Notes: generated by a model from the sequence alone, not told the origin. 64,000 nucleotides of DNA from Neodothiora populina (GCF_041146345.1 NW_027191411.1:62001-126000), one strand, 5' to 3'. Positions 1 to 64,000 are shown, numbered from the stretch's first letter. Made by a program: numbers and translations.

Positions 1-290
1 TTCGCGTCATTGCTGATCAGCGTTGAATAATACGATTGCAGCATGTGGTACATATACCGGTAAACCATACAGCGGCGAGATATGCGTAGAAAAGGATTCG
101 TGATTTGGGAATATGATAGGCAAGGCAAAGAGTACATGTAAGATGTCAATAATATCACGCCTTGGTATCTTTAGAGTGTGGTTCGGTAGCACAAGGTCAA
201 GGAATTCGCTCCGATATCCTGACCTGTGACCTGACCTGAAGGCGCGGCCCCCACGGACGCCGCCCCCTTCATTATGCTGCCTTTCTCCTT

Positions 291-1995
291 CTACCTTGTC
301 AACGCTAGTTGCACGGACTCGGCCATGGCCAGCAGCTTTTCTTCCTGCAACCTCCTGCCTACCAATTGCAGACAAATTGGAGCATCGCGATATTTGGCGG
401 GTCCCTCTTTGTAATAATCGCGATACTCCTGGTCCTTTGGACTCATTATTGGCAGAGTAGAGGCTCGTGTGTCTGTCTCTTTGACACATGTGACAGGGAA
501 CACGACGCCAGGGAGATCTAGCACGTTGAAAACGGAAGTATAACCCCAGTATCTACTTTCGCCATGCGCCGATGCTGCGGAGGCGTTGGCAGGACAGAGG
601 ATGGCATCGATTCCCATCGAGCGCCATTGCTCTGCATAACAAGTTCGCAGGTAGTCTCGGTCCCGGTTGCATTGCCATGAGTCTTCTAAGGTGCATCGCT
701 CGCCAGCTTCATCGACAAGCCACTTGATGATGGGTACAGCGGGGTCCGATGGGCCCGTCATATCGCGGTATTCTTGAGCGCCGTCAAGGAAGTATGCCTT
801 TCCAATCCATTCGAGCAAAGGCAGGTGATACTTCGGGTCCCAATCGACGATATCGTGACCGGCAGCACGGAGAGCGTCGATGGTCTCTTCCATTGCTCGT
901 GCGATTGGCGGGTGCGGCGCGACAATGCCGTCATGCCTGATAACTCCGATGGTCAATTTTTTGGGGATATCATTCACGGTCGTTGATCTCCAAGGGATTC
1001 CTATCAGAGAGGGCTCATGATCCCAAGGCTCGTAGTCCAACGCCACCTTGCAGAAGAGACGTAGATCTTCGACACTATTCGCCATGGGTCCAACACATCC
1101 TATGATGTTCTCCATTCCAGCGTGCAGACCAGTGAGTCCACCATGGGGGATGCGAGCGACACTGGGCTTCAAGCCCCAGCCACCGCAGAATGCACTTGGC
1201 GCACGAATTGAACCTCCAATATCGGTACCAATACCAAGAGGACTACCCCGCATGGCAATTATCGCAGACTCACCCCCTGAGCTACCACCGGGAGTCAGAT
1301 TTCTATTAAAAGGATTGACAGTCCTGCCGAAAAGGTTGCTATCGGTCTCGAGCGCCTTGTAAAGTCAGTTAGGCGGTCGCTGGTACGTGCATGGAACTCA
1401 CCATCAATGTCTGAGGGTTCGTGGTCTTGACGTGAAACACCGCGCCTGCTTCTCGAAGAATTTTCACAATCAAAGCATCGTGAGGGCTGATCACATCCTT
1501 CCATGCAATCAATCCAGATGTGGCGGGGGTGCCCTTGAGGAAGATGTGCTCCTTCACAGAGATTGGCAGACCATGCAAGGGTCCGATCGGCTTGCCTTTC
1601 TTCTCCATACACTCGTCAAGAGCTCGGGCCTGCTCTACAGCTTCTTTGAAGAGAACGAGCGCAATACAGTTAGTCTGTGATAGAAAGTCAGAATGTTATC
1701 ATCAACGCATTCGTGGCATACCACGCACAGCCTGTTGAGCTATCGCCGCTCGCTTGCAAAAAGCAACTGTGACTTCTACCGCTGAGTAATCACGACTTCT
1801 CAGCTTTTCAACAAGGTCGACCGCTCGCGATTCCGTGATCTTCAGCTCGCGAGGGGACAGGAGCCCAGAAGCGCTTGGCCAGCTCGTTGTGTTGGTGCCA
1901 TCCAACAATGACTCCTCAATCTTATACTCGGAGATAGCATCTTCCAGCTCATGTCGCTTCGCCGCGGCGATTGATTGCCAGGATAGTTTTGCCAT
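291..1995 (-). CDS. Amidase-signature family enzyme (acetamidase/AmdS-like general amidase), 3 exons
   Basis: Exons 1995-1729, 1674-1402 and 1355-291 join in frame across GT..AG introns. Motifs GPLHGLPISVKE (catalytic Lys), GGSSGGE, GTDIGGSIRAP (Ser-cisSer-Lys triad) and C-terminal P..LQLVGRR.QEE.LL. Confidence 0.92.
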
Positions 1996-2922
1996 TGTGT
2001 AGACTATGGATGGTCAGGGAATGATGTTGTGATGTGAAGCATCATGATGCCTGTAGAGAGGGATGATCTTGCTTTATAGTGAATCATGATCGATGATACG
2101 CGAAGAAACGGTGAGTTTCATGGCGCGAACGTAACATAAGAAACCTCACTTGATCCAGCTGCATTGATTAGTGACAGGTATCATGCTCGCTTCGTAGGAC
2201 CAGACCCTACGACGATTGTGGTCCCTATCGGCGGTACATTGTATCTGTCTAGCCAAGATTGATTAAGGTGTGCGCGTTCCTGCTCTGGTTAGGGGATGAC
2301 CCTGAAGCTCTGCCAAGAGGGGATCTCGAACCGACCTCATGAGTTGTGCCATTCACTCCAGATAAGATAACAGAGCTCTTGACGTGGGGATACAGTGTTG
2401 ACGAAGACGATGCTGACTCGTGTAGCTCACAGACAGGGACGTCTCCACCTTGCTAGAGTTTATTGCCTTATCTGCATCTACCTCAACCGCTTACCTTTGC
2501 TTCCTCTAGTTGCCTTATGTGCTTGCGTATACTTTTGTCAACAATACAAATTGGTCACAATTGCCTCAAAAGATGAGTTGAGTATTGGAGATGCAGGAAC
2601 GTGGCGCTAGTACGATGGGCGAGGCATCAGTGCCCTTGCTCGCGGAAGGTCAGTCCCGGAGCTTCAATACTGCAGTGTCTACAATTTCGTTGTGTGCAAT
2701 TCCAGCCTCTTGTGCTTCAGGTGGGCGTAACAACAATTTATGGTGGCATTTCTCTCTGGACGTTCCATCTGACGTTATATCTGAAAATGACCCTACTGTG
2801 CTGTTGAGATTGCTACAAATGAAAATCAATCATGGCGTGGCTGCCTTACGAGAGAGTCCATGTACAAGCAGTTGCCACTCTCTTGCTAGTCAATAATCTT
2901 CTATTCGCTTCCTCCTATTGAC

Positions 2923-5038
2923 ATGGGTGCCATTGCACGGGCTAAGTCATAGCATCCAAAACAGAAGTTGAAGTGGAGGTGATCGCTCCTCACGATGTCG
3001 ATAACTACGCTCTCGACGACCTGCCTATTCCTGCTCGATTAGAAGGGCCAGCTCAGGTAACGCTAGAAGCACGTGGCGTTACTGAGGCAGAGGGAGCAAA
3101 GGCAGTATTTGGAAAATATGGCAGATACCTTCTCTGGGCGAGGTCAGTATTGCTACTTCGACCAACAATGATACTCGTGCAGATGGTATTCTTACACCTT
3201 GTCCAATAGCCTGTCGTTGGTGATGATCGTCTAGTGAGCTCAGCGCTCGCTATGAAGTCCGTCTATACATACTAATTGCGCTCCAAGCGAATTCGACAAT
3301 AGTACTGTCTACGTTTACCAAAGCTACGCTCCTTCGACGTACGATGCCTTGTCCAACAAGGCAGCGCTCAGCACTGCTGCAATCATTGTGTAAGTCATAT
3401 CGGATTCATGTCTCAGAGTTTGGCTAAACACGTATCGCACAGAGCAGCAGTGACAAAACCACCTATTGCCAAAATCTCCGATGTCATTGGTAGAGCTTCA
3501 ACATACAGCTTTACGATCAGCTGCTATGTCTTATCATACATTCTTTGCAGTGGCAGCAGTAATTTCGCAACATATGCTGTCGGAGTTGTTGTGTATTCCA
3601 TTGGTCAGGCTGGTACAAATATCCTTAACGACCTCATCATTTCGGATAATACCACAGCTCGGTGGCGAACCTTCGGCCTTGCTGTAAGCTTCTCTCCATT
3701 TCTTGTCATGCCTTGGGTTTCAGCCGTGATCTCTGACTCCGTCGTCAACGGGATCGGCTGGCGATGGGGTATTGGCATGCTAGGATTCATTCTGCCTCCA
3801 AGTGCCAGCCTGCTTGTAATTACACTCTGGTACTATCAGCGCAAAGCTAAGCGGCTTGGTATCATAAAAACAAAGAAGATAACCACTTTGGAATTCTTCT
3901 CATCCATCGATGCTGGTGGGTTGTCCATTCTCTGGGTGGGATCGGCAATGTTATTGCTCCCAATTTCACTGGCAGCTACAGCACCAAAAGCCTGGCACAC
4001 TGGCTGGATAATCGCTCTGCTCATCTTGGGACTAGCATTCCTCCTGATATTAGTCCCATACGAAGCCTATGTCTCTAAGCATCCGATGATGCCCCCACGA
4101 TACTTCCGAAATCTAAGCATCGTGCTTGTTATAAAGATTGGATTCTTGGATGAGTTGGCATTCTCCGCATCTCATCAGTATTTGTACAGTTGGGCCGTCG
4201 TGGCTCACAATTACAGCGTCAGAAAAGCCACGTTCTACACATACATCAATGGTGTTGTCCAATGCCTGGTAGCAATGATCGCAGGGCTAATCATCTCGAG
4301 GTCGAGAAGCTACAAGTGGACTGTGGTTGTTGCTTGTCTTGTTCGCACTGTGTGAGCATACAACGGAATGTCTGATCTGAATCCCTACTTGCTAATTCTT
4401 GCATCAGCGGGTTTGGGCTCATGGTACATCTTCGAGGGGCTAACAACAGTGACGCGGAATTGTTCATTGTGCAGGCTATTCAAGGCATTGGGTCTGGAGT
4501 GATCCAGATAGTTTGCCTCACGATCGCGGTACGTCTGTGTGAGCTGGCTAAACCATTGAATATGTTTTTCTGATTACCGATGCAGCAAGTGGTTGTCCCG
4601 CATGCTGAAATGGCTCAAGTTTCTGCTCTAGTCATGCTTGCCATCTGTCTAGGTTCCGGTCTAGGCAGTACTACTGCCGGTGGCATATATACCAACAATT
4701 TCAAGGAAGCGTTGCGAAACCGCATGGGCGATAAAGCATCACCGCAAACCATCGAAGCTATTTACAATTCGATTCTGGCGTCGGATCTACCTGCGTGGGG
4801 CACCGCTGAAAGAACTGCTACGAACTTAGCCGTACGTACATATTCATGAACAAGGTAGTCCGCTTATTACTAATCTGCGTAGTACTCTGATATCATGAGG
4901 TACATCTCCATCACAGCACTTGCTATATCTGCACCCGTCATAGTATTTGCCCTTTTGTTGCCAAATCTACGCTTATCAGACAAGCAAAACATCGTGGAGA
5001 CCAAGCGAAGCGACCCAGATGTGGGTATGGAGAGATGA
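2923..5038 (+). CDS. MFS siderophore-iron transporter (SIT/ARN/MirB-like), multi-exon; 5' end uncertain
   Basis: Spliced product has ARGV..AE, KPPIAKISDVIGR, GIGWRWGIGM, IDAGG and LPAWGTAERTA..LAYSDIMRY, typical of fungal SIT transporters. Includes a 24-nt microexon at 3210-3233; stop TGA 5036-5038. Confidence 0.85.
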
Positions 5039-5248
5039 AGCTCCATATGTGGTCTACTTTTGACGCTGCTGGGGTTCTTCCACTTAGTCCTTCAGCAAGT
5101 GGCACAGTGATATCACGGGGGATGTATCAGGAGCTTTGATGAGAGGCATCCATAATGAATACCAGCTTGTCTGAAACGTCCTCCGTAATAGTCCAATTAT
5201 CAAGGTGATTAGACCTAATGGGTACCTCGAAGGAAAAAGGGTCAATTC

Positions 5249-6249
5249 TCATTTCGATTTTGCTTGCATTGTCTCTCGCTGCTCTGCTATCTTGGTTGCC
5301 TCTTCTGCAAGATTCTGCGCTGCCCCGACAGCGTACTCTTCTTCTGCAGCGTTCCGATGCTTGATCCAGTCACGGAGATGCTGCTGTACCGGCCTTCCGG
5401 GCCAATATCCGCTCTCAATGGGTTCGGCCAAGACCTCGTGCAGGGGAATGACTCCGGAATAGACGTCGTCTCGTTTAGATGCGATTGCAATACTGTCCGC
5501 AAGTCCCATATTCTTGGCTCTGACTTTTGCGGACGCAGCACGAATCTTGACTCGCATTATTTGTACACTCTTCATCGCTGAAGGCGTCACCGGGTTCACG
5601 GATGACCATCTACGAGGGATCATGTGATTTGTTAGGAGATGCATTGCATAGTGCTTCTCCTCTGGTGAGGTCACCATTTCAGCCGTGCCATGGATGACTG
5701 CAGAGCGATAATTCAGGGAATGTCCGTTCGGTGTAAAGTTCAGCACAACTCCATCAACTTCGTGACTTCATCAGCAAATTCTGCATTTTATTCATCGTAG
5801 GACTCTTGTACACACCTCTAGTGGACGTTACGCATACTTTGACTGCACCGTTCTTGAAAACACCCTTCCGGAGCATCATGGCAGTGTTACCATGCAGATA
5901 CAGATCCATCGGCTTGTCGAGGTCTTGCTGCTGACGATAGTATTGGCCGGCGGAGCCATCGTCATCAGGTACAGGATCTTGCGGGTCATAAGCACCAAGT
6001 ACTGCGGTCAAGGGAAGATTGATGGGAGTGGGATCTCCGTCCTCATCAAGGCCTATGAACGAAACATGTGACACCAAAGTGGACGCGAATATTGAATGGA
6101 CTGTCGAATAGTCATAGGCGGCTTCTCCCTTTCAGCTATCTGTATATCGTCACATCTATATCTCGCCTACCTCTGTCTCTGTACACTTTGATGGTGTTCA
6201 GAGGTGTCTGGGCATAACTGCCCTCGGTGGTTGTTCTTTGAGCTGGCAT
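5249..6249 (-). CDS. FMN-binding split-barrel protein (pyridoxamine-5'-phosphate oxidase-like/NimA-like flavin-nucleotide-binding protein), 3 exons
   Basis: MPAQ...TPLNTIKVYRDR/AAYDYSTVHSIF..SHVSF..LYLHG..VCVTSTR/VDGVVL..HSLNYRSAVIHG..ASAKVR. Introns about 6170-6122 and 5815-5758. Confidence 0.85.
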
Positions 6250-7385
6250 GTTCGGGCGTCTATACAACGACCTGACCTTACTACGAGATGCTAAACGTAG
6301 AGAGACGTTGTCCGACAAGACCAAATGCCAAAGTGGACCAGACACAGCAGGTGCTGGAGTAGTTTGGAAGGCTGGACAGTATGTGTAGCAAGAGGCTAAG
6401 GTTGTCAGATCTGACTGAGAGAGACTAGAGTCTCCTTCTATACGCTTGTCTTATCATTCTAGCTCGAGCCGGCGGTCTCGATCGCATTACATATTCGTGC
6501 GCGGGCAATTGAGCTGAGACGTAGTCAGCGACAAGCACCAACCGCACTGTTCGACTCAACCCCGAGCAACTTACTTGAGGGAATGTCGAACCGGGGGGGA
6601 AGTGGAGGCAAAAACGAACGAAACCCTACGGACCAGGTGGATCACCAACGTGCGCTGGTTCCGTGAACTGCCTCCGGAGACTTGGCGTCCCGAACAATCT
6701 TTGCCTCGCATCAATACAGGGTCCTCGTATAACTCCGATTCGCGCTTCCCTGCACATGTACAGACCCTGCGCGCGGGGGGCCACACAGCTGCAGTGCAAC
6801 CCATCGTGTTGAGCGCAGGAAAGGCTGTGATCTAATCGATCTCCGATATCAAACAATAAACCTGCCCCCTCGGATGCGCGCCCGCATCATTTAGCACTAC
6901 GAATGCAGCGTCGACACCTCACGATTGCCTCCCCGAGGACATCTCAGGCATGTATGCCTCCATAAGGCGCCGTCGATCATTGCGTCGCGATCTTCCAAAA
7001 ACAGCTTGGCATAAGGTATGATAAGATACTGTACACGTGCCCGGTATGTCCGCTTCGCAAGTTTCTACTAAAGGCGGGGTGGTGCGGTGTGCTACCATGC
7101 TATTTAGCAAGATACGGTACCCTTGATTGTCTCAACAATCAGATCGTCTGATATTTGTCGACCTTCGACGCTTCATTTAAATCACTTTTTGTGTATCTAG
7201 TGCTGTGTTTCGAGTGCGCAAGGTGCATCGTAGCTGCATGAAACACCATCTCTTCGGCCCCTGTCGCTTCACTGCACCTCTCGAAAGCTTATCTGTCAGG
7301 CGGTGATTCAATCTAAGTGTTATTTCTAGCACTCTTTCCACCAGGTCCGGCTGGACACGCGAGTTGGTCAATTGTGCAATCGAAA

Positions 7386-9830
7386 ATGTCTGGGGAGAAA
7401 TCTGGTCTCTCGCAGGAAGTGACCAACGGCCATACAGACGGACGTAACACTAGGTCATCAGTGTTTTGGCCCCGGAAGTCTATCCTTGTGACAGCAGCTT
7501 GCCTGCTCTCGTTGGCTGCGTTTCGTACACATGATTGGGTTCCTGCATTCAAGGATGCTACAACGGTAGATCAGGGTGTTATGTCACCCTTGGTGATAGA
7601 GAAGGACGGATCAGACTTTTCGTGGCACAGTGTGAGTCGAGGCAATATAGTTTATGCAGGTGACTGCTTTTGACGCAGCGTAGATTGTTCCTTCGTCAGA
7701 ACTCATCTACCACAAATGTTTCGACGACTACGAGTGCGCTCGATTGGATGTGCCAATGGACTGGCTCAGAAAGGACGATGCTGGCAGCAAGGTTGCAGTG
7801 GCGGTCATACGACTCCCTGCCAAAGTGCCCGTGACAGATCCGTGAGTACTCTTTCGTTGATTGGAAAAACCCTCGCGCAACCTCCCTGTTTCTTACAATG
7901 TCAAAAAGGCGGTATGGTGGTGCCATCCTCACCAATCCAGGCGGACCTGGAGGATCTGGAGTGGAACAGGTGAAACGAAACGGCATGGCTACACAAGCCA
8001 TCGTGGACTCCGAGATTGACCCCAACGCGACGAATGCGCAGGCCTCGGCTCTATACCACGACATCATCGGGTTCGATCCTCGAGGTATCGGTCGTACCAC
8101 CCCTGGGATTCAATGCTTTCCGGATTCAATGTCTCGTGAGGCATGGGGCATGCAGAACGAAGCTCTGGGATTGCTGGGCAGTTCCGAAGACTCCTTTTTC
8201 CGCAACTGGCATCGATCCCGGGCTCTTGCTGAAGGATGTTCGCTTCGATCGAAAATCAGTTTCGACGGTCCAGATGCCATTGGCGAGCATGTAAATTCTT
8301 CGCCTGTCGCAAGAGACATGCTCGAAATCGTTGAGCGACATGCACAGTGGGTGGAGAAACAAGGAAGATCTGCGCAAATTGCACATGATTTGACTTCTGG
8401 ACGTGATGTGACGCAGTCTATCGCACGTCGTACACGACGGAACCAGGGAAAAGAGAAGATTAGGTATTGGGGTAACTCGTACGGTACACTGTAAGTTGTT
8501 GTGATGCTTCATTGTCCCTTTCTGGTAGTCTGTGCGACGCATTGGATCGTCTGCTCTCTAGGCGCAGCTTCAACATCTCATACTTGTCCTTGCAAAGATG
8601 ACTATGTGATATCATGTAGGACTTTGTGTACTGGCTGTCGCTGAGTCCTATGCTCGTCCCATCTCCTACTGTCACAATCACAATCACAAAAAGAGTGTTG
8701 GGAAACACAGAACTGTCGGTACAATGTTTACAGAACTAACGTCATGACACAGTCTCGGACAGACATTCGCGGCCATGTTTCCAGACCGAATCGACCGCAT
8801 GGTGCTCGATGGCGTGGTTGACTCTCACGACTACTACTTCGGATCATGGTTATCGAACCTCAAGGACTCGGACAAGATCCTCGACCGATTCTTCCAGTAC
8901 TGTTCCGAGGCCGGACCACAAGACTGTAATTTCTTCTCGGAGGGCGGTCCTGATAAGATCCGCAAGGAGTACGAAGATCTGCTACTAGACATATTCGCAC
9001 ACCCACGCGTCGTCCCCAGCTCCCCAACTCGAGGACCAGATGTCATCACATGGAGCGACGTCAAATCCACAGTCCGGCTGGGCATGTACCAACCACTGAT
9101 CTTCATGCCAATGGTAGCAGACCTATTGACAGACGTGTGGCGCGGCAACGGATCCCTCTTCGCCGACTTCAAGCACGTCGAACACACGCCGTCGTCCTGC
9201 TCCTGTCCAAGCACAGAATGCCAAGCAGCAGGGCCCTTCTCGCAAGAATGCAACACAGCCTACGACAACGGCGCCGACGCCTCCATGGCAATCCTCTGCA
9301 CCGACGCCGAAGGCCTAGGGGACGTCGACGAGCGCGGCTTCCAAGCCTACTGGCACGCGCTGCAGAACCAAAGCTCCGTGCTAGGCGACTGGTGGAGCCA
9401 CACGCGGCTGTCGTGCATCGGGTGGCAGGCGCGAGCGAAATGGCGCTTCACGGGCCCGTTTGGCGCGAACGCGACCTCGCACCCGATCTTGTTCATAGGC
9501 AATACTTTGGATCCCGTGACGCCTCTGGACAACGCGCAGCGCATGGCGGAGAACTACAGGGGCTCGTCGCTTCTGGTGCAGGACTCTGAAGGCCACACTT
9601 CTTGGTCGTCGCCGTCGCTGTGTACTGCCAAGGTCGCTAGGACTTATTTCCAGACTGGGGTTGTGCCGGAGGTCGGCACTGTTTGTGATGTGCTGCGGCG
9701 CCCGTTCCAGGAGGGTGTTGATGTCGCTGCTTATGAAGGTGATGACGACAAGGTGCTGGTTCGGGCACTAGAGGTCATGCAGAAGACTTATATGGAGTTG
9801 AAGTGGGGGTCAAGGTCGATGCTGTCTTGA
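7386..9830 (+). CDS. Alpha/beta hydrolase, peptidase S33/TAP-like family with N-terminal membrane anchor, 4 exons
   Basis: CARLDVPMDW, NPGGPGGSG, DIIGFDPRGIG, nucleophile YWGNSYGT, RMVLDGV, DPVTP (Asp) and EGHTS (His). Introns about 7632-7683, 7842-7909 and 8491-8752. Confidence 0.88.
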
Positions 9831-9840
9831 GAGAGAACAG

Positions 9841-9874
9841 GAAGAAGAAGAAGAAGAAGAAGAAGAAGAAGAAG
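9841..9874 (+). repeat. (GAA)n microsatellite, about 11 units, just downstream of the hydrolase stop
   Basis: Direct reading of gaagaagaag... Confidence 0.95.
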
Positions 9875-10267
9875 ACCGCCGAAGAAAGACGATGTGATGA
9901 CGACTACTAGATTGAAGCATTTCGGTACTGGATAGGGGGTTTGTTTGCTTCAGCACTCTCCCGTATAGATAACCTACTTGGGTACCTCAGATGCGTCTTG
10001 GCTCATCTTTAACCTTGCCTACCTACCAAACCTTAGAAGCCGCATAACTGTCTACAGTTTCGCTCGTGTATACTGCATGAAAGAGTCAAAGCATCAGTGC
10101 ACAAGACTGGAAGCAATGGTGAAAAAACAAGTCTTGACGATTGGTGAGATGTCTAAGAGCAAATCATGCGAAGCGAAGATGGGGTATATAGAGATGGAAA
10201 TCTCGTCCGAGAAAAAGCGTCGTTCATTTGTGATTCTGAATATGGATTTCGACAAGGCAGAAAGGTT

Positions 10268-10855
10268 TCACCGCTCATTCTCGACCTTCTCCCACTCGCT
10301 GTCGGTGCTGGCGTCGCGGCTGGCGTCGCTGTTCGACCTGAAATGAGAGGGAGCATCTGTTCCAGAAAAAGACGGAGCGGCAGCAGCAGCAGGAACTTGC
10401 AGAGCAGAAGTCTGAGCAGTGGAAGCAGAATCTGACTGTGCCGTGGTGGCCTGGCCCTGCTTGCGAATATCGTTGATGATGCGCTCCCTGATGGCCTTGT
10501 CTGCAGGAGTGGGAACAAAATCGACAGACTTGGACACTTGGTCTTCCGTCTCCGTGTCGCCTCCCTCGTCATCAGCGCCGCTCTCTCCGTCTTTTGTTGC
10601 TTCTGTTGTGGTCTGCTTCTCTTGCTCCTCCTTCTCTTGGGCTTGACGCACTTCGTCGGCGAACCAGTTGATGCTCCACCAGAGGCCGCCGCAGAGGAAG
10701 CTCAGGATGACAAAGTGCATACTCCATGTTGCGGCGAGCAGCGCGGCGAGGGTGAGTTGGAGAAAGGCAAAGGTAGCGTTGGTGGCCAGAAGCAGAGTCG
10801 GCGTCGGGCCGGGGGTGAAGACGGATTCCCAGAGGTTCGTGACGAAGTCTGCCAT
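10268..10855 (-). CDS. PKR1: ER V-ATPase assembly factor Pkr1
   Basis: N-terminus LWESVFTPGPTPTLLLATNATFAFLQL..SMHFVILSFLCGGLWWSINWF, followed by an acidic low-complexity tail. Confidence 0.88.
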   Translation of the reverse strand: MADFVTNLWESVFTPGPTPTLLLATNATFAFLQLTLAALLAATWSMHFVILSFLCGGLWWSINWFADEVRQAQEKEEQEKQTTTEATKDGESGADDEGGDTETEDQVSKSVDFVPTPADKAIRERIINDIRKQGQATTAQSDSASTAQTSALQVPAAAAAPSFSGTDAPSHFRSNSDASRDASTDSEWEKVENER

Positions 10856-11784
10856 GTTTTTGTTTCTATCTTCAAGTATGATATTGGGGGCGTTGAAGCG
10901 CGCCGGGCGTTCTCTCCTGCTCTATTTCTTTGATTTATCCGGGCGAGGGGTAAGTCGCAGTAGTGATGCTAATAGACGCAGTAGCGGCGGTGGAAGTCGG
11001 CAGGTGACCACCGGATTTGATAATCTCGAGGCAAGGAATATAATTATAGTTAGAAAGGAAGCCGATCAGCCCTGGGATTTATCTTTTGTGATTCGAGTCG
11101 GTGTGTGTTTTATGAGAAGAAGAAGAGAAGACAGAAACAATATAACACATCTCTGCCTGTTTGTTCCTTCCCGAAACAACAGATCCGTTCTGGAGTTGCG
11201 CCCGCATTTCTTCAAAGGACCCGCTGAAAAGTGGCAGGTGCAGGCGATGAGGTCATCCTCCCCCCTTCCTCTTTTCTTTAATACCTTCAAGGTACCTTAC
11301 CTTACTGTACACTGCTATCTGGCTACCTGGGTACGGTATACAGTACAAATACATATTCTCAAGGCTGCCAGATCTTTCGTTGTATCTTATCATCTGCTGG
11401 GCTGTTTGTTGGCTGATGCGCTCTGCTTGACCTTTATAGGCAGCCTACAAGTATATCTCCGCACACGAAACACACTGTAAGAAAAGCCAGACGTTCTTTT
11501 TGGTATCCCTGTACCGTTCCTGCCTCCAACCATATCTAAGGTACCTTAGAAAAGAAGGTAGCTGCCATTATATCTGAGTGCCGGAGCGGCCTGTTGTCGA
11601 CTGGTGAATGGACTATATTGATCCTCTCATCTGACCACTGAGACCCTCGGTCATCTGCAGCTGCACCAAACGTTTAATCTATGTTTTACTGCTGTCACAA
11701 GTTTCCATCCATGTGCTTGTGAAATCACACGCAGTAGATACAGTGTGTTGCCTTGATCATTTTGATATCAATCGTCTCGACAAG

Positions 11785-12483
11785 ATGCCATCCGGCCATC
11801 AAGTCACGGAAGCTATTGCCGTCTCCCTGGCTCAATCCGGCCTTCCACCAACCAAAGCCTGGCTGGACTCTTTCGCGTCTACAGCACGTTTGACAACTCC
11901 TCTTCCAGCTCTGCAGAAGACTGCTCTCTTCCGACTACTCGCCACAGACATTACTACTTCAGTCCAGCCTTCCACATCAAATACTCTACCCTCGACTGCT
12001 CTGGATCCGCAAGTGGCCGAACAACGATTGCCCGGTCCTGTTGTCTGTCAGATTTTGGACATTGAGGATGTCGGTCGTTCCCGCTGGTCCCAGATCGAGA
12101 ATCTCGAAGCACACGCTCGCGGAGAGACGACCAAGGGCAGAGAAGTCGTGAGGGTTGTTCCCGGCGAGCTTGGCGAGAACGGCGCTGTACCTGATGCCTC
12201 TGCTGCAGACAAAAGCCTCGGTCCTCACAAGCTCCTGCTGCAAGACGCGAGAGGCACCAGGATCTACGCATTCGAGATGACCAGGATCGAAGGCCTTTCA
12301 CTGACCACCCCGATCGGTACGAAGCTCGTCTTGCGTCGAGCCACCATTGCCCGAGGTGTTGTTCTTCTGGATCCCTCCTCGGTCGAGCTTGTTGGTGGCA
12401 AAGTCGATGCCTGGGACAAAGCCTGGAGAACTGGTCGAAAAGACAGTCTCCGTGCCAGAATCGGCGGTGCGGAAGACGACTAA
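11785..12483 (+). CDS. RMI1: RecQ-mediated genome instability protein Rmi1 (N-terminal helical + OB-fold)
   Basis: QILDIEDVGRSRWSQIE, GPHKLLLQDARG..YAFE, TPIGTKLVL..ARGVVLLDP..LVGGKV; first ATG at 11785. Confidence 0.82.
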   Translation: MPSGHQVTEAIAVSLAQSGLPPTKAWLDSFASTARLTTPLPALQKTALFRLLATDITTSVQPSTSNTLPSTALDPQVAEQRLPGPVVCQILDIEDVGRSRWSQIENLEAHARGETTKGREVVRVVPGELGENGAVPDASAADKSLGPHKLLLQDARGTRIYAFEMTRIEGLSLTTPIGTKLVLRRATIARGVVLLDPSSVELVGGKVDAWDKAWRTGRKDSLRARIGGAEDD

Positions 12484-12524
12484 CTGCACACATCATGTCC
12501 AGCAGATGTCTCTAGCAGTGTCTC

Positions 12525-14362
12525 TCATCCTCTCAGCCTCCTGAAAACACGCTCACATAGCCTTCTGGTTCTCGCCGTTTTTGTTTCAGACTTCTCCTCG
12601 ACGCTCTGCATCACATCCTTCTTGTCGGCGTCCTCAGCAACAGTCTCCCGCGAGTCGCTGGTTAGATCGGCTTCAAAGCCTGCGTGTTTCACCTCATCCT
12701 TGACCTCTTCCGCTCGTACCAGTCCTCGGTCTTTAACAAACAAGCATAAAATCAAGCAAATTGCCATGAACGGCACATTTAAGATGAACACGCTCCTGCT
12801 CGCACTTGCATACGCATCAAGAACGCCCTTTCGTTGCGCTGCTGTTGTGCCTTGTAGATCTGGAGCACTGTAAGACGACAGGGCAAGATACTCGAAACCC
12901 GTAGGAAGGTTGTTCTTTAATCGTGCTTGTAGCACAGCTGCCGACGCCACCAATCCGATCGCCCCACCCGTACAGCGCAGGAAATTGCGATTGCTCGTAA
13001 TAACCGCTCGATTCGCTTTGGTACAATGCGCTTGCAAGGCCACCAGGATGGGCTGGAACACAAAGCCGACTCCAGCACCTTGACATGCAAGAATGACCAC
13101 CATGGCGGTTATCGGTGTGTCTCGTGTGAAGATGCAATTGAGAGCTGCTCCCAAAGTCCAGAGAAAGAAGCCTATCCAGAGAAGCTCACCGTAGTGACCT
13201 ATCCTCGAGTTGTACTGTCCCGAAAGTACCGAGAAGACCGATTGAAACAGCGGAAAAGCAATTACGATTGATGCCGACACAACAGGCGAGAGTTGTCGTG
13301 CATTCTGCAGGAACAAAGGCACATAGTACAACGTCGAGTAATAGTTGAATCCAGAGAGAACGTTTTGCGCGAGCAGCACGCCGACAACCGGGTCTTTGTA
13401 TACCGACCCTGTAGCTCGCGTCAGTGAATCTCCCATCGTTGCGCGCTTTGACCGCTGGAGGAAGCTCACCTGGCATCATGGGTAGTCGCGCCACCCTGTT
13501 CTCGACGATCACAAATGCCACCGCGCAGATCCCGCCCAACACCAACATCGAGATGACCATTGGCGACTCCCATTGGAAGTAGGTGCCACCGCCAGAGATA
13601 GGGACTAAGATCAGAATCACTGCAGCTGAGCCCGTCAACAGGCCCCACCAATCGACGACCTGCATTCCTTGTTTCAATGAAACTTTTCCAGGTTTCCCGG
13701 GAAGCAGCTTCATACATGCCACCGAAGTCATTGCTGCTAGGGGACAGATGACCCAGAACAAGCCTCGCCACGTGGACTTTTGTACAAATGCCGCAGCAAC
13801 GGAAGGACCGACCATGTTACCCAACCCTACCATCGAACCCAGAATGCCTTGGTACTTGCCACGCTCCTGCAGAGACACTATGTCCGACACCGTCACCATG
13901 GTCAGTGACGTTATGCCACCAGAAGCGACTCCAGAAAGACCGCGAAAGACATACAGCATTGTTGAGTTGACGGCAAACCCGCATAGGAGATCACTGACAG
14001 AAAGCAGTATTAATGCTGATATCAAAATCACTTTTCGTCCTATGGGAGCCCAATTGTGTTACTGTCAGCAACCTCGCAATATTATGAGATCCGAGTGAGG
14101 GACTCAATGCGTGCATACCAAAAATATCAGACAATCGTCCATACAAGACCTGAAAGACGGTATTGGCGATCAAAGCACTGGTACCAGCCCAGCTGACAGT
14201 CGCTTCCGCATGCAAGTCTCTACCGATATCCGGAAGAGCGAGACCGACTCCATTCTGGTCCATGAAACATGTGAAGAGTGCGACTGACAGAGCACAAAAT
14301 GCCGCGAGAAGTTCTTGCCGGGACAATTTGACGCTTTGGTCTTGGAAACCTGGTTCCGCCAT
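12525..14362 (-). CDS. MFS transporter, DHA2 (14-TMS drug:H+ antiporter-like), 3 exons
   Basis: LYGRLSDIFG/RK motif A, VSDIVSLQERGKYQGILG, TWRGLFW, VDWWG, NRNFLRCTGGAIGL. Introns about 14118-14040 and 13469-13409. Confidence 0.9.
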
Positions 14363-14997
14363 CGTGGTGTGTTGGGCGACTGGCACAATTCCAAAACTCC
14401 TGCAATTGAATGGTTCGAAGATCCCTGCGCCACATCTAACCAACGCAAGATTTATTGCATCAGACGCGGGAATCAAGTGGTGATGTTTCTCTTCGAATCG
14501 AGCACCGGACACGACGGGGAAATAGCCGTGCTCACGGTTTTTCGCTTTTTCTGTACTGCACTTTCATGGCTGGTTTTGTGATTTGCGTCTCCGATAGCCC
14601 TTTGTCAATAAATGATAGTAGCAGTAGTAAGTAGAATGCCGGAAGATGCGCCGCGAGTACTGCCAATTCCGCATTTTTTGCTTGGTACCCACGCAAAGAA
14701 GGCGATAAATGAATCTACTAGACTGTATCTGGCGTCAACGTTACATGAAATCGACATCTTGCCTTCTCCGACACCGAAATAAGATCCGCCGGGAGACATA
14801 CTTCTAAGTCGGACCTACCAAATCCGGCCACCTATCCCAGAGACACCACGTCAGATGATCGAGTCTCTTTTTCCATGGATACATCCCCTTTCCGCCTGGT
14901 CCAAGTGTGGATACAGTCTTGACAAACCCGAAGATTACACTACGATACGAACACGGTAAAGGCACCTTATCATACCGAAGAGCTGCTTGTGTTCGGG

Positions 14998-15016
14998 GAC
15001 GGACCTCCGATAAGGT
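14998..15016 (+). promoter_or_regulatory. Composite CGG-N4-CCG (Zn2Cys6-type) + GATAAG element upstream of the MFS gene
   Basis: GACGGACCTCCGATAAGGT; 17/19 identical to the reverse complement of 17462-17480. Confidence 0.55.
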
Positions 15017-15358
15017 GGGTTTTCCCTAATCACAATCCCGAGCCTCCGGGTCTTGGACATGCTTCGATTTGTGCTCTTTTGTCTCCGTCGCGAGCCCGGC
15101 CCTCTCTGTCTGTCTAGTCATGTACTGGGCATCCACACTTTGCTGAAAAGGACATATGAGTAATGCAGATACGGAGAACTTACCTTCATTGGAAATCACC
15201 GAGCGCGAGAACATGCGGATGGGAGTTATGGCTGCCCTAAGGAGGATAAAAGGCTCGCCGAAGCATGTAGGACTTGGTATCCTGAGATAAGACAATTTCG
15301 GATATGACATCTATTCATACCATTTCATACCAATACCCACCGCCATATCCTCTTTGAT

Positions 15359-17041
15359 TCACATCGTCCTCCAATCATTTGCCGCCTCCCAAGCAGCCGC
15401 AATCTGAAGAACAGTACTCTCATCCCACCACTTGCCGACAACCTGCATACTAACCGGCAACTTCGCACGACTCTCGACCCCCAGCCCCTCAAGCACCTCC
15501 AACATGCCAATCGGCATCGCCAGCGCCGGATGGCCAGACTGATTGAACGGTGCCGTATTAGACGTCAGCCCAATCTGTTTCGAGATCTGCGCGATCGGAC
15601 TGGCGTCTGGCGCCGCATGGCTAGTAGCCACGTACGGCAACGTAGGCGTGATGAGGACATCGTACTCCCGCAACGCAGCATCGTATGAATCCCGCAACTG
15701 GCGCGACAAGTTCGTCGCTTTGCCAAGTAACGTCGGGAAGGCATGTAGTGCGTACGCGCCGTTCAGGTATATGTTTTTCGTCGCGCTGTAGGCATTCTGC
15801 CACTGCGCCTGCTGCATCGGATGGAGTAACGAGTTGAGTTTGAGCATTTGATGGCCGCGGCGCCCGAAACCCCCGCTGCCGTGGGTTTTGTTCAGGAAAC
15901 CTCCGGTTTTGGACACGCCTGTCCAGATGGCGGCGCCGGATTTGTGGATCGGGATCGAGACTTGCGACACGCTTGCGCCGAGACTTGTGAAGGCTTCGGC
16001 GGCGCGGAGGAACGTCTCTATCACTCGGGGGTCTGTGGCGGGTGTGGAGAGGGACTCGGTGATGATGCCTATCTTCTTGCCGGCTAGAGGGGACTGCAAG
16101 GGGAGGGCTGCGACAAGCTGGCTGTATTTGGGGACATTCTCTGGTTTCGGCGCCGCGAAGCCTCGGTCGTCGATATTGTCTGTGCCGGCGATGACTTCGA
16201 GGAGTAGAGCGTTGTCGTGCACTGTGCGTGTCATTGGTCCCACATGGTCGTTTGTAGGCTCGTTGCTGCCGCACCCAGTATATGGCACCAGGCCGAACGT
16301 GGGCTTGAGTCCTATGATTCCACAGTTGGCTGCCGGCACGCGGATACTGCCGCCTTGGTCTGCGCCCACTGATCCCCATGTCTCTCCCAGCGCGACCAAG
16401 ACTGCGGAGCCACTCGAACTTCCTCCTGAACTGTAGCCTCTGCAATGCGGGTTCTCGACTATCCCGGTGCCCGAAGAATGACTCGTCGCCGAGTGGCAAA
16501 GGTTTTCGCACACGGCTTTGCCAGTGATATGCCCGCCTGCCTCAAGGATCCGCGTGACGAGCGTCGCGTCCATGTCTGGTGCGTGACCCTCGATGAATTT
16601 CGTGCCCATGAGCATGGGAACATCTTTGACGGAAATCATGTCTTTGAGACATAGCTTCTTGCCTTCTAGAAGTGGACGAGTGTCGCCTTTTGGAGGGTCG
16701 GCGTCTACAATGTCGCATTTCCAGGCCCATGCTCCGTGAGTGTTTTCTTCTTTGCTCGGGAAGCGAATGTTGGTCCGTGGGAATCGTGATTCGTCTACTG
16801 TTGGGATGTAGTCTTGGTACAGATCAGTTGGGCTGTATGGAAAGTATTCACATTGCTGTCTGGACTGCATACCTTCCATTCCCATCAATGCCTCGCTGGC
16901 ATCGTGGAAGACGGCCAATAGCCGCCTGTACTCCTCCTTTTCGTCATCTTTGAGACTCACGCCTAGTTCTGAACATAATCTGTCTACTGTTTCTGTGGTC
17001 ACGGGATTGCCTTGCGCAGCTTCAAGTGTAAACACAGACAT
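15359..17041 (-). CDS. Amidase-signature enzyme of the bacterial-like amidase/urethanase type, 2 exons
   Basis: LKDMI (Lys), DATLVTRILEAGG.ITGKAVCENLC, SSGGSSSGS, GADQGGSIRVP, FNQSGHPAL. A 60-nt GTATGC..AAG in-frame intron lies at 16872-16813. Confidence 0.9.
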   Translation of the reverse strand: MSVFTLEAAQGNPVTTETVDRLCSELGVSLKDDEKEEYRRLLAVFHDASEALMGMEGMQSRQQCEYFPYSPTDLYQDYIPTVDESRFPRTNIRFPSKEENTHGAWAWKCDIVDADPPKGDTRPLLEGKKLCLKDMISVKDVPMLMGTKFIEGHAPDMDATLVTRILEAGGHITGKAVCENLCHSATSHSSGTGIVENPHCRGYSSGGSSSGSAVLVALGETWGSVGADQGGSIRVPAANCGIIGLKPTFGLVPYTGCGSNEPTNDHVGPMTRTVHDNALLLEVIAGTDNIDDRGFAAPKPENVPKYSQLVAALPLQSPLAGKKIGIITESLSTPATDPRVIETFLRAAEAFTSLGASVSQVSIPIHKSGAAIWTGVSKTGGFLNKTHGSGGFGRRGHQMLKLNSLLHPMQQAQWQNAYSATKNIYLNGAYALHAFPTLLGKATNLSRQLRDSYDAALREYDVLITPTLPYVATSHAAPDASPIAQISKQIGLTSNTAPFNQSGHPALAMPIGMLEVLEGLGVESRAKLPVSMQVVGKWWDESTVLQIAAAWEAANDWRTM

Positions 17042-17357
17042 GATCGCGCAATGAAAAGGTATCACAGCAGCTGAGAAATGACTGTGTCGATGGTGTTCAC
17101 GCGATCACTGCGACCAATGTAGAGGCACATTTACGGCGACAGACTTGCCTACTTTTTGCGCCGTCATCATGAAATGGCTCGGAGTATCTCTACACTCATC
17201 GAAATCATCTGGCGTACAGTACAAACCCATAGCTCACGCGCGAAATGCCCCGCATCACTATCTTCGGCGGGGCACGCATCACGTGTGAATGTACAAGTAT
17301 GAGACGGATAGGCTTATCAACATGCTCGAGCTGTATTGACATACTGTACACTGCTGA

Positions 17358-17480
17358 TCGGACCTCCGAGGAAAGTAGATGGACTTGACGATGGTGGTGA
17401 CGAACAACGTCAGAACTTCTAAAGGTGGGGTTTCGGCCCAAGCTCAATGGCCTATCTCCAGACCTTATCGGATCTCCGTC
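17358..17480. promoter_or_regulatory. Two CGG-N4-CCG elements (one fused to GATAAG) in the divergent amidase/PuuE-like promoter
   Basis: TCGGACCTCCGA at 17358-17369 and ACCTTATCGGATCTCCGTC at 17462-17480. Confidence 0.55.
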
Positions 17481-17810
17481 TCAGGACTTCCTGTTCTATC
17501 ACAACCAATGGACACAACCCTGGTCTGGTGTGATCATCCATCGCGCGCTTTGGTTGATTGGAGCTCTTATCTGCTCGCTCCCGAGTTCCTTCTCAACCAT
17601 GACATCGCCGTCGCTTAGCGTGTCAGCTTGGCCGACAAGTATGTCAACACATGATAGGCGATTATACAGCTGCTGAATTCGGTCTCCGAAGTGCGACCCC
17701 GTATTGGTAGACAGTATTGAGTCATATAGTAGGTGGTAGTAAGTGAGATGGTAGGTCCGCGCGTGATATAGACAATTCGCATCTACGCCTGTCAGGTCAT
17801 CATACACACG

Positions 17811-18916
17811 ATGGTACATGTAGAAGAGAGCCTTCAGCTTCCGCGAGACTTCGAGGGTAGGTTATGGTCCATCTCATCGTACCTTCACAGCATTGACAAT
17901 CCGAACGTACAGGCTTTGGTGAATTTGGTCATGATCCCAAATGGCCGAACGGAGCTCGTATCGCAGTTTCATTCGTGCTCAACTACGAAGAAGGTGGCGA
18001 GCGTAATGTCTTAGACGGAGATGGCACATCGGAAGCCTACCTCTGGGAGAAAGGTCCATCAGGTGGCGGTCGCGAACACAGACACTTGAACGGCGAGCAA
18101 GATTTCGAATATGGCTCGCGATGCGGCGGTTGGCGCATCGCCAGACTCATGAAGGAGTTTGGCTGGAACATGACCATCTTCGCCATCGCCGTCGCGATGG
18201 AGAGAAATCCGACATGGGCCAAGGCTTGCGTGAGAGAAGGTCACGAGATTTGCGCGCATGGCTACAGATGGCTTGATATCTGGGATTATAGTCTCGAGGA
18301 CGACAAGGCATACATCAAGAAGACGCTCCAGAAGCTGGAGGAAGTAACGGGTGAGTTTCCTGACGGTGCATACTTTGGTCGAGGCACACCGAACACCGCT
18401 TCCTTGTTACCTCTCATGTGGAAGGAGCTTGGTAAGAAGATGCTCTATACGTCCGAGGTCTACAATGACGACGTGCCTTACTGGGTTGATCTGCCGTGGG
18501 AGAAGGACCTCCCGGCCGAGCAGAAGGAAGGTCTACTCATGGTCCCGTACAACTACGACTGTGAGTTACAACATCCATGAGGTACTCTGCATTGTGACCG
18601 AGACTGACGTGATCAAGGCAACGATGGCAAGTTTCACATGAGCCCCGGCTTTACGAGCTCGGCCGGCAACACGTATGAGGCATACCTCAAAGACGCGTTT
18701 GACTGTCTTTATCGTGAGGGTGGCAAGATGATGACCATCCCTCTACATTCGAGGATCACGGGTAAGCCTGGTCGGTCAGAAGCACTTCGGAAGTTCATGA
18801 AGTACATCTCAGAGAAGGAAGGTGTGTGGGTCACGACCAGAAGGGAGATCGCGAATCATTACCGGAAGACGTTCCCTTACAAGCCTGGCTCGAGGGCTGG
18901 AGGCAACGGGAGTTAG
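17811..18916 (+). CDS. Polysaccharide-deacetylase-fold hydrolase, PuuE-type (metal-independent allantoinase-like), 3 exons
   Basis: Spliced LPRDFEG/FG...PKWPNGARIAVSFVLNYEEGGER, QDFEYGSRCG.WR, HEICAHGYRW (Glu-His-Trp pattern of PuuE), YNDDVPYW, PYNYDCNDGKF, MMTIPLHSRITG.PGR. Introns about 17857-17912 and 18561-18618. Confidence 0.85.
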
Positions 18917-19210
18917 ACTTACCAACCAAGTATTGAGGCTGCTTCAGGATAGGATTTAATAGTTTTAGTAACCCGTGCAGGGAGTATGATATTTAGTAGG
19001 CTTCGGGTGAATCCCAATACATCTCGAGGGCGACCCTGTCCTAGTCTACTCCATCTTAGTCGCAATGTAATTATAGCTCGACGAAGTGCCATGTTCAATG
19101 CGTGCACCTTCGCAGAGTGATCAATCTTAGACCACTTGTATGGCGTGATCAGTCGCATACCGAAGGTAGAGGTATTTGACGGTAGGTCTTATCTCACATC
19201 TCCCCATACC

Positions 19211-19237
19211 CTGATAAGGTAGGTCCTCCCTTATCAG
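19211..19237. promoter_or_regulatory. Inverted pair of GATAAG sites upstream of the Zn2Cys6 gene
   Basis: CTGATAAGG-N9-CCTTATCAG, a perfect 9-bp inverted repeat. Confidence 0.5.
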
Positions 19238-19335
19238 TCACCTCCGGGATCGCACAGCAAGACGATCCTCCAAGCACATATGATGAGCTCGCGCACCCGG
19301 GGGGACGTCCGAGGCACATGTCCGATATTTTCATT

Positions 19336-21360
19336 ATGCAAACCACGCTTCCGAACACTTCTCCAGCTTCAAATGGTGATGCTCGCAAGACGGCGGCGAC
19401 CAGCACGGTCGGGTTGGCTGATAATCCGCGTAAGCGGCAAAGGACGGCGTGCGATCGCTGCAAGAACCGGAAACAGCGCGTAGGCATCTATTTGACTCGA
19501 ATTTGTGATATTGAACAAGTCTAATTGAAAGGCTAGTGCGATAATTTGCATCCACAATGTTCCAATTGTACGAAAGCTGGTCTGGAATGCACAAAGCCCC
19601 CGGAGACCGAGGCATATAGGCTCAACAGCAATTACACCAAGACCTTAGAAGACCATGTAGCTACCTTAGAGGCACGACTAGCGACTTATGAACAGCAAGC
19701 ACAACAGCAGCCTCAACTAACACCGAGTCCTCTCGAGAGCTCAGGTTCACGATCTCATAGTGTTGCTGATATAGTTGGGTTACTGTCACTTGGCAATGCC
19801 GAAGCTCCGTCTTACATCGGTTCCTCGTCGGGGTACTCGATGGCGACAAACCTCGGTGACATGGTCCAGGCGACGATATGGAACAAAGCCCTTTGGATGC
19901 CGGCGGCACCTGGTGAGATTGCGTCCATAATCAACGATGATCAAGCGGTTGGTCCAGAGAAAAGGCCTCTGACAGGCGCGCCTGCGCGACGCATCACCAT
20001 CTCCGAGTTGCACAACAATGCCGCAGAACCTCCATCTGATGCCTTAGGCACAAGATTGATCGAAGCCTATCTTGTTCGCATCCACCCGCGCTTCCCATTC
20101 CTCATACGATCAGACCTGTGGGATTATCACCGCAAGCGTAACACTCTGGGGACGGAGCCTGCCAAAGCTGAAGACGGCTTCTCCCTGTTCGTGCTTTATA
20201 TGGTATATGCCATTGGCGCGCTCAACTTACGATTGACCGAAGCATACAAAAACACTCCACCAGAGAAGTTCTACATTTCAGCTTTGAAGCATGTTTCTTC
20301 CGCGAGGGAATCATCCTCGATCCACAATGTCGAGGCAATGGTCTTACTGATTCTATATCATTTCCGATCCGAAAGTCACTATGGGCTGTGGCACATGACG
20401 GGTCTGGCTATGCGAACAGTGACAGATCTCGGACTGCACCGACATGCCTCGACTAGACATCTCCCGCCTTTTGTCGCTCAACTGCGGAGGAGGTTGTTCT
20501 GGTCGTTGTACTCACTTGAAGGCACTCTCGCAAGCACACTGGGGAGGCCCTTGTCGCTGTCAGATTGTGACATTGATCAGCCGCTGCCATTAAGCATTGA
20601 CGACGACGTCCGGTCTGACGGGGTACTGTGCGAGCATATAGCGTTGCCAGGCCGCGAGGCATACCCGTATACGAACATGAGTCAGTCTATACTGCTTTTT
20701 CAGTTGCGCAGATTCGAAAGCAGGGTACAGAGAACAGTGTATCGGGTCGACCGAGCCACATCGTCCTTACTGCCCAAGCTTTATCCATTGTATCACGAAT
20801 TAGAGGCCTGGCATGCAAGCATACCACCTGAGCTTGCCAATAGAGAGCTTGACCGACCTCTGCTGAATTATCATAAGACCATGCGATTATTACTCCAACC
20901 TTTTCTGGGTTTGCTTGACCCGGCGGATCCATACTTTCAGCAATGCATCGTGTCGGCAGGTCAGATATGTCAGATTCACAAGCGTTTGCATCAGAGTCCG
21001 GAATACGGCCATAGCTTTATCGCTGTACACACCATATTCGTGTCCGGGATCACATTGTTGTATTGTCTCTGGCTGGGCAGAGAAAAGGTCTGGTCGTTCG
21101 GCGTAAGCAATAACCTCCGAGCGTGCAGTTGTGTCTTGTCGATCATGGGCGAACGGTCTCCATGGGTCAGACGGTACCGCGACGTCTATGAGAGTCTAGT
21201 GGAAGCAACCATGGCGGCGCTTGACACCCCCAACGGCAGCGACACGTCCAATCGTCAAGTATTGAATGCATGGGAAGGGTTCTCTTTCGAAGGTCTAGAT
21301 GGTCTCGACGATGGTGCTTGGAATATGGCAAGAGAGCTTGCAGGATGGATAGACGCGTGA
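19336..21360 (+). CDS. Zn(II)2Cys6 transcription factor with Fungal_trans domain, PPR1/UaY-like (alternative ATG at 19318), 2 exons
   Basis: KRQRTACDRCKNRKQR/CDNLHPQCSNCTKAGLEC across intron 19480-19536, YIGSSSG, AMRTVTDLGLHR, RRRLFWSLYSLE..LGRP. Confidence 0.9.
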
Positions 21361-22410
21361 CGTTGTGAAAGCGGGGGTGGAGTAGAGTGCCTTTTTACTG
21401 TACTCCGTACCTTGATCGACATTCACGAGCGCGACAACGTCAACGGTTGTATGTCCCAAGACGCGTAAGATTTCGTGTCTCTCGTTGGAGGCAATAGTCG
21501 TTTTGCAAAGAAAGAGTGTAGCACTTGGATGATGGGAAATGCTGGGATTATCGAGGTTCCTGCGATACTCCTACCTCTGATTATCACAAGACACCGAACC
21601 AAGCAGCCAAGCTACGGTATCTTAGCTTATCCAGACTCACCCAGTTGATCGTTCAATTGCAAAACACCGGTAGCTCCGAGGACCCTGGCTTCATGAATGC
21701 GTTGCGGTCAGCTTTTCGATGACGTGCCTGGATCACAAAATCGCAAAATCGCGATGGCTCCGCATCCGTTTCGTTCCTGAACATCACGACATATAGCTGC
21801 CCGGGGAGAGCTCGAGTAATATAAGACGTTTGTATGCTCCGCGCCTGAAGAAGTCCAATATCCATACCAGTGCATACTCCAAACCATCATTGCCATCACT
21901 CGTGCAGCAGTCCAGCAACCGAAAGACAACTACGAATTGCCGCGGCAGTTGGGATAAACCAATAAGTCAGCGAGTCGAGTCTTCACCGCAGCTGCGTGCT
22001 CTTCTCTTGTACTCTCCGACCCCGCATCTGCACCTCCATTGACCCTCGCGCGACATCCGTCTAATATCGCGATACTTTGGCAAATGATAGGCACAATACT
22101 GCTCCATACGTGCTTTCTCGCGGTGCAGCTATCACGCAATTTCACGCAACCCGGTCGCATACTCACATCTAAGCTCTCAGCTTCTTAAATTCGCCCAGGG
22201 TGGCATCATCGAAGTGGCTCGGCGAGATTTAACGTTTCGAATTCAACCCGTTCACACCATCACAGGCCAAGATGGCTCTCAATTATATACTGATATATTC
22301 CCTCTCGCTGCTCTTGTATCAGACCATTTGCACCGTTGAGCAACAGGACATCAAACATTACTTTGCCCGAGTTTCCAAGCCCATAAATCGCCTGGAACTG
22401 ACTCAAAATC

Positions 22411-23665
22411 ATGGCTCCGTCCGCACTTCTGCAAACCCCGCTTGAGGGTCATGGTCCAGCTTTCACTTACCATGATCCCTCCCCCAAGATCTTTCCGGAT
22501 GGGATCAAGACCAGTGGCCAACATGCTCCAATCTCTAGTCTGATCAAGCCATATTCTGCTTTTCCCAAAGAAATCACTGGCCAGACAGCTTGGCAAGCAG
22601 AGGACTATAAGAACAACCCTGAGAGATGGACGCATCCATTCAGCCAGGACGAGATTGCCGAAATCAGCCAAGCTGCTGATGACTTCATTGCTTCCGCAAC
22701 TCCATTGACTGGTATTACCAAAGTATGCCTTGCTACCTCATCGAATTCTATCCTTGCCCTAACATTCTCAGGAAAAATTCCCGCTACCCTCAAAGACTGG
22801 CAAGCTACTTCATTCTTTACGGACTGAACTGCTTGACGGCAAGGGATTCATCCTCTTTAAAGGCTTTCCCGTCCAAGAATGGGGACTTCACAAGTCAGCC
22901 GTGGCATACATGGGTCTTGGTACCTACCTCGGATACTTTGTGAGTCAGAACAGTAGAGGTCATGTCCTCGGACATGTCAAAGACGTCGGAGAGGACAGCA
23001 CTCAGATCGACAAAGTCCGCATCTACCGCACCAATGCCCGTCAGTACTTCCACGCCGACGATAGTGATATTGTTGGCCTACTCTGCATCGCCCGCGCTCT
23101 CGAGGGAGGTGAGAGTGATCTAGTCAGCAGTCACAGCGTCTGGAATGCATTGCAAAAGGAGAACCCAGACGTTGCCGAACTTTTGACACAACAGATCTGG
23201 TACTTCGACCGCAAGGGCGAGACTTCCGTTGGTCAAGAAGAGTGGATCAAAACGTCCATCTTCTATCTTGAGCCTGGTGAGAATGGCCGCGTTTACTCCA
23301 AGTGGGATCCGTACTTTGTACGGAGTTTGACCCGCTTTTCGGACAAGGGTCTCATTCCCGCGCTTTCTCCCGAGCAGGAGCGCGCGATACAGATACTCGA
23401 GGATACTTGTGTGCGCCTATCACTGCACATGGTTCTCGAGATTGGTGACATCCAGTTCCTCAGCAACAACCACATCTTCCATGCTAGGACCGCATACAAG
23501 GACTACCCCCCACCGCAACCCAGACGCCATCTCATGCGTCTTTGGCTTGCCGTCCCCGAGACCGAAGGTGGATGGAAGCTGCCCTTTGAAGACAGCTCCC
23601 ACAAAAAGCGAGGTGGTATTCAGGTGAATGACAACCCACCTGTTGCCCCTCTTGACGCCGAATGA
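22411..23665 (+). CDS. Fe(II)/2-oxoglutarate dioxygenase, TauD/clavaminate-synthase-like, 2 exons
   Basis: QYFHADDSDIVGLLC (HxD), GGES.LVS, GDIQFLSNNHIFHARTAY (distal His) and RRHLMRLWL (2OG-binding Arg). Intron 22723-22770. Confidence 0.9.
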
Positions 23666-24555
23666 TTCACGTTGATCAAAACTCTGTAACTAGTTTCCAT
23701 GATATATTATTGAAATCAACGTTCTAGTAGAAATATACATCTTACTATAGAGTTTCAGTGACGTGCACTCTTATCGTTGGCTCTTCGATCATACCGAGAG
23801 GATATACGTTCCATCCTGTGAGCCTCATTGGGGTCTACCGACACGACATTTCGACTTACCCAGTCTTTCTATAATGTCAGATCACCAGTACTTTATCTTT
23901 GATCGTGTTAGGGTTACCCTAACGACATCACTCAAAGGTTCACATCATTCAATCAAACCTGCATATTGTATCTTGATAGGCAAACTCGACAGCGGCAAAG
24001 ATCGGCGTCGACTTCCTAAAGTCCGGGGAAATGACAGGATCAACGTAATCTTCTCTCCTCATCCCCAGTCGTCCTCGACCTCACCCGCCATGTTATCGCT
24101 GTCTTACCTTCTCGATACGGGATGCATATGACATCAAAACTCGCTCATACCAACCGTACCTTATCGCGAGTACAAACCGGATTGCCACTCATCGTATGGA
24201 GTCCTCTAACAACCCTGCGGATTGGCTCTCTAGTGCGACTGATGTGCGCTCTTCACGCGTTTATTTACCGCGAAGTTGTAGTAAGACACTTGGTAGGTAA
24301 CACCTTCGGGCAAAGTTGACATGTGCCCGTCGGCCTGTAGGATAAGAAATGCGTGCCTCTGATGCTTTGCGATATGTATATGTATTGTTCACTCGCGCTA
24401 TTGCAGTCGATATCGAGTGATAAAGTCAATGTTATAGACTAGAACCTGCTGTTTGTACTATTCTATCTCTCTCATACCTCGTCCTCGAGGCGATCGTTTG
24501 CGACTGATCTCACGAGTTGTCACTTCTCCTCACACCTTCTTTCCTGCTTGTCAAG

Positions 24556-26744
24556 ATGTCATCCTCTGCGCAGACCTTACCAGTGGGAGCTGGCTATGGC
24601 GTCGTGGTCGGAGTCGGTTTCTTCTTCGCCTTCGTCATGATGGGGATATCATATTTGCAAAACAGATACACACGATTTTCGACGAAGACCAGTGAGGAGT
24701 TCAACACTGCATCTCGAAGCGTGAAACCTGGACTCATTGCCAGTGGCATTGTTTCTGCGTGGACTTGGGCTGCGACCTTGTTGCAGAGTAGTACCGTTGC
24801 TTATGAGTATGGAGTAGCAGGTAAATCACATAGCAATCTCTATGGTCGATGGCGAGCGCAGTAGAGATACTGATTGTGTTGTCAAGGTCCTTTCTGGTAT
24901 GCCGCTGGAGCCACGGTGCAGATCTTCATGTTCTCGATCCTCGCCTGTAAAGTCAAGATGAACGCCCCCAGATGCCACACGTATCTTGAGATCATCCAAG
25001 CCCGATACGGTACCGTCGCGCATTTGGTTTTTATGTTCTTCGCTTTCGTCACAAACATCCTTGTCGGGTCTCAGCTTTTGCTAGGTGGTTCTGCAGTCGT
25101 TACGAGCCTCACTGGTATGAGTGTCTATGCTGCCATCTTTCTGATCCCCGTAGGTGTATGCGCTTATGTCATTCTGGGTGGATTGAGAGCGACTTTCTTG
25201 TGCGATTACAGCCATACGTTGATCTTGATGATCATCATTCTGTATTTCATGTTCAACGCATATGCGACTAACGACCTGATCGGCTCGCCTGGAGAGATGT
25301 TCGAGTTGCTGCAGAAGGCCGCTGAGCAAAGACCGGTAAAGGGGAATCATGGTGGCTCATATCTGACACTCAAGTCCAACTACGGACTCATTTTCGGTGT
25401 CATCCAGCTTTGTTCCGGAAGTGGCACCGTTTTCCTCGATCAAGCTTACTGGCAGCGTGCGATTGCTTCGAGACCTACAACGGCGGTCAAGGCTTACCTC
25501 CTCGGAGGCATAGCATGGTTCGCCATCCCCTTTGGCTTCGCCACCACTCTTGGGCTCACTGCCGTAGCGCTGACGGATAACCCCCGGTTCCCAACATATC
25601 CCGATCCTCCTTCATCGAGCGATATCTCCGCCGGTCTATCAGCAGCATACGCAGCGCAAGTCCTCCTAGGCAAAGGTGGTGCCGTGGCTCTGCTCATCGT
25701 ACTGTTCATGGCTGTCACCTCATGCGCGAGCGCCGAGCTCATCGCCGTGTCGTCCTTACTGACCTTCGACGTGTACGCTCGCTACATCAAGCCGACCGCT
25801 AGCCCCAGCAATTTGATCTTCGTATCTCACTGCATGATCGCCGTGTTCGGTGTCATAATGGCCGTCTTCGCATGCATCTGGAACGCAGCAGGTATAGACC
25901 TCGGCTGGCTGTTTCTGGTCATGGGTCTCCTCATAGGCGGAGCTGTGTTCCCAGCCGCGTTCGCGATAACCTGGCGCGGACAGTCGCGGGCGGGCGCGAT
26001 CGCTGGCGCTATCTCAGGTCTTTGTGCTGGACTGATCGCTTGGCTGGTGGTTGCGGATCAGTACTTCGGCGCCATCAATGTTGAAACTACAGGAACCGAG
26101 TATGCGACGCTCGCGGGCAATCTTGCCGCAATCATGACAGGCTTGATCGTCACTGTTGTTGTGTCTCTAATCAAGCCTCAAAACTTTGATTGGGAGATCA
26201 CGAGGTCCATCAATGCTTTGCCTGTAGAAGCAATAGCAGATGCGTCCGTGGGCGCTCCTGCACACCAAGATGAAAAGAGCACAACACCTCACGTTAGGGA
26301 TGAAGACGAGAAAGTCAAGACATCCAGCGATGAAGCCGGTGCCTCGCCTTCCATATCCCCAGTCCCTGCGGATTCATCAATAGCAAGAGATGAAGATGAG
26401 GAAATGGCCGAAGACGCAATGCTAGAAGATCACCCTTCGAAATTGCAAGGCGCATTCAAGCTCGCTTGTATCGCATCGTTCGTTTTGACGTTCATCATGG
26501 ACTTTCTGGTAAGCCTGTTCCCGCAAGAGTTATGTTCAAGATCGAAGCTAATCGTGCGCAGATCCCCATGCCGATGTTCTTTTCGCACTATATCTTTTCC
26601 GAGGGATTCTTCACGGCTTGGGTCGTCATCTCGTTTCTGTGGGTGTTTACTAGCACGGCTATATCTGTGATATTGCCTATCGTGGAGACCTTGGGTTTCT
26701 TCAAGAAGTTCGTCAAGGAGGTGATGTCGGGAGGGAAGCACTGA
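24556..26744 (+). CDS. Sodium:solute symporter family urea/polyamine active transporter (DUR3/UreA-like), 3 exons
   Basis: GAGYGVVVGVG..FA, SEEFNTASRSVKPGLIASGIVSAWTWAATLLQSS, GGLRATFLCDY.HT, DQAYWQRAIAS, ASAELIAVSS..TFDVY. Introns 24821-24886 and 26509-26562. Confidence 0.93.
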
Positions 26745-26771
26745 GTACTCACACTCTGGATGTCTATTGTG

Positions 26772-29130
26772 TCACGCATGTGTGACTAGTGTGCAGTCGA
26801 TGTGATCTTTGGCCTCATAACATAACCAACCTCTTGAACGATCCTTTACCATCGCCATGTACATAATCATAAACGCTGCACTAGTAAGGGTGTTTCTCCA
26901 GATCTTCGAAAATAACATTGACAGAGCCCTGGTATTTATCTTCCGATGACTGACTACTTTCCTGTCCAAATGTGCGAAGTCTTTGCTTCTTTCCTGATAA
27001 GTTAGTGACAAATCTCCCTGGCTCTCACAAATGATCGCAAGGTCCTTCATGGCTACCAGAGGAAGTGCATGGCCTTCTTCGAGGACAGCTTCTCTTCTTG
27101 CCATCACGACTTCCTGCAGCTCGGAACCGTATTTCAAAACTCCTGACTCGAATGTCAGGATGCAAGGTTGTCTAAACTTTCCGGAACGGCTGAAACGTTC
27201 TACCCAAGTAAAGCTCTGCTTTTCTTCATTAGAAGAAGCATAGCTCATTGATCTCATTTCACCACACATATGCCGCATATATATCCAAAAGGCGCAGGCA
27301 GCGTTGTTGACAATATTCGCAAGGGTAAGACATCTATGTAGATGATTCTTTATGCCTCTGATGTCGCCCAGTTGCACCAAGTCGTGAAGCCTATCACAAG
27401 ACTTCCGATTCCTTGTCTTCATGCAGTTTTCCATCGTGACCTAATTCCTGATGACCAAATACACAAGCTGATGCATGTCGAGAAGGCTACTGTGCTGCCG
27501 TCGTGAGAGAAGTCGGTGGCTAGTTATCTGCTCGATCTCAAGTGCAGGCGGCAGTAGCGACTAATGTGTGCGGGTTGAAGCAACGGATACAACGAAAGAA
27601 TGGCACTGAGCAGCGACTTGATCTTGCTTCTGAAGCTGACGGATAAGACATGGCAGATATTTGCCGCGGCAATCTAGGTCTCAGGATCTCGGCAATGATC
27701 TTGAACACTGCGACTGGGAACAAGGAATCATTAGATCTTCACGATTCTCTGCCCCTTGCATTGAAGCCAGGTATCCATGTACACTGGCATCATTCATTCT
27801 CATAGAAGCTATAGCTTCGACAATTTCCAAGAGGCACATCAACATTGGGAGCCATGTTCTCGCGTCCTCTCCACAATCAGCGCAGAATCAGACCTAGAAG
27901 CGAGCGGCATAGCAAGTGTTGCGTATCGTCAAGAGACAACTATTCCACAACAATGACGCGTGAAGCTGAAGGGGTCAGAGCTACCGCTGAATGGCTTTAC
28001 CAAACAATGCTACGTAACTACAGGAAAGTAGAATTTCGCCTCCCCCTTAGATCCGAGGTTGAGATACTCCAGGATCTCTCCATGTATGAGAAGTCGCCAG
28101 CTCGATGGCCATATCTTGGATCAAGAAGAAGTTCAGTACCTTTAGCTGGAGCTGTTCTTTCCGTAGCCTGAGCATCCAGTGCTAGCAAAAATTCTTTGGC
28201 GTACGCAGCGGCGACACTAGCGGCATAACCTTGCCAGAGATCGTTTTTGTGTGAGTCGGCATAATTGCAAATACCTCGGACGACAAGGCACGGGAAGTTG
28301 TTCATAAGGCCAGCCGCTTCCATCTCGAAACAAAGAATACCCAATTCTTCCCTAGCCCTGTCGCGCACCATAGGGTCCCTGATAACAGAATTACCCGACC
28401 CAATTGTTCCATAGAAGACTTGAGGGCAATGGGGATTGTCTATGATCCTTTCTTGACGCTTTACAACTTTAGTAGCCAGACACTTTCTGCAATCTTCCTC
28501 GCCGTCAATGTGAGAATAAGCTGACTCGTGGAGGACATCTTTGTCAACACCAGGGTACGCAGAACTTGTACGAAGGGTTTCGTACTTCTGCCTCGCCTGT
28601 TCAAGTATTTCTGGAAACTTCGGATCATCGAGTCTGGACTGTAGGGTAGATAGTGTGTTGAGAACGGCATCTGGTGGGCTGTTCAGATGGCCTGTTCTCT
28701 CAAAAAAGTCTGGAACTCTAGCCTTTCCGCGGTCATACTGGACCACGCCTCCAAAGCAACCGCTCGGCTGACTCACAACGATGTCTCCTAGACGAATGTC
28801 GTATTGAAGTGACGGGGCTCCACCTCCTACACCAACAAGTAAACCGATCTTGACCGATGGGAATGTGGACAGCATGCGTTCTGAGACAATGGTCGCCGAA
28901 GTCGTATGAGCTTTCCCGGCGGGTAAGCAGGCCATAACAACATAATGCTTCGCAATACGCCCACATATGTAAGAATTATGGTCATTCGAAGCCCTTTCGA
29001 GTGGTCCAAGATGTTCTTCGTCTAGCATCGCCCTAGCAGGTCTTTGTTCAAGTGACAACCCCGATACCCACCCCACGGTGTACATACTGGGCGGGTACCT
29101 CGCCCTCTTCTGTGCCATTTTCTCAACCAT
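26772..29130 (-). pseudogene. Decayed fungal NLR-like gene: PNP_UDP phosphorylase domain ORF (29130-28018) followed by broken NB-ARC/winged-helix and TPR remnants
   Basis: The PNP_UDP motifs YTVGWV..L..E, LLVGVGGGAP, DIRLGDIVVS, GGVVQYDRGK, CFEMEAAGLMNNFPCLVVRGIC.YADSHKN..WQGYAA are intact. Downstream remnants *SLLPPA, DMHQLVYLVIRN* and TPR-like REAVLEEGHALPLVAMKDLAIICESQG carry in-frame stops. Confidence 0.78.
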
Positions 29131-30333
29131 CTATCGATATAACTATTGTCTTCTACAACATTCGGCACTGTTGTTCACGGAAGGCTATCTATATAGGATG
29201 TGAAGAAGAGCATGCAGAAGCTAAGTGGGAGATATGAGAACAAGACTGCCAGGATCACGAATGATACGTAAGATTACCAAGAGAATGTCTAGTGCGACCA
29301 GCATCAAACGTAAAATATACGACCCTTGTACATTGCTGCATATCGATATTAATTGTTGGGCGTTAGCAGCGTCCGGAGCACTTCGATCCTAGGTTCCAGA
29401 AGTGGGAATCTCTATTGGTGCTGTAGGCGCGATGTGGGGATCGTCGTCTGGATGGAGGAAGAGGCGACCAACGATTCCAACGCTTTATACTGCGAGCGGT
29501 GAGGATGCTTGTTATAGGGACTACTCAGGCCTCGAGTCTATCTTCAGGGGACTCCGAGGGTTCGTGACGGCATATTACCACGTCTTGCAAAGAGGCATTA
29601 CAGTAGCGGTGGTAGAATCTCTCGGATACTGCATCTATTATCGCATGCCTTTTGCGCGGGATATTGGACCATCTAGCTCTATAGTGGGCCCTGCCGAGGA
29701 TCCGTTCGGTGCAGCCTGCATCTGATCAGCCCAGCTCGGGCTTCCGCGACTTAGGTCGTTACAGCAGACAGTGGTTGAAGTGCGGTACATCAGACCTCTA
29801 CATATTGCGATCCAAACATCAAATGATAAGGATGCTACTTTCCAGCTGCGATAACGTTCTCGCTGACTGCTACCTTAATGCGATTTTCATGCCAGAACTG
29901 CGGATGTACGCTCGGCACCTGAGTAGCTAGAAGTGGCAATTGATGAGAGGGCGGAATGGAAACTGCCAAATGAACACTACGGATGCTTCGAAATTTGATA
30001 CACTACGAGCTCATCCCAGCAAGGTGAAAGTGTGGAAGGACTTCAATCCGCCGGAACATGATGAGGGCTGAACAATCGAGAGTGATGGCCAAGTGAGAAG
30101 AAGCAGAACACTTTACCATGACTGAACGATGTTCACGCCACCCTCTCCGTCTGCCACTCAACGCAACGCCATACCATCAACCGTCATTGCTACAACTCCG
30201 CAGGAAGTAGATTCGCAACATCATCCATCCTCCTTTGCACGACTGAAAGCAGCTGTAGAGCAGTTCTTGCTTCACCACTCCGCCTATTCACGTACTCGTA
30301 ACAAGTTGATGCGTGCAAGTCCGCAACGATCCG

Positions 30334-30726
30334 ATGTGTTTGACGCAATGCTTCCGATCCAAAGAATGTGGTCACACCTGGTACTTCGAGGATGCCTCAC
30401 TACTCTCTGAAATTCTTACTCACATACCACTCAGGATCACCATGCGCCTCGACGGATCATGTCGTCCGAACCGAGATCTATCCAACTGCCCAAAATTCAT
30501 ACAGGGTCAGCCAGAGGGACCGGCATACTGGCCGGATTGGTACTTCACTCGCATTGCGCCGCCTCACTACTGTCCTGTGTGTGACTACGGAGGCAAATAC
30601 AATCGAAAATTCACACGTATGGTCGACGTTGACGCGAGTGGGGCGAGATTCGGATCTGGCGCTGGAAGAAACAGGCCGGGCATTGACTTCTACGATGGGC
30701 AGGTGATGTGCTGCCGTCTTATGTAG
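30334..30726 (+). CDS. Small Cys-rich hypothetical protein (about 112 aa) ending in CaaX-like CCRLM, 2 exons
   Basis: MCLTQCFRSKECGHTW/ITMRL..C..CP..CPVCD..MCCRLM; predicted 54-nt intron GTACTT..CTCAC..CAG at 30381-30434. Confidence 0.6.
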   Translation: MCLTQCFRSKECGHTWYFEDASLLSEILTHIPLRITMRLDGSCRPNRDLSNCPKFIQGQPEGPAYWPDWYFTRIAPPHYCPVCDYGGKYNRKFTRMVDVDASGARFGSGAGRNRPGIDFYDGQVMCCRLM

Positions 30727-31136
30727 TATGTGGAAGAAGTGGCGGAAGAGCATGAGACCCAGCAAGTCTCAAAAGACCAGTGCATGAGTTGGCCTAAACC
30801 ACATCATGAGCCATCTGAAATGATATCCAAAAAGCAGATGGTTCTATCTTCCATGAGCGCGTAATTGTACGGTGGATACAGATAAGGTACTTGTGTCCTT
30901 ATATCAGGGTGTCATCGATGCACGTGATTGGCTTGCAGTGCCAAGACATTTGAATCGCGACTCCGATGCGACTTTCGGTATGGAGCAAGCAATGCGTCGC
31001 ATGTGAAGCAAGACTCCACCAACATCACCAACAACTGGTTATCCACAATTCGATTTCTGCCATTCCTTTGTTCCATTTTCCATCAGTGCAGATCGATAGA
31101 CGATACCGAGAAGTCAGACTAAATACCCTGCTCAAG

Positions 31137-31770
31137 ATGAAGCTCGTCCGGTAAGCTTTCTCCTCTTGCCTATCACTCTCGAATTGCGCATCCAGACTTT
31201 TGAGAGCTGTCTTCTGTTGCTTGCACAAGATATGAATCGTTCATAATCTGATGCTGACGATAATCACAGCTTTTTGATGAAATGCCAGAACGAGACAGTC
31301 ACTATTGAATTGAAGAATGGTACGTCTTGATGTCGCGCGTGCACTTGCTAGTGCATACAACTTAGCATCCTCACTCCAGCATAACAGCACTGTCGACTAC
31401 AGCATGGCGATGCGATCATCGAACTAACAGGCGGTACCATTGTGTAGGCGCAATTGTCCATGGCACCATCGCATCAGTCTCCCCCCAGATGAACACAGCT
31501 CTGCGCACTGTCAAGATGACCCCCAAGGGTCGCGACACGATTTCTCTCGACACGATCAACATTCGCGGATCAACCATCAGATACTACATTTTGCCTGACT
31601 CGCTACCTCTGGATACGTTACTCATTGACGACACACCTAAGCCCAAGAACAAGGCCAGGAAGGAGGCCGCAGACCGTGGTGCTCCTCGAGGTGGTAGAGG
31701 TGGTCCTAGGGGAGGTCGTGGTGGCCGAGGCGGTGGCCGCGGTCGTGGCCGTGGTGGCAGAGGTTTCTAA
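31137..31770 (+). CDS. SMD1: Small nuclear ribonucleoprotein Sm D1, 3 exons
   Basis: [22 protein letters not shown]/..[38 protein letters not shown] with RG-rich tail. Introns 31151-31269 and 31320-31447. Confidence 0.96.
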
Positions 31771-34104
31771 AAGGGGCAATCGGCGATCCGAAATCCAGCA
31801 TTTCCATTGTTCGAAGATTTCGAAAATTGAAGATATTCACTCGCCCTCTAGATCGGCTGGTGTCTTTTTTTCAGACAAATCACACAGTCCAGATCACGCA
31901 ACACACGAAGCTGTCCGATCGAGGAATATACTGCTGCATAGAATCGGACTGTTGAGCGACTATCGAGCAGTAGTCAAGATGATTCGAGAGAGAGGATGTA
32001 AGAAGCAGCGAAGCAGTAAAAGAGCAGAAAAGTCAGTATGGCAACTTGGTGGCTCGTGGGCAAAAAGGCAAAAGCAAGTGCTTGAATAGACGCCTAATAA
32101 CAGACGAAGCGTCGCAGTTCTTCGTGGCGAGGAAGGACAATATACCCACCTGTTGTTTTCCTCAACCCAAGCACGGAGAATGAAACAAGAGTATCTTTAA
32201 CCGCAATCCTGTCGTCTTATTCATGAGTTTACTGGGACCACATCGCTGATATCGCTGAATCACGAATTTTGCTTCTTCTTATGGTCTGGAAAGATGAATA
32301 CCAGTGGACCGGGGCGTGCCTTCCTCATCAAGAGATATGTGCTTCCCAATGACATTCCCCTGAAATCACAGTTCAAAAATAGCAATCATCTGCAGCATTT
32401 ATCAGAGAACAGAGAAGCATGACACTGTGATTGACTACGTATGCATCCGTCGGGCACAATGCTCAAGATCTAGGCTTTTGTGATAACATCATATCGTCTT
32501 ACGACAACAAGCAAAGATAGTATTCTTTTCTGATGAACCTTTTCTCACTAACATTTAGAATCATGAAACAAAGTCTGATGCCTTCGAGCTATCGTAGCAA
32601 GGCACATAGTCTGTGGTGTCTGGTCAAAGGTTGTCTCGATATGTTCTTAGGTAGTCAACGGATTACTTTCCTCTATATAGGTAAGGAACCTCTCAAATAG
32701 GTATGCCAGGATCATACTATAGCACCCCCAAAGAGCAGTCTATGTGGCAAATTGGGTGTATGAGCAAGGATCAGATTGGATATGTCCAGCACTATAGCAT
32801 GAGCTGAGCAACGAGCATAAACTGCGCAATTACTGGTGACCTTTATCGCAAGTTACGGCAACACCATGATTGGCATGGCAGGATGAAGCGTCGAAGGAGT
32901 CAAGTCCGACCGCAGCTGATTAAAGTTTACCCTCAGCTGGATAAGGCAAAAGAATGACTTCTCCATATGGATGAGAGTTCATTCATAAAGGTCCACTCTT
33001 GCAGCAGCCTCGGCAGCACTCGAACGAGGATGATCTTCTTTCGACTGATTGAGCGATCCACGCATCGTCTGGGACGTTCGCTAAATAGCGGCTTATACAC
33101 AATTGCGGCGGAATCCACAGAGGCCCACAAGTGTCGCATGCATGCCCCTTCGCGTGTTACATCGAAGAATCGAGTGACCCAATAGTATCAGACACAGAGC
33201 TTACACCATAGTAGATACTTTCGGAAGATGACGAATCGTGTAGGGCTAAAGGTAACGATGCTCTAAAGGAAACGTGCCTAAGGCGCAATCTGACAAAACA
33301 CGCGATGTTTACCTTACGTTGCCGTCCTAGCGGATGTCACAGTCTATGCGAACTACGTAACTGGCAGCACACGTTCCATTGATTTTCGGCCGAGATGTAG
33401 TCGTGATCGCCTACCCTTGCAAGTACTGTATTCCCTCGACATGTGCCCTTTCGCGCCGATACTAAGTCTAGTAGCTAAGCTCGGAAGTATGTAAGGTAGT
33501 ATGCAGTAAGGCTGGAGATGTAATGGAGACGTCCACGACGTACACAACCAACATCAATCGATCTATGAATTTTCCAGCGCAAGTCTGCTGATAGTTGAAT
33601 GGAAGGTCCGACGATTGCATGACGCGAACAATCGCGATCAAATACCAATGTTTTCGACAACATTGCTGACATATAATCTGTGATACCTCTAGTGGTTGAG
33701 CACGGAATAGCCATGTGGGAGCAACTTCTTGGCAAAAGCGGGGATAGTGGGACAAAACGGAGAGATGCTCGAGTCATGCACGATTGCGTGCTAATTAGAA
33801 AAGATCGCGATACCTCTGGAGTTTGGCTTCCTTGCCCCTAGAACATCAGGCATAGCCAAGATGGGACAGTTAACAACGTATTCGAGACAGCATCATGTTC
33901 ATTCACAACCCTACTTTTCACCCAGTGATGGTCTTACGCGTCGTTCATCTAAAGAATCTTTCCATCTGTCATATCCAATCAACTCTGCATATTTGTTATC
34001 GTTGAGTTCGACTCGGGCAATCAGGGTCCGACACAGTCCTTTTGTTATTATACTGACGCTTCCCCCCGGATCTCGCTTGAAGCGACTTCCATACCTTGCA
34101 TTCC

Positions 34105-36446
34105 ATGCCCAGGAGCACCTCTACCACCAAGGAAGTGAAAAATGCAAATTCAATGTCGTCGCCCAAGAACGACATGTCCTCTCCAGAGGAACCAGTCACA
34201 ACTGCAAATGAAAAGCAGCATCGCCCGAAACGTTGTCTTACATGCGCTGCCAGGAAGGTAAAATGCGACGGCACGCGAGATGTTTGTCTTCGGTGCCAGA
34301 GACTTGGGATTGAGTGTCGGTGGCTTCGATCAGGTAATTACTTTTGCTTTCTTATCCTGGTGTAAGGCGGGGGGAAAGTCATAGAGAGCCGAGATTATAT
34401 CTTCTCTGAAAGGAAGGCGCTACGACTTGGAATCGCATTGGATACCTTGATTATCTGGACTCGTATTAGCTGTTATCCAAGCCATTGGTGTTCATAGCAA
34501 GAATGGCGATATCTGCGCAGCCGGATCAGCAGGTTTCTGTGGACTGAGGATAATGGATTCCAGAGGCCCTGCAGGATACCATGCAAAGACGTTTTGTTTA
34601 GCATCAGGGGAAACAAATAAACTAATGTTTGACAGAAGGTTCTCCACGGACTCGACGAGTCACACCTGATCTGAATGTCACAGAAGCAGGCCATAAGCGG
34701 ATACGAACGCTTGCCGCTTGCGACCCATGTAGGAAGCGAAAGCTGAAGTGCGATGGAGGCCGGCCTTGTACAACTTGTGAACGGCGCAATGTTCGCTGCA
34801 CATCGCAAGCACATACTCCAGGTAGCAACACTTCACCTACTAATACCACCCCACGCGACAGCCGCGCCACTAGTCTTTCGCTTGATGATTCGTCTTTACC
34901 CGACAGTAATACATTGCGATTGCTCATCGATGCCTACTTCAACCGAGTCCATCCTGTATCATGCAATAACTTCTTGCATCATGGATCTCTCTTTGAGACC
35001 CTGGAAAGGGGCACATCACCTCGGCTTTTGCTAATGGCAGTGTGTGGTATCAGCGCCAAATTCCAGGATGACACCATGATGCAGGAACAAGGCCAGAGAT
35101 GGATTGAAACAGTCAAGACGCAATTTGCAAGTGCCATGGACGTCGTTTCCATGACGAACGTAGCTATCTTGCAAACCTTGGCTTTGCATCATGTTCAAGA
35201 AGGCAATTTCGTACCAGCCTGGAACTACATAGCTCTGGCATTTCGAGTTGCGTTACAGCTGAAAATGAATGCCTACGAACCACCTGCCGAATCGGCTGCG
35301 CAAGCGCGAAACTTCGCGCGGCAGGAGAGCAGGGTCCGACTTATGTGGTCCATATATGTACTACACTGTCTCTTGTTATGCGATGAAGTCCACAGCAATG
35401 CAAACCTCATGGACAAGCTTCCGTTACCTTGCAATGCCTGGAATTTCTTCCAAGGCCTGCATTGTCAAACCCTTCGATTGCAAGATCCCATGGGGGACCC
35501 GCAACAAGTCAGCGCAACCAATCCATGCGCGTATTACATCAAGGTGGTGATCATCCGAAGTGAGATTATGAGGTTCAACCAGTCTCTTGTCTCCATTGAT
35601 CAGACATATCCGTGGCAGGCTGGATCGACTTTCCATCACCTAGCAAAATCCCTGGAGAACTTCAGGCAAACTCTACGAGCGAATATCTCGTTCGAAGTAC
35701 AACAAATGCAGAACTTCCGAAGCAGCAGGCAACTCGACATGTTACTAATGATACACACGTGGTTTCATCACTGTAATTGTCAGCTTTACGGATTGTGGAT
35801 CGAAAATCATCCCCGAGCCTCGACTAATTTCTTCCTTTCTTTGGCACCTACAGAGTTTGCTCTGAGTTGTACTATGAAGAGTATTCTACATGCGAAACGG
35901 ATGTCGCGTCTCGTGGAAAAGGTGCTGGAACAAGACCCTATGCACAACTTTATTGATCCCTGGCTTGCTATCAGCATGCTCGATTCGGCACAAGTTCTTA
36001 TCGCAGCGGCCCTACGGCAGACCACACCTGAGGAGAAGCAAGAGATCTTCTCTATGCTTCGGATCAACATTCGAGTGCTTCGCACAATGAGAGTGACCTT
36101 TGGGCTTGCCGAAAAGACGTACAATGCGTGCATTCAATTCGTAAGGAATGCAGGGTTTCACGAACTTGACGATACGACGGTGCCTCCCGTCAACACTCAA
36201 AGGACCCCACACTCGGAGATGATTGCAATTGTTAGGCGCTACCCCTTTCTAGTTGCGCAAGCGCCGCCAGCAAATCAAGAAGAGAGTTTATTCGACGATG
36301 GCTTCGGTGCTTACGAGCAGGAAGAAAAAGAGTGGACCGATATGCTTCGGGGTTTGAATACCGAAGCCTCAGTCTCTATGGACATTTTCGATGCGTCCTT
36401 GTCGAATGGTCAGTCTGAGCCACTTCTTGGAAACTGGACATTTTGA
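34105..36446 (+). CDS. Fungal transcription factor with two tandem Zn(II)2Cys6 clusters and a Fungal_trans domain, 2 exons
   Basis: CLTCAARKVKCDGTRDVCLRCQRLGIEC (exon 1) and CDPCRKRKLKCDGGRPCTTCERRNVRC (exon 2) join in frame across intron 34334-34635; RQESRVRLMWSIY. Confidence 0.82.
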
Positions 36447-37756
36447 AGGAATTTTTTTACTACAGACCGACAGGCGGTCCCAACACGGATTCTCCGTTGC
36501 TGTTTTTCAATGCAATGTCAGTGTCAGACCATGACACTGTCAAGCATGTAACCATAACTCGACGTCTGGTCGACGACTAGTACGTGATGCATCCGCTACA
36601 GCCACATGAGGTCCCTTGACCGATAGCATCTCCACACCAACAGGCAGAAATAAACGCCAAAGGTCGCATCTCATTTATGAACATTGGGCCATAGAATGAC
36701 GACGCTGTTGATGCGAAGGATGGCCAATGCGGGTCTCACTTACGACATCGATGCGTTCCGGTAGCTTGTCGGTATCTAGTCAGGACGCATAAGCTGATCA
36801 TCCCGGCTCGACGAAGACTTTGGAAGAAGCATATCCGGCCTTGATTCCAATGGATTTGGTGAAGCGTACGACGTCATCTCTCAAGGCATGTGAAAGCGGT
36901 CTCCACAATAGCAGAGGCACACGGGCGGAGAAGAGAGAAGAGAGTAGAGATGTAGGCAGAGGGGAAGGAAGCAGAGAGACTAGCCAATGCGAGACCATTG
37001 AAGCTATCTGGTTTGCAGGACGAAAACAAGAAACGAACATAATGACGCGGAGAGAGCTGGGCGGATAGAGGAGGATTATTGGCGAATGGTCAGATACCCC
37101 TGGGGGAACCGTGAGAATGTACTTTACGTAGCTCACAATTAATCGAATATCTCTTAGAAAGTTGTTCGTTAAACGCCGGATTTGGAGAAAGTGCAATGTC
37201 GTCGATCAAGATCTCTTCGTAGACCCCAGTTGACAGACGGAATATTCAAGAGCACACGATGAGACAAGTACCTGTTCACGCACGTCGTCTCGACGATCCG
37301 TCAATGAGAACATCTCTGCACAGCCCATGCGACAAAGATTACAGGTTGCAGATAAGGTATGTGTAAAGGTTAGAGGTTGAAGATGACTGTTTCCCCGCTT
37401 TTTCTACGAGTCGGCTACTTGATCTACGGCACCTTAACTTTGATCGCTCTGTGTAGCGCTGTGTTGCACTCTGTCGTCGAGACCGCAGGCCGAGAGAGGA
37501 AACTCGATTGTTGTTTTGTTATCACTTTCTCTAGTTTTGTAGTGCGGTGATGGAGACTGTTCCTCGTTCTTGAGTGGATGTGTACTTCGTAATGTAAATA
37601 TGTGGTATATAGGTACTGTGCTGAAAAGGATCGATATGTGTATATAATGTTGCTATGGCTATAGTAGGTAATCGTACCTTTCCCGTCGACTTCCTCAGCC
37701 CAGCACCTCTATACCACCATCTCGACCTCCAAATCACTCGGTTCTAGTTACATGCA

Positions 37757-39382
37757 ATGCCCACCTTCCACGCCCAGCCTCCCAAAAGACTCTTTGCTCC
37801 CCTCCCAGCCCCCAATCCCATCACTACGCGCCTATCGATACTCGACGCCACAGTAGTGCGCTTCTCGCCTTGCGCAGGAATATGGCTTTACGACCGCGAC
37901 GAAAACGCCAATGCACATGATGAAGCCTTCTTGCTGCAACTGGAGGCGAGTTTTCGAGAGACGCTAGGCGAGTATCCGCATTGGGCTGGGCAGGTTCGGT
38001 GGGGTCGTAGTGAGCTTGATGTTGGATCAGATGATGTATCAGAGGGTGCACATGACTTGGAGTCTGGATCCGGAAATCATCAGCGACTATATGGTCGACC
38101 GATTGTGGTCTACGGTAGCGGAGTTGATGTAGGGGTCGATTGGATCATCGCTGCCTGTGACTTTGACCTGGCGGATATTGTCCGCTCACAAGAGGCACGT
38201 TCCACTACACAGAAGATATGGATGGCTACGGAGTTTCCTCAGCAGGAACTTGTGCCTGCATCACAGCTGGCCTTGAACAACATGTCGGAGTTTGAGGGGC
38301 TGCCTGCTGTGGCGGTGCAGGTTACTGTGCTTAAATGCGGTGGGTATGGGATTAGTATGAAGATTACCCATTGTTTGGCAGATGCACACTGTCTCACTGG
38401 ATTTATGCATGCTTGGGCTGCGCGATCACGTAGTGCTGTGACGGGGTTGTCGAGGACATACAATCCCCGACCGGTTTTCGACCCGAATCTACTTGACCAA
38501 CACGCAGGCAAGATCACATCTGGTCCCTCGGACATGCAGATAGCCGAGACAGCTCGCGCTCTACCTATGCATCGCTTTGACTGGTGGTCAGAAGAAGCTC
38601 CCGGATGTCCTGGCTGGGCGAAGTCGTCTGCAGCCGCGACGAAACCTGCACTGGAAGTATTGGAAAAGCAGCAACTGAGTCCGTCTACGCACCCGCCATG
38701 GCCGGGTTGGAATATGTCATTACCCGTCAAACATGCCCAGATCCACTTCTCGGCGGACGAAATCCATAGAATGAAAGATGAAGCGACAGCATCACTTCCA
38801 TCAAGTCTTGCCACTCAACAAATTTCACGTCTGGACGCGCTTCTCGCGCACATCTGGATGCTCTTGAATCGAGCCAGAGGACACCAGGACATGCAAGACC
38901 CCGTATACATGGACATCACCCTCGGCCTTCGGGGTCGGGTATCGCCACCGTTGCCAGAGGGTTTTGTAGGATCACCGTTGCTGTTGATGTATATAAGCAG
39001 CACCGGCGCCGAAGCCAGCGAGAGTCCTCTGGGAAGGATAGCGGGTGAGATACGTCGAACGCTGAATCTCTTCACGCCCGACGCAATCTCGGCATGATTA
39101 CATGACGCCGCACACGAGAGTAGTCCACAGAGGCTCTGGCAGGCGTTTCTGGGATCTCAACACACTCTTGTCACCTCGTGGACACGACTGAATGCCTACC
39201 AAGTAGACTTCAGTGGCAGTGGGAAGTCAGCACGGTACGTGCAAGGTGTGATGCCGCATCTGGACGGTCTGGTACAGATCATGGATGCTGGGGACAGTGG
39301 CGGGTTCGATGTGACTTTGATGTTAGAGGAGGCATCAATGTGTAGACTTTTGGAGGATCCCCGTTTACGAGCTTTTGAATAG
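37757..39382 (+). pseudogene. CoA-dependent acyltransferase (Transferase/BAHD-Tri101-like) with one in-frame TGA at 39095-39097 (nonsense allele, readthrough or sequencing error)
   Basis: LSILD, YPHWAG, ITHCLADA (HxxxD), SRLDALLAHIW. After the TGA the same frame continues 94 codons (LHDAAHESSPQRLWQAFLGSQHTLVTSWTRLNAYQVDFSG..YVQGVMP..DG) to TAG 39380-39382. Confidence 0.75.
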
Positions 39383-40181
39383 GTCTTAAAACAGCGCGCT
39401 CGAGTTATATCTAAACCGAAAAGCTCGTGATCAGGCGAATCTCAGATTGCTTGCGTCTAGAAACTATCTGTCTTTCGTCAATATAATCTTTCATACGTGT
39501 ACATCTCGAGCATGATCAGTCCACTTGACGCAGAGATCGAGGATGCGCCGGATAATTAATAATGGACTGGGTCTGTGTTATATGAGATGGAGCGCGCGGT
39601 GCTCTGACAGCACACACGCACGAAGCACAGAAAACACAAATCGTCCAGATTGGCTTTGGGCATGACGACCAGGATCCCCTGCTAGCAGCAAAGGTAGATA
39701 GGGCGAGCGTACTGTAGGACAAAGCGGGAGAGGGGAATTCGGCTTAAAATCATGACAAGCTGAATCGAAAGCAACATGGCTGGAACAAAGAAGGTTCATG
39801 GCGGTGATATGTAGAGTGGAATATCATCTTCACCCACTCATACACCAAGTCTCATGAGAAATGATCATCAAGCCCAATCTATCAACAGGCCCAAGTCTAG
39901 TCCAACAACGCACAAATACAGAAGATTGAGGGTCTCCTACCGACGATCTTTACGGGTTTTTCAGCTACACGACAACACAGCAGAAAACGCACCAAACCAG
40001 GACGGGAGCTTGGCGTGGCTGGCGGAGCACGAACCCCGGACTTTTTTGTGTTATTGTTTGGGGTTTCAGATTCACGATTTATGCATAGATGCAATCGTCA
40101 GGGCTCCAATGCATGCGCCTGTCGTTGATCCGATCGAGCAGCGAGGCCTCTATATTCCGTGAGGCTCATAAAATAGAGTCG

Positions 40182-43100
40182 ATGGTGTCGCCAAAGAGAG
40201 GTTCGACAACGGCAGCGACGACGTCGTCGGCAAACGACCGATTGGGAAGGAGCAATGCAGATGAGGAAAGAAGTCGAAACAGCCACAACATAGAGGAAGG
40301 TCCGAAAGAGGAAGAAGCTACACAAGAGGCAGTCGCAGAAGGAGACATGACGACGCGAAGTGATGCGCGCCGTCAACATGACCAGCAGCGTCAACAACAA
40401 TACCGAAACAGCCAACAAGCGACCACAGATGAGATGGACGATGCCCATGTGGATGCTGCAAGACTGATTGGGAAGCTACGTGCTGCTCTGCAAAACAACC
40501 CCAATAATCAAAACAACCACGATGACGACAACGACGACGATCTGCCGCCCCTGCCCAGCGACGACGAGGACGAGGACAGCTTCCTGAGATCCAATGCTAG
40601 TTTCCTGGACACGGACAGAGACGACCAGCTTCGAAGCGATGCGGGACACAGCACCGTCGACGAACGCGAGCTTCGAAGACACTTGATGGATGTCGAGTCG
40701 AGCTTTCTACCCGATGTCGCACCTTATGCGCCAGCGGAAGGAAGAGTCGGAGCCGATGACACCTATGTCAACCTTGGATCCCCAGATGATAGACCACCGG
40801 TCAGTAATATATTAGGCCTCCCATTGGACGAGTCTACAGCAAGTACAGCCGGCAAGGGAATGAGAAACAGTCGACAGCAACTGCGGGAACACAGCGGCGA
40901 CGAAGAAGAAGATCATGACGAATCAATCAATTCTCATCATGATGGGCGGGAGAGTTACAGGAGCCATAATTCCACTACGGACGAGGACGATGAAATGTCT
41001 GCCACTGACATTCAGCCCTCCTCTCCGGCTGCGGCTGCCGCACAGCGTACACATGGCCGGACTCACTCTCACAATGATCGCACAATCTACCAGTACGAAG
41101 GCGAGAATGGCGATGTCTCTCCTCGCCGACGTTCTATCAGTAGCCCAATGGTCCCCGATCTGTCTGTCGCCTCTCCGCAACCACAGGATATTGGTCTTCC
41201 ACCATCCGAGCGAGGCTCACTCCTAACCTTAAACAGTGTCCACTCACTTTCTCCGTCTCGTCTGGCCAAGAGACCAAACTACTTCTCGTCCAGGAGCCTT
41301 CTCAGTTCACACTCATTTGCTGGTGAATCAGTCATCTCCCCCGACGATAGTGGTCTCGACGCAGACTATGCTCTCCAGACTGGTGGTGCAATCCCCTCGA
41401 ATGTCGATCGTTCAGCCCAGAGTCATGGGTCAACCAATGCTCTATCTCGACTCCCGAGTTTTGGCAGTGTGGTATCGGCAGTGTCACGAGAGAGCAACGA
41501 CGAAAAGCCCATGTTCAATCGCGGTGTGAGCGGAATCTCTGTACTCGCGAGTCTGCGCAGCGACAGGCAGCTCGACAGGCTCGAGGAGGAAGATAGGAGC
41601 TCCGTCCTCTCTGATCCTATGACACCTCGCCCACAGACTGCATACGCTTTCGCCGCTCCAACTGACACCGTTATTGCTCAACATGTCCAGAACATCCAAG
41701 TTCCCGATACGATCGCCCGCGAGTACCACCAGCGCAACGGCTCGATATCGCCGGACAAATCACGCCCCGAGTCCGCAAGCACCATCACATTCCAAGGCGC
41801 CAGACCCCGTAGTAGCAACCTCACCTTGAAGGAGCAGAACAGCAAGATCGACAAATTGACCAAGGAGAACTTTGATCTCAAACTCAAGATCCATTTCCTC
41901 GATCAAGCCTTACAGAACAGATCCGACGAAGGAGTCAAGGACATGATTAACAAGAATGTCCAATTCCAGACCGATCTGGCGAACGAGAGAAAGGAAAATC
42001 AGAGCCTGCGTAGACACGTCAGAGAACTAGAACGAAAGTTTAGAGAAAAGGAAGAAGAACTGGCCGAGGCGAAGAAGAGCGCCGAGGAAGCCGCGGCAGC
42101 AGGCTCGAACGAAGAGCTCGAGTACGAAATCACCCAACTAAGCGAGGAAGTCGACCGATGTCAGATCAAGATAACCCGTCTGTCGGCCGACAACATGGCG
42201 AAAGACATCGAAAAGAGGAAACTGGCCGAGCACATTTCTGCCTTGACTAGTAAGAAAGGACACGAAATGAGTGCCGCCGAAGAGGAGTCGGTAAGTACAA
42301 AGCCTTCTTCAATATTGCCACAAATAATGTACTTACTCCAGCTGTTCAGGAAATGTGGAAAGATCTGCTCACTACCGAAACTGCACGACGAGAACAAGCC
42401 GAGGACGACGCACGCAAGCTCAGAGAAGAGCTTGTGCTACTTCGTAGCGAAAAGGCCAGTGAGGCGGCTAGCAAGACTTTTGGCAACCATCTCAGGAGGC
42501 AGCAGAGATTCGATTCTCGCTCAGTCTCCCGCGACAGCTCTGATACGCAGGAGCGCGGTGGTGCCAACTCTTCCAGCAGTGTCACTCTCGTCGAGCAGCT
42601 TAGACACGAGAATGCCGAGTTGCGACGTGATCTTGGAGCACAGACTTCGATGCTGACGTCTCGCAATAAGGAGAGGGAGCGCTTGCAGCAGGAAATTGAG
42701 GATCTCAAGCTCCTAAGTCGGAGGGGCGATGGATCTCGATCGATTGCAGGCGATAGTATCCTCGATCGCTCGATATCGCGTCAACACCAACGGGCGACGT
42801 CTCGTGCAAGCGGTCAAACCATGACCACTCACATGAGCGATACCGAGCGTGATGAATGGGAACGACGAGAAGGTGCTCTCCGAGATCAAAACGCTGCACT
42901 GAGAATGGACTACCAAGAGCTAGAACGAGAATTTATGGCACGAAACGGCTATGTGGACGAGCTCGAGAATGAAGTCGAAACTCTCGAGAATACCTACGAT
43001 TCAGCCGTGCAGGATCTACAAGCTCTGCAGAAAGAGCGAGATGCTGCGTTACAAGCGTTAGACGATCGCGAACGTGAAGCAGCCAATCTGAAGGTGCAAT

Positions 43101-45061
43101 ACGAGAAGCTCAAGGATGAAGCAGTCACTGCTATCAATGAGCTAGAGGGCGACCTCGATGCACGAGAGGAAGAGGCGAAGCGGTTTGCCTCTGACCTGAA
43201 AGATCGTGAGGACGATTTCATTGCTCTTCAGCGTGAGCTGCGGGACCTCAACAACAGCTTGATGCAACTAGAGGATGATCGAGCCGTTGCTCTCAAGAAG
43301 ATCGAAGCACTAGAACAAGAACTCGACGAGGCTACCCAAGAGCTGGAAGCTCAGGACAAGAAGCTTCGTGAGACCACCCAGAAGAACGAAAGACTTGAAG
43401 TCCAGCACGAGTCGCTGCATAGTGAAATCTCTTTCCTGCGGGAGGAACAAGAAGGAGACAAGATCAAGATCGGCGACCTTGAGAACAGTCTCAACGCTGC
43501 ACAGCAATCCATCAACGACGAAAGAGAAAAGATGCAAGAGATCGAAGAGAGTCTTGTCGAGGAACGACGACAGCGCGAGATCGTTGATAACCAATCCAAG
43601 CAAGAGGTCCAGAAGGTGCTCAACGATCTCAATGTTGAAAACTCAAAATCGAAAGACGAGGTTAGACGACTGCGTCGTGCGCTTAGCTCGAAGGAAATTG
43701 AAGCTACGAGCTTCAAGAAGAGTCTGGATGAAATCGAAAGCAACTTGCGAAGAGCGCTGGGTGACTTCAACGGCAAACGGACTGGCTGGTTCATCGAGAT
43801 CGAGAGGCTACAGAATGATCTTGACGCGACCATGGACGAACTCGAGAAGACAAGAGGTGTACTCTCTGAAAGGGAGCGTGTGCTTCGAGACCGCGATGCC
43901 CTCCTCGAAAGCACTGGTCTCGAAAGTCGCAGACTCAATGATCTTCTTGACAAAGAGCGTGAGGCGCGCAGGCGCGACTTGCATCAATACGAGATGTCTC
44001 AGCGTGGCCACTCTTTAAGCAGTCGTCAAACAGCGCAGCATGAGTCGCGTCTCCTGGAGCTAGAGACTGCTCGCACCCAAGACAGGCGGAAGATGGCGAT
44101 GCTCGAACAACAGTACCGCGACCAGCTTATCGATCGCAACAATCTTCTTCTGGCGTTGTGGAACCGTCTATCGACACTTTGCGGCGTCGAGTGGGCACAA
44201 AACCACGGCCTGATCAATGGCGAGGTCCCGTCAGTCGATGTCATCGCTCGCAGTTTCCAGGGTTTCAACAGAAACATTGTCGACGCAGTACGTACCATCG
44301 AGTCGCTCATGGGATCATTCAAACAACGTATCCGCGGCATCGAGAAGACGTTCGCGAAAGACTACCAAACCCTCTCCATCAACCTCGATGGCCGCATCAA
44401 GCGCATGGACTTCCTTGAGCGAGCAGTCAAAGACGCGCAAGACCAAATCGAAGAACAAGGGCGCGAACAAGCACACCTCCGCTTACAGCAAAACACCAAC
44501 CGCAGCAGCACCAAAAGCCTCGAAGAGATCGGAAAGCTCAAACAAGAGATCAAAGTCTTGAAGACCGAAGTGAGGTTTTACAAGCAGTCCGCGCCACAGC
44601 AGCAGCAGCAGCAGCAGCAAGGATCCAATTCATCTGTATCGGAAGGAGTAACCCGGCGCGGCTCGGGCACGTCGATGCTGCATCCCCGGAACATCGCTAA
44701 CAGCCTGATGCGCCACCACTCAACAAACGCAGTCGAACAACTCCAGAACCAACCGAACTCGTCTCGTCAACAACCAATCGTCATCGCCACGCCACCAATC
44801 CAGCCCTCAGAGCAAAGACTAGCGCACCGCCTCAAGGAAATGGAGCGAAGACTGAAAGCCGAGCGTGAGGGACGTCTCCTTGACCGCAGAGGAGCGAGAC
44901 AGAGACTGGAAGAGATGAATGCCGAGGTCGAAGAATTGAATCTGCAGTTGGATCGCGAGAAGGAGAGGCGCGAGAGTATTAGTTACAACAATGACGACGA
45001 TGAAGACAGGGAGAGTGTTGTGCGTGGGCGAAACAGAGGTCGGGATGGTAGTGTTGATTGA
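40182..45061 (+). CDS. apsB: Gamma-tubulin complex receptor / MTOC protein ApsB (Mto1-like), 2 exons
   Basis: CM1 motif LTLKEQNSKIDKLTKENFDLKLKIHFL, long coiled coils, C-terminal RLKEMERRLKAEREGRLLDRRGARQRLEE. Intron 42291-42349. Confidence 0.85.
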
Positions 45062-45794
45062 CGGAGTGGCCGATCTCCACGCTGGTCTCTGAACTTATGC
45101 GTCAACGGAAAGGGATAAGGCGTAGGTTCTATCGGATTTTTTTTCGTTCTTGTCTCGCGGACTATTATTTCGTTGATGACTTTTGGGCTTTGGAATGCCA
45201 GCTGCATTGTAACATTATCACTTCTTATTACCTTCTAGCTACTGCATATATACATTATCTTTTCACACCATCTGAGAAATTCACGTTGCCCACGAGGCTC
45301 TTGCCAGTTCACAAAAGTTCTTCGCGCACTGACAGTGGTAATTGATCAGCTTGACTTTGACCGGGGTAAAGTAAGGAACCCACGATCGAGATACATTCCT
45401 CATCATGAACACCGCCTCAAATTTCACAGCAGGGTCGGCTCGTCTAGGTGAACGGCTTGACACTGCATCTGTTTGATGATGTCTACCACCAGCTACTGTG
45501 TATGATACGAGGTTACCATGTGCCCTTGCAAGCTATTACAGATCACACAGCAGCTAAGAGGGTTCGATCATGACACAGACATTGCACCAAAAGAACAACA
45601 AGATGCAGGCAACAAGTTTCAGTAGGATGCAAGGCTCATCGCAGGAGCAAGTTCATGTTGAATATCTAGAGTACAACTGAAGAATGTGATTATCCCTCAA
45701 GTTCGAAGCACATCGTGCTCACAGCTCGTTGCTGTCATGCTGTCGACCATGGTGAAGATGAGATTTCGACACACGCGCTCGCAGAGATCTGGGT

Positions 45795-46209
45795 CTAGTG
45801 CTTGTCCAGGCCTTGTGCTCATGTTAGCAAAAGCGTCAGATGACGGACTTCAATGCAACTCACCAACGGCGGACTTGATCTTGTCGCCAACAGTAGCGTC
45901 AGAGTGGGACGCGTCAACGGTAGCCTGGGTGGAAGACTTGGTGGAGTCAGGCTGAAGGACACTGGAAGGAATCATCTGTCAGCGATAATCTGAACCAGCT
46001 GCATTGCTGAAAAAACAACTCACGATCCGGCGTGATCGGCCTTTCCGGAGACGACGTCTCTGGTGTGCTCGGTGGTTGACTTGTGAGTGTCAGGGGTGAT
46101 GGTCTCGGTGACCTTGGAAGTCAAGTCCTTGCGTCCCTGCAAACTGGTCAGCAGTGCTTTGATGATGATGATGATGATGATAAGAGGCAAGACGTACGGG
46201 GTCAGACAT
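45795..46209 (-). CDS. HSP12: Hsp12/Hsp9 family small stress protein, 4 exons
   Basis: Spliced MSDP/GRKDLTSKVTETITPDTHKSTTEHTRDVVSGKADHAGS/VLQPDSTKSSTQATVD..VGDKIKSAVG/LDKH*. Confidence 0.88.
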
Positions 46210-46730
46210 GGTGGCTGATTGGGTCGGATGTAGTGGTTGGTTGAAAGTGTGATGGAAAAAAGTTGAACGTGAGTTGAAGGCTGAAGTCTGCTGAGATTTT
46301 CTGATGTTGGTTGATGAAGAGAAGAAGATGAAGTGGAACAGCGAAAAGCTGAGTATTTATCTCTGTGTAGAAGTCCACGCAAACGGCAGGTGCTGCAGTC
46401 ATTGAATCTCAACAAGTTGTACGTCACTGCGTTGTGTATTAGAGTCTATTTCTTGAGGAAGTCGCAACACGTTGATCACGACAGATGAGATTCAGGTACC
46501 TTTAGTACTTCGCACTGAAAACACAGTGAGGTAAGGTAAGGTAGATAGAAGGGGTACTTGTGGTCTACCCAGACATTGACTATTCGTAAATTCGTGAAGC
46601 GACAATAGTGCTCTCCATGCAATCGAGCGCCGTGTAATCTGAGTCTTGCAAGCGCTGTTTCGCTTCAGAAATAAAGAGAGAAAAGAGAAAAAGGGAACAA
46701 AAAACGCGTTCGACAGAGCTGTATGAAGCC

Positions 46731-47723
46731 TCAGTCGCCAAAAAGCACCATAATATCCGGCGACTTTGTAAAATAATCTCGGGCCCTCTTTCCTTTACTA
46801 GAGTTGAAAAGGAAGAGGAAGGTGACCACCGTCTTCAAGGAAGCAACCAGCAAAAGGCCGAGAGTCGGGTTGACGAATTTCCCTACAACAGCACCAACAA
46901 AAGCTCCACCCAGCATTGAGAAATAGAAAGCTAGCCTCCGATTCCTGGAAGCATTCTTTGCATGAAAGAGCTTCTCATCCGCGACGAATTGTACAATAGC
47001 ACCAGTGACCATTGTCGTATTAAGTTCGGGCATACGCACACACAAAGCCAGTGAGATCTGTCCACCGCACGCAAAGCTGAGCATGGCAATGACACCAAGC
47101 GCGAAAGGGCCCGTCCTTTCGTCTGAGCCCCAGAAGCGTAGCGCAGTGGCGCCAAAGACGAGGGTCGTCTGCATCAGGTTGGTGATCAGCAGCCATAGTC
47201 GTCTCTTCTGCCCGAACCAGTTGCCAAGATGACCAAAGATGGTAGCGCCAGCTACAAAGAGTGAGATAGCCACGGCGACATTAGGTTCCGTCTGGATGAC
47301 TACTTTATTCTGGACGGCAGCCAATGCTAGGAGGATTGTGTTGCCGGTCTGCTTGGACGTGAAGACACTGTACGAGGGAAATGTCGTTGCGTCAAGTATA
47401 CCGGTTGCAAAAGATAGTATGAGAAGTTCGACCTCCAACAGGATATCATGAGCGATATCTTGGTCGAAGAATGCTGGTAGTCTGTGTTCCCGTGGTAGAT
47501 GTCTGATCTGTGCCTCGAGATCCGAGGGGTCGGCTATACGTGCCGAGGACGCAATGTCAAATGAGTATGGAGGCGTCGTGCGTGTTGAAATGCCAGATAC
47601 TTGTGAACGTTGTTAGATCAAGAGCATCATCACACTCATGTAGGCTATACTGTACATACCGAAATTGATATGCTTCTCGGAGTCCGGTGATGCAGCCATG
47701 ATCGGATCTCTCGACGTTGCCAT
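46731..47723 (-). CDS. DUF1275 (YoaK-like) membrane protein, 2 exons
   Basis: LLILSFATGILDATTF..VFTSKQTGNT.LLA, ELNTTMVTG..D.KLF..N..RNRR. The ATG exon (MATSRDP...) splices via a GTATGT..CTAAC..AAG intron at about 47659-47600. Confidence 0.85.
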
Positions 47724-49755
47724 GGCTCCAGGATTCTCGGATATCGATTGACAACTATATTTGCAAATCAAGGCACAGTCAATGTGATGCACGATCTGTA
47801 AACTGCACAAGAGCTCGCTGCCTTTTGGTGATGCTTTCTGAACATTTCACAGGGGAGGCCCGGAACACACTTATAGGCACGCATGGAAGCTCTCAAATCG
47901 TTGGGCATATCCTGCATGATCAACATCGCAATATAGAGGCACACGAACGCTGTATCAGCACTTTGGAGAGTTGCCAGCTCCAAGCATTATTGGCATCTGG
48001 CTCAGCCCTTGCTTGTGGGTTTTGCGGGCTTGGCTGTAGTAATTTATAGAGTCAAATTACGCGTCGGTTAATGATGGTAAAATAATGGGAGATGTGGATG
48101 GTCTAGATAAGCTCGTCAATCGACGTGTGCCAATGTTGGGAACGGTGGCTCAGAATCCAAGAGAACTTGTCGTCTAGAAGAACCTATCAGAATCGACAGC
48201 CAATATGCACTTCTTGACGATGAAGGCATATGTTTCGACGGTTCGGCCCTTCCCACACTTGGCCTTAAAGTAAGATGCATGATGAACTATGAGGCGAGTG
48301 GAGCCGGCTCGGAAGGGTGCTATCTAGACTTTGCTGTGCATCGAAACGTCAGTATACTTTACGAAAGAGGGAAACATACACGAACTTTATCGGGGTCTTC
48401 CTTGTGCCAGCGATTGGATAGCCTCTGACTGTCTATTTTGCTAGGAAACGCCGCGAGCCTGATAACAGACGCTCTATAGAAGACTGGACGGTGTTGTCAT
48501 CTCGCGTTGGACTTTTGCTTATGCCAACGGCGTGCTCTTCTGAGCAGTTGTGCGGGCTGTAGTAAAATCATACCCGGAGTCATACGGAATACACAGTTTA
48601 TCGACTGATGGGCCTAGGCTTCCACTGCAAGAGATCTCCGACCCACCTTTCTCCATCAGAAACATACTGTGGCCAGCACTGGTGAATACGACTGCCGAGA
48701 GTATAGTACGCTCCAAAGTCGATCGAGGGACCACAGCGACCCAAGCGCCGGATGCGTCCGGTGGGTTAACGGCTAGAGCACCAGTGGTGGAACAGTTATA
48801 GGTGCTATTCTCAGGCTAAATGTGTGTTAACAACGATCACAGCTCAGACGCTCCTACTTAGCTGAACGCCCCTAGAGATGGTCGGGGCTTGGAACGATAT
48901 GCCTCTCAGACACACCTTAATCAGAGGTCATGTCATGCTTAGACTCGCTCATTCCCCATGGGAGTCACAGAAGGTTCAGCAATGGTCATCTCACGAACCT
49001 TCATCTCCAATGTGCAGTACTTGACAGAGATTGGTCGTGTGTTAACAGTCTTACTCGCTCCCAAGCGATCGATATAGTATAATGCGAACATGCTTTGAAA
49101 TCAATTAGCTCATATCACGAAAGTTCCACGCGTCTGCAGCCCGACGGTATGCGCAATATCGAACATCAATATGCCTTCGACGCGCACATATTATGTGGGC
49201 CAGCCAGTGGGTTTCCTGTGTGACATTCCGCTGGCGGTGCATAATTCCTTGGCACTGCACGGGTGTCTTGGCTGGGAACATCTCCGCAGCCTCTATTGGG
49301 CACGATCAAGCTACTGCACCACACCCTTAATATAAACCACATACTTACGCAGTTGCTGCGACACCTTTGTTCCCCTGTCACACTGAGATGGCGACCTTCA
49401 GATGCCAAGCCATGATTTCCTTCATGTGTAGCATGTGCCAACGTCGACACCTTGTGCCTCCTGCCCAGTGTTTCCGAAAAGCGGGTCGCTGCAGGTCAAA
49501 CACCTCCAAACTGACCAAACGAGGGAGTTGATCGTCATAGGCTAACAGAACCCTTGCATGTGCTTTCGTCGTTCCTGCATTTCCTACGACATTTTGTACG
49601 ATACAAACCAGTGACTGTTTACCTCTGCTCAAATAAGAAACATTACTTTTGAAAAGATCGTCTTTCATTACCTACTCAACCATCTTATATCTTTCTCATT
49701 CAGACAATTCGCCAACACAAGTGTGCCGTCATAGCAAATCACATCAGTAACCATC

Positions 49756-50343
49756 ATGTTTTTCACTACCGCTCTCATCTCTCTTGTCGCCGCTGGCGCA
49801 TCGGCAATGCCATCTCAGATGCAGGAAAGAGCCCCTGGTGGCGTAAGTGCTATCAATCGAAGCATGTGAATCTGCTTGGGCGAGTGCGGCCCTGTCTAAC
49901 ATATATGACACCTGCAGGTCTACTTCTGTACCGGTGCCAACTTCACCGGATCATGTCAGCAGCAGAACTACGCGCTGAACAAATGTGTTGACTTCCCCAC
50001 CGGCTTCAACAAGACCATCTCATCGTTCGGCCCCGAGAAGGGTGCCGAGTGTCTACTGATGCAGTACGTGTTCGCGATACCAGTCTTCCCGCACCTTCCC
50101 ATGATCCACCAACCTAAATCATCCTTGTCTCTCTTCTGCCCTATCGTGATAAATGACGATATGACTGATGCATTGAGCTATAGGGGCCACTGCAACGCAA
50201 ACGAGGACTACTATTCGATCACATACCCCGGTGTCTCCGACTTGAGCACCATCAGCGAGGACAACATCGCGACCAGTTACATCTGCCTTGAGGAGTTCAG
50301 CGACGCAGCAGCCAAGACTCGCGTTCTCAATACGATTCTTTAG
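49756..50343 (+). CDS. Small secreted Cys-containing protein, beta/gamma-crystallin-like repeats, 3 exons
   Basis: Signal peptide MFFTTALISLVAAGASA.P, then VYFCTGANFTGSCQ..CVDFPTGFNKTISSFGPEKG.EC..CNA..ITYPGVSDL..DNIATSYIC. Introns about 49843-49917 and 50064-50183. Confidence 0.75.
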
Positions 50344-51675
50344 GCCTTTTCAGCTGAAACTTCAAGTCCATCCGGCGGATAGATCATGACCACTGCCTGA
50401 CCTCGGGTTTTCTTCCTTGTCTGTCTATTTTCTGCGACCCACTGTCATTGTAACATTATATCATCGCATCACTGGGAGCTCGGAACAGGGTTCCAGGTCT
50501 CTACGTTGCTGTGACATTTGCATCATCATGCAGACACATGGGCGCATTTCCTTTGTTGTTATCTGTATATCACCAGCCGAGCAGGAGGGAGAGGCAGAAT
50601 AGAAAAGATGATCAAGAGACCCTGCATGAAGAATAATTTCTCCAGTCCTTTGTCCTATGCGCCTCAGACACATCACAGACGTCTCGTGTCTCGCAAATCC
50701 CCCATGTGCACGCCTCAACTCGTAGATGAAGTGAGGCGAGTAGCTAAAAGGACTTTATTACACAATTAACCAATTGAAAAACGTGGCTTTTTTTCCCGAC
50801 CATGGCACATGTATCCGCATCCAAGCGAACGGGATCCACGAGATAAGGCACGTCCCGACCCTCGTGCGATTGCCGGGAGGAAGTATACGAGGTTAAAAGA
50901 AAAGAAGATAAGCGTAGGTACAGTAGATATCAAGCAAAGCTTCCTTTTCCGCTTCGCTTATGGACAAGGCCAAGGGTCCAAGAGAAGAGAGATAACGCAT
51001 GATATAGTAGAGCGGCGAAGTGTAACATATTCTTCTGCAGGCATGTCTATCACTCGTGGTTCTCTTTCAATTTTTTAAACTTTCGGATTCTCGATAAGGG
51101 ATGAGGGGGTCAATATAACATGTGTCTGTGTCGCATCACACGACAAAGAACGATCACATCACCAGAAGACAATAACATCGACGATGTGTCAGAATGAGCG
51201 ACTCGAAATCAAAACAAGACGGCGACTTTGTTAGGAAAGGAGAGAGACGCAGAAATGTAGAGTCAGAGATACAACAAGGAATGAGTAAAGCCTTGGCTGC
51301 ATGCTGATCTTGCAGATCGACGTTTCTCTCTGCACAGCCACGGTGGAAAGCAAAGAAAATAAGCAAAGATGTGTCAAGGACGAAACATGGAGGCAGAAAA
51401 AAAAAGTGTGTCAAGGGAGAATATTATTGTGATGCTAATTTATCATGAGACCGGTTCAGAAATCTATGGGGCCTCCAAGAGTTAACTAATGCTGTTGAGC
51501 AGCAACCGTCCAGCGCATGTGCTGTTTCCGAAAGTAAATCAATTCTCAAAATTCCTCTCCGTTGTACTCCGGCCCTTTGTCTTCCTCGCGTTAAATCGAG
51601 AATGTTGGGAACCCGTGAACAGAGCCTCTTGGCGACCGACAATGTGTTGTCTTCCTAAGGCTAATGTACTGGAAG

Positions 51676-52578
51676 CTAGGGCTTGTTGCCTTTCTTCTCG
51701 ACCCAATCACGCCATTGCTTCCATTCTTTGTAGTTCAGATCGACTTTCTTGCCCTCGTACCTTACGAGTTCCAGCCCCGAGACCTTACGCCACTCGTCTC
51801 TCTTGCCCGACCAGCCAGCTTTGCGCATCAGACTGATGATGGCCTCTTCCTTAGTCCAACCTTGCTCGAGAGCGACGTCGGGAAGATATGTCGCGCCTAG
51901 GCGATTGCTGTGTGATGTGAAACTTATGCGAATGCCGTGAACACCAATAGTCCAATCGAATGGATCGCGGGTGGGCGCGGAGAAGTTGGTCAGTAGAGTC
52001 ACGCAGCACTGAAGCTTGGGGAGAAGCTCTTTCGAAATGGGCATGAAGCGGTGGTCCTCGAAGGCTGAAGTGAGAGCATAATCGCTGAGACCCTCTTCGA
52101 GCGGCTGAGCCTGGAACGTGCCTATACATCCGCGTAGAGACTTGTTGCCGCTGCTGGGAGAGATGGTGTTCCACGTAATGAACAGTGGACAGCGATCCTC
52201 AGGCCTCGCCGAGGCTGACGATAGGGAGGTACGTGATGAGGATTGGGAGGCCGGGGCAGTGCTACTGCTGCTTTGACCCGAAGAGGACGATGATGTAAGA
52301 GTGGATGAAGAGGAAGCGGAGTTTTGCGAAGCGACGTGGCGGAGAAGACGTGATATGGCGGCTGGACGACCTGAACTGCCTGCAGTTGATGTGCGAGACG
52401 TCGAGTCATCCTCGTTGTCCACATCCGTCATCTCGGCATCGTCGGTCTCATGATCCTCGTCTTCATTGTAGCACTGATCCCACAACTGTTGCACCTGAGC
52501 TAGAGTGAGCGCTGGTCTCTTCTCAAAGCTGGCCGCCAGAGTTTCGAAGCAAAAAGCGCAATGTGCTCGAGTGGCCAT
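51676..52578 (-). CDS. AMMECR1-domain protein
   Basis: MAT.AHC..CFE.L, PLFITWN, LRGCIGTF, YALTSAFEDHRF.PI, W.IG.HGIRISF, ATYLPDVA.EQGW, SLMRKAG. Confidence 0.93.
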   Translation of the reverse strand: MATRAHCAFCFETLAASFEKRPALTLAQVQQLWDQCYNEDEDHETDDAEMTDVDNEDDSTSRTSTAGSSGRPAAISRLLRHVASQNSASSSSTLTSSSSSGQSSSSTAPASQSSSRTSLSSASARPEDRCPLFITWNTISPSSGNKSLRGCIGTFQAQPLEEGLSDYALTSAFEDHRFMPISKELLPKLQCCVTLLTNFSAPTRDPFDWTIGVHGIRISFTSHSNRLGATYLPDVALEQGWTKEEAIISLMRKAGWSGKRDEWRKVSGLELVRYEGKKVDLNYKEWKQWRDWVEKKGNKP

Positions 52579-53656
52579 TTTGGTGTGATGATGTGCTTTT
52601 TGAAGTACAGATGAGTTGCTGGGAGATGTATAGCTGACCACTGACCCTTCAGCTGCAATGTATGCCTCTGTATATAGAGGCTACGAACAACAAGATGATC
52701 TGGGAAGCGAGGCAGATTTATTATATAGTAAGATAGGTAGTTCTATCCTTTGCAAGGTTGTTTGGTTGGGAGTGAGGGATATGAAATGGGCGGACACGGA
52801 ACTCAAGGTGAAAGTCTGGATATAAGCGGTAGCACTGGGCAGGACGGGATTCTACGATATGATGAGTTGGTCGGTCTTCAAAACTACTTTATGTTATTTC
52901 TGGGCAAGTGTGAAAAGCGAGGTATGGTGAGGTATCACAAGATGAGAGTTGGAAGCTCCCAAGAGAGCGGCTGACCTCATACAGCGGGGCGTGATCGGGG
53001 TCCCTGCCTAGAAGGTAAGTAAGATTATCAGGATAAGGCAATTACCCTGATAGCAGCACATGCGTCTGCAAACACCCGTGTGGTCGCACGCACGGCTGCA
53101 TAAATCTGTGATTTGCATAATAATGCAAGGCTCACGGGCCCATGCACAAACTACCACTCGTCTTCGTAGATCGAACTACAAACAACCAACTCACATCTGG
53201 TATAGATTGTATTCAGATACGTCTGGCCCTTTTCTCAATGGTATACTCGCTGGATCTACGACACTTTCCTCAAAGAAAGAATGTATCGCCGCTGAAATGC
53301 TACAATGAATTAATGAATCGAGTCTGCTAATAATGAGCATCGGTGCTCTTGACAACGGTCTCCAGTTCATCAAAGAGGTCTTTGTCCGTACGAAGATGAA
53401 GAGAAGCATTGTTCTTTGACCTTTTGTTCCAATCTCATGTCTCTACGAAGGAAGCTTTGACTTCCGAATCCTTTGTTCACGCCAAAGAAATGCTTTGTCG
53501 TGAACTCATTCAATGCACTATATATACTCGATGTCATCCCACTTCCATGCTGTGCTACCTGCATCAGTCCCCTCTAATCCCTGTTACATTCTCAGAGCCG
53601 TGCTCGAGGATCAGGGTGGGTCAACTAACCTAATCAACAGCGTCGATACATTCACC

Positions 53657-55246
53657 ATGGCCAATACCACTTTCGGCATCGAGATTGAATTCATACTGGT
53701 ATGTCCTCTTGACGAATGTCTTGATCTACAGTCAAAGAAGTCCCTGGATTGCACTGAAGATGCCGCGAAGATCATGCTCCATGATGCCCTCAGCGAACCA
53801 TTCGAAACCCCATGTTGGATTCCTAGCTGCAACCAAGATCATCCCCGTCATCTGCCTCTGAAGCCTCTAGACCTCACTCCGGAGGAAGATTATGTAAATC
53901 CTGGGGAAGTCATTAACGCTGAGATGTATGCTGGCTGGAACATAGACGAGGACCACTCTGTCGGGTTTTACAACGAGGAAGATGAACAGAATGCTGCGTG
54001 GCATCTCGAAGAGGAGTGCTTCTTCTTATATGGTGAGATCTCATCCAGGATCATGAACTTCAACAAGCCAACTCCCTGCCCTGGACATCGCGATGAACAC
54101 GACGAAGCGTACGATTGGCGTTTCGAAGTTCGATTCGTCCTCGACAGACTGCGGGCGCGATTCAACGATCCGCAAAAGCCAGGCTATCGCATTTTCGTCA
54201 ATGGATCGTGTGGAGGTCACGTCCACATCGGTGGACAAGTCTCTGATCAGTGGCCACGTATAGCTCGTCTTGTCTCGTGCATGTATACCGCGTTCGAGCG
54301 AGAGATAGACAGGGTTCTCACTGTACCTAGGATCACTGGCTGGGACCATACCGGTCTTGCTGAACCTGCTTTGGCGATAGAAGGGGTGGACCATGGCATG
54401 ACATATCATTATCCAGGCAGCGACTCACCTGATTTCACCTCGGATTATGGGATGTACTGCAAAGCTCTTTCGATGCTTCACCTGACCAACGTCAACAGAG
54501 TAATGCGATTGAGAGGAAGAAAGAGAAATCTGCAGGTACCAAATCAAAATGCCGCAGTACAAGATAGGCAGCCTGCAGGGCTTGATCATCTGGAGGCCAG
54601 GACCAATGTTCCTGCTTGGCTCCACAAGCTACTCCGGACAGCGACCATCGAAGAACTAGATGCTCACTGGAACCATATGAATGGTCACACGACCGCCATC
54701 AATCTTACGAATCTCCGTGTCCAACCAACGGAATCGGAGGTAACCAAGAAGATGACCATTGAGTTTCGCGCCCATGCAGGAACTTTGGATCCCGACGAAT
54801 GGATTTCGTGGGTTGATACTTGCGCCAGGGTCGTCGAGTGCTCCGCCGCGAGCACGGTGAGTAGAATGTGTGATTATTTCCTTCTCAAATGGGCTGATCC
54901 AGATTTCACATTTCTAGAGCTGATCCGTGACCTCGGAACCAGTACTCAGACACAGGCATTCTATGCAACTATGCTGACGGACAGGTATGCCCAAGATCGT
55001 TGGGCCCGAGTCGTCGAGCGAGAGAAGGGCTTCGCACCACACGATTTGAAGCAGCTCGTCCATATCGTCGAGTTCAGGAACTATCAGTGCAGACTTCAGC
55101 ATCACGTGGACGAGAGGGTCCGCCACAAATTCGAAAGAGGACTCTATGGTAAGTTCCCCAAAGCCTTTGTCGATCGCATGCTGCCTAGAGATGTCGCTAG
55201 ACTTCAGGGGTACAAACTGACGATGAACAGAGCAGAGGAAATTTAA
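53657..55246 (+). CDS. Putative amidoligase enzyme (COOH-NH2 ligase, Amidoligase_2-like)
   Basis: TFGIEIEF, W.I.ED.SV, EISSR, VNGSCGGHVHIG, AINL.NL, TIEFRAHAGTLD...WV. Confidence 0.82.
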   Translation: MANTTFGIEIEFILVCPLDECLDLQSKKSLDCTEDAAKIMLHDALSEPFETPCWIPSCNQDHPRHLPLKPLDLTPEEDYVNPGEVINAEMYAGWNIDEDHSVGFYNEEDEQNAAWHLEEECFFLYGEISSRIMNFNKPTPCPGHRDEHDEAYDWRFEVRFVLDRLRARFNDPQKPGYRIFVNGSCGGHVHIGGQVSDQWPRIARLVSCMYTAFEREIDRVLTVPRITGWDHTGLAEPALAIEGVDHGMTYHYPGSDSPDFTSDYGMYCKALSMLHLTNVNRVMRLRGRKRNLQVPNQNAAVQDRQPAGLDHLEARTNVPAWLHKLLRTATIEELDAHWNHMNGHTTAINLTNLRVQPTESEVTKKMTIEFRAHAGTLDPDEWISWVDTCARVVECSAASTVSRMCDYFLLKWADPDFTFLELIRDLGTSTQTQAFYATMLTDRYAQDRWARVVEREKGFAPHDLKQLVHIVEFRNYQCRLQHHVDERVRHKFERGLYGKFPKAFVDRMLPRDVARLQGYKLTMNRAEEI

Positions 55247-55922
55247 CCTACCACTGGTCCCAAGATCGACGATATTGCTTCTTAAGCGCATACGAATGTG
55301 CCATGAGATGCTGTTGACTGGCAGGTTCCACTCCAGCCTGTTGGTACGTCCGGTATGGACGAGGAGTCCAGCGTCGATGCATCAAACGACGCAAGCGAAG
55401 AGACTGAGGAGAGTAGCGAGTATCGTTAGCGAGTATCGTTTGGCCCTCTCGCGGGCTTGAGTGTGTCTTACTACAAGGTAAGTGCCAAGGTAAGTGCTGC
55501 AAGACTTCAACAATGTAAGTGGGTTCGGTCTAGGTTTTCATTTTTTGGCCTCTTTCATTTGGCATAATGTATCGCTGCAAATCAATTTTTTTCCCTCGTC
55601 TCCATACTGTTCGGCTTCAATGTCGTGCTTCGTAGTTTTCCATATCTCATGCTTTCGTTATATTCAGGACGTTTGCCTCGTATGTGCCTCACACGTAGTA
55701 GACATCGAGGAAAGCTCGGCATAAACATTGGGTATGCATTATGTTCATGACTGATCGTGTTCATTTCTATAGTCTAACCCGCAATGTAGCGTGAGCTCGT
55801 GGTATAACCTTTTTCAACGCCTCGCTATGTATCAGATAGGGGTGTCATCTGTTCCCTGTTGACCCAAACGAAAAGAGGAAAAACCAGAAGACGGAAAGAC
55901 GCTGCAAACAACAAGTACAATC

Positions 55923-57608
55923 TCAGCGCTTGCCCTTCTTGCCCTTTCCGCCCCCGGCTGAAGCAAGGGTCTTTGGAGCAGCGTGCCCAAGGTCCTTGAT
56001 ATGCTGATGCATTTTAGATCTCGAGGGGAATGTCGCATCACACATTGCACAGCCGAACTTGGAATCCGATGGTTCGAGTGCGGATGCTGCTGCGGCAGCC
56101 TTTTTGGCTCGTTTCTTGGCCGCCGCGCCCAGTTTGGGTTTCGTTTGTTGTGGGATGTCTTCCACGTCACTGATGTCGTCGTTTTTGGTTGAGCCAGGTT
56201 TAGGGATGGGTGTGTTATCTAAACGTGACGCGAGAAGGGCTTTGACATCTTCGGGTGAGGCGTATTCATCGTTGTCGGTGTCCTCTTCGTCTGAACTGTC
56301 ATGCGATACAGGAGATTTGGACGCTTCTGATGCATTGTCGTTTTTTACTTTCGGTGTTTTCGTTCTTTTTGCTCTCGACTTCGTATTGGTTGCAGTATCT
56401 CGGACTGTCATGTGATGTATTTGTTCGGCTGCCTCAGCGTCCGAGTCGACCAGGATCGGGACAGTCTCCTCTTCGAGTAGCTCGTCGTCCTCGTCGGACA
56501 AGGGCGTATCGGCACCGCTGACAGATGTGCTGTTGAGATTGAGTTTCGCATTGTCCTTTCGCATCTTTTTCTGCAAGGCGAAGACGGCTTTTTGATGTTT
56601 TTTGCTCTTCTCGTGCGCGTCCCATTGCTTCTCACTTTTGAAGGTCTTCCTGCACGCCACGCACTCGTAATGTTCCTCTTCGCTTTCCGATTCTGTGATT
56701 TCACCTTCGTGTTCATCTTTCTCAACAGGTACTGCCCAGGCAGGCACTTCCTGCTGCATCTGTGCCGCATTCGCTGCTCGAGCTCGCGCAGCTTGTGCGG
56801 CAGCAGCATCTCGTAAGATCTTCTGTCTTTCTGCCTCGGTCTGAGTGTTTGGGGTATATCTCGGATCTCTTTTTCTGACGAATGCCACCAGTGCTCTCAC
56901 GGCATCGTTGAATTCTCTCTGACCCTCTTCTCTGAGCTTTTTGTTCTCTTTCTCCATGGCCCGTCTGTACTGTCTGTCCGGAGCCTCTGATAGCCGGAAT
57001 TTGTCCTTCCAGGCGAATGTCTTTCGCGTAGAGAAGCCGATCCAGACCTGGTAGAACTGCTTGACCACATCATTGTACTCGTCGTCGGCATGTCCGAACG
57101 GAGGGTATTCCGGGATGTCGACCTTCTCCCATTCGGCAGCGATCTCTTCTTCCTTGGCCAGCTGCTCGAAGATCTCTCTCAAATACCCGTAGAATCCAGA
57201 GGGTGCATCGGAGAACTCGACGTTCTTGTTGAATCTGCTCATCACGCGCACGAGGTCGTCGGCACTCGTGACTTTGGTGTTGTACTCGAACTGCTCTCCG
57301 GCATCCTGGGCTGCCTCGCCGCCTCGCAGGATGGCTGCCTCATGCGAGTCATACCAGGCACGTTCCTGAGGGTCAGAGAGGATTTCGTAAGCGGTCTGCA
57401 CCTCGGCGAAGAGTTTGGTGGTTTCCTCTACGGCACCATAGTTACGGTCCGGGTGCAGCTCGAGGGCTTTCCGTCGGTATGCTTTTTTCAGTTCGTCGTC
57501 TGTTGCGATTCGTTCGACTGAGAGCAGCTCGTAGTAACTGCGTTTGACTTCTGCTGCTGGCGCTGCTGCTGCGGATGGCGCATTCGCGCTTGACTGACCT
57601 GCTCCCAT
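55923..57608 (-). CDS. JJJ1: J-domain co-chaperone with C2H2 zinc fingers (Jjj1/DNAJC21)
   Basis: J domain [51 protein letters not shown], zinc fingers [23 protein letters not shown] and [17 protein letters not shown]. Confidence 0.93.
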
Positions 57609-58146
57609 TGTTTCGGCTGTGACTATCACAAGGACTGGTTCAGATGATGGGAACAATGGGGAGCAAGGCGACTACAGACAACCAATATAGTATTGTAGTT
57701 GTTATACAGCCATGATAGGCTAATTGTGGATGCTTGGCGAATGACTCATGCTTTCGCCAGCGTCGATCACGACTCATGCGTGCATTAAGCTTCAAACTAT
57801 GGGGAAACCCTGGGACAAAAGCGGGCAATCTGGACTCGTCTATTTTCGATGCCATCCATATCTCCTACGCCACGCTAGGAATATCGAAGAGGTCGTGTGC
57901 TCTCTTGCCTGTTGGGAGATAGTCTCTACGGCGCCATAAAGAGACAAAAAAACCCCTTCACGCTGTTGCTTTTCCGGGGGGGAAGACATGCCAGTGATGC
58001 ACGGGAGTGGCGACTGTAGAAACACAATGGTGCAGACCCGATCAAGAACGACCAATCATAGCCAGCACCATTACTACGAGGGCTGATGAATCGACCATGA
58101 TGCCTTGGATGACATGAACGAAAGAAACACAATAATCCTCCAAGCC

Positions 58147-59514
58147 ATGAAGTACGGCCATGAATACAAGCAACTGCTCGCGAGTGAAGGCTTCCCAGCA
58201 GAATGGGTGTGCGAAGCAGTATCCTACCGCGAGCTGAAAAAATGCATCAAGAAAGTGCAGCAGGAACTGCTCGCCTTCGGGCTCGACGCAGACACGCTGC
58301 ACAGCGTCCCGGCCATTTTCGGAGTCGGTACGCCGCCGCCGCCGCCACCGCCAGAAGACGAAGACGAAGACGAAGTTTTGTCTGAGCGCCATGAGACGCC
58401 GTCTTCCTTTGTTCCTGAACTATGGGTTGCTGTCGACAAGGAGAGCGGGTCTTTTGTCGATGCTGGGCTTACTCAGGGCACAAAAGACCATTTCAGTCGA
58501 CTTCGCAGCACGACTACTACTGATGATGATTATGGAGTCGAGGTAGAAGAACAAGACGCGCGAGCGGAACGAAGACCTTCGGTGGGATCCGACGTCCGAT
58601 GGGTAAATGTTCCACTGTCGACAGCAGCGACCTTCTTTGATCTCCTCGACCCGCGACTCGCCAGACTCGACGCTCTGCAACAGCAAGAAGAAAAGCGACT
58701 CGAAGGCTCAATCATCAGTCTCGGCAACGCCATCGAAGCACTAACGCACCCGATCGCGAAGAAGAGGCGCAGTGGCAAATTCAAAGAACAGACTGACACA
58801 GGCACCTGGCGCGAGATCCTCGCACTATACATCGACTCGGCCGTGTTCTTCTCAACCTACGAACAAGACCACGGCACGCGCACCTTCACCAAAGCCAAAG
58901 CGCAACTGCAGCAATTCTCCGACACGCTGCTGACGCAAAACCTCGCGTCCAAACTAAAATCGCCCCAGAGCGCGCACGCCTTCTCACACTTCATCAGCAT
59001 AAACCTGTCCATCCTGAAAGCGATGCGCTTCCAAGAACTCAACAACGAAGCCGTGCGCAAGATCCTCAAGAAACTCGACAAGCGCACCTCGCTGGGCGCC
59101 GCCAAAGCCTACAAAGGCAAGCCGCTGAGCGGGCCCTTCGCAAAGTCCATCGCGACAGACATGTGCGCCGCCATGTCGTCCAACGTCGTCTGTGTGGTGC
59201 CGCAGACGACGGACTTTATCTGTCCCGTCTGCTACGGCTTCGCGTGGCGCCCCATTCGTCTGGGCTGCTGCAGCGCCATCTACTGTATCCGCTGCGTGAT
59301 CCGGCTGCAGAAGGAGGCGGAGAGGAAATGCCCCATGTGCAGAGAGGCGACGATCCAGGGCGCGACGGCGGAAAACATCGACGATGTCACCGCGGCGTAT
59401 CTGTGCAGGTATTTCCCCAGCGAGGTCAAGGAGAGGCAGAGGGAGAACGAGCGCGCGGCCACGGTCGATCGGTTCGGTGAGGGGTTTTATCGGCCTGGGT
59501 GTGCCGTTATGTAG
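58147..59514 (+). CDS. SPX-domain RING-finger E3 ubiquitin ligase (Pqr1/NLA-like)
   Basis: SPX motifs MKYG, SYRELKKCIK, NNEAVRKILKKLDKRT; RING CPVC...GCCSAIYCIRC...CPMCR; ends CAVM. Confidence 0.87.
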   Translation: MKYGHEYKQLLASEGFPAEWVCEAVSYRELKKCIKKVQQELLAFGLDADTLHSVPAIFGVGTPPPPPPPEDEDEDEVLSERHETPSSFVPELWVAVDKESGSFVDAGLTQGTKDHFSRLRSTTTTDDDYGVEVEEQDARAERRPSVGSDVRWVNVPLSTAATFFDLLDPRLARLDALQQQEEKRLEGSIISLGNAIEALTHPIAKKRRSGKFKEQTDTGTWREILALYIDSAVFFSTYEQDHGTRTFTKAKAQLQQFSDTLLTQNLASKLKSPQSAHAFSHFISINLSILKAMRFQELNNEAVRKILKKLDKRTSLGAAKAYKGKPLSGPFAKSIATDMCAAMSSNVVCVVPQTTDFICPVCYGFAWRPIRLGCCSAIYCIRCVIRLQKEAERKCPMCREATIQGATAENIDDVTAAYLCRYFPSEVKERQRENERAATVDRFGEGFYRPGCAVM

Positions 59515-59517
59515 ATC

Positions 59518-59520
<3 letters not shown>

Positions 59521-59554
<34 letters not shown>
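59521..59554 (+). repeat. (TC)n microsatellite, about 17 units
   Basis: Direct reading. Confidence 0.95.
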
Positions 59555-59556
<2 letters not shown>

Positions 59557-59960
59557 GTTGTTCTCTTCTTCTTGCCCAGAGTATATCTAGATGATACTCG
59601 CTGTTTACCTTGGGTACGGTCTCATGATCACGGACATGGACGAATGTACGAGACAATAAATACGCAGTTCACGTTAGATCTAGTCTTCTGGACCGGGACG
59701 CGAATGGGTGAACGAGACATTTCTAGCTACGGATTTTGCGCTGGACAGGTTCTTTTCTGTTTGACATGAACTCTATTTGATCATTGCTAGGTGTTGCTTT
59801 CGTATCTCGCTGATTTCCTGCATATGGTGATGGTGGTGGTGATATTAGAGATTATCAACTTTCATACAAGTGCATGCATCTATCCACCTATATTCATTCC
59901 TTCGTCATCATCATCATCGTCGTCATTACATCATCAGTTCTTTTCCCCACACAGTATGCA

Positions 59961-61430
59961 TCAAGTGCTCGCCGTGGGCGGTTTCTGAGCGGCGAGGATG
60001 GCCCTGCGTGAATTTCTCTTAGTTTGACATTTCTTTTGAGCCGATGATCTTGCCGTAATATGGTCGAAAGAAACAAGTGAAGGGAAGTGAAAAAAGAGCA
60101 AGAGGAGCAAAGCAAAGAAAAGAAAAGAAAAGAAAAAAAAGGAAGAAAAAAGAACTCACATCTGCCAGTAATAATGCTTCTTCCTGTCATCCAGATCCTT
60201 CCTGACCTCGACCAGAAACATCTCGACGGCCTCGGGCGACCAATCCAGATACTTTGTCCACAGCTTCAGCGCAATCGCCGAAACAAACTGTTTCGTGTTC
60301 TCCAGAGTATAGACGCCGATTTCCTTTTCCTGGTGACCGCGAGGCCATGGGCCCAACGCCCATTTGGGCCACTTCTCTTTGATGTTCACGAATCCTTGGC
60401 GTTGGAGCTGAGACTTGAATTGCGTGCTGCACATGGTGTCTATGCCTGCTTTGGCGGCTGCCTCTCTGACGCGTTGAGACCAGACCAGAAGAGGAGAGTC
60501 CGGGGGCACACTGTCGTCGTCTGCGAACGCGACAGGGAACTGGACTTCTTGGACTTCGATCCAGCCGCCTGGTCGCAAGTGTTTCCATGCTTGACGGAAA
60601 TACCGTGGCCAGTCATGCATGCCCATGAGTAGCATGCGCGAGTGCACAAAGTCGAATTGCCGTTCGTAGACCCATTCGTCTTCGGCATTGTCGATGAGGA
60701 AAGAACAGTTTGGAGGTGTCCAGGCTGGCTGGATGGGACTCAGATCCGTGCCGATGACGTCTGCTTGGGGATGCAGGTCTGCGAATTCGATGGCCCAGTT
60801 CCCGACTCCTGTGCCGACGTCGAGGACATCATGCAAGGTGTTGGACGTCAAAGGAGCAATGTGGAGACGCTTCTGCAGGGTCAAAGACCAGACTAGATGT
60901 TGGATGTCGAGGCGGTCTATCTCCTGTTCGTCGTTGGGCAGATGATATGCGTCGTCTTCGAACGCGTGATAGCGCCTTCCGTTGGCGAATCGATACTCGA
61001 GGACAGTCGAGTTGAGGGATGCGGTGCTGGAGAGTCGGTCGCGATCCTCGGATCCAAGCGCCGAGTCGATTTCGGAGTTTTCATGTGAGTCGACTAGCAA
61101 CGACTGACCTATGACCAGGTTGCTGGCGCTACTGTTCGATGCTGCGATTGACTCGGCTGCTAGTGGGTTGGTAGAAGGGAGAAGAGGCGAACCGGGTTGA
61201 CTAACAGCGCTCGCTTCTGGTTGAGACTGAAGAGCGTGTTTGTTGAGCCAGTCGTGGGTGTATCTTGGTATCGCCCTGTCGGCGACAGCATCAGAGTCTG
61301 CATTTGTGGTTGGTGGTGCTTCCGCGACAACTTGCTGCTGTCCCTGGCTGTCCTTTTGAGCTTCCGCATCCGGTGTGTCGCCTGCCACTGATGGATGCAG
61401 CGGCAACTGTAACTGCGACGAAGATGACAT
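59961..61430 (-). CDS. SAM-dependent methyltransferase, LaeA-like/TAM-domain family, 2 exons
   Basis: NGRRYH, Y.LPNDEQE.DRLD.QH, VLDVGTG.GNWA, VIGTDLSPIQP, FDFVHSR, LRPGGWIE. Intron 60159-60004; last exon AILAAQKPPTAST*. Confidence 0.9.
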
Positions 61431-62406
61431 GGCAGACTGTTTGTCTTGATTCGAGCAGGACTAGCTCTGCCACGCAGCTTAACGAAGGAAATGCGAAGAG
61501 AAAGAAGAGAGGTCAATACACGACAACCCCTCTCACCCACTTTGGTACGAGTAGTGATGGCTGACAAGTAATTCAATTGATCGTCAGGTCCAAGACAAGA
61601 GCATGACTTTTGAGTTCTGACAAACGGAGCATGGAAAGTTACCGTTTATGTCAAGATATCCTCTCCTTTCCGAGAGCCACTTCCTAGTATATGCAGTACT
61701 GTACATACAGAAAACTGACGACACTGTGAGCTCAATCTCGGAGGCAGGTCCTACCTATACACTGCCAAAGCACAGTAAGGTATGCCTATAAGTGATGACA
61801 TATTCCCTAGGCTTGATTGGCCGTAGAGTCTCTCCTAAGGTACTGTTCCACTGTATGCTGAGAGAAGGGCAAGAAAGAATACCTTAGGTAGTGAGGCGGG
61901 TCGAGCACGGCAGTTGTGCTCTCTGCTGCGCTGCGAAAAGTGGTCAAAGGAATATGAAACAAGATAGGGAGGGGTGAATCCTGCGGGCCGAGGTCAGCCA
62001 CCCGCGATATCCTTTTCCCGGCTGCGTCTGCCTATTCGGGACAACGCACATTCATGGAGCAGAAACAGAGGTTAACACGGCAGCAGAACTATGGCTCGAA
62101 AAGGCCGAGACTTGTATATTCCAGACCAAGGTGTGCGATGAACGAGAGAGGGACTGACTGGAAAAGGAATCGACTCTCTTTTGTCTTTCACACAGTAGAT
62201 ACCATACCTTTGTTCTTCCGACGTGACTTCAACAGTCAAGTTCATTTCTGCTCAACAGTGAGCAGATACAGTACGGTGATTGGGTCGGGGGTGGGAGATT
62301 AATTTCGTTTCGATTCATCATATACAATGTTTTTTTTTCACTATCGCCCTTTTTCCTCCAGCCAGAAGCCATCGTGAAGACGGATGCAAAGAACAATCGT
62401 TCCTCT

Positions 62407-63827
62407 TCAGTCAAGATCGTCATTGCTCGTCGCTGCTGTCGTTGATGATGCCGTCGGCTTTGTGGCGGGATAGAAGTCCAACTTGCCGCCCTCGCCCAGC
62501 AGTCCCTCGCGATCGTAATGGCTTCGGGCGCGCAGGTACGGGTCGAGGGTCCAGTAGTTTTCTTGCAGTTTGTCCTTTACCGCGCTTCGTTCGCTGCCGC
62601 CGCGTCCGCTGTCGCTCGCCCAGGAGATGGTGTCTCGCTCGTAGGCATCGACGAGCGACTTGCGCTCGGCCTCGATGGTGGCGCGTTGGGATGCGCCCTG
62701 CTCCATGACCTTGTTCTCGCCGGCGACGGGCTCAATGTACTTGTACTCGAAGGCTTCGTCGCCGTCCAGCTCCTTCATGATGCGGTCGCGCGGGATATAC
62801 GTCTGCAGCTCGTCGATGTTCTTCGCGAAGTGGATCTTCGAGGCGACGACGGGATCTAACCAGCCCTTGATGATGCGCCAGATCTGGTTGAAGACCCAGG
62901 GGGCCTTGTAGACGACGACACTTCCGAGGGACTCGGGGTAGTTTGCTTCGAAGCACTTGATCATGAACTTCACGGGAGCGTAGTCCTAGACGTTGGGTGT
63001 CAGTAGCCAATCGCGAAAAAGGAGAGAGAGAATAGAAGACTCACCATGTTGGCCATGCTGAAGCTGGTCATGTCGAAAATGATGGTGGCGGTGTCGACAT
63101 TGCCCCTCAACAGCATGCGCGCCGTCTCAATGGTATAGACAGTGTAACGCTCGAGACTCTTCTCCGTCTGCTCGCCGCCCTTGTGCAGACGTACTCTGAC
63201 CGTCACGACGGGTCTGCCTTCCTTGTCGACGCCGTGAATGACACTCTTACCCATGCGCAATTGTGTCAGGAAGTCGGCCGAGTCCTTGTCCGAGTCCTTG
63301 CGCTTGAAGGCGCCCTCTTCTCCGTGCAGCATTATGTCGTCGTCGACGTGCATCTCCTCTGCGCGCCAGTGCATGGTCGCGATGAGCATGACAAGAGCAT
63401 TGTGGACGTCCCATTTCCTCGCGCGCAGGAATCGAAGAAGCAGAGCGTCGGGGTCGTCGTGCTTGACCATGTTCCAGAAGGCCAGGCGCAATGTCTCGGG
63501 CGAGGTCGAGGCGATGGCCTCCTTGAACTCTCTGGTCTGACCGTGCTTGTCGTTGGATGCGTCGTCTGCGGCGGAAGATGAAGCGGCCGACTCGGCGTCC
63601 TTTGTCTTTTTGGATTTGAACAGGCTCATCTTCTTCTTGTGTTTGCCTCCAGCATCGGTCGCGGGGGTCGCGGTGCCGCTGGCGGAGGCGGTCGTGGTCG
63701 AAGCATCGTCCGAGGTTTCAGTGTCGACACCGAAGACATTCAGAGTGGCGATCCAGAACTCCTTGAGCTTCTTCTCCTGCTCAGGAGTGAGATTGCCGGG
63801 ACGACCGGGAGGGGTTTGGGTGGGCAT
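62407..63827 (-). CDS. CSR1: CRAL-TRIO/Sec14-family phosphatidylinositol transfer protein (CSR1/SFH2-like), 2 exons; frame stays open upstream to the window edge
   Basis: PGRPGNLTPEQE.KL, DDPDALLLRFLRARKWDV, G.DKEGRP, FDMTSFSMANM/DY.PVKFMIKCFEANYPESLG, IIKGWLDPVVASK. Intron 63044-62986. Confidence 0.88.
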
Positions 63828-64000
63828 ATCAGGATATGCGCGCGACGATGTCGTTTCGACGGGGGACTCGGCGGGGTCGTCAAGCGGGGCGGCGGCGGCG
63901 GCGGCGGCGGCGGCGGACTTGGAATGCAGATATGGTTCTGCAAAGTATGCAGCACCGAGCACGACAGAAGCGACAAGCAGTAGAGTCAGAGGGTCGACAG

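Follow-up and report, generated by a model that had tools for sequence, protein, structure and literature searches.

Do the six contiguous genes found between positions 12525 and 26744 of a 64,000-nucleotide stretch of the Neodothiora populina genome (the window, with positions counted from its first letter) constitute a single catabolic pathway, as the original prediction had proposed, or does the conserved unit comprise fewer genes? The contiguity of the six genes was confirmed, with the outer ends corresponding to the stops of an MFS gene (12525) and an SSF-family gene (26744), and the spliced models of all six close without internal stops. The features are as follows:

12525..14362, minus strand: DHA2/TRI12-like MFS transporter of 565 aa (exons 14119-14362, 13470-14039 and 12525-13408)
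14363..15358, strand not assigned: MFS 5' region (sites given with the regulatory elements below)
15359..17041, minus strand: amidase-signature amidase of 540 aa, with an in-frame 60-nt intron at 16813-16872
17042..17810, strand not assigned: bidirectional amidase/PuuE promoter (sites likewise given below)
17811..18916, plus strand: predicted PuuE-type (NodB-fold) cyclic-amide hydrolase of 330 aa (exons 17811-17856, 17913-18560 and 18618-18916)
19318..21360, plus strand: Zn2Cys6/fungal_trans regulator of 661 aa, its zinc cluster split by an intron at 19480-19536
22411..23665, plus strand: TauD/TfdA-family Fe(II)/2-oxoglutarate dioxygenase of 401 aa, with an intron at 22723-22771; outside the conserved cluster
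24556..26744, plus strand: SSF-family DUR3-like transporter of 689 aa, with introns at 24821-24886 and 26509-26561; outside the conserved cluster

The three exon ORFs of the MFS gene, whose first intron has an ambiguous acceptor (14040 or 14016), are matched by the Pfam MFS_1 model (E 5e-08 to 1.5e-23), and the protein shows NCBIfam matches to the DHA2 EmrB subfamily that fall under cut-off. Its affinity to the DHA2/TRI12 efflux type suggests that a role in export is no less plausible than one in import. The amidase, 96% identical to N. populina AAFC00_006529, belongs to the amidase-signature family (Pfam Amidase PF01425, E 4.9e-81, 273.5 bits, the cut-off being 27), scores 469-484 bits against NCBIfam NF005565 (under its cut-off of 545) and has the Rhodococcus amidase 3a1k as its nearest structure (E 4.5e-95). 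Its translation contains the stretches GGSSSGS and GGSIRVPA, which we take to be the context of the Ser-cisSer-Lys catalytic triad. The regulator is recovered by Pfam Fungal_trans (E 1.7e-33) together with a partial Zn_clus match. For the gene between them, matched by Pfam Polysacc_deac_1 (E 2.4e-14), the label PuuE-like proved apt: among solved structures it is closest to PuuE 3cl6 (E 1.7e-49, versus 2.4e-05 for HpPgdA 3qbu), with NYEEGGER and HGYRW blocks identical to those of 3cl6. The fungal proteins align across the full length of TIGR03212, the NCBIfam PuuE equivalog model (positions 2-297 of 297), and display metal-motif replacements of the PuuE type, the identity of the replaced triad residues in PuuE enzymes being presumed here. 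Substitutions in the NodB metal triad are ascribed to PuuE enzymes in one report (PMC8092297). However, the scores stay below the curated cut-off of 424.6 bits, with 193.2 and 92.2 bits for the exons in the window, 286-309 bits for the full-length orthologues P0004, P0008, P0035 and P0087, and 266-285 bits for the proteins of loci L028 and L032, whereas the bacterial control L058 clears it at 432.3 bits. An association with purine or ureide genes, a further mark of PuuE membership, was not found in the window and the fungal loci: genes for uricase, allantoicase, ureidoglycolate metabolism or urease occur neither in the window nor in any locus, and the window and fungal loci also lack an allantoate amidohydrolase gene.

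Gene-neighborhoods were compared across 57 related loci on metagenome contigs, of which 47 are fungal-type with a PuuE-like gene; several come from the same or close species, and the counts are therefore not independent. Where at least 1.2 kb of upstream DNA is available (29 of the 47), a divergent amidase gene lies within 3 kb of the PuuE-like gene in all but one locus (28/29). The 19 fungal loci of at least 9 kb include seven with the MFS gene, six with the regulator and 12 with an NCS1 permease, and here the families recur in at least six different orders, the MFS gene in both orientations. The regulator is linked to the amidase/PuuE pair, on either side, in L002/L036, L004, L006, L008, L009, L010, L011, L015, L016 and L051, and the genes that otherwise flank the loci have no relation to these families (AMP-binding, GH10, lipase, M18, WD40 and GAPDH). 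The PuuE-like and amidase proteins are also apparently encoded on one contig in all three named genomes for which this was readable (Mytilinidion, Clohesyomyces and Massarina), and in a group of 60-70% identity (L027-L035 and L043-L047) the pair alone is visible, neither a transporter nor a regulator being seen on these contigs. The NCS1 permease, for which the PDB offers a single relative, the hydantoin permease Mhp1, recurs with the pair in varying order and orientation in 16 loci, and is missing from the window though part of the cluster elsewhere. On these comparisons the predicted functional unit is four genes in N. populina and five in related fungi, the additional one being this permease. 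As a gene of the conserved cluster, the NCS1 permease was not visible to the original prediction, which was made from the stretch alone.

As the original prediction had noted, GATA sites are numerous, and they are enriched in the cluster: the remaining non-ORF segments of the window, 21,822 bp in all, hold 19 GATAAG, while the 5,165 bp of intergenic DNA in the cluster hold 13. They are located as follows:

MFS 5' region: GATAAG at 14966, 15009 and 15286
Amidase/PuuE promoter: GATAAG at 17313, 17464 and 17566
Regulator 5' region: GATAAG at 19188, 19213 and 19230
SSF promoter: GATAAG at 23770, 24160 and 24341

The spacer between the regulator and dioxygenase genes holds one GATAAG only. Among 24 orthologous amidase/PuuE promoters 23 contain GATAAG, the maximum in shuffled sequences being 16. 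As the SSF promoter is as rich in GATA sites as the cluster promoters, its gene may have nitrogen control in common with the cluster. A second element, the palindrome CGGACCTCCG (CGG-N4-CCG; positions 15000 and 17359), is confined to the MFS and amidase/PuuE promoters; CGGACCTACC is found at 14810 in the MFS 5' region and at 17750-17759 on the minus strand in the amidase/PuuE promoter, and GGACCTAC at 19219 in the regulator 5' region. The motif CGGACCTMCS has four matches in 64 kb against 0.25 expected, a number reached in none of 100 shuffles, and all four fall within either the MFS 5' region or the amidase/PuuE spacer, with none upstream of the dioxygenase or SSF gene. Hence the shared promoter element that had been proposed does exist, but it ties together three or four genes rather than six. 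Only the full site is enriched in the window, as the half-site CGGASST has 29 matches against 28.8 expected. In its degenerate form the palindrome goes with the regulator among the 24 orthologous promoters: all eight that are regulator-linked have it and none of the other 16 does, several of these being on contigs that end within 1-3 kb, so that a regulator may lie beyond the end. Related TCGGASSTCC sites occur in the NCS1-MFS spacers of L002, L006, L008 and L015. For the regulator itself, the PPR1/UaY-like label given originally found no specific support in the PDB comparison or the candidate site: no PDB relative was found for it, PPR1 included, and its candidate site has the spacing CGG-N4-CCG, whereas Zn2Cys6 factors of the UaY/PPR1 type bind CGG-N6-CCG.

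These distributions bear directly on the remaining two genes. The dioxygenase (Pfam TauD, E 4e-33; closest solved relatives FrbJ 5eqn, 2.8e-28, and 7n7v, 1.7e-26) is 99% identical to N. populina AAFC00_006532, and across Pezizomycotina classes its identity remains at 77-88%; this is not the pattern of a gene from a niche pathway, and the dioxygenase thus looks like an ordinary orthologue, a finding that the original prediction had itself named as speaking against its proposal. The SSF gene (Pfam SSF, E 3.1e-16; TIGR00813, 186.9 bits, above the cut-off of 184) encodes a protein whose Atlas neighbors are named 'Urea active transporter' (score 0.95). Neither gene occurs in any of the 57 related loci, even at E<=1e-3, and 14 named Dothideomycetes carry the dioxygenase gene on a contig other than that of the amidase or PuuE-like gene. 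The expected co-occurrence of six families was therefore not observed, and what stands of the six-gene proposal is the co-conservation of the MFS, amidase, PuuE-like and regulator genes. A six-gene pathway, in which the TauD enzyme would hydroxylate an N-heterocycle, the PuuE-like enzyme open it and the amidase free ammonia, with the MFS and DUR3-like proteins as transporters under one regulator, would agree with the contiguity of the genes and their consecutive numbering in the annotated genome (AAFC00_006529, _006532), with the three GATAAG sites of the SSF promoter, and with the absence here of the NCS1 gene, which another importer could have replaced. Set against the distribution across loci and species, the absence of the palindrome from both the dioxygenase and SSF promoters and the single GATAAG of the former, such a pathway appears improbable to us. 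It could conversely be held that even the smaller unit has no common function and that its gene order is inherited synteny, since most loci come from related Dothideomycete-like fungi and some of the co-occurrence reflects common descent; yet the families stay linked through their many rearrangements while all other flanking genes differ, and the conserved palindrome follows the regulator, which makes this explanation very improbable. Little more can be said for a role in detoxification or self-protection, whereby a toxic cyclic imide, lactam or hydantoin originating in plants or competitors would be rendered harmless by the hydrolase and amidase, with export of the compound or its products by the DHA2-type MFS protein. 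The resemblance to DHA2/TRI12 efflux pumps fits such a role, as does the toxicity of hxn pathway intermediates reported in PMC9304392, but GATAAG in nearly all orthologous promoters points to nitrogen-source control and an uptake-type permease is linked in the 16 NCS1-bearing loci, leaving it quite improbable.

On balance we consider it probable that the locus is best explained as a four-gene, nitrogen-regulated cyclic ureide/imide module with the dioxygenase and DUR3-like genes outside it. The MFS, amidase, PuuE-like and Zn2Cys6 genes would then define a conserved, previously uncharacterized fungal cluster with a putative function in nitrogen salvage. The PuuE-type hydrolase, probably metal-independent, is predicted to act as ring opener on a small cyclic ureide or imide resembling allantoin, hydantoin or succinimide, after which the divergently encoded amidase-signature enzyme would hydrolyze the exposed terminal amide or ureido group to give ammonia. 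The MFS protein, joined in relatives by the Mhp1-like NCS1 permease, would carry the substrate or product across the membrane. The linked Zn2Cys6 factor may turn the genes on via the TCGGA-SS-TCCG palindrome, and the AreA-type GATA sites would place the unit under nitrogen control, while the TauD dioxygenase and DUR3-like transporter are likely to be ordinary genes that adjoin the cluster in this lineage only. In this reduced form the catabolic unit first envisaged is retained, as a GATA-rich unit of ring-opening PuuE-type hydrolase, amidase, transporter and dedicated Zn2Cys6 regulator, and so is the statement that its substrate cannot be read from sequence.

A precedent for the proposed chemistry, a cyclic imidase followed by an amidase, is provided by hxnM/hxnN (PMC9304392). 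As described in PMC8478523 and PMC9304392, this part of the A. nidulans nicotinate regulon shares with the present module a NodB-fold cyclic-amide hydrolase acting before an amidase-signature amidase with salvage of the ring nitrogen, two genes that are often divergent or clustered, and AreA-type control, which we infer for our module, along with a pathway-specific regulator. HxnM is assigned there to an HpPgdA-like cyclic-imidase subgroup, with more than 60% identity to the P. putida imidase as the criterion (PMC8478523). Membership of the HxnM/HxnN module was rejected for our hydrolase on the strength of its far weaker match to 3qbu than to PuuE 3cl6. No hxnS, T, V, W, X or Y gene was found in the window flanks or the loci, and the window and loci are without other hxn families or DAL-type enzymes, in agreement with the original view that this is neither the hxn nor the DAL cluster. 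The regulator here is of the Zn2Cys6 type, whereas HxnR of the hxn regulon is a C2H2 factor, and the linked transporters, a DHA2-type MFS protein and elsewhere an NCS1 permease, also differ from those of that regulon. The yeast DAL cluster and Aspergillus purine genes are comparable in having an allantoin/uracil-type NCS1 permease, GATA-factor control (in our case predicted) and ureide ring opening, but their enzymes are a DAL1-type metal allantoinase, allantoicase and ureidoglycolate lyase, and linked genes for these are lacking here. The route of bacterial cyclic-imide catabolism, for example in Blastobacter sp. A17p-4, employs an imidase and a half-amidase, and thus resembles the proposed module in opening the ring to a half-amide that is then deamidated; this likeness is one of described steps, and the organisms, and perhaps also the enzyme families, are not the same.

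The PuuE affinity raises the possibility that the module is an allantoin-utilization cluster, with the PuuE-like enzyme as allantoinase, the NCS1 protein as allantoin permease and the amidase in place of allantoate amidohydrolase. The fungal proteins share with bacterial PuuE (Pseudomonas fluorescens 3cl6, TIGR03212) the fold, the NYEEGGE and HGYRW blocks and the full-length alignment, and in the sampled tree their clade branches beside bona fide PuuE, the nearest sampled bacterial row being L058, which is above the PuuE cut-off and near an XDH-like gene. Furthermore, one Atlas neighbor of the NCS1 protein bears the name 'Allantoin permease family protein' (score 0.92), and an amidase-signature gene comes directly after a PuuE-like gene in two bacterial loci, L059 and L060, the latter having next a tartronate-semialdehyde reductase-like gene that is under cut-off. 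L059 and L060 are, however, not sister to the fungal clade, whose proteins, at 266-309 bits, differ from bacterial PuuE in falling short of the equivalog cut-off and in being encoded beside an amidase-signature enzyme rather than purine-catabolic genes. The A. nidulans orthologue AN3354 lies inside the fungal clade, yet alX mutants, affected in the DAL1-type allantoinase, are unable to grow on allantoin, which argues against AN3354 being a redundant allantoinase. We therefore regard an allantoin-utilization cluster as unlikely.

Within the cyclic ureide/imide module that we favor, the substrate could instead be a hydantoin-type or other non-allantoin cyclic ureide, degraded by an undescribed Pezizomycotina pathway; as a joint reading this is tentative and, taken whole, rather unlikely. 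Here the metal-independent PuuE-type enzyme would serve as the 'hydantoinase', the amidase-signature enzyme would stand in for the usual carbamoylase or half-amidase, and the Mhp1-like NCS1 permease would mediate uptake, the genes being controlled by a dedicated Zn2Cys6 factor that reads the TCGGA-SS-TCCGA palindrome. The Neodothiora cluster would in that case have lost its NCS1 gene and been remodelled.

Pfam searches confirmed the six genes as direct neighbours in the region 12525-26744, and their spliced models close in frame.

Genes of the cluster region (Pfam), in window positions
within 12525-26744, minus strand, MFS transporter
within 12525-26744, minus strand, amidase-signature amidase
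within 12525-26744, plus strand, NodB-fold hydrolase
within 12525-26744, plus strand, Zn2Cys6/fungal_trans regulator
within 12525-26744, plus strand, TauD-family dioxygenase
within 12525-26744, plus strand, SSF transporter
11635-12483, left flank, RMI1, a housekeeping gene
right flank, an ORF without a Pfam family and a PNP_UDP_1 gene

The dioxygenase exon shares 99% identity with the N. populina protein AAFC00_006532 and the amidase 96% with AAFC00_006529, both encoded on the same 2,021,948-bp contig. The left end of the window carries a second amidase-signature gene (294-1700, minus strand; PF01425, E 5.4e-73), which over 95 aa shares about 37% identity with the cluster amidase, and about 2 kb from it a second MFS gene of the TRI12/DHA2-like type (3303-4352, plus strand); these may define another small amidase-transporter unit. 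On the right, a second Zn2Cys6 regulator (34626-36443, plus strand) and a BAHD-type transferase (37748-39094, plus strand) lie about 8-12 kb from the cluster.

A metagenome scan with the PuuE-like exon of the hydrolase gene recovered 57 loci, 47 of them fungal-type (at least 58% identical). A divergently transcribed amidase gene lies within 3 kb of the PuuE-like gene in 28 of the 29 fungal-type loci with at least 1.2 kb upstream, the exception being locus L027. When window ORFs of at least 110 aa were followed across loci of at least 9 kb, recurrence was confined to the ORFs of the regulator, the PuuE-like hydrolase, the amidase and the MFS transporter, apart from one extra match from the second MFS gene at 3303-4352. 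Clustering of all locus ORFs uncovered a fifth family, an NCS1 permease (PF02133) with the hydantoin permease Mhp1 as its sole relative in the PDB; it occurs in 16 loci (L001, L002, L006, L008, L012, L015, L018, L019, L021, L023-L026, L033, L036 and L037) and in related fungi is usually divergently paired with the MFS gene. No match to this permease was found within the 64-kb window at E<=1e-3, so it was lost or relocated from the Neodothiora cluster.

Gene orders among the loci
NCS1(-) MFS(+) amidase(-) PuuE(+) regulator(+)
regulator(-) amidase(-) PuuE(+) MFS(-) NCS1(+)
PuuE(+) regulator(+) MFS(-) NCS1(+)
NCS1(-) amidase(-) PuuE(+)
amidase(-) PuuE(+) NCS1(+)
MFS(-) amidase(-) PuuE(+) regulator(+), the order of the window

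Flanking genes outside these five families differ from locus to locus and are unrelated, and the more distant loci (60-70% identity) retain the amidase/PuuE pair only. Judged by the "longest contig" length given for each protein match, a proxy weaker than real synteny, the PuuE-like protein and the amidase also appear to share a contig in all three species that could be read unambiguously. The conserved unit comprises a divergent amidase/PuuE-type pair, its dedicated regulator and one or two transporters.

The promoters carry a candidate operator for this regulator, for which a PDB search found no relative. The motif CGGACCTMCS occurs at four sites in the window against 0.25 expected, a count reached in none of 100 shuffles:

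14810 and 15000, MFS 5' region
17359 and 17750, amidase/PuuE spacer

Two of the four sites form the palindrome CGGACCTCCG, i.e. TCGGAGGTCCGA, with the spacing CGG-N4-CCG, and GGACCTAC lies about 100 bp upstream of the start codon of the regulator; the bare half-site is at chance level in the window (29 versus 28.8 expected). The exact 10-mer is rare beyond close relatives and informative only in degenerate form. When 24 distinct orthologues of the amidase/PuuE promoter were compared, the degenerate palindrome CGGA[CG][CG]T[CG]CG occurred in eight, all from regulator-carrying loci (L036, L004, L006, L009, L010, L011, L015 and the window), and in none of the 16 whose loci show no regulator. Several of these 16 contigs are short, and the promoters are related by descent. 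Similar sites, TCGGASSTCC, are found between the NCS1 and MFS genes of four regulator-linked loci (L002, L006, L008 and L015). Of the 24 promoters, 23 contain GATAAG, while shuffled sequences gave at most 16; in the window 13 copies fall in the 5,165 bp of cluster spacers versus 19 in 21,822 bp of other non-ORF segments; one lies in the spacer before the dioxygenase gene. Control of the cluster would likely be both pathway-specific and GATA-factor-dependent.

The dioxygenase and SSF genes stand outside this unit. The 57 loci yielded no match to either gene, even at E<=1e-3, and within the window CGGACCTMCS precedes neither of them. In all 14 named Dothideomycetes (Clohesyomyces, Massarina, Viridothelium, Macrophomina, Zasmidium, Setomelanomma, Periconia, Polyplosphaeria, Amniculicola, Zopfia, Lophiotrema, Paraphoma, Diplodia and Pleosporales sp. 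CAS-2024a) the dioxygenase is apparently on another contig than the amidase or PuuE-like protein, and only in N. populina does it apparently share one with them, the same proxy, weaker than real synteny, underlying both statements. The dioxygenase, which has FrbJ and 7n7v as solved relatives and reaches no NCBIfam cut-off, retains 77-88% identity across Dothideomycetes, Leotiomycetes and Eurotiomycetes, above the 63-71% of the PuuE-like protein outside the class; this greater conservation fits an ordinary orthologue with a separate role. Atlas neighbours of the SSF protein are named urea active transporters. The original prediction had joined all six genes in one nitrogen-scavenging pathway; four of them are indeed conserved as a cluster, while the dioxygenase and the DUR3-like SSF transporter drop out of it on both locus content and promoter motif. 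For genome mining this means that a six-gene "pathway" that looks plausible in one genome can be reduced to four genes by a synteny check.

In PDB searches the hydrolase matched PuuE of Pseudomonas fluorescens (3cl6) with E 1.7e-49, with identical NYEEGGER and HGYRW blocks, versus only E 2.4e-05 for HpPgdA (3qbu), which makes it PuuE-type and not an HpPgdA-type cyclic imidase. The fungal proteins nevertheless stay below the NCBIfam PuuE equivalog cut-off of 424.6 bits (193 + 92 bits for the window exons, 266-309 bits for full-length fungal orthologues), which a bacterial control adjoining an XDH-like gene passes with 432 bits. In a 34-row maximum-likelihood tree the fungal proteins, A. nidulans AN3354 among them, fall into a single clade (support 99/100), and the closest bacterial row among those sampled is this control, a bona fide PuuE (84/90, not starred). 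The deposited AN3354 model (AN3354.2) lacks the conserved "EEGGER..." block of close Aspergillus orthologues; this looks like a mis-called exon, which explains its low identity of 55%. Fungal PuuE-type proteins are widely annotated as "chitin deacetylase 1" among the protein matches, a label that our assignment would correct. In the literature found, such fungal proteins receive no more than passing mention, one example being U. maydis PuuE1, "not analysed" in an excerpt of PMC8092297. The closest structure to the amidase is the Rhodococcus amidase 3a1k (E 4.5e-95), and on NF005565 it scores 469-484 bits, under the 545 cut-off.

Bacterial imidase/half-amidase pathways open a ring and then deamidate the product. 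By analogy with these and with HxnM/HxnN, the cyclic imidase and amidase of the A. nidulans nicotinate regulon and an analogue of the cluster's ring opener and amidase, the hydrolase would likely open the ring first, with the amidase then deamidating the product. Both the PuuE ancestry and the pairing with a Mhp1-like NCS1 permease suggest that the substrate is a small cyclic ureide or imide. Plain allantoin is possible but disfavoured, because the fungal scores lie below the equivalog cut-off, no purine-catabolic gene was found linked to the cluster, and A. nidulans alX mutants reportedly cannot use allantoin despite having AN3354. To our knowledge, purines and nicotinate are the only heterocycles for which fungal nitrogen salvage has been worked out in detail; the widely conserved amidase/PuuE-type pair, with its own transporters, regulator and predicted binding site, provides a testable entry into another such route. 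HxnM is an HpPgdA-type cyclic imidase according to excerpts of PMC8478523 and PMC9304392, whereas the cluster hydrolase is PuuE-type. We found no description of this cluster in the literature, and the four-gene cluster, five-gene in relatives, is a real, conserved and uncharacterised variation on the ring-opener-plus-amidase theme.

Two gammaproteobacterial MAG contigs (L059:244-2628 and L060:5848-9180) carry a PuuE-like gene (376-377 bits, sub-cut-off) directly followed by an amidase-signature gene; in L060 the third gene in the row encodes a beta-hydroxyacid dehydrogenase. This arrangement, seen in two of seven bacterial loci, a sample too small to read function from context, is a weak functional hint, and in the 34-row tree neither protein is sister to the fungal clade. 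A similarly weak hint comes from a paralogous locus (L028:407-11051), where a PuuE-like gene (63% identity) neighbours a distant amidase sharing 36% identity and a gene for a fused, oxoprolinase-type hydantoinase A/B, another way in which fungi combine cyclic-amide enzymes.
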